This document shows positions 1-64,000 of a stretch of DNA of 64,000 nucleotides, one piece after another. The stretch lies in the NCBI GenBank assembly GCA_964436825.1, contig CAYTEO010000003.1:64679-128678 (forward strand), read 5' to 3'. The DNA is from an uncultured Fibrobacteraceae bacterium. GTDB taxonomy: Bacteria; Krumholzibacteriota; Krumholzibacteriia; LZORAL124-64-63. Within the stretch, counting starts at the first letter, position 1. Every line of letters starts with the position of its first letter. The notes beneath the pieces were generated by a model, which made no database searches, was not told where the DNA came from, and saw only the letters and a program-made list of their open reading frames with translations. Made by a program: the position numbers and the translations under genes.

Positions 1-952
1 GGACGCGGACGCCGCGCGGGCCCGTCCAGGCGGGGCTGGAGGAACCGAACAGGCCGATCGTCGGCGTGCCGCAGGCGGCGGCCACGTGCATCAGGCCGCT
101 GTCGTTGCCGACGAACAGCTCGGCGCTGCGGACCAGGGAGACGGCCTCGCGGAGGGACGTCGCCCCCACGAGATCGATCAGCACCGGCCGGTCCGTCCCC
201 GGCCCGTCGTGGACGTCGACCCCGGCGGCGGCCGCGATCCCCCTGGCCGTGGTCCGGGCCGTGGCGTCCCCCAGCAGGACGACCCGCCTGCCGCGCGCGA
301 CGGCGTCCGCGACCAGCTCCGCCGCCCTTGGTGCCGGCCAGCTCTTGGCGCTCCCGTACGTGGCCCCGACGCCGACGACCCACCAGGGCGGTCCGGACCG
401 CCAGGGGGGAGCGGGGTCCCACTGCTCGACGACCGGCAACCAGGGCGGTACGGCCGGTACGCGGCAGCCTGCCAGCCCGGACGCCTCCCGTTCCACCCAG
501 CGCCGCCAGAGCAGCTGCAGCTCCTCCAGGTAGTGCAGGTCGCCGCGAGGCGGTCGCGCCACCGGGTCGGTCAGCAGCCAGGCGCGCCCGTCCCCGCGGA
601 AACCGATCCGGCGGTCGGCACCGCCCAGGCGGGCCACCAGGGCCGCCCGCAGGGAGGGCGGCAGCAGGATCGCCGTCCCCACGTCCAGGCGGCGCCACGC
701 CGCCGCCTGCCGCAGCAGGCCGACCGTTCCGGCGTGCCGCCCCCCGCGGGCATACGCGACCGTGTCGACCAGGCGGGGATCACCGTCGAGCAGGGGACGC
801 CAGCGGCGGCGGACCGACAGGACCGGCCGCGGCAGGCCGGCCAGCTTCGAGGTGGCGGCCAGCAGGTCCAGCAGGGAGGTCGCCATGACCAGGTCGCCGA
901 GCCAGTTGGGGGCCGCCACCAGCAGCGGCGTCCGGGAGGGCGGGAGCGTCAT
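1..952 (-). CDS. waaF: Lipopolysaccharide heptosyltransferase II-like, glycosyltransferase family 9 (3' end runs off the window)
   Basis: Not in the ORF track because there is no stop in the window. Manual translation from ATG 952 gives MTLPPSRTPLLVAAPNWLGDLVMATSLL...RRIGFRGDGR...LFVGNDSGLMHVAAACGTPTIGLFG. PNWLGD and NDSG(L)MH are GT9/WaaF motifs. The ATG overlaps the upstream stop (ATGA). Confidence 0.8.
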   Translation of the reverse strand, partial: MTLPPSRTPLLVAAPNWLGDLVMATSLLDLLAATSKLAGLPRPVLSVRRRWRPLLDGDPRLVDTVAYARGGRHAGTVGLLRQAAAWRRLDVGTAILLPPSLRAALVARLGGADRRIGFRGDGRAWLLTDPVARPPRGDLHYLEELQLLWRRWVEREASGLAGCRVPAVPPWLPVVEQWDPAPPWRSGPPWWVVGVGATYGSAKSWPAPRAAELVADAVARGRRVVLLGDATARTTARGIAAAAGVDVHDGPGTDRPVLIDLVGATSLREAVSLVRSAELFVGNDSGLMHVAAACGTPTIGLFGSSSPAWTGPRGVRV

Positions 953-2028
953 GATCCGGCGCCGGCCCTGGCCCCCTCGACCGCCTCCATCAGGGTGTCG
1001 ATATCGACGCGGCGACCCGGCTTGATGCGGATGACCCGCGCGTTCGGCCGGTCGGCGGGAACCCAGTCGGCGCCCTCGTTCTCCAGGAAGAGACCGACGC
1101 TCGGCACCCCCATGGCCGTCGCGAAGTGGAACAGGTCCGTGTTGCCGGCCACGACCAGGTCGCACTGCGATGCCAGCAGGACGACGTCGAACAGGGTCTC
1201 GCGGGGCAGCGCCAGGGGCGCGGTCGTCAGCCCCGACTCGAACTCCGCCAGCCGCTCGGGCGCCGCCGTCAGGGACAGGGCCAGGATCCGGCACGGCAGC
1301 TGGCTGGAGAGCTGGTTGACGACGAAGTGCAGGTTCTGGACGGTCAGCCCGTGCCCGCTCTTGGCCAGGGCGGGATCGACGGCGATCAGCAGCTCGTCCC
1401 GGCGGGGCTTGTTGAAGTGGACCAGCTGGCGCATGCGACGCACCCTCTCCTCCGGCAGCGGCCACTCCCGCAGCCCGCGCAGGGAGGGCAGGTCCAGGAA
1501 AGGGGTCGCCGCCTCGAGGCGATCCCCGCGGTAGCGCCGCTGGTCCCGTGGCGGCCGGATCTCGAAGTTGACCGCCGGGTAGGAGCCGGGATGGGAGGGC
1601 CCCAGGCGCAGGGGAGCCCCGCTGGCCAGGGAGACGGCCTCCAGGCTGCCCTGGTGGCCGAAGGACATCAGGATGCTCGTCTGGTAGCCGCTGCGCCGGA
1701 CCTGCTTGAGCAGGGCGAAGAAGGCCGGGCTCCAGGGCCGCAGTTGCCGGGGACCGTAGACCATGACCCTGCGGGCGAAACCGCTGGGCACGACCAGGGA
1801 CGAGAGCGCCTCGGGGACCAGGACGTCGATGTGGGTGGCCGGATAGCGCTGCCGGATGGCCCGCAGCAGCGGCACGTGGAACAGCAGGTCGGTCAGGTCG
1901 TCGTCCGCGATGGCCAGCACCGACGCCCCGGCCCGGAACACGCCCGGCACGGTGAACGGCGGCGTCTCGCCCCTGCCCACCAGGCGCCCCACCAGTCCCG
2001 CCAGCAGATCCTTCCCCGCCACGGTCAC
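949..2028 (-). CDS. Divergent glycosyltransferase family 9 protein
   Basis: C-terminal 359 aa of track ORF 949..3483. GTG 2028 overlaps the lon stop (GTGA). GT9-like layout (DLLFHVPLLRAIRQRYP...LRLG...CDLVVAGNTDLFHFATAMGVPSVGLF) with degenerate motifs. Confidence 0.7.
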   Translation of the reverse strand: MTVAGKDLLAGLVGRLVGRGETPPFTVPGVFRAGASVLAIADDDLTDLLFHVPLLRAIRQRYPATHIDVLVPEALSSLVVPSGFARRVMVYGPRQLRPWSPAFFALLKQVRRSGYQTSILMSFGHQGSLEAVSLASGAPLRLGPSHPGSYPAVNFEIRPPRDQRRYRGDRLEAATPFLDLPSLRGLREWPLPEERVRRMRQLVHFNKPRRDELLIAVDPALAKSGHGLTVQNLHFVVNQLSSQLPCRILALSLTAAPERLAEFESGLTTAPLALPRETLFDVVLLASQCDLVVAGNTDLFHFATAMGVPSVGLFLENEGADWVPADRPNARVIRIKPGRRVDIDTLMEAVEGARAGAGS

Positions 2029-4439
2029 CCCTTCCCGCCTTCGCGGCCGGAGAGCCGCGCATACTGCTCGGGCAGGACCGCCTGCCAGACTTCCTCGACG
2101 TGCTCGACGCAGATGAACTCGACGGCCTGGCGCACCTCGTCGGGGATCTCCTCCAGGTCCGCGCTGTTGGCCGCCGGCAGCAGGAGGCGCCGGATCCCCG
2201 CCCGGTGCGCCGCCAGGGACTTCTCCAGCAGTCCGCCGACCGGCAGCACCTCGCCGGTCAGGGTGATCTCGCCGGTCATCGCCGTGCGGCGGTCCACCGG
2301 CTTGCCGACCAGCAGGGAGAACAGGACCGTCGCCATGGCGATCCCGGCGCTGGGCCCGTCCTTGGGGACCGCCCCCGCCGGCACGTGGATGTGGACATCG
2401 CGGGCGGTGAAGAACGTCGCCAGCTCCTGGCGGTGGCCGAACCGTGCCCGCAGGTAGGAGTGGGCCGCCTGGGCCGACTCCTGCATCACCTGTCCCAGCT
2501 GGCCCGTCAGGCGCATCTGGCCGTTGCCGCCGGGCAGGACGACTCCCTCCAGGTAGAGGATCTTGCCGCCGACGGGGGTCCAGGCCAGCCCCGTCACGAC
2601 GCCGACCTTCGTCTTGCGGCGCAGCTGGTCGACGGCGTAGGGCGGGTTGCCCAGGAACTCGTCCAGGTTGCGGCTGGTGACACTGAAGCGGCGGTTGCGC
2701 CGGACGGCGACCTTGCGCGCCACCTTGCGGCAGACGCCGCCGATCTTGCGTTCCAGCTCCCGGACCCCGGCCTCGCGCGTGTAGCCGGCGATCAGGTACC
2801 GCAGGCCGGCCTCGCTGAAGCGCAGGTTGCGGGAGGTCAGGCCGTTCTCCTCGATCTGCCGCGGGACGAGGTAGCGCTTGGCGATCTCCAGCTTCTCCAG
2901 GTTCGTGTAGCCAGGCAGCTGGATGACCTCCATGCGGTCGAGCAGGGGCCGCGGGATGGTGTCCAGCATGTTCGCCGTGGTGATGAACAGGACCCGCGAG
3001 AGATCGAACGGCAGGGAGATGTAGTGGTCGGTGAAGGAGTTGTTCTGCTCGGGGTCGAGGACCTCCAGCAGGGCGCTGGCGGGGTCGCCGCGGAAGTCCT
3101 GGCCCAGCTTGTCGATCTCGTCGAGCATGATCAGCGGGTTGTTCGTCCCGCACTGGCGCAGCCCGGCGATGATCCGCCCCGGCATGGCCCCCACGTAGGT
3201 GCGCCGGTGGCCCCGGATCTCGGCCTCGTCGCGCATCCCGCCCAGGGAGAAGCGGAAGAACTCCCTGCCGACCGCCTCGGCGATGCTGCGCCCCAGGGAG
3301 GTCTTGCCCACCCCCGGCGGGCCCACCAGGCAGATGATCGGCCCGCGGTGGTCCCGTTTCAGCTTGCGGACGGCCAGGAACTCCAGGATCCGCTCCTTGA
3401 CGTCCTCCAGGCCGTAGTGGTCGCGGTCCAGGATCCGCTGGGCGCGGCGCAGGTCGAGCTTGTCCTTGGAGGAGACGAGCCACGGCAGCTCCAGCAGCCA
3501 GTCCACGTAGGTCTTGCTGACGGTGTACTCGCTGGCCCCGGGAGACATGCGTGCCAGACGGTCCACCTCCCGCTCGGCGACCTCGCGGACCGCGTCGGGC
3601 AGGGCGGCGTCGCGGATCCGCTCGCGCAGCTCCTCGATCTCGAGGCTCGTGTCCTCGGTGTCCCCCAGCTCGCGCCGGATGGCCTTCAGCTGCTGGCGGA
3701 GGTAGTACTCGCGCTGGTCCTTGTCGATGGACTGGCGAACGGTCGACTGGAGCTTCTGCCCCAGCTCGACGACCTCCAGCTCCCGCATGACGATCCTGGC
3801 CAGCAGCTGCAGCCGGGCGGAAGGATCGACGGTCTCGAGGATCTGCTGCTTCTCGTCGACGGAGATGTCCAGGTTCGTGGCGATGAGGTCGGCCAGCCGC
3901 CCCGGATCGTCGATGTTCATCACGACGATCTTCAGCTCGTCGGAGAGGTTCTCGCTGGCATCGACGATCTTCAGGAAGTTGTTGGCGACCCCGCGCATGT
4001 AGGCCAGGGTGCGCGAGTCCCGTCGCGTCTGCTCGTAGAGCGGGGCGACCCGCGCCTTCAGGTACGGCTCGGTGGCGATGAACTCCTCGATGCGGATCCG
4101 GGCGACCCCCTGCCCCAGCAGACGCATGCTCCCGTCGGGGAACCGCAGCATCTTCTGGATGCGCACGGCGGTCCCGACACGGTAGAGGGAGGCCGTCTCC
4201 CCCTCCCCCTCCCCGCCCCCGGCGTTGTCCTCGTCCTGGCGCTGGGAGACGGTCCCGAGCATCTTGTCCCCCGTCAGGCAGTCGTCGGCCAGGCGGATGA
4301 GGTTCTCGTCGCTCAGCACCAGCGGCACCATCATGTAGGGGAAGACGACGGCCTCACTGATGGGCAGGATCGGCAGCACCGAGGGGACGGGAATGATCTC
4401 CCCGCCGCGGGCCGCTTTCTCGTTGCCGTTGTGATTCAT
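2025..4439 (-). CDS. lon: ATP-dependent protease La (Lon), 804 aa
   Basis: N-terminal LON domain, Walker A GPPGVGKTS, Walker B IMLDEIDK, catalytic Ser in PKDGPSAG and Lys in GGLLEK. Confidence 0.98.
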   Translation of the reverse strand: MNHNGNEKAARGGEIIPVPSVLPILPISEAVVFPYMMVPLVLSDENLIRLADDCLTGDKMLGTVSQRQDEDNAGGGEGEGETASLYRVGTAVRIQKMLRFPDGSMRLLGQGVARIRIEEFIATEPYLKARVAPLYEQTRRDSRTLAYMRGVANNFLKIVDASENLSDELKIVVMNIDDPGRLADLIATNLDISVDEKQQILETVDPSARLQLLARIVMRELEVVELGQKLQSTVRQSIDKDQREYYLRQQLKAIRRELGDTEDTSLEIEELRERIRDAALPDAVREVAEREVDRLARMSPGASEYTVSKTYVDWLLELPWLVSSKDKLDLRRAQRILDRDHYGLEDVKERILEFLAVRKLKRDHRGPIICLVGPPGVGKTSLGRSIAEAVGREFFRFSLGGMRDEAEIRGHRRTYVGAMPGRIIAGLRQCGTNNPLIMLDEIDKLGQDFRGDPASALLEVLDPEQNNSFTDHYISLPFDLSRVLFITTANMLDTIPRPLLDRMEVIQLPGYTNLEKLEIAKRYLVPRQIEENGLTSRNLRFSEAGLRYLIAGYTREAGVRELERKIGGVCRKVARKVAVRRNRRFSVTSRNLDEFLGNPPYAVDQLRRKTKVGVVTGLAWTPVGGKILYLEGVVLPGGNGQMRLTGQLGQVMQESAQAAHSYLRARFGHRQELATFFTARDVHIHVPAGAVPKDGPSAGIAMATVLFSLLVGKPVDRRTAMTGEITLTGEVLPVGGLLEKSLAAHRAGIRRLLLPAANSADLEEIPDEVRQAVEFICVEHVEEVWQAVLPEQYARLSGREGGKG

Positions 4440-4495
4440 GCCTGGGTGCTCCTCTCCCCCTTCACCGCTGACGGGGGTCGCGGTCCTCCCTGTGC

Positions 4496-4939
4496 TCAGG
4501 GCTCGACGTCGATCCGGCGCCGGTCACCCGTTCCCCGCCGTCCCCTGGGCAGGATGACGTAGAGGAAACCTGCCTGGTAGCGGGCGATGGCCCGCCCGGG
4601 AACGACGTCGTCCGGCAGGGCGATCCGCCGGCAGAACGGGCCCACGTTGATCTCCATCTTGTGGTAGTGCTTCTTGCCCTGGGGTGCGATATCCTGCCGG
4701 ACGCCGCGGATCGTCAGGACCTGCCCGTCGGTGACGACCTCGATGGCGCCGGGATCCATCCCGGCCAGCTCCATCTGGACGACGAAGCTGTCCTCGGTCT
4801 CGTAGGCGTCGGTGGCCGGTCGCCAGGTCATGTCGTCGTCCACCGGGAAGGCCACGCGACCCCGCACGTGGACGAGGATCTCGTAGAGATCCGTCACCCC
4901 CTCGGGCGTGCCGCCTCGCCACCGCTGGTACCGGGACAT
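4496..4939 (-). CDS. Hsp20/alpha-crystallin small heat-shock protein
   Basis: WRPATDAYETEDSFVVQMELAGMD...G.F.RRIALP...ARYQAGFLYVILP. Start moved to ATG 4939 (SD GAGGAGG upstream) because the track start at 4972 lies only 3 nt past the predicted -10. Confidence 0.92.
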   Translation of the reverse strand: MSRYQRWRGGTPEGVTDLYEILVHVRGRVAFPVDDDMTWRPATDAYETEDSFVVQMELAGMDPGAIEVVTDGQVLTIRGVRQDIAPQGKKHYHKMEINVGPFCRRIALPDDVVPGRAIARYQAGFLYVILPRGRRGTGDRRRIDVEP

Positions 4940-4975
4940 GCCATCAACCTCCTCGCGCCGTCGTCTCGCCATTGC

Positions 4976-5004
4976 ATGCTATCGCCCGACCCAGGCAGCG
5001 TCAA
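4976..5004 (-). promoter_or_regulatory. sigma70-type promoter for hsp20-lon operon
   Basis: Minus strand TTGACG-N17-TAGCAT. The -35 contains the pfkB stop codon. Confidence 0.6.
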
Positions 5005-5948
5005 CCTCGCTCCCCCGCCGGCGGCAGCCAGGCGGGTCGTTCCGGCCGGATCCTTCCCCTGGCGAGCAGCTGCAGGGCGGTTTGCCGGTCGGGCAGGCCG
5101 GCGCGCCCGCCGTAGGCGCCGCACTTCAGGCCCGCGACGGCGGCGGCGAAGCGCAGCGCCTCCTCCGGCTCCCAGCCCTCGGCACGCGCCACGGCGTAAC
5201 CGCCGTGGAAGGCGTCTCCCGCGCCGGTGGTGTCGACGACCGGGACGGCGAAGGCCGGGACGTGACGCGGCGCATCCGGTCGCCACAGGACGGCGCCGGC
5301 CTCGCCGCAGGTCATCGCGACGACCTCCGGTCCCAGGGCCCGGAGCTCCCGCAGCGCCTGCAGCGGTTCCCGGAGGCCTGTCAGCTCGGTGGCGAACGTC
5401 TCGCTGGCGACGACATCGCTGCAGCTGGCCGCCAGCTCGCCGGTGCCGGGACGGGCCGTGCCGGCATCCATCACGGCGGGGATCCCCCGGCGCCTCGCCG
5501 CGGCGGCCAGCAGGGCGGCCGCCGCCGTCTCGTGGCCGTCGCAGAGCAGCAGGTCGACACCGTCCAGCCATGCCGGGTCGACCTCTTCCGGCCGCAGCGG
5601 GGGGAGGTTGCCGCGCTGCCAGAGGATGCGCCGGCGTCCCTGCCGGGGATCGACGAGGATGACCGCCTGGGGGGTCTCCGCGCCCCGGCGCTCCGGTGCC
5701 AGGGAGAGATCGATCCCCTCCCGTGCCAGCTCCTCCCGCTGGCGCCGGCCGGGGAGATCGTCGGCCAGGGGGGTCACCAGGACGACCTCGGCCCCCAGCC
5801 TGGCGGCCGCCACGGCAGCGGTGGCCGCCGGGCCGCCACCCTGCTGGCGGATCGACGGCACCTCCAGCTTGCGGTCGGGAGCCGGAAAACGCTCCGTCAC
5901 CACGGTGACGTCCCAGGCGTTGTAGCCGACGACGAGGATCCTCGCCAC
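5001..5948 (-). CDS. PfkB-family carbohydrate kinase (YihV/sulfofructose-kinase-like)
   Basis: GGPAATAAVAAARLG and VVDTTGAGDAFHG signatures. Confidence 0.9.
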   Translation of the reverse strand: MARILVVGYNAWDVTVVTERFPAPDRKLEVPSIRQQGGGPAATAAVAAARLGAEVVLVTPLADDLPGRRQREELAREGIDLSLAPERRGAETPQAVILVDPRQGRRRILWQRGNLPPLRPEEVDPAWLDGVDLLLCDGHETAAAALLAAAARRRGIPAVMDAGTARPGTGELAASCSDVVASETFATELTGLREPLQALRELRALGPEVVAMTCGEAGAVLWRPDAPRHVPAFAVPVVDTTGAGDAFHGGYAVARAEGWEPEEALRFAAAVAGLKCGAYGGRAGLPDRQTALQLLARGRIRPERPAWLPPAGERG

Positions 5949-5965
5949 GCGTTCCTCCCCCGTGG

Positions 5966-5994
5966 TTGCGCCTCCGGCCGGGATCCGCTACAGT
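5966..5994 (+). promoter_or_regulatory. sigma70-type promoter for HIT gene
   Basis: TTGCGC-N17-TACAGT, 32 nt upstream of ATG 6027. Confidence 0.5.
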
Positions 5995-6026
5995 GGCACG
6001 TCGACATCCGGCCAAGGGAGTGTGAG

Positions 6027-6371
6027 ATGAGCGATTGTCTCTTCTGCCGCATCGCCTCGGGGGCCCTGCCGTGCGACAGGGTGACCGAGACGGACGACTT
6101 CATCGCCTTCCGCGACATCAACCCCCAGGCGCCGGTCCACGTGCTGATCATCCCCCGGCGACACGTGTCGTCGGCGGACGAGCTGCAGCCCGGGGACCGC
6201 GACCTCGTGGGCGAACTGCTGCTCCTGGGAACGCGCCTTGCACGGGAGCTGGGCATCGCCGGGACCGGCTACCGCCTCGTGCTGAACTGCGGCGAGGACG
6301 GTGGCCAGTCGGTCGGCCACCTCCATCTGCACCTGCTGGGCGGCAGGAAGCTGGGCTGGCCGCCCGGCTGA
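6027..6371 (+). CDS. hinT: Histidine triad nucleotide-binding protein (HinT-like)
   Basis: MSDCLFCRI...AFRDINPQAPVHVLIIP...GQSVGHLHLHLLGGR (HxHxH triad). C-terminal part of track ORF 4908..6371. Confidence 0.95.
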   Translation: MSDCLFCRIASGALPCDRVTETDDFIAFRDINPQAPVHVLIIPRRHVSSADELQPGDRDLVGELLLLGTRLARELGIAGTGYRLVLNCGEDGGQSVGHLHLHLLGGRKLGWPPG

Positions 6372-6384
6372 ACCGGCGGCCAGC

Positions 6385-6915
6385 CTACTTCAGCTTGTAG
6401 ACTCCCCGTCCGGCCCGCACGATGCGCTGGCTCGTGGACAGGGTCCTGCGCAGGACGTTCTCGAAGTTCTTGCTCTTGCTCTTGAAGAGCTTCCCTTCCT
6501 GGATGGCGTGGAGGATCTCCTTGACGGACATCTTGCCGCCGTGGCTGGTGATCAGCCCGGCGATGACGTCCTCGAGGGTCTGCTTCGCCTTCGCCGGGGC
6601 GGCCTTGCCGCGCGCGCCCTTGCGCGTGACCTTCTTGGCCGCCTTCGCGGCGGCCTTCTTCTCGCTCGCCCTGGCGGCCGTCTTCGCTTTCCGCTTCCCG
6701 GCAGCCGGGGTGCCGGCCTTCTTCCCGCGCACGGCGCGCTTCCGGACGACGGTTCCCTGCTGGAGACTCGCCAGCTCCTTCTCGACCCGTGCCAGCTCCT
6801 TCTGCAGCTCTGCACGCCGCTTCTCCAGCTCGCCCATCTGCTGCTTGACATCCATCAGCTTCCGCAGGTCCTCCAGGGAGAGTTCCCTCGCGAGCTTCAG
6901 AAAATCCCTTGCCAC
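6385..6915 (-). CDS. Hypothetical basic protein: N-terminal coiled coil, Lys/Ala-rich linker, C-terminal winged-helix-like domain (putative nucleoid-associated protein)
   Basis: 176 aa with strong SD (GAGGAGG) and its own promoter. The domain call comes from sequence pattern only. Confidence 0.75.
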   Translation of the reverse strand: MARDFLKLARELSLEDLRKLMDVKQQMGELEKRRAELQKELARVEKELASLQQGTVVRKRAVRGKKAGTPAAGKRKAKTAARASEKKAAAKAAKKVTRKGARGKAAPAKAKQTLEDVIAGLITSHGGKMSVKEILHAIQEGKLFKSKSKNFENVLRRTLSTSQRIVRAGRGVYKLK

Positions 6916-6957
6916 TTTAGCCTCCTCTGCCGGGGTCCCACGATCAATATTACTTGC

Positions 6958-6986
6958 AACCTAGAAGCGCCCACCGGGGATGTCAA
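6958..6986 (-). promoter_or_regulatory. Strong sigma70-type promoter for the basic protein gene
   Basis: Minus strand TTGACA-N17-TAGGTT in a locally AT-rich intergenic region. Confidence 0.7.
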
Positions 6987-7010
6987 CAATGATATAAAGC
7001 GGATCCGGTA

Positions 7011-8600
7011 TCAATGGACGGCATCGACCCGCCACGAGACCACGTTCTGGTACGGCGAGAGGATGTGGGGGCGGACGTCGCGCAGCCGCCGGTTGTAGGC
7101 CACGATGATGTCCGGGTAATAGAGAAAGGCCATCGGTTCGTCGTAGGCGATCCAGCGCTGCCACCGCTGCCAGAGACGGCGGGCCCGTGCCCTGTCGCGG
7201 CACGCCAGGGCGGCGGCCAGCAGCGAGTCGGCGCGGCTGCTGGCGTAATGTCCGTAGTTGAACTTGTCCCTCCCCGCCGCCGAGAGGAGGGGCGAGGGAT
7301 CGACCGTCAGGCGCGACGAGAAGACGCCGAGGTAGGCGTCGAACTCGCCCCGCCTGAGCAGGGCCACGGCGCTGGAGAGTTCCATGACCCTGGTCCGGAC
7401 GTCGACACCGATCGCGGCCAGGTTGTCCCTGATGACGACGGCGCCGTTCTCGCGCACCGGATCCCCTTTGCGGGTCAACAGGGTGAAGCGGAAGGGCCGG
7501 CCCTCCCGGTCCCGGATCCCGTCGCCGTCCGTGTCGCGCCAGCCTGCCTCGTCCAGCAGCCGGGCGGCGAGTTCGGGATCGTAGGGGTCGGGCGGCAGCG
7601 AGTCGTCGTGGGCCCACAGCGCCGGCGGCAGGGGACTGGCCGCCGGCCTGGCGTAGCCGTGCAGCAGGCCGCTGACGAAAGCCTCGCGGTCGATGGCACA
7701 GGAGAGGGCGCGCCGGACGCGGCGGTCGCTGAACAACGGCCGTTCCAGGTTCCAGTAGATCTGTCCGGTCAACCGTCCGGGCATGCGCTCGACACGCAGA
7801 TCGGCCCGCTTCTCCAGGCGGGAGACCAGGTGGGGCGGCACATCGGCGAGGAAATCCACCTCCCCCGTCTCCAGGGCGACGACCCGGGCCGTCACGTCGG
7901 GGATGATGCGGAAGACGAGCCGGCGCAGCCGCGAGCGTCGACCGGGATAGCGTTCGTTGCGCACCAGCACGAGGCGCCTGTCGTGGTCCCACTCCTCGAG
8001 CACGTAGGGCCCCGACGACAGCGGTGCGACGTTCAAGGGCCAGCGGGCCACGTCCGCCGGGTCGAGGCCGTCGACGACGTGAGCCGGCAGGATGAAGTGC
8101 CCCAGCGTCGGCACCAGGTCGGGCCGCGCCTCCCGGAAGCGGTAGACGACGGTCACCGGATCGAGAGCGGTCACCGTGTCGATGTTGGCGATGCGGCCGC
8201 CCGCCCGCGGGCTGGCGATGACGGGATCCTTGTAGAGCTCGACGGACCGCACGACGTCCCGCGAGGTCAACGGCCGTCCGTCGGACCAGGACCACGGCCG
8301 CAGGCGGACCGTCACCTCCAGGCTGTCGGGCGAGAAGATCAGGGTGTCGGCGATGTGGGGATGGTAGGTCAGGTCCTCCCCCATCTCCACCAGCCCCTCC
8401 ATGAGCAGCACCAGGATCTGTCCGGCGTAGGACGAGGTGTAGAGCAGGGGATTGAGGTTGTCGGGCTCGGCCGGGAAGGCGATGACGGCCGTGTCGTCAC
8501 GACCGGTCCGCTCGACCGCGCCCTCGTCGCGCCCGCAGCCGCCGGCGGCGATCAGCAGCAGGGCGACCAGCAACGGCAACAGGTGGCGCTTGTCGCCCAT
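7011..8600 (-). CDS. ABC transporter substrate-binding lipoprotein, family 5 (oligopeptide/dipeptide/nickel)
   Basis: Lipobox LLLIAAGGC; EPDNLNPL; WSDGRPLTSRDVV; P.SSGPY.LEEW; VRRALSCAIDREA. No permease or ATPase genes adjacent. Confidence 0.93.
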   Translation of the reverse strand: MGDKRHLLPLLVALLLIAAGGCGRDEGAVERTGRDDTAVIAFPAEPDNLNPLLYTSSYAGQILVLLMEGLVEMGEDLTYHPHIADTLIFSPDSLEVTVRLRPWSWSDGRPLTSRDVVRSVELYKDPVIASPRAGGRIANIDTVTALDPVTVVYRFREARPDLVPTLGHFILPAHVVDGLDPADVARWPLNVAPLSSGPYVLEEWDHDRRLVLVRNERYPGRRSRLRRLVFRIIPDVTARVVALETGEVDFLADVPPHLVSRLEKRADLRVERMPGRLTGQIYWNLERPLFSDRRVRRALSCAIDREAFVSGLLHGYARPAASPLPPALWAHDDSLPPDPYDPELAARLLDEAGWRDTDGDGIRDREGRPFRFTLLTRKGDPVRENGAVVIRDNLAAIGVDVRTRVMELSSAVALLRRGEFDAYLGVFSSRLTVDPSPLLSAAGRDKFNYGHYASSRADSLLAAALACRDRARARRLWQRWQRWIAYDEPMAFLYYPDIIVAYNRRLRDVRPHILSPYQNVVSWRVDAVH

Positions 8601-8616
8601 GATCCTCCTCGGCGGC

Positions 8617-8642
8617 GGGGCAGGGCGACGACGCCCTGCCCC
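8617..8642. other. Perfect 11-bp GC stem-loop between protease and SBP genes
   Basis: GGGGCAGGGCG-ACGA-CGCCCTGCCCC with no U-tract. The SBP SD (GAGGAGG) follows 6 nt later on the minus strand. Confidence 0.65.
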
Positions 8643-8649
8643 GTGGAGC

Positions 8650-11600
8650 TCACTTGACGAGGGTCAACTTCATGGTCCTGGCGTCGCCGCCGGAGACGGC
8701 GCGCAGGAAGTAGACGCCGCTCCCGAGACGGCGTCCCGCGTCGTCGCGCCCGTACCAGGTCCAGCTGTGCCAGCCCGGCGTCGTCACACCGGCCTGGAGG
8801 CGCCGGACGCGTCGGCCGAGGACGTCGAAGATCCCGACCTCCAGCGGCACCGCAGTCCCCTCGCCGGGGACGTACAGCTCGATGCGGGTGACCGGGTTGA
8901 ACGGGTTCGGCACGGCCGGCCGGAGCGTCAGGGCGGCGGGTGGACGCGGTGTCTCGACCGCCGTCGTGCTGGGATGCCGGAAGACTCCGTCACGCGTGTT
9001 GCTGCCCCGGAACGTCGGCCAGGGGAGCTTCGTCCCGTCGACCGGGTACGGCATGTCCCAGACGTGGACCAGGAAGTCCCAGCCGGCATAGACGATGTCG
9101 ACGTCCCTGTCCCCGTCGAGGTCGCAGATGACCGGTGCGGGACGAATGGGACCGCCCAGGGTCATGGGGAAGCCCTCCACGTAGGTCCCGTCGGCGTTCC
9201 AGGCATAGAGGTTGTTGGGGGTCTCGACGTTGCTGCCGCCGATCCCGAAGATGATGTCCAGGCTGCCGTCGCCGTTGATGTCCCCCACGACGGGACTGGA
9301 CTCCGAGTTGCCGGGCACGTACTGGGGCCAGCCCGGCAGCGCCTGCCCGCTGGTCCCGCCCGCGATGTCGGTGTCGATGATGTAGACCAGTCCGGTGAAG
9401 GTGGTCGCGGCGGTGCCGTGGATCTCGACCGCCACGATCTCCAGTTCGCCGTCGTCGTCGAAGTCGCCGACGGCGGGGCTGGGACAGGTCACATCGCCGT
9501 TGATGCTCTGCGCCTCGAACGGGATGGGGAATCCGGGGTAGTGCGTCCCGTCCGGCTCCAGGACGTGGAGGGTGTCGTCCTCGGAGACGAAGACGATCTC
9601 CCAGGTCCCGTCGCCGTTCAGGTCGGCCACCGTCGGGCTGCACATGATGCTGCCGCCCCCGCCGGTGGCGTAGGGGAAGCCGGGAGGCTGGGTGGTGTCC
9701 GCCTTGAGGGCGTAGAGGTAGTTCTGCGCATTCCACCCGTAGCGGGTGCCGAAGATGATCTCCCGCGCCCCGTCGCCGTCCAGGTCGAACAGCGCGGGGG
9801 AGCTGCGGTTCCACTCGGCCCACGGCAGCACGTCGCGGACGTAGAAGGGACCGTTGGTCGACGGGTCACCGTCGCCGTCGAGCAGCTCGGTGCCGTCCAC
9901 GTGCCAGACCAGGGTCTGCCCGCCCAGGTTGTTGGCCACGATCTCGGGTTCACCGTCCCCGTCGACGTCGCCGATCGCCGGCGTCGCCCAGATCCAGTGG
10001 TTGCCCGTGGACTGGGGCCAGCCCGGCAGCTCGGTCCCGTCCCAGCGCAGCACGTGCATCAGCCTGGCGTCGCGATCGGCGCAGACGATCTCGTCGCCGG
10101 GAACGCCGTCCAGGTCCGCCAGGGCGATCCCCATGGGCGTGAACGTCCCGTCCAGGTCGGTGATCGGACCGGCGGTCTGGGAGTCGTGGTCGCCGTCGAA
10201 CAGCTCGTTGCCGCCGGCGTCGAAGACGTAGATCTCGTCGGCGGCGATGACGATGTCCAGGACGTGGTCGCCGTTGACGTCGCCGACGGCGCAGTGGCTG
10301 CTCGTCTCCACGGGCAGCGGCAGCGGGAAGTCGCCGGCCTCGGGCGGTGCCGTGCTCTCGGAGATCGGCTGCGACCAGAGTCCCTCGACCAGGGAGCTGT
10401 CGACGGCGGCGATGCGGTAGTAGTAGCGGCTCAGGGTCGCCAGGCCGTCGTCGGCGAAGTAGGCGATCCCCTCCAGCAGGTCGGCGTTGGCCCGCTGGTA
10501 GGGACCACCCTCGCTGGTGCTGCGGTAGACGTTGTACCCCCGGACATCGCCCGCCACCGGCGTCCAGCTCAGGGCGATGATGGTCGGTCCGAGCGACGTG
10601 TTCGCCGTGGGCTCTTCGGGCTGGGCCGGCGGTCGGATCTCGAAGTCGTGGCGGAAGGTCCGCCCCTCGGCGTCGGTCACCACGAACCAGGCCGACCGGT
10701 CCAGCGCGGTGTCGGCCACGGCGAGCGAGGCCATGGCCATCCCCGACGATTCCTGCAGCGTCGCGAGATCGGGGTAGGTGATCACCGAGTCGTAGATCGT
10801 CACGTTGGGATTGTCGCTGCGCAGCCTGGCCACCAGGCCGCCGGCGGTGCCGGCGCCGTAGTTCTTCAGCCAGAGCTGGATGGCGACCCGCTCTCCCGCG
10901 TCCAGGCCACCGTCCCCGTCACCGAAGTACTGGTCGTACCACGAGAGCGCGAACGGCACGACCTCGGGGCCCACGACGGTCGCCGTCCAGGCGCTGGGCC
11001 ACTGGTCCGCGCCGTCGCTGGCGACCCAGCGGAGGGTGACGAGCGTCCCGTCGGGCACGTCGGCCGCCACCTGGACGAGAGCCGGATCCTGCGCCGTGGC
11101 GGTCCCCCCCGGCGAGACGTTGCCGACCACCAGGTTGGGGTCGGTCACCGTGATCCCGGCGGCGGTGCACGTCAGGAAGGCCGTCACGCCGACGGCGCCT
11201 CCTCCCCCCGTGTCCCGGAAGGTCGGCAGCAGGGCCACCGTCTCCCCGGCATCGATCCGTCCGTCGCCGTTCCCCTGGCTGCCCAGGGTCCCGTCGTCGA
11301 CGACGGTGACCGCGTCGACGGCGAGGGTCGTTCCCGGCGAGACGACGGTGATCTCCCCCTCGGCGGGCTCGAGATTGTCCCCGACGACCGTCACGGAGAG
11401 GGTGCCCGGCGCCGCCAGCACGACGGGGATGGTCACCTGGCCGGCCGCGTCGGTCGTCCCGGTGGCGTAGACGCTGCCGGTCATGGCCAGGGTCACCAGG
11501 GCATCGGGAACGGGGGAGCCGCCGGCGGTGACCGTGACGCTGACGTCCTGTTCCCCCGTGTCCAGGGTCCCCGGCGCGGTGACCGCCACCGCCCGGGGAA

Positions 11601-13524
11601 CGGTCGACCACAGGCGGAGGGCCGGATCGCCGAGGACGGTGTAGTTGAAGTAGGTCCAGCGCTCGAAGCTGCGGGCGTTGGCCTGGGCGAGCCACGGGAG
11701 CATCCCCGCCACGACGGTGTCTCCCAGGCGGAGGTTCTGCTCCTGGTAGAGCTGGCGGAAGAACTCGAACTGGAAGCTGTTGGCCGTCGTCGGGAAGGCC
11801 TCCCGGCTGGCCCCGATCGAGACGACCGACCCGCCCTGGTGATTCTGGATCATCCGCTCCATCAGGCACGAGTAGTCGAAGGCCGCCGACGCGCAGTTCA
11901 GGGCGTACATGACGAACGGGTGCGGGTTGACGAGGTTGTCGGCGTCGGCGACGGTGAAGTTGGCGTCGTTGACCTCCATGACGTAGAAGTACCCGTGGCC
12001 GATCTGGTCGACGATGTTGTAGTGGCCCGTGTCGATGCTGTCGATGACGGCCTGCCGCGTCTCGGGGACGGCCCCCGGGTAGAGCGGCACGCCCAGCGTG
12101 TCGGTGGCGGCCCAGGACTCGTACAGGCGGGCGGTCGTGACACCGGCGGGGACCAGCAGGCTGTCGTGGATGGACTCGGCGAAGTCGGCCCCGTCGAGGG
12201 TGGGCACACCCTCGTCGTCCTCGAACAGGACCTCCGCCGCGAACAGGAAGCGATTCGTCCAGTCGCTTCCCGCGGGTGCGCTCTCGTAGGCGATGACCTT
12301 GTCGACGAACGCCTGGGCATCGGCGACGTTGCTCACCGGCGCCCGGCCGCAGAAGACATCGCTGGCGAGATCGACATCGTCACCCGGCGTGTAGACGCTC
12401 AGGTAGGGCTCGCCGAAGAGGTCGTCCCCGTCCGCGTTCCAGTTCCCGTCCAGACAGGAGTAATAGAGATCCGTCGGGATGTCGGTGTGTCCCCCGGGGG
12501 GGTAGAAGGTGCTGTAGGCGTACCGGGCGGGGATGATGTCGGTGTCCCCCCCCAGCAGGAGATACTCGATCCCCCAGCGCTCGTAGGCCTCCCGGATGAA
12601 CATCCGGATGGTCTCCTGGAGATCGACACCCTGCCTGTAGTTCTCCCTGATCCACTCCACCGTCACGACGACGGCGGGCAGCCCGTGGGCGGTGTGATAG
12701 TCCGCCAGGGACTGGAAGACGGGGGCCAGCTCGTCGCTGGTGACGATCAGGTAGCTCACGGCGCTCCCGCTGAGGCTGGGCGTCTTGTCGGGGTCGAACC
12801 CGGTGTCGGCCTCCGGCACGATCTGCCCGTCGTCGCGGCGGTACCCGGGCAGGGCCTCGGGATTGGCCACGACGGAGCGCAGCAGCCGCTCGGTGCGCTC
12901 GCGCTCCCCGGGCACGAACCGGCGCCGGACGGCCATCCGGTCGACGGCGGGGACCCGGTCGCCGGTGATCGCCACCACGCGGTAGCGGGTCATGACCTCG
13001 AGAACGGGATGGTCGGCATCGACGTCCCCCACCACCCTGACGGGGAAGAGGGTCGCCCCGAGCAGACGATACCCACGGAAGGTGTGCACCCCGCCGAAAC
13101 GTCCCCAGCGCGCCGGGAAGACCCCTTCTTGCGCCTGTTCCGTTCCCTCCCAGGTGACGGGGACGCCGCGGGACGTCCGCTGGGCGAGCGCCAGCCCCAG
13201 CGGTGCCGGTGCCTTCAGTCGCACGACCTCGAGCGGGACGATCTCGATGTCGACGACCGGCAGTTCGGGATCGATCAGCAGCTCGAGATTGACCACGGGC
13301 AGGGCCGGCTTGCCGGTCTCGGCGAGCTGGTGGCCGCCCGCCAGGACGGGAACGACCCCGCCGCCGGGTGCGCGTTGCCAGGTGATCCCGTCGGCGGCGA
13401 AGGTGCCCTCGTGCAGGACGACGCCCGCGGCGGCAGCGCCGGAGATGGCAACGAGACCGGGCAGGACGAGCAGGGCGAGCAGGAGTCTGGAGCCGATACG
13501 GCGAGGATGGAATGACGAGTTCAT
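8650..13524 (-). CDS. Secreted C25 (gingipain-like) cysteine peptidase with Ig-like, FN3, FG-GAP/VCBS repeats and C-terminal FlgD-Ig/T9SS-like domain (paralog 1, 1624 aa)
   Basis: Signal peptide; propeptide; YLLLGGD, TDLYYSCLDG, GRAP; His in QIGHG and Cys in ALNCASAAFD; YTVLGDP; many D(L/V)(N/D)GDG repeats; tail LRPAVPNPFNP...GIFDVLGRRVR...W.GRDDAGRRLGSGVYFLR. Confidence 0.9.
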   Translation of the reverse strand: MNSSFHPRRIGSRLLLALLVLPGLVAISGAAAAGVVLHEGTFAADGITWQRAPGGGVVPVLAGGHQLAETGKPALPVVNLELLIDPELPVVDIEIVPLEVVRLKAPAPLGLALAQRTSRGVPVTWEGTEQAQEGVFPARWGRFGGVHTFRGYRLLGATLFPVRVVGDVDADHPVLEVMTRYRVVAITGDRVPAVDRMAVRRRFVPGERERTERLLRSVVANPEALPGYRRDDGQIVPEADTGFDPDKTPSLSGSAVSYLIVTSDELAPVFQSLADYHTAHGLPAVVVTVEWIRENYRQGVDLQETIRMFIREAYERWGIEYLLLGGDTDIIPARYAYSTFYPPGGHTDIPTDLYYSCLDGNWNADGDDLFGEPYLSVYTPGDDVDLASDVFCGRAPVSNVADAQAFVDKVIAYESAPAGSDWTNRFLFAAEVLFEDDEGVPTLDGADFAESIHDSLLVPAGVTTARLYESWAATDTLGVPLYPGAVPETRQAVIDSIDTGHYNIVDQIGHGYFYVMEVNDANFTVADADNLVNPHPFVMYALNCASAAFDYSCLMERMIQNHQGGSVVSIGASREAFPTTANSFQFEFFRQLYQEQNLRLGDTVVAGMLPWLAQANARSFERWTYFNYTVLGDPALRLWSTVPRAVAVTAPGTLDTGEQDVSVTVTAGGSPVPDALVTLAMTGSVYATGTTDAAGQVTIPVVLAAPGTLSVTVVGDNLEPAEGEITVVSPGTTLAVDAVTVVDDGTLGSQGNGDGRIDAGETVALLPTFRDTGGGGAVGVTAFLTCTAAGITVTDPNLVVGNVSPGGTATAQDPALVQVAADVPDGTLVTLRWVASDGADQWPSAWTATVVGPEVVPFALSWYDQYFGDGDGGLDAGERVAIQLWLKNYGAGTAGGLVARLRSDNPNVTIYDSVITYPDLATLQESSGMAMASLAVADTALDRSAWFVVTDAEGRTFRHDFEIRPPAQPEEPTANTSLGPTIIALSWTPVAGDVRGYNVYRSTSEGGPYQRANADLLEGIAYFADDGLATLSRYYYRIAAVDSSLVEGLWSQPISESTAPPEAGDFPLPLPVETSSHCAVGDVNGDHVLDIVIAADEIYVFDAGGNELFDGDHDSQTAGPITDLDGTFTPMGIALADLDGVPGDEIVCADRDARLMHVLRWDGTELPGWPQSTGNHWIWATPAIGDVDGDGEPEIVANNLGGQTLVWHVDGTELLDGDGDPSTNGPFYVRDVLPWAEWNRSSPALFDLDGDGAREIIFGTRYGWNAQNYLYALKADTTQPPGFPYATGGGGSIMCSPTVADLNGDGTWEIVFVSEDDTLHVLEPDGTHYPGFPIPFEAQSINGDVTCPSPAVGDFDDDGELEIVAVEIHGTAATTFTGLVYIIDTDIAGGTSGQALPGWPQYVPGNSESSPVVGDINGDGSLDIIFGIGGSNVETPNNLYAWNADGTYVEGFPMTLGGPIRPAPVICDLDGDRDVDIVYAGWDFLVHVWDMPYPVDGTKLPWPTFRGSNTRDGVFRHPSTTAVETPRPPAALTLRPAVPNPFNPVTRIELYVPGEGTAVPLEVGIFDVLGRRVRRLQAGVTTPGWHSWTWYGRDDAGRRLGSGVYFLRAVSGGDARTMKLTLVK

Positions 13525-13737
13525 CGGTTGCTTCCCCCCGTGGACCGGTTGGCCACCGGCCGTTGTCGAAGACGATGTTCGCTGGCGTCCGCGGGATCGT
13601 CCCGGGACGGCGACCGTACCTTCTTGCGCGCGATCGTCGGAGTATGCGCCATAGCCAAGTGTTGCGGTCGTCCTCCCGGCGAGATGGAAAGAAGGATCGA
13701 TGCACCGGCGACGGATGGCAGGCCACCGGGTTTGACC

Positions 13738-13766
13738 ATTATACGGGAACTCACACGGCCGGACAA
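13738..13766 (-). promoter_or_regulatory. sigma70-type promoter for C25 paralog 1 (long leader)
   Basis: Minus strand TTGTCC-N17-TATAAT, about 210 nt upstream of ATG 13524. Confidence 0.7.
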
Positions 13767-13804
13767 GGGGGTCTGCCCCTCTCCCGCCGCCGCGCGAGAA
13801 GCCG

Positions 13805-16800
13805 CTATCGGACCAGGACCATCCGCCCGGAGTCCTCTCCCACCGGCGTCACCAGCCGGTAGAGATAGACCCCGCTGGCCAGGGAACGGCCCCGGGCATC
13901 GTCCCCGCGCCAGCCGACCGTGTGGCGTCCGCCGGCAAGCTGTCCGTCGACGAGCGTACGTACCAGCCGGCCGCCGAGATCGTAGATGGAGAGCTGGACG
14001 CGTCCCCGGAAGGAGGCGGGCAGTGCGAACTCGATGGTCGTGGCCGGATTGAACGGGTTGGGGTGGTTGCCGAGCAGGACCGGTCGTCCAGGTGGCACCG
14101 TCCCGTCGCTGCCGGTGATGGTCGGATCCTGCAGGCTGCCCGTTCGCTGGGCCGTGCCCTGGAAGGTGGGCCACGGCAGCAGTTCGGCTCCCGCCATGCC
14201 GGGCAGGTCCCAGACGTGAACGGCCAGTCCCCAGCCGGCATAGGCCAGCTCGATGTCGCCGTCTCCGTCCAGGTCGGCCAGGGCAGGCGTCGAGCGTCCC
14301 GGTCCCGCCAGGGACAGGGGGAACCCCTTGACGACCTGTCCGTCGCCCTGGAAACCGTAGATCAGGTTGGGAACGGCGTCGTCACCGCCCCCCACGGGGA
14401 AGATGATGTCCACCATCCCGTCGCCGGTGACGTCCCCCACGATGGGCGATGCCTCGGAGTTGCCCTCCAGCGACTGTGGCCAGCCGGCCAGCTCGACGCC
14501 GGTGCGGTCGATGACGTGCAGCTCCGACTCCATCTCCGAGATGGTGGACACGGCGACGATGTCCAGGTCCCCGTCCCCGTCCACGTCGGCCAGCGCCGGC
14601 GAGGGGCAGGAGATCCCGTACTCCTTGTCGTTGGCCGTGAAGTGGATGGGGAAGGGCGGAACCTCCTTGCCCGCCGTGTCGACGACGTAGAGCAGGTCGT
14701 CCTCGGTGATGAAGACGATCTCCGGCTGCCCGTCCTGGTTCACGTCGCCGACCGCCGGCGAGCAGAGGACCTGGCCGCCGTAGCCCAGGTCGATGGGCCA
14801 GCCGGCCGGCTGGCTCCCGTCGGCGCGGAAGCCGTAGAGCCACTGGCTGGTCCAGGAGGTGATGCGCGTGGGGAAGACGATCTCCCGGATGCGATCACCG
14901 TCCAGGTCGACCAGGGCCGGCGAGGCGAAGCTGTACCACTCGCCCGGCGTGACGTGGAAGACGCCGCTGGTGGACGGGTCGTCGTCCCCGTCCAGCAGTT
15001 CCGTGCCGTCGGCGTGCCAGGCATAGGTGATCCCGTTGACGTTGGTGACGACGACCTCGGGGGAGCCGTCCCCGTCGACGTCACCGACGGTCGGCGCCGT
15101 CCAGCTCCAGTTGCTCATCTGGCGGGGCCAGCCCGGCGCGACCGTGCCATCGTGCTGGAAGACGTAGACGGACTTGTCGGTGCGACAGCAGGCGACGATC
15201 TCCAGGCCCGGATCGGCGGTCAGATCCCCCAGGGAGACGCCGGTGGGACTCCAGCTCTTCCCGCTGCCCGCCAGCGGGCCGACCGTCAGGGTGTCGTTGT
15301 CCCCGTCCCGCAGCTCCGTGCCGTCCCCGCGCCAGACGTAGATGGCGTCGGCGGCGGTGACGACCTCCGGGGCCCCGTCCCCGTCGATGTCGCCGACGGC
15401 GATATGGCTGGAGGTCTCCGCGCCCATGGCCTGCGGGAACCCGGCGATCTCCCCCGGCAGCGTGTCGACGAAGTAGGTGCTGGAGCGGCGTCCCAGCATC
15501 CCGGACGAGTCGACCGCGCAGATGCTGTAGAAGTAACGGGTCATGGGGGCCAGGCCGACGTCGTGGTAGAAGGCGCTGGTGATGGGCCGGAGCGTCAGCT
15601 GGTCCCAGGGACCGTTGGGCAGCAGCGACCGGTAGACGTAGTAGCCGCGCAGCTCGTCGTCCTGCAGGGGGACCCAGGTCACCATCGCCTCCCCCGGCGC
15701 GGGGGCGGAGAACTCGCCCAGGGTGACCTGGTCCGGGCGGATCAGGTGGAAGCGGTGGGTCCAGCTGTGCCCCACCTCGTCGGTGATCTCCAGGACGGCC
15801 TCGAATATCGGGTCGATGGCGGCGAAGGAGACCAGGAACTCTCCTTCCATCTCCGCCGTCCCGAGGGAGGGAACCGCCTGCCAGGAGGCGTCGCCGGCGA
15901 AGATCGTCACGCCCAGGGAGGACTGGAGCTTCCCGGTCAGGGGCGTCGTGGCCCCCCAGCCCTCGTTGCGGACGGAGAAACTGACCCGGATCGGCTCGTT
16001 CGCCTCCGGCACGCCGTCGCCGTCGCCGTAGGGGTAGTCGTTCCAGGTCATCTGGTCGGCGACGATGCGCGGCGCGGTGACCGGGACGACCAGGGACTGG
16101 TGGTAGGCGATCTCGCCGGAGTCGCCGTCGAGTTCCAGGTGGAGGTCGGTCCTGTCCGGCCAGCTGGAGGGCAGCGAGACCAGGATGCCGCTGGACAGCA
16201 GCGAGACGGAGTCCCCCTTGGCGAGGGCGGGGACCCAGGCGTACGTGGACAGGATCTGCACCCCGTCCGGGGAAGCGATGGTGACCGACAGCGGGGACGA
16301 CATGGCCGCGCCACCCACGTTGACCAGCGCCACGTCCAGGGCGACCGTCTCCCCCGAGTCGGCCCGTCCGTCGCCGTTGCCGACCGTGGAACCGGTTCCG
16401 TCGTCCCGGATGCCCAGCAGGACGGCCTGCAGGATGGGCGGCGCGCTGCTGACCGGCAGGGTCCGGACCACGGGGACCGCGTCGGGGGCGGTGACCGTCA
16501 CCGTCACCGGCGCATCGCTGAGCAGGGTGAGGGGCAGGACGGCCTGGCCGGTCGCGTCGGTCAGGCCGTAGGCATAGGCCCCGTCCGGCTGGGAGGCGCA
16601 GACGGTGGCACCGGTCACCGGCAGGCCGTCCTCTCCGGTGACCGCCACCGGGAGATCGACGGCGCCGGGAGCCAGGGTGTCGGGCAGCGAGACGACCAGC
16701 GGCGCGGGAGCACGACTCCAGACCTGCAGGCTGGGATCGCCGATCAGTTCCATCGTCAGGTGCGTCCAGCGCTCCACCGTGTTGCTGGCCGTGTTGGCCA

Positions 16801-18646
16801 CGTAGTACTGCTTGCTCCGCTCGACGGCCTCGCCCAGCGTCCCGACACGCTCGTAGTAGATGGCCTGGAAGAAGATGCGCTGGTACTTCGACGCGGTCGT
16901 GGGGAACGCCGCCCGCGAGAGGCCGATCGAGGCGACGGCCCCACCGGCGGGGTTGGTGACGAACCGCTCCAGGATGCAGTTGACGTCGATCGCCGCCGAG
17001 GCGCAGTTCAGGTTGTTCAGGATGAAGAGGTGGTCGTTGACCAGGGACGACGCGTCGGGAAGCTGGAGTGTCCCGTCGCCTACCGACATGTCGTAGAAGA
17101 ACCCGTGGCCGATGTGGTTGACCAGCCCGTAGTTCCCGCTGTTCATGGCAGCCATCACTCCGGACTTGGTCTCCTGGACGGAGCCGGGCCAGAGCTGGTA
17201 GGACTCGTAGTACCTGTCCGTCGTGACGGGCTGGCTCGCGAGGATGCTGGAGATGATCTCCTCGCTGTGCGCGGCGCCGTCGTCGGCGATCGTGTCGCCG
17301 GGGCTGTAGTCGCTGGGGAACAGCACCTCGCTCATGAACAGGATCCGACCCAGCCGATCGTTCACGTCGTCCTGCTCGTAGGCCTGGACCTTCCCGGTGA
17401 AGACGTCGACCTCGGCCGGCGTGCGCACCGGGGCCCGCCCCACCAGCAGCTCCGCCTCCAGGTCGGCGCCGTCACCCTGGTCCCAGCTGCTGATGTAGGG
17501 CTCGCCGGGGACGGCGTCGTGGTCCGCGTTCCAGTCGCCGTCCAGGCCGGCGTAGTAGCAATCGGCGGGAATCTCGGTCCCCACGCCGGTGGGATAGAAG
17601 GAGCTGAAGAGCATCCGCGTGGGAACCACGTCCACGTCGCCGCCCAGCAGGACGAACTCGGTGCCCCAGAGGTTGTAGGCGTCGGTCAGGAACTCCCGGA
17701 TGGTGGCCGGCAGGTCCTCGCCCATGGGATAGTGGTCGCGGATCCAGGAGATCGTCCGCACGACGGTGGGCACCCCGCGCGCCGTCTTGTGGTCGGCCAG
17801 CTGCTGGAAGGCCTCGGCCAGCTCGTCGGTGGTGACGATGACCATGCTCACCGGCGTCCCCTCCAGCGAGGGGGACGACGTCGGTGCGAAGGCGTCACCC
17901 GCCCAGCTCGTCAGTTCCGGCACCAGGTAGGCATCCAGGGCCTCGGGATTGACGATCCTGCCGTCGGCGAGCAGCTCGCGGGCCGGATCGCGGCGCCGGC
18001 GCCGGGGACGGGGGTGCGTGTCCGGGTCGTCCGCCAGCAGCACGGTGACACGGAACCGTTCGGCCAGGACCAGCTCGCCGCCGTCGTCGTCGCCTTCCCA
18101 GCGCGCCGGCAGCAGGCGCACGTGCGCCAGGGCGATCCCGTGGCGCCAGCCCGTCCCCAGCAGGCGTCCCCACGTACTGGTGTCGGGGGGCACGGCGACC
18201 ACGCCCCCGTCGCCGGCGACCAGGGGCGCGATCCGGTGAGGTGGCGGCAGATCAGCCAGGCGACGGGGAGAAACCGGTTCGATCGACACGCCGCTGGCGA
18301 TGGTGCCCGGGGGCAGGACGATGGTGACGTCGTGGGCGGGCAGATCCCAGCCGCCGACACCCTCGCGCGCGACGGCGCCGGGGAAGACGATCCGGGTCCG
18401 GCCGGCGGGGTCCTGTTCGATCCGCGCCGGGCCCGGCAGGGAGACGTCGTAGCCGAGCCGACGGCCGGTGGCCCCCAGGGACTCCCCGGCCGCCAGGAGC
18501 AACAGGACGATCAGGATAGCGACGCGACCGACCCTGGAAGGACAGGGGCGGGACTGCCACGCCGGCTGGAAGCGGTCACGCGTTGTCGTTTTCAATGTCA
18601 CGGGCCTTGTCGACCGGCCTGCTGGCCGGGGCGAGGTGTCCTCCAA
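13805..18646 (-). CDS. Secreted C25 (gingipain-like) cysteine peptidase with the same multidomain architecture (paralog 2, ~1600 aa; start codon uncertain)
   Basis: FVLLGGD, PADCYYAGLDG, VGRAP; His in HIGHG and Cys in NLNCASAAID; ELIGDP; FN3 (VTW.P...RGYYVYRS); FG-GAP repeats; tail LGNHPNPFNP...IYDLGGRLVR...W.GDDARGRSLASGVYLYRL. Confidence 0.9.
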   Translation of the reverse strand: MEDTSPRPAGRSTRPVTLKTTTRDRFQPAWQSRPCPSRVGRVAILIVLLLLAAGESLGATGRRLGYDVSLPGPARIEQDPAGRTRIVFPGAVAREGVGGWDLPAHDVTIVLPPGTIASGVSIEPVSPRRLADLPPPHRIAPLVAGDGGVVAVPPDTSTWGRLLGTGWRHGIALAHVRLLPARWEGDDDGGELVLAERFRVTVLLADDPDTHPRPRRRRRDPARELLADGRIVNPEALDAYLVPELTSWAGDAFAPTSSPSLEGTPVSMVIVTTDELAEAFQQLADHKTARGVPTVVRTISWIRDHYPMGEDLPATIREFLTDAYNLWGTEFVLLGGDVDVVPTRMLFSSFYPTGVGTEIPADCYYAGLDGDWNADHDAVPGEPYISSWDQGDGADLEAELLVGRAPVRTPAEVDVFTGKVQAYEQDDVNDRLGRILFMSEVLFPSDYSPGDTIADDGAAHSEEIISSILASQPVTTDRYYESYQLWPGSVQETKSGVMAAMNSGNYGLVNHIGHGFFYDMSVGDGTLQLPDASSLVNDHLFILNNLNCASAAIDVNCILERFVTNPAGGAVASIGLSRAAFPTTASKYQRIFFQAIYYERVGTLGEAVERSKQYYVANTASNTVERWTHLTMELIGDPSLQVWSRAPAPLVVSLPDTLAPGAVDLPVAVTGEDGLPVTGATVCASQPDGAYAYGLTDATGQAVLPLTLLSDAPVTVTVTAPDAVPVVRTLPVSSAPPILQAVLLGIRDDGTGSTVGNGDGRADSGETVALDVALVNVGGAAMSSPLSVTIASPDGVQILSTYAWVPALAKGDSVSLLSSGILVSLPSSWPDRTDLHLELDGDSGEIAYHQSLVVPVTAPRIVADQMTWNDYPYGDGDGVPEANEPIRVSFSVRNEGWGATTPLTGKLQSSLGVTIFAGDASWQAVPSLGTAEMEGEFLVSFAAIDPIFEAVLEITDEVGHSWTHRFHLIRPDQVTLGEFSAPAPGEAMVTWVPLQDDELRGYYVYRSLLPNGPWDQLTLRPITSAFYHDVGLAPMTRYFYSICAVDSSGMLGRRSSTYFVDTLPGEIAGFPQAMGAETSSHIAVGDIDGDGAPEVVTAADAIYVWRGDGTELRDGDNDTLTVGPLAGSGKSWSPTGVSLGDLTADPGLEIVACCRTDKSVYVFQHDGTVAPGWPRQMSNWSWTAPTVGDVDGDGSPEVVVTNVNGITYAWHADGTELLDGDDDPSTSGVFHVTPGEWYSFASPALVDLDGDRIREIVFPTRITSWTSQWLYGFRADGSQPAGWPIDLGYGGQVLCSPAVGDVNQDGQPEIVFITEDDLLYVVDTAGKEVPPFPIHFTANDKEYGISCPSPALADVDGDGDLDIVAVSTISEMESELHVIDRTGVELAGWPQSLEGNSEASPIVGDVTGDGMVDIIFPVGGGDDAVPNLIYGFQGDGQVVKGFPLSLAGPGRSTPALADLDGDGDIELAYAGWGLAVHVWDLPGMAGAELLPWPTFQGTAQRTGSLQDPTITGSDGTVPPGRPVLLGNHPNPFNPATTIEFALPASFRGRVQLSIYDLGGRLVRTLVDGQLAGGRHTVGWRGDDARGRSLASGVYLYRLVTPVGEDSGRMVLVR

Positions 18647-18705
18647 GCCCCCCTGTGGCTGTTACCAGCTCCGGGCAGTCTCCCTCCACCCGACTGGAGA
18701 CCATG

Positions 18706-18734
18706 ATCCTAACATACGGTCAACTCGACGTCAA
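18706..18734 (-). promoter_or_regulatory. sigma70-type promoter for C25 paralog 2
   Basis: Minus strand TTGACG-N17-TAGGAT with a TGn extension. The -35 contains the stop codon of the upstream gene. Confidence 0.6.
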
Positions 18735-20035
18735 TGACGCTCGGACCGTGTCCCCGGGGAAGAGACGGCCCGCCCGTCGCACAGGCCTGGTACGAAGACG
18801 ACCATCGCCGGTCCCTCCCCGTCCTGCATGACGACAGGCCGCAGGCCGTGGGCCAGGTTGCGGACGAGCCACTCCCGGCCGCGGCGCCGCGCCGAGGCGC
18901 CTCCGCGCGCCAGGCGGGCCACCTCGGCGTCCGTCAGGAACAGCGGCGCACGCTTCCGGTCTCCGACCAGGGAGTCGAGTACCGCTCCCAGGGCCCACCT
19001 GCCGGTCGCCTGGGCCTGCGCGTCCGTGTTGACCAGGTTGAAGCGGTGGCACTCCACGACGGCGGGCTCGCCCCGTTCCCACGCCCGTCGCACCGCCGCC
19101 ACGCAGGCCGCGACGGTCCCGGCCGGATCGGCCTCCTGGACCGGTTCCAGGCGGGCGTTGCGTTCCAGGTAGACGAGCCGCCGCTCGGAGAGGCGACGCC
19201 AGCACCGTTCCAGCAGCTTGCGCCCCCGGGCAACGGGGCCTCCCCCCCAGGCCGGCCGCCGCTGTTCCCGCTTGGCCTGGACGGCCTCCAGGCCGGCGTC
19301 GCGCCAGAGCACCTCGTGTCGGCGGTCCCAGACGTAGTCGGGGGCGATGACCGCGGCCGGCGGCCTGTCGAACAGGCGCGCGAAGACCGCCAGCGCCAGG
19401 GCCAGTTCGCCGGCGACCACCTCCGGAGGGCGATCCGGCCCCAGTTCCCAGGCCCGGTTGATCCCCGGGAAGGGCAGCACGCCGCGGCGCGCCAGGGCTG
19501 CCGCGGTCGCATCCGCCGCCAGGGCGGAGCGTCGCGCCTGCGGGTCGTAGTGCCAGAGGCCGTGCAGCTCGGGGCGCCAGACGCCGGCACGGCGGGCGTC
19601 GGCGACGGCGCGCCAGAGCCCGTCCCGGCGGTAGGCGGGCGGCAGGTCCGGCAGCAGGTAGCGCCGCCAGCCGCCGTCCTCCGCCAGCGCCCAGGCCCCC
19701 AGGATGTAGTTGGGCTGCAGGACGGCCGGCTGGTCGTCGCGACCGCGACGCGCCGCGAGCAGGGCGGCGACGTCCGCCACGTCGGCGCTGTCCTCCAGGG
19801 TCGAGGTCCAGTAGCCGGGGGGGATCCGGCCCGCGTCCAGCTGGCGTCGCTGCGACGGTGTCAGGGCCGTGGCGCGGGGGACGAAACCGCACAGCCCCCA
19901 GTCGTCGCTCTCGATGACGACGACCCTGGCCCGCCGCCAGTCGACCAGGGAGGGATTGCCGATCCCCACGAACCCCGCGCCGGCGACGATCGACACCAGC
20001 AGGAGCGATACCGTCAACAGCGGATGCCGCTTCAA
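18731..20035 (-). CDS. Membrane-anchored putative polysaccharide deacetylase/esterase-like protein (ESDDWG motif)
   Basis: C-terminal 434 aa of track ORF 18731..20626. TTG start (SD GGAGG) overlaps the methyltransferase stop. N-terminal TM segment, VVVIESDDWG, PNYILG, PELHGLWHY, IAPDYVW, VECHRFN. Confidence 0.65.
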   Translation of the reverse strand: MKRHPLLTVSLLLVSIVAGAGFVGIGNPSLVDWRRARVVVIESDDWGLCGFVPRATALTPSQRRQLDAGRIPPGYWTSTLEDSADVADVAALLAARRGRDDQPAVLQPNYILGAWALAEDGGWRRYLLPDLPPAYRRDGLWRAVADARRAGVWRPELHGLWHYDPQARRSALAADATAAALARRGVLPFPGINRAWELGPDRPPEVVAGELALALAVFARLFDRPPAAVIAPDYVWDRRHEVLWRDAGLEAVQAKREQRRPAWGGGPVARGRKLLERCWRRLSERRLVYLERNARLEPVQEADPAGTVAACVAAVRRAWERGEPAVVECHRFNLVNTDAQAQATGRWALGAVLDSLVGDRKRAPLFLTDAEVARLARGGASARRRGREWLVRNLAHGLRPVVMQDGEGPAMVVFVPGLCDGRAVSSPGTRSERH

Positions 20036-20697
20036 GACCCACCTCCCCCCGGTGCCACGACCCGGCACCACCAGTAGGAACCGTAGTCCAGGCCGTCGGC
20101 GGCGATCCGTCGCGCCAGCCGGGCGGCCAGCCCGGTCGGTGCCGTTCCCGGGGGAACGAGCCAGGCGAGGATCGCCCCCGGCGACGGCGGCCGCTGCCGG
20201 TTGCGCACGAGCCCGCCCCGCCACTCGATCCCGCAGAGCTGCTCCGCCAGGTAGCGCCGCGCCTCGCGCCAGGGCCACAGCGGTTCGCGGCCGGGGACGA
20301 ATTCGGCCAGCAGCGCCTGCAGGTCGCGATAGTGGCGCTGGGCCGGGGTGTCCGCGGAAGGCTCGTCCTCCAGCAGGTAGAGGTAGCCCCCCGGCACCAG
20401 GCACCGGAGCCACTCCCGCAGCGGCGCGGGCCGGCGTCCCCGCCCGGTGATGGCACGCAGCAGGTTGCCGGCCACCAGCAGCCGGCAGCTCCCGGGCCGC
20501 AGGGGCAGACACCCCGCGTCGGCCACGATGTCGGCGGCCGTCCCCAGCCGCGGTCCGCGGCGGTCCAGGCCCAGGGCCCGCCCGTTCAGGCGACGGAGCC
20601 GCTCCAGGAGACGTCCCTCGCCGCAACCGAGATCGACGACGGCACCGTCCCCTTGCAGGTCAGTCGCGAGCCCGGGGGGCAGGGGTGAGAACGACAT
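20032..20697 (-). CDS. Class I SAM-dependent methyltransferase
   Basis: VVDLGCGEG motif I, LGLD, VADAGCLPL, LVPGGYLYLLE. Start at MSFSPL (ATG 20697). Confidence 0.8.
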   Translation of the reverse strand: MSFSPLPPGLATDLQGDGAVVDLGCGEGRLLERLRRLNGRALGLDRRGPRLGTAADIVADAGCLPLRPGSCRLLVAGNLLRAITGRGRRPAPLREWLRCLVPGGYLYLLEDEPSADTPAQRHYRDLQALLAEFVPGREPLWPWREARRYLAEQLCGIEWRGGLVRNRQRPPSPGAILAWLVPPGTAPTGLAARLARRIAADGLDYGSYWWCRVVAPGGGGS

Positions 20698-21955
20698 CGG
20701 GCGCCTCCGCGGTGGGTTCCGCCTGGCCGTCCGACTCCGTCCGATCCGGCAGGACGGCCGTTCCGCCGCCGGCGGAGACCGCCATGACGCGCCGCATCCT
20801 CTCCCGCTCGTCCTGGAGGTTGATGATCTCGGCCACTTCCCCCTGCCGCAACGGCACGTAGGGATCGGGCCGGTCGTGGAAACCGAGGACGAACTGGAGT
20901 TCGCTGAAGAAGTCCTGGTCGAGGTCCACACCGGCGCGGTGGCGGCGCATGCTCCAGATGATGACCGGCCAGAGCCAGAAGGCCATCGCCGGCAGGCCGA
21001 GCCAGGGCTGATGGAGATGGTCGGAGAGGGCGAACAGGAGCGATCCGCCCGTCAGCAGCAGGAGCATGTAGACGGTGGTGGCCGGCTGGAAGCCGAGGCG
21101 GACCAGTCGATGGTGGAGGTGGAAGTCGTCCGCCTCGAAGATGGAGGTCCGGTTGCGGAAGCGGCGCAGGATCGTCGTGCCGGTGTCCCAGATGGGAACG
21201 ATCATCGGGGCCAGCAGCACGGTGACGTCGACCCTGGTGCGCTGCTGCAGGTGCAGGGCCAGGCCGCCGAGGATCAGGCCCAGCCACATGCTCCCCGAAT
21301 CCCCCAGGAAGATCTTGCGACCGCTGACGTTCCAGTACAGGAAGGCGAAGGTCGCCCCGCCGAGGGTCACCCCGAACAGCAGGGAGAACAGGTCGCCCGC
21401 CGCCGCGGCCAGGGCGACGTAGGCGATGCAGGTCAACACACCGATCCCGCTGGCCAGCCCGTCCAGCCCGTCGATGAGGTTCATGGCGTTGATGAACCCC
21501 AGGAACCAGAACAGGGTCACCGGCCACGACCAGCCGCCCAGATCGACCTGGCCGACGATGGGCAGGACGACCTCCTGGAGCCGCTGTCCCGAGATCATCA
21601 GTCCCAGGATGACCAGCAGCTGCCCGTAGAGCTTCTTCTCCGCGTGGATGTGGAACCGGTCGTCGCCGACGCCGAGGGCCAGGATGGCCAGGCCGGCGCC
21701 CCCCAGCGTGGCCAGCCACCGCCAGGGCAACGGATCGCTCAGGACCAGGTCGTCCAGGATGTAGAGGGTCATGAAGAAGGAGATGAAGATGGCCATTCCG
21801 CCCGTGCGGGGCACGGGCTCGGTATGGCTGCGACGATAGCCGGGATGATCGACGATACCGGTCAGGAATCCCAGGCTGCGGAACGGCGGCTGGATGAGCC
21901 ATGACAGCAGGAATGCCACCACCGTCCCGAGCAGAACGATGCCTTCCGTCCTCAA
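20660..21955 (-). CDS. wecA: MraY/WecA-family polyprenyl-phosphate HexNAc-1-phosphate transferase
   Basis: PVPRTGGMAI, GVGDD, NAMNLIDGLDGLASG, KIFLGDSGS, DDFHLHHRL; multiple TM helices. Confidence 0.9.
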   Translation of the reverse strand: MRTEGIVLLGTVVAFLLSWLIQPPFRSLGFLTGIVDHPGYRRSHTEPVPRTGGMAIFISFFMTLYILDDLVLSDPLPWRWLATLGGAGLAILALGVGDDRFHIHAEKKLYGQLLVILGLMISGQRLQEVVLPIVGQVDLGGWSWPVTLFWFLGFINAMNLIDGLDGLASGIGVLTCIAYVALAAAAGDLFSLLFGVTLGGATFAFLYWNVSGRKIFLGDSGSMWLGLILGGLALHLQQRTRVDVTVLLAPMIVPIWDTGTTILRRFRNRTSIFEADDFHLHHRLVRLGFQPATTVYMLLLLTGGSLLFALSDHLHQPWLGLPAMAFWLWPVIIWSMRRHRAGVDLDQDFFSELQFVLGFHDRPDPYVPLRQGEVAEIINLQDERERMRRVMAVSAGGGTAVLPDRTESDGQAEPTAEAPDVVLTPAPRARD

Positions 21956-22009
21956 GTCACTCCCCTTGCTGGAATCGCACCGCCGCTCCGTCGGCGGTCA
22001 TCGCCATCG

Positions 22010-22038
22010 ACCCTAGGTCATCCCCCGGGGCCTGACAA
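22010..22038 (-). promoter_or_regulatory. sigma70-type promoter for wecA operon
   Basis: Minus strand TTGTCA-N17-TAGGGT. Confidence 0.55.
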
Positions 22039-22068
22039 CGGAAAAAGCGACACCGCAAGATAACCGCA

Positions 22069-23202
22069 TCACACCGGACCGTCCAGCGCTTCCCGGTAGG
22101 CGGCGAGGGTCGCCCTCGCCGTCTCCTCCCAGCTCCAGGCGGCCGCCCGCCGCCGCCCCGCCGCCGCCAACCTCGGCGCCAGGCCCGGATCCCGCCAGAA
22201 CCGCAGCATGGCATCGCGGATCAGCTCCACCCGCAGCGGGTCGACCAGCAGGGCGGCGTCGCCGGCCACCTCCGGCATGGCATGGCGGTTCCCCGTCAAC
22301 ACCGGGAGGTTCACGGCCATCGCCTCCAGGATGGGGAAGCCGAAACCCTCGTGGAGGGAGGGGAACAGCAGCAGACCGGCCCGGTTGTAGAGGTCCCACA
22401 GCATCCCCCGATCGGCGTGACCGTGGAGTTCCAGGATCCCCGCGGCGGCCAGCCGTTCCAGGCGTCGTCTCAGGGAGCGGTTGCGCCAGCCCGGGGCGCC
22501 GACGACGATCAGTCCCGGCAGCTCCCCCTCGCCGGCCGCCAGCTCCCGGAAACCCAGGTAGGCGTCCAGCAGCCGATCGACGTTCTTGCGGGGTTCCAGC
22601 ATGCCGACGAACAGCCAGGGTGCGCCCCGCGGCCTGACCGGTGCCGGCGGCGAGGCCAGGATCCAGCTGGGGGTCCCGAAGCGCGTCAGGCGGATCCGGG
22701 GTGCCAGGGACGGGAAGTGGGTGGCCACCTCCTGCCGGGTCGCCTGCGAGTTGACCAGGATCAGCCGGGAGCGGGCCAGGGAGGGACCGACGGTCGCGGC
22801 GTACCAGAGTCGCCGGCGCAGGGGGACGGTCCAGGGCAGGACGCGGTAGACCAGGTCGTGGACCGTCGTCAACCAGGGGACGGAGAGCCGCAGGGGCCCC
22901 GGCATGGTGACCGTGTGGACCAGGTCGGCGCCGCAGCGCCGGACCAGCCGGTCCAGGCCGGCGGTCAGCCACCACCAGCGGCCGGGCAGATGACGACCGC
23001 CGTTCGGGACCTCGATCAGCTCCCAGCGGGGATCGGTGGCCAGGTCCGCCAGGGCTTGGGGATACCGCACGGCGACGCGGAAGCGGAAGTCCTCCTCGTC
23101 GCGTGCGGCCAGGGAGCGCAGCAGCTCGACCGCCGCCCAGCCGATCCCGGTGGGCCGGTCGGAGACGACGGTGGCGTCGATCAGGATCGTGGCCCGTCTC
23201 AT
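22069..23202 (-). CDS. Glycosyltransferase family 4
   Basis: TVHDL, FVGMLEPRKN, FPSLHEGFGFPILEAMA. ATG 23202 overlaps the upstream stop. Confidence 0.93.
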   Translation of the reverse strand: MRRATILIDATVVSDRPTGIGWAAVELLRSLAARDEEDFRFRVAVRYPQALADLATDPRWELIEVPNGGRHLPGRWWWLTAGLDRLVRRCGADLVHTVTMPGPLRLSVPWLTTVHDLVYRVLPWTVPLRRRLWYAATVGPSLARSRLILVNSQATRQEVATHFPSLAPRIRLTRFGTPSWILASPPAPVRPRGAPWLFVGMLEPRKNVDRLLDAYLGFRELAAGEGELPGLIVVGAPGWRNRSLRRRLERLAAAGILELHGHADRGMLWDLYNRAGLLLFPSLHEGFGFPILEAMAVNLPVLTGNRHAMPEVAGDAALLVDPLRVELIRDAMLRFWRDPGLAPRLAAAGRRRAAAWSWEETARATLAAYREALDGPV

Positions 23203-24626
23203 GGAGTCCCCTCCCCCCGCGGTGCCGACGCCGCGTCGCGCCAGGCGGCGATCAGCAGGCCGAGCGCCACCCAGATGTGGGGCAGATTGACCTGGGAGAA
23301 GGTCAGCAGCTGGGCCCAGACGCCGCAGACGGCCGCGGTCGCGGCCACCAGCCTGCGCCGCGTGACGGGCGGGAGTCCCGCTCCCGTGAGCCGGTCGGCC
23401 GCCTGCCAGACGCGCCGCGCCGTCGCGGCGACGGCGGCGGCGAAGCCCCCCGCTCCCAGCAGTCCGGTCTCCGCCAGGATCCGCAGGGGATAATCGTTGA
23501 CGACGGGCCAGGTGAACTGGCTCTGCAGACCCCGCAGGTCGACGAACCACGGGAACTGGTAGCCGAACTGGCCCCAGCCCACGCCCCAGACGGGACAGTG
23601 ACGGAACATCCGCCAGGCCGCCTGGTGCGAATAGAGGCGGGTCAGGTTCGACCAGTCCTCGCGGCTGAGCGACTGCAGCAGGCGTCGCCAGGGCAGCAGG
23701 AGCCAGTCGCCGTGCCCTCCGGCGACGACTGCGACCGCCCCCCCGGCGACCAGGATCGCGGCGGCCGGCACCAGCCGGCGTCCGCCGGTCGTGGGGCGCA
23801 GGCCGGCGCGCCGGGCCAGGACGACACCCGCGACGAGCAGCGGGAGCGCCGCCAGCCACGCCCCCCGCGACCAGGTGCCCAGCAGCAGGACGGCGGCCCC
23901 GACCGGCGCCCACAGGCGGCGCCGGTCGCCGGCCGCCGCTGCCACACTCCAGGGCAGCAGCAGCAGGAGGTAGTTGCCCAGGTAGAGGGGCTCGCAGGCC
24001 GTGCCGCGCAGCCGGGGGATCCCGCTGAAGTGCCGGCCCAGGTACAGTTCCTCGGAACCGCAGAGGATGCCGGGGTTGGAGGTGAAGATCCGCTCCAGGA
24101 ACGTCCAGCCGGGGAAGGGATGGCGGAAGGCCACCAGCTGGCAGGCCGCGTAGAGGAGCTGGAAGGCCAGCCCGGCCAGCAGGGCCCGCTCGACCAGACG
24201 CCACCGTCTCTCCCCCCGCAGCCACCAGACCAGCAGCAGCGGGTAGGCCGCCAGCAGGAGCCACTGCAGGACCTGGCGGCCGAAACGGGCCCACTGGGCG
24301 GCGGGGACAGCGGGTGCCGGGCAGCGGACCAGCCCCAGGCCCGACACGAGGATGGCGACCAGGGCCAGCACCCACCACCGGCGCCACCAGCCCGGCTGGG
24401 CGGCCAGCACCCCGGCGATCCCTCCCCGCCGCGACGCCGCCACCGCCAGCAGGGCGATCCCCAGGTAGGCGGGCTGGATCCCCGTTCCCACGTCGATCCC
24501 GGCCAGCAGGTGGACGACGCCGCAGCCGACCCAGGGCAGGGTCACCAGCGTCGCCGCCACGGCCAGCGCCGCCAGCCGCTCCGCCGGCGCCTGCGGCAGG
24601 GGTCGCTGCGGGGAACCGCCGTTCAT
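23199..24626 (-). CDS. O-antigen ligase/Wzy_C-family membrane protein
   Basis: RLRGTACEPLYLG, TWSRGAWL, R..SHQAAWRMF...P.WGVGWGQF, NDYPLRILAETGLLG. ATG 24626 overlaps the upstream stop. Confidence 0.85.
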   Translation of the reverse strand: MNGGSPQRPLPQAPAERLAALAVAATLVTLPWVGCGVVHLLAGIDVGTGIQPAYLGIALLAVAASRRGGIAGVLAAQPGWWRRWWVLALVAILVSGLGLVRCPAPAVPAAQWARFGRQVLQWLLLAAYPLLLVWWLRGERRWRLVERALLAGLAFQLLYAACQLVAFRHPFPGWTFLERIFTSNPGILCGSEELYLGRHFSGIPRLRGTACEPLYLGNYLLLLLPWSVAAAAGDRRRLWAPVGAAVLLLGTWSRGAWLAALPLLVAGVVLARRAGLRPTTGGRRLVPAAAILVAGGAVAVVAGGHGDWLLLPWRRLLQSLSREDWSNLTRLYSHQAAWRMFRHCPVWGVGWGQFGYQFPWFVDLRGLQSQFTWPVVNDYPLRILAETGLLGAGGFAAAVAATARRVWQAADRLTGAGLPPVTRRRLVAATAAVCGVWAQLLTFSQVNLPHIWVALGLLIAAWRDAASAPRGEGTP

Positions 24627-25159
24627 CTGGACGACCGCAGGCGCGAGCGGCTGCGCAGGACCAGGGCGAAGGTCAGCAGGGCGATGCCGGCCAGCAGGAG
24701 CAGCTGGGCCGCCTGGGGCGGCGACGCGTCGGGCGGCTCGACGACCAGGGAATCGGTCCCGATGGTCAGCCTGCCCCTCTCGACCAGCGCCACGAAGCCG
24801 GCGTCGGACAGCACCAGGGTCCCGTCGACGGGATAGGTCCCGGGGCTGAACAGCAGCCTCCGGCCCCGGCTGACACCACAGAGGCCGGGATCGTAGCCGA
24901 CCACCAGCAGGGATTCCCCCGCGACCGTCACGGTGCGGGCGGTGTCGGTGACGACCAGCCCGCCGCCGGGCCAGGTCCAGGCGCGCCTGCCGCCGGGCAG
25001 GTCCTGCCGGGGGCCGATGGGCATGCGGACGACGAACCGCCCGCCTCGACGGGCGACCGGGCCGTCGACAGCCGCCGCAACGGTCGCCTGCAGGAGGATG
25101 GCCAGGACCGGGGCGAGCAGGCCGATGCACCGTACTGCTGGACGTGCGTAACTGGACAT
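24623..25159 (-). CDS. Hypothetical exported protein with C-terminal TM helix and basic tail
   Basis: Signal peptide (LLQATVAAA), beta-rich core, ends EPPDASPPQAAQLLLLAGIALLTFALVLRSRSRLRSSR. Confidence 0.65.
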   Translation of the reverse strand: MSSYARPAVRCIGLLAPVLAILLQATVAAAVDGPVARRGGRFVVRMPIGPRQDLPGGRRAWTWPGGGLVVTDTARTVTVAGESLLVVGYDPGLCGVSRGRRLLFSPGTYPVDGTLVLSDAGFVALVERGRLTIGTDSLVVEPPDASPPQAAQLLLLAGIALLTFALVLRSRSRLRSSR

Positions 25160-25165
25160 GGCGGC

Positions 25166-25194
25166 ATGGTAGCCGCCATGCCCGGTGGGGACAA
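25166..25194 (-). promoter_or_regulatory. sigma70-type promoter giving a probably leaderless transcript
   Basis: Minus strand TTGTCC-N17-TACCAT, ending 6 nt before ATG 25159; no SD. Confidence 0.55.
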
Positions 25195-25208
25195 GACTCG
25201 ATCCTCGC

Positions 25209-26603
25209 TCAGTGGAGGGCCAGGTACCGGTCCAGCTCCCAGGGATGGACCTGGGAGATGTATTCCAGCCAGACGTTCTCCTTGTGGGCCAGGAAATGGG
25301 TCCAGATGTGCTCGCCCAGCGCCTCGACCATGATCTTGTCCTTGCGCAGCTGGACCAGCGCCTCGCCCAGGTTGCCGGGCAGCTGCTGGATGCGCAGGCG
25401 GCGCTTCTCCCGCTGGCTCATGGCGAAGATGTTCTTGTTGACCGGCGGGCCGGGGTCGATCCGGTTGACCAGTCCGTCCCATCCCGCGGTCAGCATGGCC
25501 GCGAAGGCCAGGTAGGGATTGCAGCTCGGGTCGGGGACCCGCACCTCGACCCGGGTCCCGTTGCCGCGCCGGGCGGGGACGCGGGCCAGGGGCGAGCGGT
25601 TGTGCTCCGACCAGGCGACGTTGACCGGCGCCTCGTAGCCGGGCACCAGCCGCTTGTAGGAGTTGACCAGCGGATTGGTGATGGCCACGAAGCCCCGTGC
25701 GTGGGCCAGGATGCCGCCGATGTACCAGCGGGCGATCTCGCTCAGCTCGAAGGGACCGTCGGGATCGTAGAAGGCGTTGACGCTCCCGCCGTCGCGCTCG
25801 TGGAACAGGGACTGGTGGGTGTGCATCCCCGAGCCGTTGATCCCGTAGATGGGCTTGGGCATGAAAGTGGCATGCAGGCCGAAGTCGCGGGCCACCTTCT
25901 TGACGACCATCTTCAGGGTCATGACCATGTCGGCCGACTCGAGGGCGTCGGCGTACTTGAAGTCGATCTCGTGCTGGCCCGGCGCCACCTCGTGGTGGGC
26001 CGCCTCGATCTCGAACCCGATCTCCTCCAGGATGTTGACGATGTCGCGGCGGCACTCCTCCCCCCGGTCCACCGGCAGCAGGTCGAAGTACCCGCCGGCG
26101 TCGTGGGTCCGCACGGTGGGCCGTCCCTTCTCGTCCAGCTCGAAGAGGAAGAACTCCATCTCCGGGCCGCAGACCGGCTGCAGGCCCATGTCGGTCAACC
26201 GGGCGATGGCCCGCTTCAACGTCAGGCGCGGGCACCCCTCGAAGGGGGTGTGGTCGGCCTTGTAGACGTCGCAGATCAACCTGGCCTCCCGTCCCTGCTC
26301 CCTGCCGAAGGGCAGCGGGGCGTAGGTCCTCAGGTCGGGCACCAGCAGCATGTCCGACTCCTCGATGCGCGAGAAACCCTCGATGGACGAGCCGTCGAAC
26401 ATGATCTCGCCGCGCAGCGCCTTCTCGAACTGGGAATCGGGAACCTCAACGTTCTTGCTGTGCCCCTGGATGTCCGAGAACATCAGGCGCAGGAAGTGGA
26501 TCCTGTCCTTTCGCATCCTCTCCAGCAGCTCCTGCCGCTCCTGCTCGGTGGCGATCACGCCCGGGGCGAACCGATCCCGACCAGTTCCACCTGTCGTCGC
26601 CAT
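25209..26603 (-). CDS. glnA: Glutamine synthetase type I (GSI-alpha-like)
   Basis: MFDGSSIEGFSRIEESDM, HHEVAPGQHEIDFKY, TFMPKP..GINGSGMHTHQSL, NSYKRLVPGYEAP, RVEVRVPDPSCNPYLA. Confidence 0.97.
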   Translation of the reverse strand: MATTGGTGRDRFAPGVIATEQERQELLERMRKDRIHFLRLMFSDIQGHSKNVEVPDSQFEKALRGEIMFDGSSIEGFSRIEESDMLLVPDLRTYAPLPFGREQGREARLICDVYKADHTPFEGCPRLTLKRAIARLTDMGLQPVCGPEMEFFLFELDEKGRPTVRTHDAGGYFDLLPVDRGEECRRDIVNILEEIGFEIEAAHHEVAPGQHEIDFKYADALESADMVMTLKMVVKKVARDFGLHATFMPKPIYGINGSGMHTHQSLFHERDGGSVNAFYDPDGPFELSEIARWYIGGILAHARGFVAITNPLVNSYKRLVPGYEAPVNVAWSEHNRSPLARVPARRGNGTRVEVRVPDPSCNPYLAFAAMLTAGWDGLVNRIDPGPPVNKNIFAMSQREKRRLRIQQLPGNLGEALVQLRKDKIMVEALGEHIWTHFLAHKENVWLEYISQVHPWELDRYLALH

Positions 26604-26631
26604 GAGTTCCTCCAGTTCAGATTGTCCGGCA

Positions 26632-26654
26632 GATTATGCATTATGCGCACAATC
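26632..26654. promoter_or_regulatory. Inverted repeat in the glnA leader (candidate operator)
   Basis: GATTATGC-N7-GCACAATC (7/8 complementary), just downstream of the predicted glnA start site. Confidence 0.4.
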
Positions 26655-26672
26655 AGCATGTCATAATAACGT

Positions 26673-26701
26673 ATTCTAGCCGACTATTGGACATTTGTCA
26701 G
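26673..26701 (-). promoter_or_regulatory. sigma70-type promoter for glnA
   Basis: Minus strand CTGACA-N17-TAGAAT. Confidence 0.6.
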
Positions 26702-26756
26702 CTCAAATTTGCCGATCTTGTCAATTTTTCATGCCACCGACGCTCCCTGCCCGCCA

Positions 26757-26786
26757 TTGACGATGTGGTACGTTCCGTGCTACCCT
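26757..26786 (+). promoter_or_regulatory. sigma70-type promoter for phoH-family gene
   Basis: TTGACG-N18-TACCCT with a TGn extension. Confidence 0.45.
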
Positions 26787-26837
26787 CCACGGCGAGGTGC
26801 ATGGATGCGCTACTCACATCACCGGAAGGAACACCGC

Positions 26838-28184
26838 ATGTCCGGGACCGCCCCCTCCCTCAACGGCGTCAAGATCGAGGCCATGACCGGCCGCTGCTAC
26901 CTGCTGGACACCAACGTTCTGCTCCACGACGCGGGCGCCCTGCACTGTTTCGACGAGCACACGATCGTCTTGACCGTCGATGTCCTGGAGGAGCTGGATC
27001 GCTTCAAGCGACAGAACGACGAGCGCGGCCGCAACGCGCGTCGCGTCATCCGGACCATCGACGAGCTGCGCGGCCGGGGTCCGCTGCGCGAGGGGGCTCC
27101 CCTGCCAGGAGGCGGCAAGCTGTTCATCCTGGTCGACACCTATGTCGACCACCTTCCCCGCGGCATGGACCTCTCGGTCCCCGACAACCGGATCCTGGCC
27201 GCGGCGCTCTACCTGCAGCAGCACGGCATCGACATCACCTTCGTCACCAAGGACATCAACGCCCGGGTCAAGGGCGACGCGCTGGGGATCCCCTCGGAGG
27301 ATCTCCAGTCCAGCACCGTCAACTTCGACGAGCTCTACAGCGGCTGGCGGGAGCTGGACGTGGACGGTGCCGTGGTCGACTCCTTCTACGCCGAGGGGCA
27401 CGTCGCCCTCGAGACGCCCCTGCACCCCAACCAGGGCGTCCTGCTCCGCGACGCCGCCAACCCCAAGCACACGGCCCTGGGCATCCACGACGCCGCCACG
27501 GGGCGGGTGACGCGGCTGCAGTTCGAGGAGGCTCGCCCCTGGGGCCTGCAGGCCCTGAACGTCCAGCAGCGGTTCGCCCTGGAGCTGCTGCTGCGGCCCG
27601 AGATCCAGCTGGTGACCCTGCTGGGCCAGGCCGGCACCGGCAAGACCCTGCTCGCCCTGGCGGTCGGCCTGCAGAAGGTCGTCGAGGAGAAGCAGTACCG
27701 CCGGATCATGGTCTCGCGGCCCATCGTGCCGCTGGGCAAGGACATCGGCTACCTGCCCGGTTCCAAGGAGGAGAAGCTGGAGAGCTGGATGGAGCCGATC
27801 TTCGACAACCTCCAGTTCCTGGTCGACCCCCAGCTGGAGCAGACGAGCGACAAGATCGATTACCTGTTCGACACCGGGGTCATCGAGGTGGAGGCGGTCA
27901 CCTACATCCGCGGCCGCAGCCTGCCGCGGCTGTTCATCATCATCGACGAGGCCCAGAACCTCACTCCCCACGAGGTCAAGACCGTCATCAGCCGCGCGGG
28001 GAAGGAGACGAAGGTCGTCCTGACCGGCGACGCCTACCAGATCGACAATCCCTACCTGGACGCGTCGAGCAACGGCCTGACCTACGTCGTGGAGAAGTTC
28101 AAGGAGCAGCCGATCCACGGGCACATCACGCTGACCCGCAGCGAGCGCAGCGAGCTGGCCAGCCTGGCGGCGAGCCTGCTCTGA
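26838..28184 (+). CDS. PhoH-family protein with N-terminal PIN domain (PhoH2-like)
   Basis: YLLDTNVLLHD (PIN), DNRIL, VTKD.N.RVK; GQAGTGKTLL, GYLPG, YIRGRSL, IIIDEAQN, LTGD..QID. Start MSGT at ATG 26838 has an SD. Confidence 0.93.
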   Translation: MSGTAPSLNGVKIEAMTGRCYLLDTNVLLHDAGALHCFDEHTIVLTVDVLEELDRFKRQNDERGRNARRVIRTIDELRGRGPLREGAPLPGGGKLFILVDTYVDHLPRGMDLSVPDNRILAAALYLQQHGIDITFVTKDINARVKGDALGIPSEDLQSSTVNFDELYSGWRELDVDGAVVDSFYAEGHVALETPLHPNQGVLLRDAANPKHTALGIHDAATGRVTRLQFEEARPWGLQALNVQQRFALELLLRPEIQLVTLLGQAGTGKTLLALAVGLQKVVEEKQYRRIMVSRPIVPLGKDIGYLPGSKEEKLESWMEPIFDNLQFLVDPQLEQTSDKIDYLFDTGVIEVEAVTYIRGRSLPRLFIIIDEAQNLTPHEVKTVISRAGKETKVVLTGDAYQIDNPYLDASSNGLTYVVEKFKEQPIHGHITLTRSERSELASLAASLL

Positions 28185-28230
28185 CCCGTGGGCACCGCTG
28201 GCGCGGTGACGTCGAACCGGCCGCGACGGC

Positions 28231-28995
28231 TCAGGGGGCCGTCGACAGGTACTGGCGCAGCTGGCCCAGCAGACAGGCGTTGCACCGCTTGACGGCCACC
28301 GGCAGGTAGCGTTCCGCCCACTCCCTGTCCCGCCGCGAGGTCAGCGGCTCGTGGATCGTCTGGTCCAGATCCCCCACACACGTCTGCTCCCAGACCTGCC
28401 GTCCCTGGCGGTCCCGCAGGACGAGATGAACCTCCACCTCGGCGTGCTGGCGGGCCGGCAGCGGCAACGCCCCCATGGCCACGACGCTCAGCAGCAGGCC
28501 CCGCTTCAGGCGGTCGCTGCCGTTGTCCCCCCAGGCGGCGCCGGTCAGCATCCCCGCTCCCGGCGGCAGCAGGTAGGAGGCGGCGTTGCGCTCCAGGCGG
28601 CAGGAGAACGAGTAGATCTCCGCCTCCAGGACGTAGTCCGCCTCCGAGGGCAACGGCACCGGACGGGCCAGGCGGGTCTGGTCGATGTCCTGCAGCAGGG
28701 CCTGCCGGTACATCTGGACGACGGGCAGCTCCCAGTTCCTGTCGGCGGGATAGGTGATGCCGGTGAAGTGGCCGGCCCCGTGCCGCTGCGCGTGGGGACG
28801 CATGTCGGTGATCGTGCCGACGTGGACGGTGGGCAGCGCCCCCGACTCCGGGTAGACGAGCTGCTCGGAGGGATAGGGGAACCCGATGTGCCGGTTCGCC
28901 GCGCAGCCGGCCAGCAGCAGGAGTCCCACGAGGGCCGGGACCGCCGCCAACAGCGCGGCGGTCCGCCGGCGGGCAGGGGTGCGTCTTGTGGTCAT
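28231..28995 (-). CDS. Hypothetical lipoprotein
   Basis: Basic N-terminus and lipobox LLLAGC. ATG 28995 overlaps the upstream stop. Confidence 0.75.
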   Translation of the reverse strand: MTTRRTPARRRTAALLAAVPALVGLLLLAGCAANRHIGFPYPSEQLVYPESGALPTVHVGTITDMRPHAQRHGAGHFTGITYPADRNWELPVVQMYRQALLQDIDQTRLARPVPLPSEADYVLEAEIYSFSCRLERNAASYLLPPGAGMLTGAAWGDNGSDRLKRGLLLSVVAMGALPLPARQHAEVEVHLVLRDRQGRQVWEQTCVGDLDQTIHEPLTSRRDREWAERYLPVAVKRCNACLLGQLRQYLSTAP

Positions 28996-29846
28996 GCGTC
29001 GTCCTCCACCGGGTCTGTTTCCTGGTCGTCCGTCGCCAGGGTGACGACGTCCCCCGGGCGCCAGCCGAACCGGGCGGCGGCTGGTTCGTCGCGGAGAGCC
29101 AGCTCCACGGTCCCCCCGCTGCCGCGGTACCAGAAGGGCCGGCCGGGCGATGCGGCGCCGAAGGTGGGCCGGGGACCGGCGACCACGACGCCGCGGCAGC
29201 GGAGCAGGCACTCCGGGGCCGGCAGCGCCGCCGACGCTGCCGGGATGTCGGTGATCGCGTTGCCGAAGCGGTCGATCCAGACGACCCGCCCCAGGGCTCC
29301 CCCGGGCAGGGGCCGTCGCGGTGCCTCGCCCAGCAGGTCCGGCCCGGCTGGCGAACCCAGCTGGTCGAGGGGCACCCCCTGGGCCAGGTGCGCCGCCGCC
29401 GGGGCGAAGACGTCCCGCCCGTGGAAGGTCGGCGCGGGTCCCTCCCCGTCCGCGGCGTGATAGAGGGACCGGTCCAGCCGGACGACGTGAAGATCGGGGA
29501 CACCGGCCAGGTGCGCAAACAGGCCGTTGCCCGGCCCGACGTAGAAGTGTCCCCCGGCGCGGAGGGCCAGGGCGGGCCGCTCCGTCCCCACGCCGGGGTC
29601 GACGACGACGACATGGACGCTCCCTGGCGGGAAGCGCGGACAGGTCCGCGCGACGATCCAGGCGCCGGCCGCGATGTCCCCCGGGGGAACGTCGTGGGTC
29701 ACGTCGACGATCGGCGGCGGCGACCCGCCCTCGGCCACCTGGGGCCAGCGTCGCCACTGGACGTGTAGGGCCGCCTTGACCTCGGCCACGTAGGGGTCGC
29801 GCAGGCCGAAGTCCGTCGTCAGGGTCACCACGGGCGCGCGGTTCAT
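28992..29846 (-). CDS. SAM hydroxide adenosyltransferase (DUF62, chlorinase/fluorinase superfamily)
   Basis: VTLTTDFG..DPYV, VVVVDPGVGTER, TFHGRDVFAP, IDRFGN.IT. Confidence 0.92.
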   Translation of the reverse strand: MNRAPVVTLTTDFGLRDPYVAEVKAALHVQWRRWPQVAEGGSPPPIVDVTHDVPPGDIAAGAWIVARTCPRFPPGSVHVVVVDPGVGTERPALALRAGGHFYVGPGNGLFAHLAGVPDLHVVRLDRSLYHAADGEGPAPTFHGRDVFAPAAAHLAQGVPLDQLGSPAGPDLLGEAPRRPLPGGALGRVVWIDRFGNAITDIPAASAALPAPECLLRCRGVVVAGPRPTFGAASPGRPFWYRGSGGTVELALRDEPAAARFGWRPGDVVTLATDDQETDPVEDDA

Positions 29847-31420
29847 CGCCTTCCCTCCGGCGCCATCGCCACGGGGACACGGCCCCGCCAGTGCAGCCAG
29901 GCTACCAGCAGCGCCACGCCCAGCGGCAGCGACAGCCAGGGCGAGAGGCCGAAGCCCGCCGGCAGGTAACCCGCCGCCAGCGCGGCCGCGGCCACGACCA
30001 GGGCATACGGCATCTGGGTACGGACGTGCTCGACGTGGTCGCAACCGGAGGCCATCGACGACATGATCGTCGTGTCCGACAGGGGCGAGCAGTGGTCCCC
30101 GAAGACCGATCCCGCCAGGACGGCCCGGACCGAGGCCAGCAGGATCCCCGTCGCCGCCGCGCCGCCGATCCCCGCCTCGGCCGGCAGCGCCGCGGCCACC
30201 GGGAAGACCATGGGGATCAGGATGGCCATCGTGCCCCAGGAGGTGCCGGTGGAGAAGCTGACGGCCGCCGCCAGCAGGAAGGTCACCGCCGGCAGCAGGT
30301 GGACCGACAGCAGGCCGCGGCTGGCGTCCACCAGCCAGCGGCCGGTCCCCAGCTCGTCGCAGACCTTGCCCAGGGACCAGGCCAGCACGAGGATGGCCAT
30401 GGCGACCAGCATCTCCCTGGCGCCGGCCAGCCACGCCTCCCCGATCTCCCCGAGCGACAACCGGCCGGCGACACGCACCAGGACACCGGCAACCAGCACG
30501 CCTCCCAGCGACGCCCACATCAGGACGGCCAGGCTGTCGGCGGCGTTGAGGATCTCCCGCAGCGCCGGTGCCTCGCCGCCTGCCGCCAGCACGGCGGCGC
30601 GGCCGTTGGCCCACAGGCCGACGATCGTCACCAGGATGACCGCCAGGATCGGCACCGCCCCCAGCCAGGGCGAGGCGGGAGTCGCGGAGACGGCCTGCAG
30701 GGTCGTCGGCCCCCGTGCCGGCCCGCCCGCCGCGGCGGCGGCCGCCGCCTCCGCCCGGGCCATGGGACCGAAGTCGCGGCCGCTGACGGCCACCAGGTAA
30801 ACGAAGACCAGCGTCAGCAGCGGGTAGAAGCTGTAGGGCAGGCTGCGCAGGAAGAAGAGGTAGCCGGAGCCCTCGAGCTGGAGCCGGGTCATGGCGTCCT
30901 GGATCAGCCCCACCTCGAAGCCGATCCAGGTGGAGACGATCGCCACCGAGGTGACCGGCGCCGCCGTGCTGTCGACCAGGTAGGCCAGCTTGGCGCGGGA
31001 AACGCGCAGCCGGTCGCAGAGGGGCCGCAGGGCGTTGCCCACCAGCAGGGTGTTGGCGTAGTCGTCGAAGAAGATGGCCGTCCCCATGGCCGCCGTCGCC
31101 GTCTGGGCGGCCCGGCGGTCCCTGACCCGGCCGGTCAGGGCGCGGACGACCCCCTCCATGGCGCCGGCTCGCGAGAGGATCCCGACCATCCCGCCCAGCA
31201 GGAGGGAGAACAGGACGATGGCGGCGTGGTCGCGGTCGGCAAGGGCGTCGACGAGATAGGTGTCGGCCACCCGCAGCAGCGCCGTCACCGGCCGGCCGCC
31301 GGCCAGGATCAGCGCTCCCGACCAGACGCCCAGCAGCAGGGCCAGCAGCACCTGGCGCAGGGCCAGGGCCAGGCCGATGGCCAGCAGGGGCGGCACGAGC
31401 GAGAGCCAGCCGTGGGTCAT
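29843..31420 (-). CDS. Na+/H+ antiporter NhaC-family transporter
   Basis: SLVPPLLAIGLAL, IFFDDYAN, RAKLAYLVDSTAAP, SFSTGTSWGT, GSVFGDHCSPLSDTTIMSS, HVRTQMPYA. Confidence 0.92.
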   Translation of the reverse strand: MTHGWLSLVPPLLAIGLALALRQVLLALLLGVWSGALILAGGRPVTALLRVADTYLVDALADRDHAAIVLFSLLLGGMVGILSRAGAMEGVVRALTGRVRDRRAAQTATAAMGTAIFFDDYANTLLVGNALRPLCDRLRVSRAKLAYLVDSTAAPVTSVAIVSTWIGFEVGLIQDAMTRLQLEGSGYLFFLRSLPYSFYPLLTLVFVYLVAVSGRDFGPMARAEAAAAAAAGGPARGPTTLQAVSATPASPWLGAVPILAVILVTIVGLWANGRAAVLAAGGEAPALREILNAADSLAVLMWASLGGVLVAGVLVRVAGRLSLGEIGEAWLAGAREMLVAMAILVLAWSLGKVCDELGTGRWLVDASRGLLSVHLLPAVTFLLAAAVSFSTGTSWGTMAILIPMVFPVAAALPAEAGIGGAAATGILLASVRAVLAGSVFGDHCSPLSDTTIMSSMASGCDHVEHVRTQMPYALVVAAAALAAGYLPAGFGLSPWLSLPLGVALLVAWLHWRGRVPVAMAPEGRR

Positions 31421-31746
31421 CGGTCCTCCTCTCCGCAGGCCCACGCCAGGTAGTCGCGGTCGACCTCGACGCACGGCCAGGCCACCAGCTGGGGAACCTC
31501 GTAGGGATGGGAGGCGCGGAGACGGTCGAGGCACTCCCGCAAGCGTCGACGGCAGACCTTGAGGGTCAGGGGGACCTCCGGGTCCTGCTGCAGCCGGCCC
31601 TGCCAGACGTAGCAGGACTCGATCCCCGCCTCCACCTGGGCGCACGCCGCCAGGCCGGCGGCGACCAGGTCCCGGCCCAGCGACAGGGCCGTCTCCCGGT
31701 CGGGGCAGGTCGTCCGGACGATCCACAGCTCCCGCTCAGAGGACAT
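31417..31746 (-). CDS. cutA: Divalent-cation tolerance protein CutA
   Basis: TTCPD...LVAAGLAACAQV..IES.Y.WQG...HPYEVPQL...YLAW. Real part of track ORF 31417..32367. Confidence 0.9.
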   Translation of the reverse strand: MSSERELWIVRTTCPDRETALSLGRDLVAAGLAACAQVEAGIESCYVWQGRLQQDPEVPLTLKVCRRRLRECLDRLRASHPYEVPQLVAWPCVEVDRDYLAWACGEEDR

Positions 31747-32551
31747 CGGCGAAGACCTCCTGCAACAGGGCCAGCAGCTCGCCGTGGAGCCCTGCCACGG
31801 CGGCGACGACGTGCCGTCCGTCCAGCGTCCCGGACCGGCCCGCCAGGTCGGTGACGACGACGCCGGCCTCGCGGGCCACCAGCGAGCCACCGGCCACGTC
31901 CCAGGGCCGCAGCGACCACTCCCAGTAGCCGTCCAGCCGCCCCGCGGCCGTCCAGCAGAGGTCCAGGGCGGCGCTGCCGCAGCGGCGCACGCCGTGGCAG
32001 CCGCGGCGCAGGACGGCGGCCACGGCCCGCGCGTTGCGGTCCACCATCTCGTCGCGGACGTAGGGGAAGCCCGTGGCCAGCAGGGCCCGGTCCAGGGGCA
32101 CCGACGCGCCGCGGCGCAGGCGGTGTTGCTTGCCGGCGAGGGGACGCTCCAGCCAGGCCCCCACGCCGCGCCGGGCCAGGTAGAGCTCGTCCAGGGCCGG
32201 GGCGTAGACGGCGGCCAGCAGCTCGCCGTCCGCGTCGCGGCAAGCCAGCGAGACGCAGTAGGCGGGATGGCCATGGACATAGTTGGTGGTCCCGTCCAGG
32301 GGATCCACCAGCCAGATCCGGCCCGAGGCGCCGTCGCGGCGGGACCCCTCCTCGGCCGCCACCGCATCGTCCGGGAAGACCTCCTGCAGCCGCCGCGTCA
32401 CTTCCGCCTCGACGCGACGGTCCAGGTCGGTCACCATGTCGTTGGCGGCCTTGTAGTCGATCTGCCGGACCTGGTCGGCGGCCGCCAGCTGCAGGCGCCC
32501 CGCCGCCACGGCGATCTCCCGCAACTGCCGCAGTTCCTTATCCGTGCCCAC
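31736..32551 (-). CDS. suhB: Inositol monophosphatase family protein
   Basis: DMVTDLD, AEEG, WLVDPLDGTTNYVHG, RRCGSAALDL, PWDVAGG. Confidence 0.93.
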   Translation of the reverse strand: MGTDKELRQLREIAVAAGRLQLAAADQVRQIDYKAANDMVTDLDRRVEAEVTRRLQEVFPDDAVAAEEGSRRDGASGRIWLVDPLDGTTNYVHGHPAYCVSLACRDADGELLAAVYAPALDELYLARRGVGAWLERPLAGKQHRLRRGASVPLDRALLATGFPYVRDEMVDRNARAVAAVLRRGCHGVRRCGSAALDLCWTAAGRLDGYWEWSLRPWDVAGGSLVAREAGVVVTDLAGRSGTLDGRHVVAAVAGLHGELLALLQEVFADVL

Positions 32552-32592
32552 GTCGTCCTCCCGTCGTCGCCCCGGATCGGGATGTGCAGCGC

Positions 32593-32621
32593 ATCATAAG
32601 GGGCCGGGGTCGAGGGGACAA
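32593..32621 (-). promoter_or_regulatory. sigma70-type promoter for suhB operon
   Basis: Minus strand TTGTCC-N17-TATGAT. Confidence 0.65.
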
Positions 32622-32770
32622 CACCCGGCTGTCGTCGCTTGCCCGATTCCCCGCCGCCGGACCGCCGGCCGTCCGGCGATCCCCGTCCCGCAAGGCCCTC
32701 CCCCGGGCGATATCGCGCCGGTGCGCCTTGCCGGCATCCGCGACTTGCCTCGCACGCGATCACTGCACAA

Positions 32771-32786
32771 TGTTATCTGCAAAACA
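32771..32786. promoter_or_regulatory. Rex-like palindromic operator upstream of rnfC
   Basis: TGTTA-tctgca-AAACA, with flanks shared with the nuoA upstream site. Confidence 0.5.
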
Positions 32787-32849
32787 GAAGACGGCGTAAT
32801 TTTAACAGGCGCCGGATACACTTCTGCTTCCACTGCTGGAGCCTGTGAC

Positions 32850-34187
32850 ATGACACCGCGAAGCTTCCGGGGTGGGGTCCATCCGCCGGAATACAAGGAG
32901 CTGACCAGGGACAAACCCATCGAGCCCATGCCCCCGGGTGCGAGGCTCCTCGTCCCGCTGTCCCAGCACCTGGGCCGGCCGGCGACCCCCGTGGTCGGCA
33001 AGGGGGATGTCGTCCGGCGCGGACAGCCGCTGGCCGAGAGCACCGGTCCGATCTCCTCCCCCGTCCACGCACCGGTCGACGGCAAGGTCCTGAAGCTGGC
33101 CAAGGGACCCGTGGCCGGCGGGACGCTGGCCGAGATGGTCGTCATCGAGCCGGAGCAATCCCCCCCGGCCGATGACGGGCGCCCGCCGTTGCCGCCGCTG
33201 GAACCGGAAGCGGTGACCGGCGACCGGATCGTGGAACGCGTGCGCGAGGCGGGCATCGTCGGCCTGGGCGGCGCCGCCTTTCCCACCGCCGTCAAGCTCA
33301 GCCCGCCGCCGGACAAGCCCATCGACTGGTTGCTCATCAACGGCGCCGAGTGCGAGCCCTACCTCACCCGGGACTACCGCCTGATGCTGGAGCGGACCGC
33401 CGACCTGGTCGAGGGCATCCGGCTGCTCGGCCGGGCGCTCGGCGACGGGGTCCGCCTGGGGATCGGCATCGAGGACAACAAGCCGCAGGCCGTCGCGGCC
33501 CTGCGCGAGGCCGCGGCCGGACGGGGATGCCGGATCGAGATCTTCGAGCTGCGGACCAAGTATCCCCAGGGCGCGGAGAAGATGCTCATCCATGCCGCCA
33601 CGGGGCGCAGCGTGCCGCCGGGGTCCCTGCCCATGGAGGTGGGCTGCGTGATCCAGAACGTGGGCACCGCCCTGGCCGTCCGCGACGCGGTGGTGCTCGG
33701 CGAGGTGCCCTGCACCGCCACCCTCACCGTGAGCGGTCTGGGTGTCGTGGAGCCCAAGAACCTGCAGGTGCCCATCGGCACGCCGCTGCGCGACGTCCTG
33801 GCGTACTGCGGCGGCGTCAGGGCCACGGCCAGGCGCGTCGTGGCCGGCGGTCCCATGATGGGCTTCGCCGTCCACTCCCTCGACGTACCGGTGGTCAAGG
33901 CCACCAGCGGCGTGCTCGTGCTCACGGAACAGGAGCTGCGAGCACCCGCCGAAACCGCCTGCATCCGCTGCGACAGGTGCGTTGCCGCCTGCCCCATCGG
34001 CCTGCTGCCCCGGCGCCTGGCCCGGCTGGCCAGGCTGGGCCGGTTCGCCGAGGCACGCGCCCAGGGCGTCGAGCACTGCATGGAGTGCGGCACCTGCGCC
34101 TTCACCTGCCCCGCCCACCAGCCCCTGGTGCAGTACCTGCGCCTGGGAAAGAGGGGCGTCCGCAACCTGCCCCGGGAGGGAGGCTGA
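32850..34187 (+). CDS. rnfC: Rnf complex subunit C
   Basis: SFRGGVHP, GIVGLGGAAFPT, INGAECEPYLT.D, KYPQGAEK, GGPMMG, CIRCDRCVAACP, CMECGTCAFTCP. Confidence 0.96.
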   Translation: MTPRSFRGGVHPPEYKELTRDKPIEPMPPGARLLVPLSQHLGRPATPVVGKGDVVRRGQPLAESTGPISSPVHAPVDGKVLKLAKGPVAGGTLAEMVVIEPEQSPPADDGRPPLPPLEPEAVTGDRIVERVREAGIVGLGGAAFPTAVKLSPPPDKPIDWLLINGAECEPYLTRDYRLMLERTADLVEGIRLLGRALGDGVRLGIGIEDNKPQAVAALREAAAGRGCRIEIFELRTKYPQGAEKMLIHAATGRSVPPGSLPMEVGCVIQNVGTALAVRDAVVLGEVPCTATLTVSGLGVVEPKNLQVPIGTPLRDVLAYCGGVRATARRVVAGGPMMGFAVHSLDVPVVKATSGVLVLTEQELRAPAETACIRCDRCVAACPIGLLPRRLARLARLGRFAEARAQGVEHCMECGTCAFTCPAHQPLVQYLRLGKRGVRNLPREGG

Positions 34188-34190
34188 CAC

Positions 34191-35186
34191 ATGACCAACG
34201 ACACCAGCGGACACGGGCTTCCCCGGCTGATCGGCGAGGGTGAACTGGAGCTGGCCACCTCTCCCCACCTCCACTGCGGCTGGAGCACGGCCCGGATCAT
34301 GTGGACGGTCAACGTCGCCCTGCTGCCCTGTCTCGCGGGAGCCGTCCGGATCTTCGGGCCGGGCGTGTTGACCACCGTGGCCGGGGCCGTGGGCGGCGCC
34401 GTCGCCACCGAATGGCTGCTCCAGCGCGTCAACCGCAAGCCCACCACCATCCACGACGGCAGCGCCTTCCTGACCGGGTTGCTGCTGGGCCTGGTCCTCC
34501 CGCCCGGCTTCTCCCCCCTGCACGCCGCCCTGGGCGGGGTGGTGGGCATCGGCATCGGCAAGGCGGTGTTCGGCGGGCTCGGCTGCAACGTCTTCAACCC
34601 GGCCCTGGTGGGACGCGCCTTCCTGCAGGCCGGCTTCCCCGCCGCCATGACGGACTGGTCCACGGCGGTGGCGCAGGTGGACGCGGTCAGCCGGGCCACC
34701 CCGCTGGGGCTGTTCAAGTTCGGCGACCCGACCCAGTTCCCCGCCGACGCCGCCGTGCACAAGCTCCTGCTGGGCAACGTGGGCGGCTGCATCGGCGAGA
34801 CCAGCGCGGTGGCCATCGTCCTGGGCGGGATCCTGCTGCTGGCCACCCGCGTGGCCCACTGGCAGGCCATGGTCTCGATGCTGCTGGGGGGTGTGGTGTT
34901 CGGAGGCGCCTTCCACCTGGCGGGCCTCGGCCCCGACCCGCTGTTCCAGGTCCTCTCGGGCGGCTTCCTCTTCGGCGCGGTCTTCATGGCCACCGATTAC
35001 GTCACCAGCCCGGCCACGCCCGCAGGAAGGTGGATCTTCGGGCTCGGCATCGCCCTGCTGACCATCCTGATCCGGCTGTTCGGCGGCCTGCCGGAGGGCG
35101 TCATGTACTCGATCCTGCTGATGAACGCGACGGTCCCCCTGATCGACCGCTGGGTCCGTCCCACGCTCCATGGAGCACGGCCATGA
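34191..35186 (+). CDS. rnfD: Rnf complex subunit D
   Basis: SPHLH, FGGLGCNVFNPA, flavinylation site VSRATPL, GCIGETS, FMATDYVTSP. Confidence 0.96.
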   Translation: MTNDTSGHGLPRLIGEGELELATSPHLHCGWSTARIMWTVNVALLPCLAGAVRIFGPGVLTTVAGAVGGAVATEWLLQRVNRKPTTIHDGSAFLTGLLLGLVLPPGFSPLHAALGGVVGIGIGKAVFGGLGCNVFNPALVGRAFLQAGFPAAMTDWSTAVAQVDAVSRATPLGLFKFGDPTQFPADAAVHKLLLGNVGGCIGETSAVAIVLGGILLLATRVAHWQAMVSMLLGGVVFGGAFHLAGLGPDPLFQVLSGGFLFGAVFMATDYVTSPATPAGRWIFGLGIALLTILIRLFGGLPEGVMYSILLMNATVPLIDRWVRPTLHGARP

Positions 35187-35842
35187 AAACGACGCTGCAC
35201 ATGCTGGCCACGCTGGTCGTGGTGGGAATGGTCTCCGGCGGCGCGTTGTCGCTGGTGAACGACTGGGCCGTCCCCCTGATCGAGGCGAACCAGGCCAGGG
35301 TCCGCAACGCCGCCATCGCCTTCCTGGTACCCGGCGGCACGCCCGAGCTGGTCGTCGACCAGGACGGTCTGACCGCCTGGCGGGTCGTCGCCGGTGACGA
35401 GCTGAAAGGCTGGGTGGTGCGCAGCCGGGGCACCGGCTTCCAGGACAGGATCGACCTGATGTTCGCCCTGGACCCGCAGCGCAGGGAGATCCTGGGCCTG
35501 AAGGTGATCGACGACGCGGAGACGCCGGGCCTGGGCACCTGGATCCGGCTGCGGCCGGAACTCGAGGCGGCCCTGGCCGCGCGGGCGGACCGCAACCTCG
35601 GCCCGGCGGCAGAGGATCCCAAGAACTTCCCGCTGCAGTTCTTCGGGTGGGGCGACGGCCGCCACCTCTCCGCCGCCGGGGACCTGAAGGTGGTCAAGGG
35701 CAGGCGACGCGGCGAGCTGGGTCCCACCGAGGTGCAGGCCATCACCGCGGCCACCATCAGCTCGCGGGCCGTCGTCGACATCGTCAACGGCGCCGTGTCC
35801 AGGCTGGACGCCATCCTCGCGGCAAAGGGAGAAACGTCGTGA
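35183..35842 (+). CDS. rnfG: Rnf complex subunit G (FMN-binding)
   Basis: N-terminal TM anchor, G.GFQD.I, ETPGLG, AITAATISS.AV. ATG 35183 overlaps the rnfD stop. Confidence 0.92.
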   Translation: MKTTLHMLATLVVVGMVSGGALSLVNDWAVPLIEANQARVRNAAIAFLVPGGTPELVVDQDGLTAWRVVAGDELKGWVVRSRGTGFQDRIDLMFALDPQRREILGLKVIDDAETPGLGTWIRLRPELEAALAARADRNLGPAAEDPKNFPLQFFGWGDGRHLSAAGDLKVVKGRRRGELGPTEVQAITAATISSRAVVDIVNGAVSRLDAILAAKGETS

Positions 35843-36492
35843 GCAAGCAGGAGAGCATCCGCAGCGAGTTCGTCAAGGGGCTCTGGGACCAGAACCCGGT
35901 CCTGCGCCAGCTCCTCGGTCTCTGCCCCACGCTGGCCGTGACCACGTCCGCCCCCAACGGCATGGGGATGGGCCTGGCCACCACGTTCGTGCTGGTCTGC
36001 GCCAGCCTGCTCATCTCGCTGGTGCGCAAGCTCATTCCCAACCAGGTGCGCATCGCCAGCTTCATCGTGGTGATCGCGACCTTCGTGACCATCGTCGATC
36101 TGGTGATGAAGGCCCGGTTCCCGGCCATGTCCAAGAGCCTGGGGGCGTTCATCCCGCTCATCGTCGTGAACTGCGTGATCCTGGGCCGGCAGGAGGCGTT
36201 CGCCTCCAAGCACGGTCCGTTCCGTTCGGTCGTCGACGCCCTCGGCATGGGACTGGGTTTCACGGCCTCCCTGACCGTCCTCGGCAGCGTGCGCGAGCTG
36301 CTGGGCAACGGCACGGTCTTCGGGGCCGCGCTCATGCCGGCGTCCTTCGAGCCCTGGATCGTGATGATCCTGCCCGCGGGCGCCTTCCTGACCCTGGGAT
36401 TGATCCTGGGCGTGGTCAACACCATCACCCTCAGGCGCGAACAGGCGGAGCTGGCGGCCCGCCGCGCCGCTCCGCTGCGGGAGGAGGCGTGA
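35839..36492 (+). CDS. rnfE: Rnf complex subunit E
   Basis: GLWDQNP..RQLLGLCPTLAVT, FIPLIVVNCVILGR.EAFA, GSVRELLG.G, LPAGAF. GTG overlaps the rnfG stop. Confidence 0.96.
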   Translation: MSKQESIRSEFVKGLWDQNPVLRQLLGLCPTLAVTTSAPNGMGMGLATTFVLVCASLLISLVRKLIPNQVRIASFIVVIATFVTIVDLVMKARFPAMSKSLGAFIPLIVVNCVILGRQEAFASKHGPFRSVVDALGMGLGFTASLTVLGSVRELLGNGTVFGAALMPASFEPWIVMILPAGAFLTLGLILGVVNTITLRREQAELAARRAAPLREEA

Positions 36493-36494
36493 CC

Positions 36495-37070
36495 ATGGAG
36501 CTCATCGGCATCTTCATCACCGCCGCCCTGATCAACAACTTCGTGCTGAGCCAGTTCCTGGGCATCTGTCCCTTCGTCGGCGTCTCCGGCAAGCTCAGCT
36601 CGGCCACCAGCATGGGCATGGCCACCACCTTCGTGATGGCCATGGCCGCCATGGTGACCTACCTGATCCAGCACCACATCCTGGAGCCCCTGGGCCTCGG
36701 CTACCTGCAGACCGTGGCCTTCATCCTGGTGATCGCCTCCCTGGTGCAGTTCGTGGAGATGGTCATCAAGAAGGTGAGCAAGCCCCTGTACCGCGCCCTG
36801 GGCATCTTCCTGCCCCTGATCACCACCAACTGCGCCATCATGGGCCTGTGCCTCTTCTCGGTGATGAAGGGCTACTCCTTCGCCCAGGCCCTGGTCTTCG
36901 CCCTGGGGGCGGGCTCCGGCTTCACGCTCGCGCTCGTCCTGATGGCCGGCATCCGCGAGGAGCTGGAGCTGGCCGACGTACCCGCCGCCCTGCGGGGTGC
37001 GGGCATCACGATGATCGTCGCCGGGATCCTGGCCCTCGGGTTCATGGGGTTCGCCGGCATGAAGTTCTGA
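36495..37070 (+). CDS. rnfA: Rnf complex subunit A
   Basis: LINNFVLSQFLGICPF, LGIFLPLITTNCA, AGIREEL. ATG 36495 is 7 nt after SD GAGGAGG. Confidence 0.96.
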   Translation: MELIGIFITAALINNFVLSQFLGICPFVGVSGKLSSATSMGMATTFVMAMAAMVTYLIQHHILEPLGLGYLQTVAFILVIASLVQFVEMVIKKVSKPLYRALGIFLPLITTNCAIMGLCLFSVMKGYSFAQALVFALGAGSGFTLALVLMAGIREELELADVPAALRGAGITMIVAGILALGFMGFAGMKF

Positions 37071-37119
37071 CACGCCGGCCCCGGCCTGGCGCGCAGGGAA
37101 GAGCAAAGGAGAACAAGCG

Positions 37120-37851
37120 ATGATCGACCGGCGATCCTTCCTCAAGACGGTGCTGCTCGGCGGCGTGGCCTTCGGGACCGGCCTGGCACTGGGCCGCGTC
37201 GGAGCGCACCACGCCGGCCCCCGCCTGCTGCTGCACGGGTTCGTGCCGGCCGACGAGAACCTGGTACGGGAGACGCTGCGGGCCTTCCTGGGCCTGGACG
37301 ACGGCCGTCTGCCCGTGCCCGTCGTGGATGCGCCCGACGGCTGGCGGCCGCAGCTGGCGCGCATGCTGCGCGACGCCGCGCCCCGCTACACGCACGACCA
37401 CCGCCGCCTGCTGGCGATCCGGGTCTCGCCGCTGGACCACCCGCTGCCCGCGGACCTCCTGCTGCAGATGGACGGTCGCGTGCTCGATCCGGACCGGGCC
37501 CCCGCCCGGCGGCTGGTGGCCCTGCGCGAGCGGTTGCTGGGACGGCGGGCCGCCGTCGCGGTCAGCTGCCGCCTGGAGGACCGCCCCGACCCGCTGGCCG
37601 GCGGGCGCGTGCTGGTCATCGAGACGGAGAACGGACTGCAGGACCGCATCCCCCTCGACGGGCGGCGGCGTCTCCTGGAGCTGCGCGGTCCCGCGGGGCT
37701 GACCCGGGTGGAAACCACCGCGGACGGCGCCCGCGTGGCCGGGTCCTGCTGCCGTCACGCCACCTGCCGCCTGCAGGGCGACGTATCGCTGCCCGGCGAG
37801 CTGATCGCCTGCGCGCCGAACCGCCTCGTCCTGCACGTGGAGACGGCCTAG
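37120..37851 (+). CDS. Tat-signal protein with C-terminal NusG domain II-like domain
   Basis: MIDRRSFLK twin-arginine signal; C-terminus ARVAGSCCRHATCRLQGDVSLPGELIACAPNRLVLHV fits the NusG_II pattern. Confidence 0.75.
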   Translation: MIDRRSFLKTVLLGGVAFGTGLALGRVGAHHAGPRLLLHGFVPADENLVRETLRAFLGLDDGRLPVPVVDAPDGWRPQLARMLRDAAPRYTHDHRRLLAIRVSPLDHPLPADLLLQMDGRVLDPDRAPARRLVALRERLLGRRAAVAVSCRLEDRPDPLAGGRVLVIETENGLQDRIPLDGRRRLLELRGPAGLTRVETTADGARVAGSCCRHATCRLQGDVSLPGELIACAPNRLVLHVETA

Positions 37852-37858
37852 GAACGCC

Positions 37859-38875
37859 ATGGAACGGACAGGCCAGGACAACGGCAAACGTCGCCACCGG
37901 TCGCGGTCCGGGCTGCCGGTGGCGCTGGTCTGCCTGCTGGCCGGGTACCTCCTGGCCAGCCGCCCGGCACCCCCCGGTGAACCGGAACTGCTGCGCCTGA
38001 CGCGTCCGGCCATGGGCACGCTCGTGGAGATCGTGGTGCCCGCCCCGCGCGACGAGGCCCGTCGCTCCCGCGTGCTGGAGGCCATGCGGGACGGCCTGGC
38101 CGAGATCGCGCGCCTGGACTCCCTGTTCTCCACGCGACTGCCCCCGCCGGTGCAGACCCCGCCCGCGGAGCGCGCCAGGGAACGGTCGGACCTGCTGGAG
38201 CTCGGCCTGGCGGTGATGCGCGAGAGCGGAGGGGCCTTCGACCCGCGCCTGCGCCCCCTGATCGATCTGTGGGGATTCGACGGGGATGCGCCCGCCGTAC
38301 CCGATCCCGACACCCTGCGGGCGGCCGTGGCCCGGCTGCAGGCACTCGGGGCCCCGCGCAGCGTGGGGGACCTGGCGGCCGCGGCCGACCTGCTCCACTT
38401 CGGCGCCTGGGCCAAGGGCTACGCCGTGGACAGGGCGACAGCCGTCCTCCGGAGCCGCGGCGTGACCGCCGCCCTGGTCAACGCCGGCGGCGAGATCCGC
38501 TGCTACGGCCGCGACTGGACCGTGGGCGTGCAGCACCCGCGCCTGCCCGGCGCCCTCGTGGCTTCGCTGCACCCGGGCACCGCCGCCGTGGCCACCAGCG
38601 GCGACTACGAGCGGTTCTTCGCGCAGGACGGCATCCGTTACCACCACCTGCTCGACCCGCGCACGGGCATGCCCGCTCGCGGCTGCCGGAGCGTCACCGT
38701 GCTGGCCGGCTCCTGCGCGCGCGCCGACGCCCTGGCCACGGCCGTGTTCGTGCTGGGACCGCGGGAAGGCCTGGCGCTCGTGGAACGCCTGCCGGGCGTC
38801 GAGTGCCTGATCGTCGACACCGCCGGGAACCGCCGCGACAGTTCCGGAATGGCTGCGTACCTGACCGCCGAATGA
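37859..38875 (+). CDS. apbE: FAD:protein FMN transferase
   Basis: AMGT, GAFDP, FGAWAKGYAVD, LVNAGGEI, W.VGVQHP, AVATSGDYER, YHHLLDPRTG, ADALATA. Confidence 0.95.
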   Translation: MERTGQDNGKRRHRSRSGLPVALVCLLAGYLLASRPAPPGEPELLRLTRPAMGTLVEIVVPAPRDEARRSRVLEAMRDGLAEIARLDSLFSTRLPPPVQTPPAERARERSDLLELGLAVMRESGGAFDPRLRPLIDLWGFDGDAPAVPDPDTLRAAVARLQALGAPRSVGDLAAAADLLHFGAWAKGYAVDRATAVLRSRGVTAALVNAGGEIRCYGRDWTVGVQHPRLPGALVASLHPGTAAVATSGDYERFFAQDGIRYHHLLDPRTGMPARGCRSVTVLAGSCARADALATAVFVLGPREGLALVERLPGVECLIVDTAGNRRDSSGMAAYLTAE

Positions 38876-38900
38876 CCGGACAACGAGGAAGGACGACATC

Positions 38901-39755
38901 ATGCTCGAGATCACGGCCCCGCTGATGACCATGGGAGGGCTGGGCGCCTTCTTCGCCGCGGCCCTCGCCGTGGCCGACAAGAAGCTGCGCGTCGAGGAGG
39001 ATCCCCGCATCGGCCTGGTGGCGGACTCCCTGCCGGGAGCCAACTGCGGCGCCTGCGGCTTCGCCGGCTGCAACGCCTACGCCGAGGCCGTCGTGACCGG
39101 AAACGCCCCGCTCACCGGCTGTCCCGTGGGCGGCCAGGCCACCATCGACGCCATCGCGTCGATCATGGGTGTGGAGGCCGGCACCGCCGTCAGGCGGATT
39201 GCGCGCTTGATGTGCCGCGGCGGCAACGGCGTCGCCAGGGAGAAGGCCCGCTATCTCGGCCCCTCCGGCTGCTCCGTGCAGGACATCGTCTCCGGTGGCG
39301 CGAAGGCCTGCCGCTGGGGCTGCCTGGGCGGGGGCGACTGCGTGGAGGCCTGCGGCTTCGGCGCCCTCGAGATGGGACCCGACGGCTTGCCGGTGGTCCA
39401 CGAGCAGCTGTGCACCGGCTGCGGCGCCTGTGTCGACGCCTGCCCGCGCGGCCTGTTCGAGCTGCATCCCGTCGATCGCCAGTTCTTCGTCTTCTGCAAG
39501 AACCACGACGATCCCAGGACCGCACGCGAGGTCTGCGAGGCGGCCTGCATCGGTTGCGGGTTGTGCGCCCGCAAGAGCAACGGCGCCATCACCATGGACG
39601 ACGGCCTGCCCGTCATCGACTACGACGCGCTGGATCCCGACATCGTCCCCGTCGAGAAGTGCAGGACGGGAGCCATCGGCTGGCTGCACCCTGAGTCGCG
39701 CGCCACGGTGGACGCGGCCGAGACGATGCCCGATCGTCATGGAGTCTGCGCCTGA
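38901..39755 (+). CDS. rnfB: Rnf complex subunit B
   Basis: N-terminal anchor, LPGANCGACGFAGC, CPVGG, CRWGCLGGGDCVEAC, CTGCGACVDACP. Confidence 0.94.
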   Translation: MLEITAPLMTMGGLGAFFAAALAVADKKLRVEEDPRIGLVADSLPGANCGACGFAGCNAYAEAVVTGNAPLTGCPVGGQATIDAIASIMGVEAGTAVRRIARLMCRGGNGVAREKARYLGPSGCSVQDIVSGGAKACRWGCLGGGDCVEACGFGALEMGPDGLPVVHEQLCTGCGACVDACPRGLFELHPVDRQFFVFCKNHDDPRTAREVCEAACIGCGLCARKSNGAITMDDGLPVIDYDALDPDIVPVEKCRTGAIGWLHPESRATVDAAETMPDRHGVCA

Positions 39756-39831
39756 TCCTGGGAACCGCTGGCCGGGGGGCTCGCTGCGCGAGGCACGGGG
39801 CAAGCCGCCCCCGCTCGACCGGGAGGTGACC

Positions 39832-40329
39832 ATGAAGCCCGAGCGACAAGGGGAGATCCTGCAGGAGGAAGGGATCGTCCTGTCCGTCACACCGGCCACG
39901 GCCGGCGGTCCCGCGACCGCGCGGATCATGCTGCAGGCAGGCGACCACTGCGACGGTTGTCCCGCCTGTGCCGTCTGCCGGCCGGGACAGCAGGGAGGCC
40001 GCCTCCTGGAGGTCGTCGACCCCGTGGGCGTGGGCGTGGGAGACCGGGTGCGCGTGACCATCCGCGGTACCGAGATCCTCAGGGCGTCGCTGCTGCTCTA
40101 CGGACTGCCCCTGCTGCTGCTTGTGCTGGGCGTGGGGGCGGGCCAGCGTCTCTGGTCCGCGGCACACGCGCTGCGCGACCTCTGGTCGTTCCTGCTGGGC
40201 GTCGGCCTCGCCGGCGCCGCCCTGCCGCTGGTCCGATACCTGTCCCGGCGCGACGGTGCGGTCGGACGGGAGCTGATGCAGCCGGTGATCACGCACGTGG
40301 TCTCGCGCGGCACCGGCGGTCGGACCTGA
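39832..40329 (+). CDS. rseC: RseC/MucC-family (SoxR-reducing system) membrane protein
   Basis: EEGIV, CDGCPACAVC, VGDRVRV, SLLLYGLPLLLLVLG, two TM helices. ATG 39832 has SD GGAGG. Confidence 0.82.
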   Translation: MKPERQGEILQEEGIVLSVTPATAGGPATARIMLQAGDHCDGCPACAVCRPGQQGGRLLEVVDPVGVGVGDRVRVTIRGTEILRASLLLYGLPLLLLVLGVGAGQRLWSAAHALRDLWSFLLGVGLAGAALPLVRYLSRRDGAVGRELMQPVITHVVSRGTGGRT

Positions 40330-40415
40330 CGGCTGCCGGACCGTGTCGTCACGGCTGCACTCCCGCCTGCGGGTCCCTTCTGCCCCTGCCGCCCGGGCCG
40401 TTCACGGCCGCCGGG

Positions 40416-40443
40416 TTGACATCCCCGTGCATGATCTTAGCTT
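40416..40443 (+). promoter_or_regulatory. sigma70-type promoter for nfuA-like gene
   Basis: TTGACA-N16-TAGCTT. Confidence 0.5.
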
Positions 40444-40473
40444 CTGCTGGTACACACAACCGGAGGAAACCGT

Positions 40474-40698
40474 ATGGATCTGGAGCAGAAGATTCGCGAG
40501 GTCCTTGAGAGCGTCCGCCCCGCCCTGCAGGCCGACGGCGGGGACGTCGAGTTCATCGACTACAACGACGGGATCGTCACCGTCCGGCTCAAGGGGGCCT
40601 GCGGGAGCTGCCCCATGTCGACGATGACGCTCAAGAACGGGATCGAGGCGCGCCTGCGCCAGGAGATCCCGGAGATCCGCGCCGTCGAGCAGCTCTGA
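40474..40698 (+). CDS. NifU/NfuA C-terminal-domain Fe-S carrier protein
   Basis: VRPALQADGGDVE...VRLKGACGSCPMSTMTLKNGIE (CxxC). Confidence 0.95.
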   Translation: MDLEQKIREVLESVRPALQADGGDVEFIDYNDGIVTVRLKGACGSCPMSTMTLKNGIEARLRQEIPEIRAVEQL

Positions 40699-40699
40699 C

Positions 40700-42442
40700 T
40701 CACCCGGAGGTGCGGGTCCTCGTGCCCGCGCCTCCGGTCCCCCCTGCCGGTGCCGGCCCCCAGATCAACCACTCCCCCTCCCGTCGCGACGGCCAGTCCA
40801 GCTCCTGGAGCCACGCCTGCCACCAGGGGATGGTCCGTCCGGAGGCGGTCAGGGGCGGTGTGACGATCTCGCTGATCCCCAGTTCCCCCATCACACGTGG
40901 CAGCACCTCCGCCGCCGGCAGCGTATCGGCGCGAGCGCCCGCCAGCAGGCGGCGCAGACGGCGGGTCGGCGGGGGGACGCGGCCGCTGACTCCCCCGGTC
41001 ACGGGGCGACCGAGCTGCTCGGCCGCCAGCCACCAGGTCGCCTCGGCGACATCCTCGTGCTCCTCCGCGTCCACCGCCGGCAGCGACAGCAACGGCCTGG
41101 TCAGGTCCGGAGCCGGCGTGTCCCGGACCGGGAAGGCCGGTACCCGGACGGCCGGGATCCCCATGGGCACCCCCTCGAGAGCCAGCAGGAGGGCCAGCAG
41201 CGCGGCGGCGCCGCGCAACCGGGGACGCCGGGAGAGGGCCAGCCGTTCCCAGGCCACGGCCGCCCACCAGGCCAGCGCCACGCTCAGCGGCCAGGCGAAC
41301 CGGCAGACGGCCCGGTAGGCGCGCAGCGGCGGGACGTGGTGCCACAGCCAGCCCCAGGGCAGCGTCACCCGCGCCCCGCTCCCCGGCACGGCCGCCGAGT
41401 CGCCGAAGGCGAGGATCAGCCCGGCCACTCCCGCCACCAGCAACCCGTCTCCCAGACGGCGGTGCCGCACCGGCAGGTCGCGGCGCAGCGACAGCCCCGC
41501 CAGCGCCAGCGCCAGGACGAGCCAGCCCGGGTGCAGGACATGGCGCGTGGCGCCGCGGCTCCTGTCCGGGTCCCGCGCTCCCCTCCCGAGCCAGTCCGCC
41601 GGTCGTGCGCGATAGGGACCGGCGTCGAGCAGGTCCTTCAGGTCGGCGCTGTACCAGCGGACCTCGCGCAGGGAACGCGCGAACTGGTCGTTCCGCCGGG
41701 CGGCGGCGGTGTACGGTCTCGCCTGCCAGGCCACCAGGGAGACGGCCGCGGCGGCCACCAGCAGCAGGGCGACGCCACGCCGTCCGCGCAGCAGGGAGAG
41801 GAAGTCGCGGCCGGCGACGACCAGGACACCGGCCAGCAGCAGCGCCCCGTTGACCAGCCCGTACCAGCCCATGGCGGGCTGGAGGGCCCACAGCAGCAGA
41901 CCGGCGGCCAGCCAGCGGCGGCGCCGGCGACGGATCCCCAGTGCCGTGGCCGCCGCCGCCAGCAGGACCAGCGGCGGTGGCAGCTGGTTCAGGTGCCCGA
42001 GCTGGCTCGTCGTGTACGGGGCCGCCAGGACGGCCAGCCCCATCAGGCCGGCACCGGGCGATCGGCCGCCTGCCGCCCGCCAGAGCAGCCCGGCGGCACC
42101 GGCGGCCAGCAGCAGGGAGAACAGCAGGTCCAGGTCGTAGAGCAGCGCCGGCGGGGCCCCGGCCAGCAGCAGCGGGGTCACCAGGATCCCCTGTCCCAGC
42201 AGGGTGTCCATGGACCACAGGGCGTCGGTAGCCGGGAAGAAGACCGGGGCGATCCGCCAGACGTCCGGCGTCGTCCACCAGCGGGCCGTCCAGCCCAGCA
42301 GGCCCGTCTGGAAGACGGCGTCCACTCCCCCGTACGGTCCCGGCACCAGGTGCGACGGCTCCGGCCAGGCGCTGCGCAGCATCGCCGCCGCCAGGGCGAC
42401 GGCCAGCAGCCAGGGCCAGAAGGCGAGCGGGCGCACCCGCAT
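40700..42442 (-). CDS. Polytopic membrane protein, GT-C/YfhO-like glycosyltransferase candidate
   Basis: About 11 hydrophobic segments; early Asp (GGVDAVF), PVFFP, YSAD..D, RAVCRFAWP, P.TGGVSG. Fold assignment is by pattern only. Confidence 0.55.
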   Translation of the reverse strand: MRVRPLAFWPWLLAVALAAAMLRSAWPEPSHLVPGPYGGVDAVFQTGLLGWTARWWTTPDVWRIAPVFFPATDALWSMDTLLGQGILVTPLLLAGAPPALLYDLDLLFSLLLAAGAAGLLWRAAGGRSPGAGLMGLAVLAAPYTTSQLGHLNQLPPPLVLLAAAATALGIRRRRRRWLAAGLLLWALQPAMGWYGLVNGALLLAGVLVVAGRDFLSLLRGRRGVALLLVAAAAVSLVAWQARPYTAAARRNDQFARSLREVRWYSADLKDLLDAGPYRARPADWLGRGARDPDRSRGATRHVLHPGWLVLALALAGLSLRRDLPVRHRRLGDGLLVAGVAGLILAFGDSAAVPGSGARVTLPWGWLWHHVPPLRAYRAVCRFAWPLSVALAWWAAVAWERLALSRRPRLRGAAALLALLLALEGVPMGIPAVRVPAFPVRDTPAPDLTRPLLSLPAVDAEEHEDVAEATWWLAAEQLGRPVTGGVSGRVPPPTRRLRRLLAGARADTLPAAEVLPRVMGELGISEIVTPPLTASGRTIPWWQAWLQELDWPSRREGEWLIWGPAPAGGTGGAGTRTRTSG

Positions 42443-42443
42443 C

Positions 42444-44429
42444 TCAGTATCCCAGGCTCCGCAGCTGGCGCTGCAGCTGCGGGTCGATCACCGTCGTGGT
42501 CGTGTCCTCACCGTCCGGCTGCAGGACAGCGGCCAGGGAGTCCCACGCCGCCAGCCGGCGGCGCGCCGCGCGCAGCAGGGGATCGACGCCGTCCGGCCGG
42601 CTGGCGAGGGGCGCCTGCGCCGCGGGATCGCTGCCCAGATCGTACCAGACGCTGTCCCCGGTCGCAGGCACCGTGATCCGCAGCCACCGCTCCAGCCGCA
42701 GGCCCAGGCGAGGCGGACCGTAGAGCATGTTCTCCATGATCGCCGGGGGGCTGGCGCCGGCCGGCCCCGCCGACGCCTCCGCCCACAGGCCCGGCCGCCC
42801 CGGCAGTCCTTCCGGAACGGGCCAGCCCAGCTCGGCGCAGAGGGAGGGCACCAGGTCCAGGGTCCGCCGGTCGGCGTCGACGGCCAGGCCGGCCCCCTCG
42901 CCGCCGGGCAGCTTCACCAGCAGGGGGATGCGGGTCACCTCCGGCAGCAGGGAGTGGCCGTGCTCGTAACCGCCATGCTCGAAGAACTCCTCCCCGTGAT
43001 CGGCGGCCAGGACGACCAGGGACCGGTCCCAGCTGCCGCTCCCGCGCAGGGCATCGAACAGGACGCCGAGCCAGGCGTCGGTGTAGGCCACCTCGCCGGC
43101 GTAGAGGGACTGCAGGGCCGTTGCCACCGAATCGGGAACGTCGGGACAGAGTTCCCGCACGGCCGGCATCCGTCCGGCCGGGAAGCCGTCGGCCGTGAAC
43201 AGGGGCGAGTCCGGCGGCGGCGGCGCGCACCAGACCGTCCCCGCGCGGCGGGCCGCCGCGGGGAAGTCGTCGGGCGTGTGGCGGCGGTACGGGACATGGG
43301 GATCCATCAGGTGGATCCAGAGGAAGCAGGGCCTGTCGCCGCGGCGACGGGCGAGCCAGCGGACGGCCTTGCCGATCTGGGCGGCGGCGTCGTCCCGGGA
43401 CCATCTCTGCTGCCACCGGGCCGTCACCTCGCGCACCAGGACCGACCGGGCCGCGGGCAGGAGCCACTCGAGCTGGCGGGCGTGGTCGTAGCGGGCAAAG
43501 CCGCGGGCGAACCCGTACGACGGCGTCAGGTAGGGGTTGGCCGCGACAGCCCAGGTGTCGTAGCCGGCGCGGCGGGCCAGCTGGGCCAGCGTCGTCACCC
43601 CGTCCGGCAGGCCCCGGTAGCGGGCCACACCCAGTGTCCGCGGCGGCCAGCCGGTCAGCAGGGTCGCCATGCTCGGCAGGGTCCAGCTGCCGCTCGACCA
43701 GGCGTCGCGCAGGCGGACGGCCTCGGCGGCGAAACGGTCCAGGTTCGGTGTCGGCGGGTTGCCGGGCCCCAGCAGCCGGTCGTAGTCGGCACGCCAGGTG
43801 TCGATCGTCACGAGCACGAGATCCGGCGCCCCGGCAGGAGCCTCGCCCAGCGGGGTCCCCGCCAGGCGCTCGGCCCGCCAGGCGGAAAGCTGGGATCTCC
43901 AGCCCAGCACACCGGCCAGCAGGAGCAGCAACGCCGCCGCGGTCGCCGCGCGGGGACGACAGCGGCCGCGGCGCCACCATTCCCGCAGGAGCCGTTCCAG
44001 CAGGAGGGTCACCCCTGTCCAGACGGCGAGCATGACCAGGCGCCGCGGCCAGGGGGAGCCCTCCCCCTCCCACCACCGCGGGCCATGTTCCCGCAGCAGG
44101 TAGGAGGCGGCCAGGGTGGCCAGGACCGCCAGGGAGGCGGCCGCCGCCAGGGCCGCCCTGGCGCCGTCGCGCCGCGCACGCAGCAGGCCGGCCGGCAGGT
44201 AGGCCGCAGCGGCGAGGCACGCCGCCGCCAGGCCGGCCGGCAGCAGGGGGGCGGTCAGCAGTGCGGCCCAGCCGCCGGCGAGCGGCGCCGTCGCGGTCCC
44301 GAACCGCAGCAGCTGCGACGCCGCCTCCAGCAGGGCGGCCGCCGCGGCCAGCAGGGCGGCCGCCAGGACTGCCCGTCCGATGCCGGGGCAGGGCCTGATC
44401 ACCGCGGTCGCCTCGTCACGTTCCCTCAT
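42444..44429 (-). CDS. Membrane-anchored sulfatase-like hydrolase/transferase (alkaline phosphatase superfamily)
   Basis: N-terminal TMs; LVLVTIDTWRAD, TPNLD, WTLPSMATLLTG, WIHLMDPHVPY, Y.GEVAY.D, ADHGEEF.EHG..EHG, LRSLGY. Start set at ATG 44429 (SD GGAGG) because ATG 44459 overlaps a TTGACC-N18-GAGAAT promoter candidate. Confidence 0.88.
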   Translation of the reverse strand: MRERDEATAVIRPCPGIGRAVLAAALLAAAAALLEAASQLLRFGTATAPLAGGWAALLTAPLLPAGLAAACLAAAAYLPAGLLRARRDGARAALAAAASLAVLATLAASYLLREHGPRWWEGEGSPWPRRLVMLAVWTGVTLLLERLLREWWRRGRCRPRAATAAALLLLLAGVLGWRSQLSAWRAERLAGTPLGEAPAGAPDLVLVTIDTWRADYDRLLGPGNPPTPNLDRFAAEAVRLRDAWSSGSWTLPSMATLLTGWPPRTLGVARYRGLPDGVTTLAQLARRAGYDTWAVAANPYLTPSYGFARGFARYDHARQLEWLLPAARSVLVREVTARWQQRWSRDDAAAQIGKAVRWLARRRGDRPCFLWIHLMDPHVPYRRHTPDDFPAAARRAGTVWCAPPPPDSPLFTADGFPAGRMPAVRELCPDVPDSVATALQSLYAGEVAYTDAWLGVLFDALRGSGSWDRSLVVLAADHGEEFFEHGGYEHGHSLLPEVTRIPLLVKLPGGEGAGLAVDADRRTLDLVPSLCAELGWPVPEGLPGRPGLWAEASAGPAGASPPAIMENMLYGPPRLGLRLERWLRITVPATGDSVWYDLGSDPAAQAPLASRPDGVDPLLRAARRRLAAWDSLAAVLQPDGEDTTTTVIDPQLQRQLRSLGY

Positions 44430-44492
44430 CGCTGCCTCCATCCCGGGGGTGTCACCCATTCTCCCGGCCGGCGCCGGGAGAGGTCAAGGAAC

Positions 44493-44520
44493 TTGCCAGC
44501 GTCCCAGGCGATGCTATCGT
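44493..44520 (+). promoter_or_regulatory. sigma70-type promoter for acyl-CoA dehydrogenase
   Basis: TTGCCA-N16-TATCGT with a TGn extension. Confidence 0.5.
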
Positions 44521-44553
44521 GCCTGGAACCGGGAAACGCAAGAACGGAGGAAG

Positions 44554-45723
44554 ATGATGCATCCCTACCGCGGCGTCGACTACTACGGATTCGAGGAACT
44601 CCTCTCCGACGAGGAACGGGCCGTCCGCGACATGGTCCGCACCTTCGTCGAGCGGGAGTTCCTGCCGGTCGTCCGGCAGCACCACCGGGCCGGCACCTTC
44701 CCCACCGACCTGGTCCCCGAGCTGGGCCGCCTCGGCCTGCTGGGAGCCCACGTCCAAGGCCCCGGCTGCCCGGGGCTGTCGGCCACCGTCTACGGGATCA
44801 TCTGCCAGGAGCTGGAGCGGGGCGACAGCGGCCTGCGCAGCTTCGTCTCGGTCCAGGGTAGCCTGGTCATGTGGCCCATCGCCACCTACGGCAGCGAGGA
44901 GCAGCAGCGCCGCTGGCTGCCGGAGCTGGCCAGCGGCCGGCTGATCGGCTGCTTCGGGCTGACCGAGGCGGGCCACGGCAGCGACCCCGGCGGCATGGAG
45001 ACGACCGCCGTCCGCGACGGCACCGACTGGATCCTCCACGGCGGCAAGATGTGGATCACCAACGCCGACCTGGCGGACGTGGCCATCGTCTGGGCCCGCA
45101 CCGACGAGGGTGTCCGCGGCTTCCTGGTCGAGCGCGACCGGGAGGGATTCTCCAGCCAGCCGATCCAGGGCAAGTACAGCCTGCGCGCCAGCGACACCGG
45201 CGAGCTGGTCCTGGACGAGGTCCGCGTTCCCGAGGCGAACCGCCTTCCCGGCGCCCGCGGCCTGCGCGCGCCGCTGAGCTGCCTCAACGAGGCCCGCTAC
45301 GGGATCGCCTGGGGCGCCGTGGGCGCCGCGGCCGACTGCTACGACACCGCCCTGCAGTATGCCGGCGAGCGGGAACAGTTCGGCCGGCCCATCTCCGGGT
45401 TCCAGCTCGTCCAGCGCCGCCTGGTGCGGATGCTGACCCGGGTGACCACGTCCCAGGCCCTGGCCCACCGCCTGGGCCGGCTGAAGGACGCGGGGCGGGC
45501 GCGCTTCCCCCAGGTCTCGCTGGCCAAGCGGCACAACGTCGCCGCCGCCCTGGCCAACGCCCGGGAGGCACGGGCCGTCCTGGGGGCCGCCGGCATCACC
45601 GACGAGTACCCCGTCGGTCGCCACCTGACGAACCTGGAGTCGGTCTACACCTACGAGGGGACCCACGACATCCACACCCTGATCGTGGGGGCCGACATCA
45701 CCGGCCAGGAAGCCTTCCGCTGA
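44554..45723 (+). CDS. gcdH: Acyl-CoA dehydrogenase, glutaryl-CoA dehydrogenase type
   Basis: ELERGDSGLRSFVSVQ.SLVM.PI, GCFGLTE..HGSDPGGM, KMWITN, R.QFGRP, NLESVYTYEGTHDIH.LI.G..ITG. Confidence 0.88.
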   Translation: MMHPYRGVDYYGFEELLSDEERAVRDMVRTFVEREFLPVVRQHHRAGTFPTDLVPELGRLGLLGAHVQGPGCPGLSATVYGIICQELERGDSGLRSFVSVQGSLVMWPIATYGSEEQQRRWLPELASGRLIGCFGLTEAGHGSDPGGMETTAVRDGTDWILHGGKMWITNADLADVAIVWARTDEGVRGFLVERDREGFSSQPIQGKYSLRASDTGELVLDEVRVPEANRLPGARGLRAPLSCLNEARYGIAWGAVGAAADCYDTALQYAGEREQFGRPISGFQLVQRRLVRMLTRVTTSQALAHRLGRLKDAGRARFPQVSLAKRHNVAAALANAREARAVLGAAGITDEYPVGRHLTNLESVYTYEGTHDIHTLIVGADITGQEAFR

Positions 45724-45743
45724 GCGGTGTCGCGCCGGCACGA

Positions 45744-45776
45744 CGCTGCCCGGCGTCCGCGGGACGCCGGGCAGCG
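45744..45776. terminator. Bidirectional terminator-like hairpin between convergent gcdH and nuoN
   Basis: Perfect 15-bp stem CGCTGCCCGGCGTCC-GCG-GGACGCCGGGCAGCG; no U-tract. Confidence 0.6.
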
Positions 45777-45799
45777 GCAACCGGGTATCCGGGTGCGGA

Positions 45800-47320
45800 T
45801 CAGAACATCAGCGACCGGAAGGCCCAGGCGGCCACCGAGTGCAGCGCCCCCGGCAACACCCCCAGCACCAGCACGAGCACGGCCAGCACGCCAGCCGTGA
45901 AGGCCGTCTCCCAGCCCTGGCCCCGCCAGGGTTCCTCTTCCGGCTCGCGCATGTACATCAGCACGACGATCCGCAGGTAGTAGTAGACCGACAGCAGGGA
46001 GTTGACGACGCCCCAGATGGCCAGGGGCAGCAGCCCCGCCTTCACGACGGCGTCGAAGATGTAGAACTTCCCGATGAACCCCGCCGTGGGCGGGATGCCG
46101 GCCAGGGAGAACATGAACACGGCCAGGGCCGCCGCCACCAGGGGCTGCCGCCTGGCCAGGCCGGCGTAGCCGTCGCTCTGGTCCGCCTCGTCGGTCCGGC
46201 TGCGGCTCAGGTGGACGACGATCCCGAAGGCCCCCAGGTTCATCAGCGCGTAGCTGACCAGGTAGAAGAGCAGGGCGCTGCCGGCGGCCATCCCGATCTC
46301 CTCCTGCATGATGGCGGCGCCGCCGCCGCGGGCGGGCGCCAGCAGGGCCAGCACGCCCAGCAGCAGGTAACCGGCGTGGGCGATGCTGGAGTAGGCCAGC
46401 ATCCGCTTCAGCCCCGTCTGGGAGAGGGCCACCAGGTTGCCGTAGGTCATCGTCGCCACCGCGAGGACGGCCAGCAGCGGGAACCAGATGTCGGCGACGA
46501 CCGGTGCCAGCAGCCACACGAAGCGGACCAGGGCGGCCACGGCCGCCGCCTTGACCCCGGTCGCCATCAGGCCGGTCGTGTAGGCCGGCGCACCGTCGTA
46601 GACGTCGGGGGTCCACATGTGGAACGGGACCATCGCCACCTTGAAGCCGAAGGCCACCAGGACCAGGCCCACGCCGGCGGCCAGCAGGAACCCGCGGGAC
46701 CCGCCCGCGCCGACGGCGGCGCCGAGGGCGGCGTAGCCCGTCCCTCCGGCCTGGCCGTAGAGCAGGGCGCTGCCCAGCAGGAGGATCACCGAGGCGAAGG
46801 CGCCCAGGATGAGGTACTTGAAGCCTGCCTCGCTGGAGCGCAGCGAACCGCGGTTGCCCGCCGCCAGCAGGTAGACCGACAGGCTCATCGTCTCGATCCC
46901 CAGGTAGAGGGAGAGCAGGTCGGTGGCGGCGACCAGGACCATCATCCCCAGGATCGCCAGCAGCAGCAGGGGGTAGAACTCGGGGCGGTAGCGCCCGTCG
47001 CGGTCGTAGAGACCGGTGGCGAAGACGACCGTCGGCATCCCGATCATCAGCAGCAGGTCGTGGAGGAAGCGGACGAACGGGCCGGCCGCCAGCATCCCCC
47101 CCATCAGGCCGTCGGCGGGCGGCTGGGCCGGCGCCGCGTGCTGCGCCAGCAGCGCGCCCAGCAGCGTCAGCAGCGTCAGCATCGACAGGTGGTCCTTGCG
47201 CAGGCTGCGCACGAAGGAGTCGACCAGCAGCACCAGCAGGGCGCCGGCGGTGACGACGAGGTACGGCAACAGCCAGGGCCACTGGTGGGAGAGATCGAGG
47301 CCGATCCGCAGCTCCGTCAT
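45800..47320 (-). CDS. nuoN: NADH-quinone oxidoreductase subunit N
   Basis: EAGFKYLILG, GFKVAMVPFHMWTPDVYDGAP, KRMLAYSSIAHAGY, SLAGIPPTAGFIGKF. Confidence 0.96.
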   Translation of the reverse strand: MTELRIGLDLSHQWPWLLPYLVVTAGALLVLLVDSFVRSLRKDHLSMLTLLTLLGALLAQHAAPAQPPADGLMGGMLAAGPFVRFLHDLLLMIGMPTVVFATGLYDRDGRYRPEFYPLLLLAILGMMVLVAATDLLSLYLGIETMSLSVYLLAAGNRGSLRSSEAGFKYLILGAFASVILLLGSALLYGQAGGTGYAALGAAVGAGGSRGFLLAAGVGLVLVAFGFKVAMVPFHMWTPDVYDGAPAYTTGLMATGVKAAAVAALVRFVWLLAPVVADIWFPLLAVLAVATMTYGNLVALSQTGLKRMLAYSSIAHAGYLLLGVLALLAPARGGGAAIMQEEIGMAAGSALLFYLVSYALMNLGAFGIVVHLSRSRTDEADQSDGYAGLARRQPLVAAALAVFMFSLAGIPPTAGFIGKFYIFDAVVKAGLLPLAIWGVVNSLLSVYYYLRIVVLMYMREPEEEPWRGQGWETAFTAGVLAVLVLVLGVLPGALHSVAAWAFRSLMF

Positions 47321-48885
47321 TCCGTTTCCTCCCCATGGGTGCTCCGGGAGCCGGGAGCGTCGGCGAACATGACGTCGGCCGGCGCGTGTCTGCCGGCGGC
47401 GATGGCGGTCACCGGCGCCAGCAACCGCTCCACCGACGGCTGCATCCGCTCGACCAGCGGGGCCGGGTGGACCCCCAGCAGGACGATCATCACCAGGATG
47501 GGCAGCAGGACCCCCCACTCACGCGGCGTCAGGTCGGGCAGGCCGCGGTTCTCCTCGCGGGAGAGCTTGCCCAGGAAGACGCGCTGGTACATCCACAGCA
47601 TGTAGAAGGCCCCCAGGACGACCCCGGTGGCGGCCAGGACCGTCAGCAGGCGGGCATGGTGCAGCAGCGTGCTGCCGAACGAGCCGAACAGGATCAGGAA
47701 CTCGCCGGTGAAGCCGCTCAGCCCCGGCAGGCCGATGCTGGCCAGGGTGGCGAACATGAACACCGCCGCGTAGGCCGGCATGGCGTGGGCCAGGCCGCCG
47801 AAGTCGGCGATCCGGCGCGTGTGGCGGCGCTCGTAGATGACCCCGACGAGCAGGAAGAGGGCGCCGGTCGACAGGCCGTGGCCGAGCATCTGGTAGACGC
47901 CGCCCACCGCCCCGGTGACCGTCAGGCTGAACAGACCCAGCACGACGAACCCCAGGTGGCTGACGCTGGAATAGGCGACCAGCTTCTTGACGTCGCGCTG
48001 GACCAGGGCCACCAGGGCGCCGTAGATGATCCCCACGACCGCCAGGGCGGCCAGCCAGGGCGCCAGGCGCAGGGCGGCGTCGGGGAACAGGGGGATGGAG
48101 AACCGCAGCAGGCCGTAGGTCCCCATCTTCAGCAGGATCCCGGCCAGGACGACCGAGCCGGCCGTCGGCGCCTCGACGTGGGCGTCGGGCAGCCAGGTGT
48201 GGAACGGGAAGATCGGCACCTTGATGGCGAAGGCCAGGGTGAAGGCCAGGAAGAGCCACAGCTGCTCCCGCGGCCCCAGGGCGAGCTGCTGGAAGTCGGC
48301 CAGGGCCATGCTGCCGGCCAGGTGGTAGCAGTACAGGATGGTCACGAGCATGAAGACCGAACCGACCATCGTGTAGATGAAGAACTTGACCGCCGCGTAG
48401 ATCCGCCGCTCACCGCCCCAGATGCCGATCAGCAGGGCCATGGGGATGAGCATCGCCTCCCAGAAGACGTAGAACAGCAGCATGTCGCGGGCCAGGAAGG
48501 TCCCGAGCATCGCGGTCTGCAGCAGCAGCAGGAAGGCCATCGCCTCGCGGACCCGCTCGTCGATCGCCCGCCACGTGCTCCAGGCGACCAGCGGCCCGAA
48601 GAAGGTCGTCAGCAGGACCAGCAGCAGCGAGACGCCGTCGCAGCCCAGGGAGTAGGAGATCTTCCCGCCGGCCAGCCACGGCACGTGCTCGACGAACTGG
48701 TCGGCGGCCTCCCCCACCCGGAAGTGGAACCAGAGGTGGAGGGAGAGGACGAAGTCGACCAGCAGCGTCGCCAGTGCCAGCCAGCGCGCCGCCTGCGGCC
48801 GCCGCCCCAGCAGCAGGACCGCCACCGCGCCCAGCAGCGGGAAGAAGACGACCCAGGACAGGATATGCTCGGTGATCAGTGACAC
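47317..48885 (-). CDS. nuoM: NADH-quinone oxidoreductase subunit M
   Basis: FYVFWEAML, KVPIFPFHTWLPDAHVEAPT, LLKMGTYG, KKLVAYSSVSHLG, GLPGLSGF.GEF. Confidence 0.97.
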   Translation of the reverse strand: MSLITEHILSWVVFFPLLGAVAVLLLGRRPQAARWLALATLLVDFVLSLHLWFHFRVGEAADQFVEHVPWLAGGKISYSLGCDGVSLLLVLLTTFFGPLVAWSTWRAIDERVREAMAFLLLLQTAMLGTFLARDMLLFYVFWEAMLIPMALLIGIWGGERRIYAAVKFFIYTMVGSVFMLVTILYCYHLAGSMALADFQQLALGPREQLWLFLAFTLAFAIKVPIFPFHTWLPDAHVEAPTAGSVVLAGILLKMGTYGLLRFSIPLFPDAALRLAPWLAALAVVGIIYGALVALVQRDVKKLVAYSSVSHLGFVVLGLFSLTVTGAVGGVYQMLGHGLSTGALFLLVGVIYERRHTRRIADFGGLAHAMPAYAAVFMFATLASIGLPGLSGFTGEFLILFGSFGSTLLHHARLLTVLAATGVVLGAFYMLWMYQRVFLGKLSREENRGLPDLTPREWGVLLPILVMIVLLGVHPAPLVERMQPSVERLLAPVTAIAAGRHAPADVMFADAPGSRSTHGEETE

Positions 48886-48897
48886 GTCCGTCCTCCC

Positions 48898-50859
48898 CTA
48901 GCCGTGGAGCGTCAGGTAGATCATGAAGGCGACGGTGCCCGCCGCCAGCATCCAGGCGTAGAAGCGCAGCATCCCGTTCTGCAGCAGCCGCAGGACCGCG
49001 CTGACGATGGCCACCAGCAGGGCGCTGCCGTTGACCAGCAGGCCGTCGATCAGCCCCGTGTCGATCCCCTTCCAGAGCACCTTCTCCGAGAGGGCGTGGC
49101 CGGGACGGATGAAGGCGGCGTCGTAGAGCTCGTCGACGTAGTACTTGTTGGCCAGCAGGCGGTAGGGCCGGCTGCCGGCGAAGTGGCGCAGGGTGTCGGC
49201 GATGTCGGTCCGCTTGCCGTAGACCCACCAGCCGGCCAGCAGCCCGAGCAGCGCCAGGGTCACCGAGGCGCCGGCCAGCAGCCACTCGGTCGAGGCCGCT
49301 TCCGCCGCGGCGGCGTGGGCCGGGCCGTGGCCGTGGGCGAAGACCGGCTCGAGCCACTGCTCGAACTGGTTGTGCCCGCCCATGAAGTGCGGGATGCCGA
49401 TCCAGCCGCCGGCTAGCGACAGGACCGCCAGCACGACCAGCGGGACGGTCATCGTCGGGGGCGATTCGTGGATGTGGTGGCGGATCTCCTCGGGGGCGCG
49501 GTTCTCGCCCAGGAAGGTCAGCGAGACCAGCCGCATCATGTAGAAGGCCGTCAGGCCCGCCCCCAGGAAGCCGAGCAGCCAGGCGACGACGTTGCCGCGC
49601 AGGAAGGCCTGGCCCAGGATCTCGTCCTTGCTGAAGAAGCCCGCGAAGGGGAAGACGCCGGCCAGGGCCAGGGTCCCGGCCAGGAAGGTCCACCAGGTCA
49701 CCGGCATCCGGCGGCGCAGCCCGCCCATCAGGCGCATGTCCTGCTCGTTGCTCATGGCGTGGATGACCGAGCCGCTGCCCAGGAACAGCAGGGCCTTGAA
49801 GAAGGCGTGGGTCATCAGGTGGAAGATCCCCGCCGCGAAGGCGCCCACGCCGCAGGCCAGCATCATGTAGCCGAGCTGGCTGACCGTCGAGTAGGCCAGC
49901 ACCTTCTTGATGTCGTTCTGGGCCAGGGCGATGGTCGCCGCATACAGGGCCGTCACGGCGCCGACGGCGGCGACGACCCCCATCGCCGTCGGGGACATGA
50001 CGAACAGGAAGTTGAGGCGGCTGATCATGTAGACGCCGGCGGTGACCATCGTCGCCGCGTGGATCAGCGCCGAGACGGGGGTCGGGCCGGCCATGGCGTC
50101 GGGCAGCCAGATGTACAGGGGGATCTGGGCCGACTTGCCCGTCGCGCCCAGGAACAGCAGCAGGGCGGCGGCCGTCGCCACCGGTGCCAGCAGGTGACGG
50201 TGGTGGGCAAGGGTGGCGAAGGAGAGGACGCCCTCCCCGTCGCCCAGGTGCGGCAGCAGGGTCGTGGCCAGCAGGAGCATCCCCAGCAGGAAGCCGAAGT
50301 CGCCGATCCGGTTGACGATGAACGCCTTCTTGCCGGCCACGGCGTTGGCCTCGTCGTCGAACCAGAAGCTGATCAGCAGGTAGGAGCAGAGGCCCACCCC
50401 CTCCCAGCCCACGAACAGCAGGACCAGGTTCTCGCCCAGCACCAGGGTCAGCATGGCGAAGATGAACAGGTTGAGGTAGGCGAAGAACCGGGTGAAGCCG
50501 GGGTCGTGGGCCATGTAGCCCAGGGAGTAGACGTGGATCAGGAAGCCGACCCCGGTGACGACCAGGATCATCACCGCGCTCAGCGGGTCGAGGGCGAAGC
50601 CGATGTCGATGGACGCGCCGCCGACGTGCACCCAGCCGCCGACCGTGTCGGTCAGCAGCCGCGCCTCATCCGGCAGGGACGCCAGGCGCAGGACCGCCTT
50701 GATCGACAGCAGCAGCGAGGCGGCCACCGCGGTGCAGGCCAGCAGCCCGGCGAGGCGACGCGGCATCCGGCGGACCAGCAGACCGTTGGCCGCCGCGCCC
50801 AGCAGCGGGATCAGGACGATCCAGCGCAGCAACGGTTCCACGAGGGCATGGTGTTCCAC
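48898..50859 (-). CDS. nuoL: NADH-quinone oxidoreductase subunit L
   Basis: FVGWEGVGLCSYLLI, NRIGDFG, GKSAQ.PL..WLPDAMAGPTPVSALIHAATMVTAGVY, THAFFKALLFL. Confidence 0.97.
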   Translation of the reverse strand: MEHHALVEPLLRWIVLIPLLGAAANGLLVRRMPRRLAGLLACTAVAASLLLSIKAVLRLASLPDEARLLTDTVGGWVHVGGASIDIGFALDPLSAVMILVVTGVGFLIHVYSLGYMAHDPGFTRFFAYLNLFIFAMLTLVLGENLVLLFVGWEGVGLCSYLLISFWFDDEANAVAGKKAFIVNRIGDFGFLLGMLLLATTLLPHLGDGEGVLSFATLAHHRHLLAPVATAAALLLFLGATGKSAQIPLYIWLPDAMAGPTPVSALIHAATMVTAGVYMISRLNFLFVMSPTAMGVVAAVGAVTALYAATIALAQNDIKKVLAYSTVSQLGYMMLACGVGAFAAGIFHLMTHAFFKALLFLGSGSVIHAMSNEQDMRLMGGLRRRMPVTWWTFLAGTLALAGVFPFAGFFSKDEILGQAFLRGNVVAWLLGFLGAGLTAFYMMRLVSLTFLGENRAPEEIRHHIHESPPTMTVPLVVLAVLSLAGGWIGIPHFMGGHNQFEQWLEPVFAHGHGPAHAAAAEAASTEWLLAGASVTLALLGLLAGWWVYGKRTDIADTLRHFAGSRPYRLLANKYYVDELYDAAFIRPGHALSEKVLWKGIDTGLIDGLLVNGSALLVAIVSAVLRLLQNGMLRFYAWMLAAGTVAFMIYLTLHG

Positions 50860-50863
50860 GGCG

Positions 50864-51169
50864 TCACTCCATGAGGGTCTTGAACTCGTCCACGTCGACC
50901 GTCCGGCGCAGCCGGAAGATCTCGACCAGGATCGCCAGCCCGATGGCCGCCTCGGCGGCAGCCACGGCCAGGTTCATCAGCACGAAGACGTGTCCCGACA
51001 GGTCGCCCAGCTGGCGGCTGTAGGCGGCGAAGATGATGTTGACGGCATTGAGCATGATCTCGATGCCCATGAACATGATCAGGCTGTTGCGCCGCACCAG
51101 GACCGCCGAGGCTCCCACCACCAGCAGGGCCGTCGCCAGGACCAGGTAGTGGGTCAACGTCACCGCCAT
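50864..51169 (-). CDS. nuoK: NADH-quinone oxidoreductase subunit K
   Basis: RRNSLIMFMGIEIMLNAVN, AAAEAAIGLA. Confidence 0.95.
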   Translation of the reverse strand: MAVTLTHYLVLATALLVVGASAVLVRRNSLIMFMGIEIMLNAVNIIFAAYSRQLGDLSGHVFVLMNLAVAAAEAAIGLAILVEIFRLRRTVDVDEFKTLME

Positions 51170-51675
51170 GGCAGCTCCTCCTCCCGCCGGCCCAGGGCCA
51201 GCGCACCGATGATCGCCACCAGCAGGACGACCGAGATGAGCTCGAAGGCCAGCAGGTCGCGCCCCAGCAGCAGGGCGCCGACGCGCTCGACCGTCCCGGT
51301 CGCCTCGGGATCCGGCGCCTTCAGGGGCAGCACGCCGAGGCGCGAGACCCAGCCCAGGGCGATCACGACGCCGGCCGCGGGCGGCAGCAACAGCACCAGC
51401 TTGCGCAGCAGCGGACGCGGCCGCCGCTCCGGCGACAGCTCCGGCCCCTGCAGCATCATGATGACGAACAGGAACAGGACCATGATGGCGCCGGCGTAGA
51501 CCAGCACCTGGAGGATGGCCAGCAGCGGCGCCGAGAGCAGGGCGAACAGGCCCGCCGAGGCGACGAGGCTGGCGATCAGCCAGACGGCGGCCACGACGGC
51601 GTTGCGGCTGACGACCGTCATGACGGCCGTCGCCAGGGTCAAGGCGCCGAACAGATAGAACAGGACGGTTTCCAC
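51160..51675 (-). CDS. nuoJ: NADH-quinone oxidoreductase subunit J
   Basis: QVLVYAGAIMVLFLFVIMML, FELISVVLLVAIIGA. Confidence 0.95.
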   Translation of the reverse strand: METVLFYLFGALTLATAVMTVVSRNAVVAAVWLIASLVASAGLFALLSAPLLAILQVLVYAGAIMVLFLFVIMMLQGPELSPERRPRPLLRKLVLLLPPAAGVVIALGWVSRLGVLPLKAPDPEATGTVERVGALLLGRDLLAFELISVVLLVAIIGALALGRREEELPWR

Positions 51676-51695
51676 GTTCCCACCCCTTGCCTCGG

Positions 51696-52199
51696 TCAGA
51701 GGGTGCCGTCGGTCGTGTTGTTCAGCAGGAACTCCTTGTCCACGTAGAACTTCTCCCTGCTGTCGGCGGCGATCTCATAGATCCCGGTGTCCAGGCGGAT
51801 CGCATCGCATGGACACGCCTCCTCGCACAGCCCGCAGTAGACGCAGCGCAGCAGGTCGATCTCGAAGCGGGCCGGGTACTTCTCGATCGACGGGTCGGGG
51901 TGCTCGGCCGCGGTGATGTGGATGCAGTCGGCCGGGCAGGCGGTGCTGCACATGAAGCAGGCGACGCAGCGCGGCGAGCCGTCCTCCCGCTGCAGCAGGC
52001 GGTGCCGCCCCCGGAAGCGCCGGCTGTAGACGTGCTTCTCCTCCGGGTACTGGATCGTCGGCATGTCGCGCATGTGCAGGATGTTGCGCACGACGTGCCG
52101 GATCGTGATCCAGAGCCCGCGGCCGATCTCCTTCAGGTAGAGCCTCTCGGCCAGGGTCGGCTTGCCGCCGTAGCCGTGGGGAACCGTCTTGCCTGCCAT
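51696..52199 (-). CDS. nuoI: NADH-quinone oxidoreductase subunit I
   Basis: TIQYPEE, CVACFMCSTACP, RCVYCGLCEEACP. Confidence 0.95.
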   Translation of the reverse strand: MAGKTVPHGYGGKPTLAERLYLKEIGRGLWITIRHVVRNILHMRDMPTIQYPEEKHVYSRRFRGRHRLLQREDGSPRCVACFMCSTACPADCIHITAAEHPDPSIEKYPARFEIDLLRCVYCGLCEEACPCDAIRLDTGIYEIAADSREKFYVDKEFLLNNTTDGTL

Positions 52200-52220
52200 C
52201 ACACTCTCCCGTCGCACCGC

Positions 52221-53495
52221 TCAGAGGACCGCCACCCACAACGCCGTGGCGACCAGGTTGGCCAGCGCCAGCGGCAGCATCACCTTCCAGCCCAGGTGCA
52301 TGAGCTGGTCGTACCGGAAACGGGGCAGGGTCCAGCGAACCCAGATGAACAGCCAGCAGAAGAAGACCACCTTGCCGACGAAGGCCCCCACCTGCAGCAG
52401 CGTCGCGTAGACCGACGCGGCGTCCGGACCGATCCGCCAGGGGCCGAGGGCCATCCCCGCCAGTCCCGCCAGCTCCAGCAGCAGGAACAGGCCGGCCAGC
52501 AGGCCCGGCTCGCGGTCGCGGGCGTCGCCGAACTTGCCCCGTTCCCGCTGGGCCCGCCGCAGGAAGAGCAGGGCGATCAGGCCGCAGGCCAGGATGTGCA
52601 GGGCCGTGTGGACCGTCAGGATGACGCCGGCGTGCTGCTCGATGACCGGCCGCGGCAGCCAGGGGATGTTCCAGCCGCCGAAGAACAGGGTGGCGATCAG
52701 GGCCGAGGCGACCACCAGGTTGGCGTACTCCGCCATGAAGAACAGGGCGAACTTCATGGAGCTGTACTCCAGGTGGTAGCCGCTGACAAGCTCGCTCTCC
52801 CCCTCCGGCAGGTCGAACGGGACACGGTTCGTCTCGGCGAAGGCCGCGGTCAGGAAGAGGATCGCCCCCAGCGGCTGGACGACGACGCCCCACTTGGGCA
52901 GGAAGCCCCAGAGCAGTTCCCCCTGGCCGGCGACGATGTCGGTCAGCCGCAGCGACTGGAAGACCAGCAGCAGCCCCATGATCGACATCCCCATGGCGAT
53001 CTCGTAGCTGATCATCTGGCTGCTGGAGCGGATGGCCCCCAGGAAGGCGTACTTGTTGTTGCTGGCCCAGCCGCCGGTGACGATGCCGTAGGTCCCCAGG
53101 CTGGCGATGGCCAGCACGTAGAGGATGCCGACGTTCAGGTCGGCGACGACCAGCGGGATCCGCTGCCCGCCCACCTGGAGGTAGTCGCCGAAGGGGATGA
53201 CCGCGTACGTGCAGAGCGAGACGAAGAAGACCAGCACCGGCGCCAGGGCGTAGAGGGCGCGGTGGGCGCCGTCGGGGATGAAGTCCTCCTTGAACAGGAG
53301 CTTCAGCACGTCGGCGATGGGATGGATCAGGCCGCCCAGGCGGATGCCGGCGATGCCGGCCCGGTTGGGACCGGTCCGGTCCTGGATGAAGGCCGACCCC
53401 TTGCGCTCGGCCCAGATCAGCACCGGCACCAGCCCGACGATGACGGTCAGCATGAAGACGATCTTGGCCAGGGTGATCCAGACGACGGACATCAC
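52221..53495 (-). CDS. nuoH: NADH-quinone oxidoreductase subunit H (with internal insertion)
   Basis: ERKGSAFIQDR.GPNR, AETNRVPFDLPEGESELVSGY..EYS, WVRWTLPRFRYDQLM. Confidence 0.96.
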   Translation of the reverse strand: MMSVVWITLAKIVFMLTVIVGLVPVLIWAERKGSAFIQDRTGPNRAGIAGIRLGGLIHPIADVLKLLFKEDFIPDGAHRALYALAPVLVFFVSLCTYAVIPFGDYLQVGGQRIPLVVADLNVGILYVLAIASLGTYGIVTGGWASNNKYAFLGAIRSSSQMISYEIAMGMSIMGLLLVFQSLRLTDIVAGQGELLWGFLPKWGVVVQPLGAILFLTAAFAETNRVPFDLPEGESELVSGYHLEYSSMKFALFFMAEYANLVVASALIATLFFGGWNIPWLPRPVIEQHAGVILTVHTALHILACGLIALLFLRRAQRERGKFGDARDREPGLLAGLFLLLELAGLAGMALGPWRIGPDAASVYATLLQVGAFVGKVVFFCWLFIWVRWTLPRFRYDQLMHLGWKVMLPLALANLVATALWVAVL

Positions 53496-55066
53496 CGCTC
53501 ACCTCCCGCTGCCGGCGCGACACCGGCGGGCAGCACTCCCTCCGGCGGCAGGGCCGCCAGATCGATCCCTTCCGGCAGCCCGGCGCGCCGCGCGGCCCAG
53601 CGCTTCAGCGCCGCCGCGTCGCCGGCCCGGGACTCCCCGGTCACGGCCCGCAGCCACTCGTCCAGGACCCGCCAGTCCTCCCGGGCCTGCTCGGGCGCGG
53701 CGACGGCGCGCCGCAGGGCCTGCAGCCGGCCCTGGCGGTTGATCAGGGTGCCGTCCTTCTCGGCCCAGCAGCGCAGCGGGGCGACGATCGCCGCCGCCTC
53801 GCTCGACGCGCAGGCGTGGGTCCCCAGGTAGACCAGCTCCCGGTCCCGGCACCCGTCCGCCACCTCCGGCGCGGCCCCCACCGGGTCGCCCCCGTAGAGG
53901 ACGATCGGTCCGTCGGCGGCACCGATCCGCTCGGCCAGCCGCGCGGCCGGCAGCTCCTCGATCCCCAGCCGCGCCAGCGACGCCCGGTTGGGGGCGCGAT
54001 CGGCGTCCAGCAGCAGGTCGTCCCCCTCGCCCCGGTCGGCCTCGGCCGGCCCGGAGACGATCGCCGCGCCCCGCGCCTCGGCCAGGGCGGCGGCCAGGGC
54101 CATCTCCTCCAGGGTCTGGTGCGGGGAGACGACGACCAGCCCGCCCCCCGGCAGCGCGGCCAGGGCGGAGGACAGTTCCTCCCAGGTCGTCTCGCGCCGC
54201 GCCTCGCCGGCGCCCAGCCGGGGCGCGGTGAGCCGGTTCTCGGCGTGGACCCGGCGGTAGGTCATCCGGCCCATGTCGCACATCCAGGGGCCGTTGACCG
54301 CGTCGTTGCGCCGCGGTTTCAGGCGCCAGATCCGCCCGCCCTCGTGGTCGACGCGGATGTTGCAGCCGGTGGCGCAGCCCGTGCAGACCGACGGCGTGCT
54401 GCGCAGCAGCCAGACCCGCTTCTGGAAGCGGAAGTCGCGGCTGGTCAGCGCGCCGACGGGACAGATGTCGACCGTGTTGAGGCTGTAGTTGTTGTTCAGC
54501 TCCTTGCCCGGGGCGATCCCGATCTCGGCCCGGTCGCCCCGGTTGAAGATGCCCAGCTCGGAGGTGCCGGTGACGTGGTCGCAGAAGCGGACGCAGCGGC
54601 TGCAGAGCACGCACCGCTCCTTGTCCAGGATGACGTGGGGACCGATGACCTGGGCCTTGGCCTTGTGGACCTTCTCGCCCTTGCCGACCTCCGACTCGTA
54701 GAGGCCGTACTCCATGTACTGGTTCTGCAGGCCGCACTCGCCGGCCTGGTCGCAGATGGGACAGTCGACGGGGTGGTTGATCAGGTGCAGCTCCAGGATC
54801 TGGCGGACCGCGGTGCGGACACGCTCGCTGCGGGTGTGGACGACCATCCCGTCGCGGACGGTCGTGTTGCAGGCGATCGTCAGCTTCGGCATCCCCTCCA
54901 CCTCCACCTGGCAGAGGCGGCAGACGCCGGCCACCGGCAGGTCGGGGTGGTAGCAGAAGTGGGGCAACGCCTCGCCGCGGGCCACCCGGCAGGCCTCGAA
55001 CAGGGAGGTCCCCGCGGGGAACTCCAGCTCCCGGCCGTCGATCGTCACCTTGACCATCTCGCCCAT
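53492..55066 (-). CDS. nuoG: NADH-quinone oxidoreductase subunit G (short form, 524 aa)
   Basis: PHFCYHP...CRLC...AC (N1b), HPVDCPICDQAGEC (N4), CVLCSRC...C (N5), CTGCATGC (N7). Start MGEMVKV at ATG 55066. Confidence 0.93.
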   Translation of the reverse strand: MGEMVKVTIDGRELEFPAGTSLFEACRVARGEALPHFCYHPDLPVAGVCRLCQVEVEGMPKLTIACNTTVRDGMVVHTRSERVRTAVRQILELHLINHPVDCPICDQAGECGLQNQYMEYGLYESEVGKGEKVHKAKAQVIGPHVILDKERCVLCSRCVRFCDHVTGTSELGIFNRGDRAEIGIAPGKELNNNYSLNTVDICPVGALTSRDFRFQKRVWLLRSTPSVCTGCATGCNIRVDHEGGRIWRLKPRRNDAVNGPWMCDMGRMTYRRVHAENRLTAPRLGAGEARRETTWEELSSALAALPGGGLVVVSPHQTLEEMALAAALAEARGAAIVSGPAEADRGEGDDLLLDADRAPNRASLARLGIEELPAARLAERIGAADGPIVLYGGDPVGAAPEVADGCRDRELVYLGTHACASSEAAAIVAPLRCWAEKDGTLINRQGRLQALRRAVAAPEQAREDWRVLDEWLRAVTGESRAGDAAALKRWAARRAGLPEGIDLAALPPEGVLPAGVAPAAGGER

Positions 55067-55071
55067 GCTGC

Positions 55072-56373
<1,302 letters not shown>

Positions 56374-56374
56374 G

Positions 56375-56917
56375 CTACTCCTCCAGCTCCCGGTCGGTGT
56401 CCGGCCGCAGCGGCTGGCCCTTGCGGAGGCTTTCCAGCAGGGCGTCCACCTTCTGGGGGGTGAGGTGCTCGTAGAGGTGCTTGCCCAGCTGCAGGACCGG
56501 GCCGTGGCCGCAGGCCCCCAGGCACTCGACGCCCTCGAGGGCGAACATCCCGTCCGGCGTCGTCTCCCCCACCCGGATCCCGAGCCGCTTCTCCAGGTGG
56601 GCGATGATGGCCCGGGAACCGCTGATGTGGCAGCAGATGTTGTGGCAGACCTGCAGGACGTACCTGGCCTGGGGCTCGGTGCGGAACATGAAGTAGAAGG
56701 AGAGGACCTCGCGGACCTTCGCCTCCGACAGCTCCAGCTGCTCCGCCACCCAGGCGACGGCGGCGTCGGAGACGTAGCCGAACCGGTCCTGGATGAGCCA
56801 CAGCGTCGGCATGATGGCGCTGCGGCGGGTGGGGTAGCGCTCCAGGATGCGGGCGAACCGCTGCTGGTCCTCGGGCGGGAGCCGGAACTCCTGCGTCTTG
56901 TCGGCCGGTGCGTTCAT
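56375..56917 (-). CDS. nuoE: NADH-quinone oxidoreductase subunit E
   Basis: SFYFMF, VCHNICC, VECLGACG..P. Confidence 0.95.
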   Translation of the reverse strand: MNAPADKTQEFRLPPEDQQRFARILERYPTRRSAIMPTLWLIQDRFGYVSDAAVAWVAEQLELSEAKVREVLSFYFMFRTEPQARYVLQVCHNICCHISGSRAIIAHLEKRLGIRVGETTPDGMFALEGVECLGACGHGPVLQLGKHLYEHLTPQKVDALLESLRKGQPLRPDTDRELEE

Positions 56918-56951
56918 CGCATCGCTTCCTTTGCCAGTCGGTACCGGGCGG

Positions 56952-58658
56952 TCACCGGTCCAGTTCCCCGGCGATGATGTTGATACTGCCCAGGATGGCG
57001 ATCGCGTCGGGCACCATCAGCCCCTTGATCAGGTCCGTGTACGCCGAGAAGATGGGGAAGCAGGGCGGGCGTACCTTGAGCCGGTAGGGCCGGCCGCTCC
57101 CGTCGGAGACGCAGAAGAAGCCCAGCTCTCCGTTGGCTCCCTCGCCGAAGCCGTAGCCCTCCCCGGCGGGGACGCGGATCCCCTCCATGATCAGCTTGAA
57201 CTGGTTCATGACCCCCTCGATGCTGCCGTAGACCTTCTCCTTGGGCGGCAGCGCCACGCGGGGGTCGTCGACGAGGATCGGCCCGTCGGGCAGGCCGCGC
57301 GAGAGGGCCTGGCGGATGATCCGGGCGCTCTGGCGCATCTCCTCGATCCGGACCATGATCCGGTCGCGGGTGTCACCGTTCTCCCCCACCGGCACGTCGA
57401 AATCGTAGTCCTGGTAGCCGAGGTACGGGGCGGCCTTGCGCAGGTCGAATCCCAGGCCGGTGGCGCGCAGGCAGGGACCGGTGAAGCCGCGGTCGAGGGC
57501 CTCCTCGGTGGTCAGCGCCCCGATCCCGACCGTGCGGTCCAGGAAGATCCGGTTGCGGGCCACCAGGCCGGTCACCTCGCCGATGGCGACATCGAGCTTC
57601 TGCAGGTGCTTCTCGACCGCCTGCTCGAAACCGTCGAAGACGTCGTGGGCCAGGCCGCCGATGCGGGCGTAGTTCGTCGTCAGGCGCGAGCCGCACAGCG
57701 GCTCGATGATGTCGTAGTAGATCCCCTCGCGGATGTTGTAGAAGTACCAGTAGTTGGTCAGGGCGCCGATGTCGACGAGGTTCGTGCAGACGCAGACGAG
57801 GTGGTCGATGATCCGCGCCAGCTCGCTGGTGACGACCCGCACGACCCGGGCCCGGGGCGGGATCTCCACCCCCAGCATCTTCTCCACGGCGGCGGCGTAG
57901 ATGTTGTTGTTGAGCATCGCCGAGACGTAGTTCAGCCGGTCCGTGTAGGGCATGACCTGCGACCAGGTGTGATCCTCCGCCTCCTTCTCGAAGCAGCGGT
58001 GCAGGTAGCCGATCTCGGCCCGGGCGTCGACGATCGTCTCGCCGTCCAGCAGGCACTCGATGCGCAGGGCGCCGTGGGTGGCGGGGTGGCTCGGCCCCAG
58101 GTTGACGACCATCAGGTCGGACGGATAGCCCACCCGGTCGGCCTGCTCGGCGCGCCGGGACGCGGCCAGCACCTCCTCGTCGCTGAACAGCTTCTCCGGC
58201 GTGGAGAGGAACTGCCCCTGCTCGATGGGATAGTCCTTGCGCAGGGCGTGCCCCTCGAACTCGTGGTGGGTTAGGATCCGCCGCAGGTCGGGATGGCCGG
58301 CGAAGCGGACCCCGAACAGGTCGAAGACCTCGCGCTCGTGCCAGTCGGCGCTGCGGTAGAGGTGGGTCACCGTGGGGACCGGCTCGCCCTCGGCCACGTC
58401 GGTCTTGACGATCAACCGCTGGTTCCGCGAGACCGAGCGCAGCAGGTAGTTGACCTGGAACCGCTTCGCCCGGTCTGGATAGTCGACGCCGACGACGTCG
58501 GCCAGCAGCTCGCACCCCTCCCGCTCCTTGAGGTGCTGCACCACCAACGGTACGTCCGCCGGTGCCACGGTGACCGACTCGTCCCCGTGCTGGCTGCCGG
58601 CGGCGAGGATCCTCTCCCCGAACTCGGCTCGCAGGCTCTCGATGAGTTTCTGGCTCAT
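56952..58658 (-). CDS. nuoCD: NADH-quinone oxidoreductase fused subunit C/D
   Basis: NuoC part (DYP..RF.VNY.L, WHEREVFDLFG.RF.GHPDLRRIL) continues without a stop into NuoD (NLGPSHPATHG.LR, GYLHR..EK, DRLNY, GELDR). Confidence 0.96.
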   Translation of the reverse strand: MSQKLIESLRAEFGERILAAGSQHGDESVTVAPADVPLVVQHLKEREGCELLADVVGVDYPDRAKRFQVNYLLRSVSRNQRLIVKTDVAEGEPVPTVTHLYRSADWHEREVFDLFGVRFAGHPDLRRILTHHEFEGHALRKDYPIEQGQFLSTPEKLFSDEEVLAASRRAEQADRVGYPSDLMVVNLGPSHPATHGALRIECLLDGETIVDARAEIGYLHRCFEKEAEDHTWSQVMPYTDRLNYVSAMLNNNIYAAAVEKMLGVEIPPRARVVRVVTSELARIIDHLVCVCTNLVDIGALTNYWYFYNIREGIYYDIIEPLCGSRLTTNYARIGGLAHDVFDGFEQAVEKHLQKLDVAIGEVTGLVARNRIFLDRTVGIGALTTEEALDRGFTGPCLRATGLGFDLRKAAPYLGYQDYDFDVPVGENGDTRDRIMVRIEEMRQSARIIRQALSRGLPDGPILVDDPRVALPPKEKVYGSIEGVMNQFKLIMEGIRVPAGEGYGFGEGANGELGFFCVSDGSGRPYRLKVRPPCFPIFSAYTDLIKGLMVPDAIAILGSINIIAGELDR

Positions 58659-58693
58659 GCTCTCCGTCCCGGACTACCGGTGATGGGCGCGGC

Positions 58694-59200
58694 CTAGGCC
58701 TCGGCGCTGTTGCGGTGACGCGCGGCGGCGGGGACCAGGCCCTCCTGCTGGACCCGCTCCTGCAGGGTCACCAGGGCGTGCATCAGGTTCTCCGGCGTCG
58801 GCGGGCAGCCGGCGACGTAGTAGTCGACCGGGATGATCCGGTCGATCCCCTGCAGGGTCCCGTAGTTGTTGTAGAAGCCGCCGCTGGAGGCGCAGACTCC
58901 CATGGCGATGACCCACTTGGGCTCGCACATCTGGGCGTAGATCGTCTTGAGGATCGGCGCCTGCTTGTAGGAGATCGTGCCGGCGACGATCAGCAGGTCG
59001 GACTGGCGGGGCGAGAACCGGACGGCCTCGGCCCCGAAACGGCTGATATCGCTGTAGGAGGAGACGACGCTCATGAACTCGATGGCACAGCAGGCCGTCC
59101 CGTACGGCAGCGGCCAGAGGGAGTACTTGCGCCCCCAGTTGACCGCCTGCCGCAGGCGCGTCGTCAGGTAGTTGCTCGGGCTGTCCAGTGCTACTGCCAT
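58694..59200 (-). CDS. nuoB: NADH-quinone oxidoreductase subunit B
   Basis: GTACCAIEFM, SPRQSDL, PKWVIAMG.CASSGG, PVD.YV.GCPPTPE. Confidence 0.97.
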   Translation of the reverse strand: MAVALDSPSNYLTTRLRQAVNWGRKYSLWPLPYGTACCAIEFMSVVSSYSDISRFGAEAVRFSPRQSDLLIVAGTISYKQAPILKTIYAQMCEPKWVIAMGVCASSGGFYNNYGTLQGIDRIIPVDYYVAGCPPTPENLMHALVTLQERVQQEGLVPAAARHRNSAEA

Positions 59201-59565
59201 TCGAGCCCGCCTTTCCGCCAGACGTAGATGTAGCCGACGACCAGGATGACCAGGAAGAACCCCATCTCGCCCAGGGCGAACGCTCCCTGCCCCGCCGCCA
59301 GCAGGCGGCGATAGAGGACGACCCACGGGTAGAGCAGGACCCCTTCCAGGTCGAACAGCAGGAACAGGAGGGCGACCAGGAAGAAGCGGACGAAGAAGCG
59401 GACCTGGGGCGAACTGCGCACGGGGATGCCGCACTCGTAGCCGGTGCGTTTCAGGGCGGTGCTGCGGCGCGGCCCGAGCCAGTAGCTCAGGACCAGGAAC
59501 AGCAACGACAGCACGAGGGCGAGCGCCACGACCAGCAGCAGCGGAACGTACTGTTGAGGGGCCAT
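59191..59565 (-). CDS. nuoA: NADH-quinone oxidoreductase subunit A
   Basis: YECG, VRFFLVALLFLLFDLE, W.KGGLEW. Start MAPQQY at ATG 59565. Confidence 0.95.
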   Translation of the reverse strand: MAPQQYVPLLLVVALALVLSLLFLVLSYWLGPRRSTALKRTGYECGIPVRSSPQVRFFVRFFLVALLFLLFDLEGVLLYPWVVLYRRLLAAGQGAFALGEMGFFLVILVVGYIYVWRKGGLEWQ

Positions 59566-59618
59566 GCCGGGGCTCCTTGCCTTCCGCCGAACCGCCGCCG
59601 CGGCGACGGTCCCTGCAA

Positions 59619-59634
59619 TGTTGAGCTCGTAACA
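59619..59634. promoter_or_regulatory. Rex-like palindromic operator upstream of nuoA
   Basis: TGTTG-agctcg-TAACA, just downstream of the predicted nuo start site; flanks match the rnf site. Confidence 0.5.
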
Positions 59635-59647
59635 GAAGGTCGGCCCA

Positions 59648-59675
59648 ACGTTAACAGAGATCACGACCCTGTCAA
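59648..59675 (-). promoter_or_regulatory. sigma70-type promoter for nuo operon
   Basis: Minus strand TTGACA-N16-TAACGT with a TGn extension. Confidence 0.6.
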
Positions 59676-59682
59676 CTCCGGC

Positions 59683-59711
59683 TTGCCGCCCCCCGCCGCG
59701 CCGACTACCGT
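59683..59711 (+). promoter_or_regulatory. sigma70-type promoter for class IV aminotransferase (back-to-back with nuo promoter)
   Basis: TTGCCG-N17-TACCGT. Confidence 0.45.
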
Positions 59712-59729
59712 GGCGATGGAGGTGTCACC

Positions 59730-60605
59730 TTGATCGTCTACCTGGATGGCGAGTACCTGGCCGCCGACGAGGCGCGGGTCCCCCTGTTCGACGGCGGCTA
59801 CCTGTACGGGGACGGCCTGTTCGAGACGCTGCGGATCTACCGGGGACGCCCGTTCGACCTGGACGGGCACCTGGCGCGCCTCTCCCGCCAGTGCCGCGAG
59901 CTGTCGCTGTCCCACGCCCCCGAGGCGTACGACTGGGCCGGTGTCATCGCCCGCCTGCTGGAGCGCAACGGGCTGTCCGGCGCCGACGCCCGCTGCCGGC
60001 TGACGGTCAGCCGGCGGCTGCGGCCCGACGACCCGCTGCCGCTGGCCGCCGTGGACAGGCTCCCGGCCACCGTCTCCGCCTTCGTCACCCCCCTGCCCGC
60101 CGAGCTGCCCCGCTGGCAGCGCGAGGGAATCGCCGTCCACCTGATGCCGGCCGGCAGCGGCCGCGGCGGCCTGGCGGAGCTGAAGACCCTCAACTACCTG
60201 CCCACCCTGCTCGCCCTGCGCGAGGCGCACCGTCGCGGCTGCGTCGAGGCATTGCTGCGTGACGCCGCCGGCCACGTCCTCGAGGGAGCGACCAGCAACC
60301 TCTTCCTCGTCGCCGGCGGAACGCTGGTGACCCCGCCGACGGCCCAGGGGCTGCTGCCGGGCCGGACCCGCGCGCTGGTCCTGGCGGCGGCCGCCTCGCT
60401 GGAGCTGCCGGTCCGGGAGCAACCGGTCACGACCGGCGACCTGTGGTCTGCGGACGAGGTCTTCCTGTCGGGATCGGTCAAGGAGGTAGTGCCGGTCGTC
60501 CGGATCGACGACCGCGCCGTCGCCGACGGCCGGGCCGGTACCGTCACGCGGCGACTCCAGACAGCATACCGCCGAGGGGTCGAGGACACCCTCGGCGGCA
60601 GCTGA
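59730..60605 (+). CDS. Class IV PLP-dependent enzyme (PabC/D-amino-acid/BCAA aminotransferase family)
   Basis: YGDGLFETLR, HLARL, LKTLNYL (PLP Lys), VLEGATSNLF, LLPGRTR, ADEVFLSGS. Confidence 0.92.
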   Translation: MIVYLDGEYLAADEARVPLFDGGYLYGDGLFETLRIYRGRPFDLDGHLARLSRQCRELSLSHAPEAYDWAGVIARLLERNGLSGADARCRLTVSRRLRPDDPLPLAAVDRLPATVSAFVTPLPAELPRWQREGIAVHLMPAGSGRGGLAELKTLNYLPTLLALREAHRRGCVEALLRDAAGHVLEGATSNLFLVAGGTLVTPPTAQGLLPGRTRALVLAAAASLELPVREQPVTTGDLWSADEVFLSGSVKEVVPVVRIDDRAVADGRAGTVTRRLQTAYRRGVEDTLGGS

Positions 60606-60623
60606 CGGTCGGCCGCGGTCGGC

Positions 60624-61241
60624 TCAGTACTCGATGGAATCGTAGTCGATCTTCGGGTCGAGCTCGTTGCGGATGTTGCTCGGAGGCAGGTCGTCGTCCA
60701 CATCGTAGCGACGCTCCGGCGGGGGCGCGTCCAGGGCGATGTCGTCCTTGATGGCGCCGAGATCGATGTAGACGTCGGCCGCGGCGATCAGCTCGGTGCT
60801 GGTCATCTCCCGCAGCCCGCAGACCTCGACGTGCTTGCCGTGCCGGGCGACGCTCTCGATCAGGGGGACGAAGTCGCCGTCGCCGCTGCAGATGATGACC
60901 GTGTCCAGGTGCGGCAGCAGCTCGTAGACGTCGACCGCCAGTTCCAGGTCCAGGTTGCCCCGGAAGAGGCGCTGCTGCGTCTCGGCCTCGGTGAAGGCCC
61001 GCAGCTCCTTGGTCACCACGCGGAACCCGTTCAGTTTCAGGAAGTTGATGAAATCGATCTTCCCTTCTGACTGGTTCGTGATCGCCGTGTAGAAGTGGGA
61101 GCGGATCAGGCGCCGCTCGCCGGCCAGCACCTTGCACATCTTCAGGTAGTCCAGCCGCATGTTGAGGTGCTTGGCGCTGTAGTGGATGTTCTCGCCATCG
61201 ATGAAGATGGCGACTTTGTCGCGAGGGTCGGGATGGTACAT
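60624..61241 (-). CDS. NYN (LabA/DUF88) domain protein
   Basis: AIFIDGENI, DLELAVD, ICSGDGDFVPL, G..VEV, L...AD.YIDL. Start MYHPDP at ATG 61241. Confidence 0.9.
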   Translation of the reverse strand: MYHPDPRDKVAIFIDGENIHYSAKHLNMRLDYLKMCKVLAGERRLIRSHFYTAITNQSEGKIDFINFLKLNGFRVVTKELRAFTEAETQQRLFRGNLDLELAVDVYELLPHLDTVIICSGDGDFVPLIESVARHGKHVEVCGLREMTSTELIAAADVYIDLGAIKDDIALDAPPPERRYDVDDDLPPSNIRNELDPKIDYDSIEY

Positions 61242-61474
61242 GTCCCTGCCTTTCTGCTGACAGATCCTGGGGGTTGGGCGAGGATAGTCTCTGCCATACG
61301 TTCCCGGATCCCCGGGAGACGGGCGATACACGAATGATAGAGCGGATCCGGCGGCAGCGCAAACGTCCGATGCCGGGACTGGCGTCGTGGCGGGCCGCGG
61401 GCTATGTTCGCCGGCGTGACGGACCGCCCGGAGCGGTCGCCCACCGGACCTGTAGCCGTCTGCGAGGTGAGACC

Positions 61475-63193
61475 ATGGACAAGCTCGTCGAATGCGTGCC
61501 CAACATCAGCGAGGGACGGGACCGGCGGATCATCGACGCCGTCGCCGGTGTCGTCCGCGAGACCGAGGGTGTCACCCTGCTGGACGTCGATCCCGGCGCC
61601 GACACGAACCGGACCGTCATCACCTTCATCGGTCCCCCCGACCCGGTGGCCGAGGCGGCCTTCCGCCTGGTGGCCAAGGCGGCCGAGCTGATCGACATGT
61701 CCCGTCACCAGGGCGCCCACCCCCGTCACGGCGCCACCGACGTCTGTCCCTTCGTCCCGGTGCGCGGCGTGACGATGGACGAGTGCGTCGAGCTGGCCCG
61801 GCGGGTCGGCAGGCGGATCGGCGAGGAGCTGCAGATCCCCGTCTACCTCTACGAGCACGCCGCCACCCGGCCGGAGCGGCGCAACCTGGCCCACGTCCGC
61901 CAGGGGGAGTACGAGGCGCTGCCGGAGAAGCTCGGCACCGAGGAGTGGGTCCCCGACTTCGGGCCGAACGAGTGGAACGAGCACGTGGCCCGCAGCGGCG
62001 CCACCAGCGTCGGGGCGCGCAACTTCCTGGTGGCCTACAACGTCAACCTGAACACGCGGGCGCGGAAGATCGCCTCGGACATCGCCCTGGACATCCGCGA
62101 GGGCGGCCGGGCCAAGCGTGACGCCGAGGGGAAGATCGTCCGCGACGCCGACGGCAACGTGGTCAAGGTGCCCGGCAGGCACCGCCTGCCCGCCTGCAAG
62201 GCCGTCGGCTGGGTCATCGAGGAGTACGACCGGGCCCAGGTCTCCATCAACCTGGTCGACACGTCGGTCACCAAGCCCCACGACGCCTTCGAGGCCTGCC
62301 GCGCCGCCGCCCGCGAGCGCGGCGTCCGTGTCACCGGCAGCGAGCTGGTGGGCCTGATCCCCGAGCAGGACCTGCTGGCCGCCGGCCGTTTCTACCAGGA
62401 GCAGGCGGGCCAGTCCCCCGGGCTGCCGCGGCGCCAGCTCATCGAAACGGCGATCCAGAGCCTGGGGCTGCGCGACCTGGGCGAGTTCGACCCGGCCCGG
62501 AAGGTCATCGAGTACCAGGCCGGCATGGTCGACGGTCCCCTGGTCTCCATGACGAACCGCGAGTTCGTCGACGAGCTGTCGACCGACTCCCCCGCCCCCG
62601 GCGGCGGGTCGGTGGCGGCCCTCTGCGGCGCCCAGGCCGCGGCGCTGGTGGCCATGGTGGCCAACCTGACCGTCGGCAAGAAGAAGTACGCCGACGTCCA
62701 GGCGCGGGTGAAGGAGATCGCCGTGGAGGCCCAGGAACTCAAGGACGGCCTGCTGCGCGCCATGGACGACGACACGGCCGCCTTCAACAAGGTCATGGAG
62801 GCCTTCAAGCTGCCGCGCAAGACCGACGAGCAGAAGCGGGAGCGGGAGCTGGCCGTCGCCGCCGCCACGCGCGAGGCGACCCGGATCCCCCTGGCGGTCC
62901 TCGAGCGGATGCCGCGGGTCCTGGAGCTGGCGGACGAGATCGCGCGGATCGGCAACGCCGCCTCCCTCTCGGACGCCGGCGTGGCCGCCCTGGCGGCGAT
63001 GACCGCGGCCGAGGGGGCCTGGTACAACGTCCTGATCAACCTGGCGTCGCTGGCGGAGCTGGACCAGGGCGAGGCGCCCGGCTTCGTGGACGAGACGCGC
63101 CAGCGTGCCGACGCCGTCCTGGAGCGCTGCGAGCGGCTGGCGGCGGAGACCCGGGAGGTGGTGCGGCACCGCCTGCGCGAGCCGCTGGACTGA
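61475..63193 (+). CDS. ftcD: Bifunctional glutamate formiminotransferase/formiminotetrahydrofolate cyclodeaminase
   Basis: LVECVPNISEGR, D.NRTV.T, H.GAHPR.GATDVCPFVP, AQVSINL; C-terminal S.DSPAPGGGSVAAL, SLSDAGVA. Confidence 0.94.
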   Translation: MDKLVECVPNISEGRDRRIIDAVAGVVRETEGVTLLDVDPGADTNRTVITFIGPPDPVAEAAFRLVAKAAELIDMSRHQGAHPRHGATDVCPFVPVRGVTMDECVELARRVGRRIGEELQIPVYLYEHAATRPERRNLAHVRQGEYEALPEKLGTEEWVPDFGPNEWNEHVARSGATSVGARNFLVAYNVNLNTRARKIASDIALDIREGGRAKRDAEGKIVRDADGNVVKVPGRHRLPACKAVGWVIEEYDRAQVSINLVDTSVTKPHDAFEACRAAARERGVRVTGSELVGLIPEQDLLAAGRFYQEQAGQSPGLPRRQLIETAIQSLGLRDLGEFDPARKVIEYQAGMVDGPLVSMTNREFVDELSTDSPAPGGGSVAALCGAQAAALVAMVANLTVGKKKYADVQARVKEIAVEAQELKDGLLRAMDDDTAAFNKVMEAFKLPRKTDEQKRERELAVAAATREATRIPLAVLERMPRVLELADEIARIGNAASLSDAGVAALAAMTAAEGAWYNVLINLASLAELDQGEAPGFVDETRQRADAVLERCERLAAETREVVRHRLREPLD

Positions 63194-63205
63194 CGGTCAT
63201 TCCCG

Positions 63206-63234
63206 TTGAGACGCGGCGGGGATCGTCCTACACT
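63206..63234 (+). promoter_or_regulatory. sigma70-type promoter for MFS gene
   Basis: TTGAGA-N17-TACACT. Confidence 0.6.
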
Positions 63235-63267
63235 GCGCCGACACCGGGAATCCAACGAAGGGAAGGA

Positions 63268-64000
63268 CATGAACGACAGCAGCAAGCAACCGGCGGAAGC
63301 CAAGAGCCTGGGCCAGGTCGTCGCCGACGCCTTCGACGAGCTCGGCAAGACCGCCGCGGCCTTCCTGAAGGCACCGAAGGCCCTCTGGGGGATCAACATC
63401 CCCTACGTCATCGAGGGACTGGTCTACTTCGGGATCCTGACGATCCTGGGCAAGTTCTGCTCCGAGAACGTCCAGCTCACCGATCCCCAGGCCGGCTGGG
63501 TCTACTCGGCCGTCACCGGCGGCATCACCCTGGCCATGCTCTTCCTGGGCGGGGTCAGCGACAGGATCGGCGTGCGCAAGGCGCTGATCGTCGCCTTCAC
63601 CATGTTCTTCATCGGCCGTTTCCTGATCGCCCTCTCGGGCACCCTGCCCCTGGGCCACGGGATCACCTCGCCCATGTTCTTCATGCTGGTGGCGGGCCTG
63701 GCCATCATGGTCGTCGCCTACGGCCTGTACCAACCGGCGGCCTATGCTGGTGTCCGTCGCTACACGAATCCCCAGACCGCGGCCATGGGCTACGCGGTCA
63801 TCTACGGCCTGATGAACCTGGGAGCCTTCTTCAGCGGCTTCATCTCGCCGCTGGTACGGCACCACTTCGAGAGCACGTTTCCCCCCAACGGCCTGACCGC
63901 CGTCTTCTGGACCTACGACCTGCTCGTGCTCGGTGCCCTGCTGGTCACCCTGCTGATCCTGACCCGCAAGACCGACGCCCAGGCTGTCGCCCGCGTGGCC
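63268..64000 (+). CDS. MFS transporter (3' end beyond window)
   Basis: Not in the track because there is no stop in the window. Manual translation: MNDSSKQ...GGVSDRIGVRKAL (MFS motif A)...YGLYQPAAYAGV...IYGLMNLGAFFSG; multiple TMs; SD AAGGA. Confidence 0.85.

Follow-up and report, generated by a model that had tools for sequence, protein, structure and literature searches.

A block shared by the complex I and Rnf operons in an uncultured member of the Krumholzibacteriota: a proposed promoter-operator, most likely read by a Rex- or CRP-like regulator

Results

Gene context of the two intergenic regions

The window analysed here, a stretch of 64,000 nucleotides from a 265 kb contig of a hydrothermal-vent metagenome, carries the operons for the Rnf complex and for complex I on opposite strands. 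Each begins at a divergent intergenic region, one lying between an inositol monophosphatase gene and rnfC, the other between nuoA and a class IV aminotransferase gene that starts with TTG at 59730 and is syntenic in 36 relatives. RnfC and NuoCD are 71% and up to 78% identical, respectively, to their counterparts in the closest genomes, which are labelled Candidatus Krumholzibacteria or Krumholzibacteriota, and the only public sequencing runs holding this sequence are three DNA hydrothermal-vent metagenomes. The features on which the analysis turns are listed below, O1 and O2 being the two putative sites into which we divide the shared block.

32593-32621, minus strand: sigma-70-like promoter TTGTCC-N17-TATGAT of the divergent inositol monophosphatase/CutA/Na+-H+ antiporter operon
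32745-32774, plus strand: inferred rnf promoter, with -35 box TTGCCT (32745-32750), a spacer of 17-18 bases and -10 box (C)AATGTT (32768/9-32774)
32769-32808, plus strand: rnf-side copy of the block, AATGTT-N8-AACAGAAG-N1-CGGC-N2-AA-N2-TTAACAG (pattern search, alignment and runs test)
32771-32786, no strand: putative O1 dyad of the rnf copy, TGTTATCTGCAAAACA (TGTT-N8-AACA)
32792-32808, minus strand: putative O2 of the rnf copy, CTGTTAAAATTACGCCG, a half-site with the extended -10-like TGTTAAAAT
32850-34187, plus strand: rnfC, head of rnfCDGEA-NusG_II-ApbE-rnfB-RseC
59191-59565, minus strand: nuoA, head of nuoA-B-CD(fused)-E-F-...-N, an operon running down to 45800
59617-59657, plus strand: nuo-side copy of the block (pattern search and alignment)
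59619-59634, no strand: putative O1 dyad of the nuo copy, TGTTGAGCTCGTAACA, which reads TGTTACGAGCTCAACA on the nuo strand
59648-59656, minus strand: nuo extended -10 box TG-T-TAACGT (hexamer 59653-59648), CTGTTAACGT
59670-59675, minus strand: nuo -35 box TTGACA, 16 bases upstream of the -10 hexamer
59683-59711, plus strand: promoter-like TTGCCG-N17-TACCGT for the divergent class IV aminotransferase gene

Several aspects of the surrounding genes were noted in passing. A NusG_II-domain protein and an ApbE flavin transferase are encoded between rnfA and rnfB, followed by RseC (37120-38875), and the order rnfA-NusG_II-ApbE-rnfB-RseC is kept in all relatives examined (L003, L007, L011 and L139; L numbers designate individual loci). 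The nuoC and nuoD genes are fused into one gene of 568 residues (56952-58658, minus strand), as they are in 80/80 related loci. Two tandem paralogous genes of ~1,600 residues (8650-18646, minus strand; Peptidase_C25, FG-GAP, FlgD_ig) have the appearance of gingipain-like proteins, either secreted or cargo of type IX secretion. Nitrogen-regulator sites may be present where glnA and a PIN-PhoH gene diverge, in 140 A/T-rich bases (26607-26745) with tandem TTATGCA/TTATGCG, an ATTGT...ACAAT inverted pair and repeated TTGTCA.

A block shared by both regions

An A/T-rich block of ~40 bases, set in a window of ~71% G+C, lies upstream of both operons, and the two strings and coordinates reported in a preliminary description of this DNA are present as quoted, both on the plus strand. 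The rnf copy reads AATGTT-ATCTGCAA-AACAGAAG-A-CGGC-GT-AA-TT-TTAACAG and the nuo copy AATGTT-GAGCTCGT-AACAGAAG-GT-CGGC-CC-AA-CG-TTAACAG. The TGTT-N8-AACA core was rightly described as having Rex/CRP spacing, being equal to TGT-N10-ACA in both copies. As the block is on the plus strand at both loci, it runs forward relative to rnfC and in reverse relative to nuoA, so that it cannot be called upstream of both operons in one and the same sense.

The similarity between the copies is real and far beyond chance. TGTT-N8-AACAGAAG has two exact matches in the window, where 0.22 would be expected even with up to two mismatches allowed; TTAACAG occurs twice in the 64 kb, each time within a copy of the block, and two of the three occurrences of TGT-N10-ACA in the 64 kb are the block copies. 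When the rnf block was compared with the whole window by composition-aware local alignment, the nuo block scored 43.4 bits and the runner-up 28.9, and a score of 43.4 bits was reached by 0/5000 composition-preserving shuffles, which bears out the earlier report of a ~40-bp pattern common to the two intergenic regions; generic match/mismatch alignment does not single out the block, whereas composition-aware scoring does. The copies agree in 28 of 41 columns, clustered in blocks (runs permutation test, p = 0.004): identity is 100% in the contact-like blocks but drops to one position of eight in the palindrome's 8-base spacer. Identical blocks beside a diverged spacer argue for selection on specific positions rather than for the even decay of a recent duplication. 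The flanks kept in both window copies (CTTC, TTG and GCCG) are asymmetric. The block is a real, selected element, which we propose to be a promoter-operator.

A longer homology between the two intergenic regions was considered and rejected, the G+C-rich "leader" match being equalled or beaten at many places in the window; this flank and leader similarity is low-complexity noise. The available 72 kb of this genome contain two copies of the block, with no further copy in ~8 kb of new flank of the source contig (L138). A metagenome-wide scan for AATGTT-N8-AACAGAAG-N1-2-CGGC, run on a collection that did not include the window's own contig, returned 42 matches, none of them with the TTAACAG half-site; they come mostly from low- to mid-G+C DNA and all look like chance.

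The complex I promoter and its relatives

Read on the minus strand, the nuo region has the order TTGACA-GGGTCGTGATCTC-TGTTAACGT-TGGGCCGACCTTC-TGTTACGAGCTCAACA-TTGCAG, and the TTAACAG/AACGTT part of the block is, on this opposite strand, the nuo extended -10 box. The nuo copy has on the minus strand every component of a sigma-70/sigma-A extended -10 promoter, namely a -35 box, a spacer of 16-18 bases and TGn followed by TAnnnT. For comparison, the regions upstream of nuoA were extracted from 80 nuoCD loci of species-representative genomes of the same phylum. TTGACA-N16-TAnnnT recurs in ~50 of these relatives at 81-156 bases from nuoA, as against 110 in the window, and this layout identifies the 3' part of the block (..AA..TTAACAG) as the nuo extended -10 box reversed; CGGC is the G+C-rich stretch directly after that box. 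The 3' part, previously regarded as an extension foreign to a standard Rex box, is therefore accounted for by the extended -10 box and a perfect TTGACA 16 bases upstream of it. The O1 palindrome would lie ~10-30 bases downstream of the predicted nuo transcription start.

At nuoA, ~60 related genomes have one of two arrangements: TGTTATTTTTGCAACA overlying the -10 box, or, 20-22 bases downstream of it, a 16-base TGTKA-N6-nMACA dyad; in ~900 kb of related DNA, sites of this sort are nearly confined to nuoA promoters. The arrangement in 27 distinct genomes is TTGACAC-N11-yCTGTTATTTTTGCAACAra (L012-L091, ~95-150 bases upstream of nuoA, for example L035 2940-2980). Its ~19 bases yCTGTTATTTTTGCAACAra, which include TGTT-N8-AACA, are nearly invariant, in contrast to a freely varying promoter spacer and leader. 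The main-clade nuo promoters, TGT-TATTTTTG, contain a perfect TAnnTTTG, and the invariant promoter of the 27 genomes joins a canonical -35 box to this Bacteroidetes-type -7 box. In the sub-clade of the window (L012-16, L063, L013, L024, L019 and L027) the -10 box is TGTKAnnnT, and a separate 16-base TGTKA-N6-nMACA dyad sits 20-22 bases past the TGT of the -10 box, its ends kept and its centre varying (TGTGAAAATCTTGACA, TGTGAAATCCTCAACA or CGTTGAAACGTTAACA), which is the two-unit layout seen in the window. A second group of genomes (L056, L058, L060, L062, L069, L070, L072 and L075) has CTTGGC-N18-TTATCAAT at nuoA.

A search of the window and 802 kb of related DNA gave 28 occurrences of TGTT-N8-AACA: 25 at nuoA promoters, one per genome, the two window copies, and one in coding sequence. 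The palindrome belongs to a class of dyads kept across Krumholzibacteriota at complex I promoters, and the block combines the complex I core promoter with this palindrome. The sequence layout, its statistics and the phylum-wide conservation at nuo are matters of direct observation.

The rnf promoter

Seven relatives share a strongly conserved rnf promoter, TCTTTGACTCC-N12-TCTACGTTT, ~50-60 bases before the start codon. The rnf promoter of the window, ACTTGCCTCG-N-CACAATGTTAT, aligns with it, and its predicted -10 box is the left end of the block, AATGTT, at the position expected from the seven relatives. The leader in the window is ~22 bases longer than theirs, and the surplus is the O2/TTAACAG half of the block. 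A TGT-N10-ACA dyad was found at the rnf promoters of 0/7 of these relatives; the link to rnf is therefore lineage-specific, and co-control would be at most a feature of the lineage rather than a conserved regulon. The block at rnf is a novelty of this lineage.

On its minus strand the rnf copy contains a good extended -10 box, TG-T-TAAAAT, with no -35 box (GCAGAA or CAGAAG stands there, with at most 1-2 of 6 matches), and at nuo no -35 box serves AATGTT on its own strand. Each end of the block would act as a -10 box at one of the two loci and yet is kept at the other, where it has no -35 partner; this indicates that something besides the sigma factor reads these ends.

Other promoters were noticed during this comparison. 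An extended -35 block, TTGACATCCCC or TTGACTCCCC, is common to several unrelated promoters (window 6960-6990, minus strand, and 40416-40445, plus strand; the rnf promoters of L003, L007, L011 and L092-L095) and suggests a phylum-specific extension downstream of the -35 box. The promoter TTGACG-N17-(TGT)TAGGAT of a 1613-residue Peptidase_C25/FG-GAP gene (window 18655-18730, minus strand) is followed ~45 bases downstream by an inverted TAACAG, and the TGTTA/TAACA pentamers of the 64 kb window are confined to this promoter and the two blocks.

Relation to Rex and CRP/FNR operators

The Rex operator (ROP) is TTGTGAA-N4-TTCACAA, with the clostridial form TTGTTAA-N4-TTAACAA. We took as an ROP an 18-base palindrome near TTGTGAANNNNTTCACAA or TTGTTAANNNNTTAACAA and scored sites over the 14 positions of a combined consensus, TTGTKAA-N4-TTMACAA. 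Both window copies have exactly the dyad geometry of an ROP, TGT-N10-ACA, and score 9/14 (rnf) and 10/14 (nuo), a level also reached in background sequence. Among nuoA promoters, 31/62 score at least 10/14 compared with ~3% of background 170-base windows, and 8/62 score 12/14 compared with 0/3120 background windows; the 62 promoters are related by descent and their counts overstate independence, though the contrast with background remains large. Sister-clade nuo boxes (CTGTGAAAATCTTGACAA) reach 12/14, and elsewhere in ~900 kb the matches of at least 12/14 come down to a single odd site within a mobile-element region. The window has the half-sites TGTTA/TGTTG, as against TGTGA/TGTCA in L012. 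The dyad sites lie at promoter regions of NAD(H)-linked energy genes, namely nuoA and rnfC here and nuoA in >35 relatives.

The literature agrees with the earlier statement that Rex acts at nuo and rnf in other bacteria: Rex binds nuoA promoters, with footprints on nuoA1 (PMC5355995), and a clostridial-type Rex site is predicted upstream of rnfCDGEAB (PMC9600882; motif also in PMC4600107). A rex gene is present in Caldithrix, a bacterium of the FCB superphylum (PMC5317091). A search for a rex or CRP/FNR gene, proposed in the preliminary description, found none among the Pfam-scanned ORFs of the window and none by tblastn against the window and ~900 kb of related loci, the queries being B. subtilis Rex and E. 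coli CRP and the coverage of this genome 64-72 kb. Beside nuoA in the relatives no regulator gene was seen, the neighbours being a class IV aminotransferase, an NYN-domain protein and a TPR protein. As no regulator gene was found and the window copies score 9-10/14, Rex is no more than a plausible candidate for the regulator. The proposal of one redox regulator for nuo and rnf thus holds in part: the dyad is conserved at nuoA, which favours it, while the modest scores of the two copies and the seven rnf promoters without a dyad count against it.

Sigma-54, LexA, IHF and LacI/Cra-type consensus sequences were compared by eye and rejected, as spacing or key bases misfit. Two further Rex-like matches were recorded. 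Upstream of the NADH-linked [FeFe]-hydrogenase operon of a relative (L140 1727-1744), TTGTTAAAATTTTACCAG matches the clostridial Rex consensus at 12/14 and has TGTTAAAATT in common with the rnf-side copy; it may be a Rex-type site or merely an extended -10 box, and no rex gene is adjacent to that operon. In the window, ATGTGCAGCGCATCATAA (32582-32599) matches the Rex consensus at 10/14 and overlaps the inositol monophosphatase -10 box; this poor dyad is probably a chance match.

Discussion

We give about even chances to the reading in which the block is a pair of operators overlapping the nuo and rnf promoters and bound by a dimeric repressor. This composite promoter-operator would consist of two sites: O1, a true dyad TGTT-N8-AACA, and O2, a half-dyad CTGTTAA-N6-GCCG on the minus strand. 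Their centres are 21-22 bases apart, or two helical turns, which would put them on the same face of the DNA. At nuo, on the minus strand, the strong promoter TTGACA-N16-TAACGT would have O2 on its extended -10 box and O1 ~10-30 bases inside its leader. The orientation is reversed at rnf, where the AATGTT end of O1 would fall on the conserved -10 position and O2 ~15-30 bases past the expected start. A dimeric helix-turn-helix repressor seated on O1 and cooperatively touching the weaker O2 half-site would cover -10/+1 at rnf and, at nuo, the -10 box and the early transcribed region, blocking the binding or escape of RNA polymerase at both operons, so that a single signal would govern complex I and Rnf. 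On this simplest account the protein would contact both ends of the block and the inner AACAG arm. Rex acts in this manner at respiratory promoters, nuoA1 among them. The 16-base TGT-N10-ACA geometry would suit either a Rex-type NADH/NAD+ sensor or a protein of the CRP/FNR type. Transcription starts, protein binding, repression, and the identity and signal of the regulator are what we infer from the layout of the sequence.

Several observations weaken the case for a repressor. Since TGTTAnnnT is a common form of the extended -10 box in the phylum (instances are the L140 hydrogenase operon and the 18.7 kb promoter of the window), the half-site signal is in part that of a promoter. The dyad arms of the main clade lie on either side of a TAnnTTTG-type -7 box and the start site, and promoter constraint alone could explain some of the invariance. 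The asymmetric conserved flanks count against a symmetric dimer, which would not need them. It is also conceivable, though unlikely, that a lineage-specific regulator belonging to neither the Rex nor the CRP/FNR family reads the 19-base nuo element and its two-site derivative, and that this genome has formed a reversible promoter-operator cassette whose opposite ends would serve as the -10 box for nuo (minus strand) and rnf (plus strand); Rnf would then be newly wired into the control circuit of complex I.

The two copies are alike in strand and internal order, their similarity runs slightly past the dyad (TTG..GCAGnGAyCG), and the rnf copy holds on the minus strand a near-consensus extended -10 box of the TGTTAnnnT form common in the phylum. 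All this could be read as a directional promoter module, the rnf copy being a second nuo-type core promoter that points on the minus strand toward the monophosphatase operon or a non-coding transcript and not toward rnf. We hold such a module to be rather unlikely: the rnf copy has GCAGAA where every nuo promoter of the type has TTGACA, the monophosphatase gene has a promoter-like site of its own ~170 bases nearer, and the implied leader of ~240 bases matches nothing in Rfam and does not fold significantly. Nor does the module sit well with the wider "leader" similarity being noise, with spacers inside the block that are completely diverged, or with AATGTT falling exactly at the expected rnf -10 position. 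That the resemblance is one of promoters only, with no dedicated regulator and with sigma/RNA-polymerase contact elements that are alike in two strong energy-metabolism promoters, we regard as distinctly improbable. The main-clade element does fit TGn plus TAnnTTTG followed by the start site, TAnnTTTG being the -7 box of the FCB-/Bacteroidetes-type sigma A (PMC9723704), and GCCG after the -10 box resembles a G+C-rich discriminator. Such contacts leave unaccounted for the retention of AATGTT-N8-AACAGAAG ~10-30 bases inside the nuo leader, the inverted copy that retains an unused end, and the variable-centre dyad of the sister clade at its fixed offset of 20-22 bases. Moreover, neither the window's 6.9 kb and 40.4 kb promoters nor the rnf promoters of the seven relatives have a dyad, and only the 18.7 kb promoter has a wider pair, TGTTA...TAACAG, ~45 bases apart.

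Two further readings involve a different kind of recognition. The minus strand of the block has CTGTTAA and CTGTTAC/CTGTTTT 21-22 bases apart, and the nuo leaders of L017, L022 and L030 have TGTCAAC/TGTTATC/TGTCAAC with 10-11 base phasing, as might be expected of direct CTGTTA repeats read by an OmpR/ArcA-type response regulator instead of a symmetric dimer; in E. coli, nuo is repressed by ArcA, a protein that recognises phased TGTTA repeats. With only the inverted pair in the main clade, a G+C-rich stretch devoid of repeats between the two units, and no response-regulator gene near either operon in the window, this reading is highly improbable. A structured leader or riboswitch common to both mRNAs is barely credible. 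Part of the block is transcribed at both loci and the rnf leader allows a hairpin, CAGAAG...CTTCTG/CGGCG...CGCCG, to be drawn, but the two mRNAs would carry opposite strands of the block, and most relatives have the element upstream of the start site. Rfam gave no match for the whole window at the gathering threshold or for 32552-32900 in E-value mode (best E = 6.6), the folds of three possible leaders were not significant against shuffles (z = -0.96, -0.42 and -0.12), and a tRNA scan found no tRNA.

The promoter-operator pair read by a dimeric repressor would be a conventional type of regulation, with no new mechanism; the block most likely binds a Rex- or CRP-like regulator and is a control element of an ordinary kind. 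It probably works like a Rex or CRP-type operator, membership of the Rex family being at the level of a candidate. Overall, the observation made in the preliminary description is upheld and its interpretation in part: the shared element and the dyad spacing stand, while the common orientation and the conserved co-regulon do not.

We know of no cultured, genetically studied member of Krumholzibacteriota and of no account of its transcription signals. The present comparison yields a phylum-level picture of a strong promoter, TTGACA followed after 16 bases by TGTTAnnnT, with a TAnnTTTG-type -7 box in the main clade, together with a conserved dyad at the complex I operon and one lineage in which the block is on the Rnf promoter too. 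Were one redox-sensing repressor to read the block, Rnf (ferredoxin to NAD+) and complex I (NADH to quinone) would be coupled, and a concrete motif would be at hand for regulon reconstruction in metagenome-assembled genomes.

Comparison with known systems

The block resembles several known elements, to different degrees. With ArcA-P direct-repeat sites of E. coli it shares TGTTA-type units on one helix face of a complex I promoter, although here it is an inverted pair that is conserved, and the repeats are 21-22 rather than 11 bases apart. With extended -10 sigma-70 and -7 box promoters it shares TTGACA-N16-TG-T-TAACGT in the nuo copy and TAnnTTTG in the main clade; a plain promoter would leave unexplained the second dyad in the nuo leader and the inverted rnf copy lacking a -35 box. 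CRP/FNR boxes (TGTGA-N6-TCACA) have the same spacing, and the sister-clade TGTGA-AAATCT-TGACA agrees with them at 9/10 core positions, but the window has TGTTA/nAACA half-sites, the available DNA yielded no CRP/FNR gene, and activators of the CRP type less typically occupy repressor-like positions on the -10 box or downstream of it.

Compared with the ROP, the window copies do not keep the outer T/A and inner AA/TT positions and have conserved asymmetric flanks, the rnf promoters of seven relatives have no dyad, and no rex gene was found in the window or the fetched loci. The likeness to the ROP lies in the 16-base TGT-N10-ACA, placed within or just downstream of the core promoters of NADH-linked energy operons, in CTGTTAA, which is 6/7 of the clostridial half-site TTGTTAA, and in the pairing of O1 with the half-site O2, comparable to cydA1, where a full Rex operator and an adjacent half-site have been footprinted (PMC5355995).
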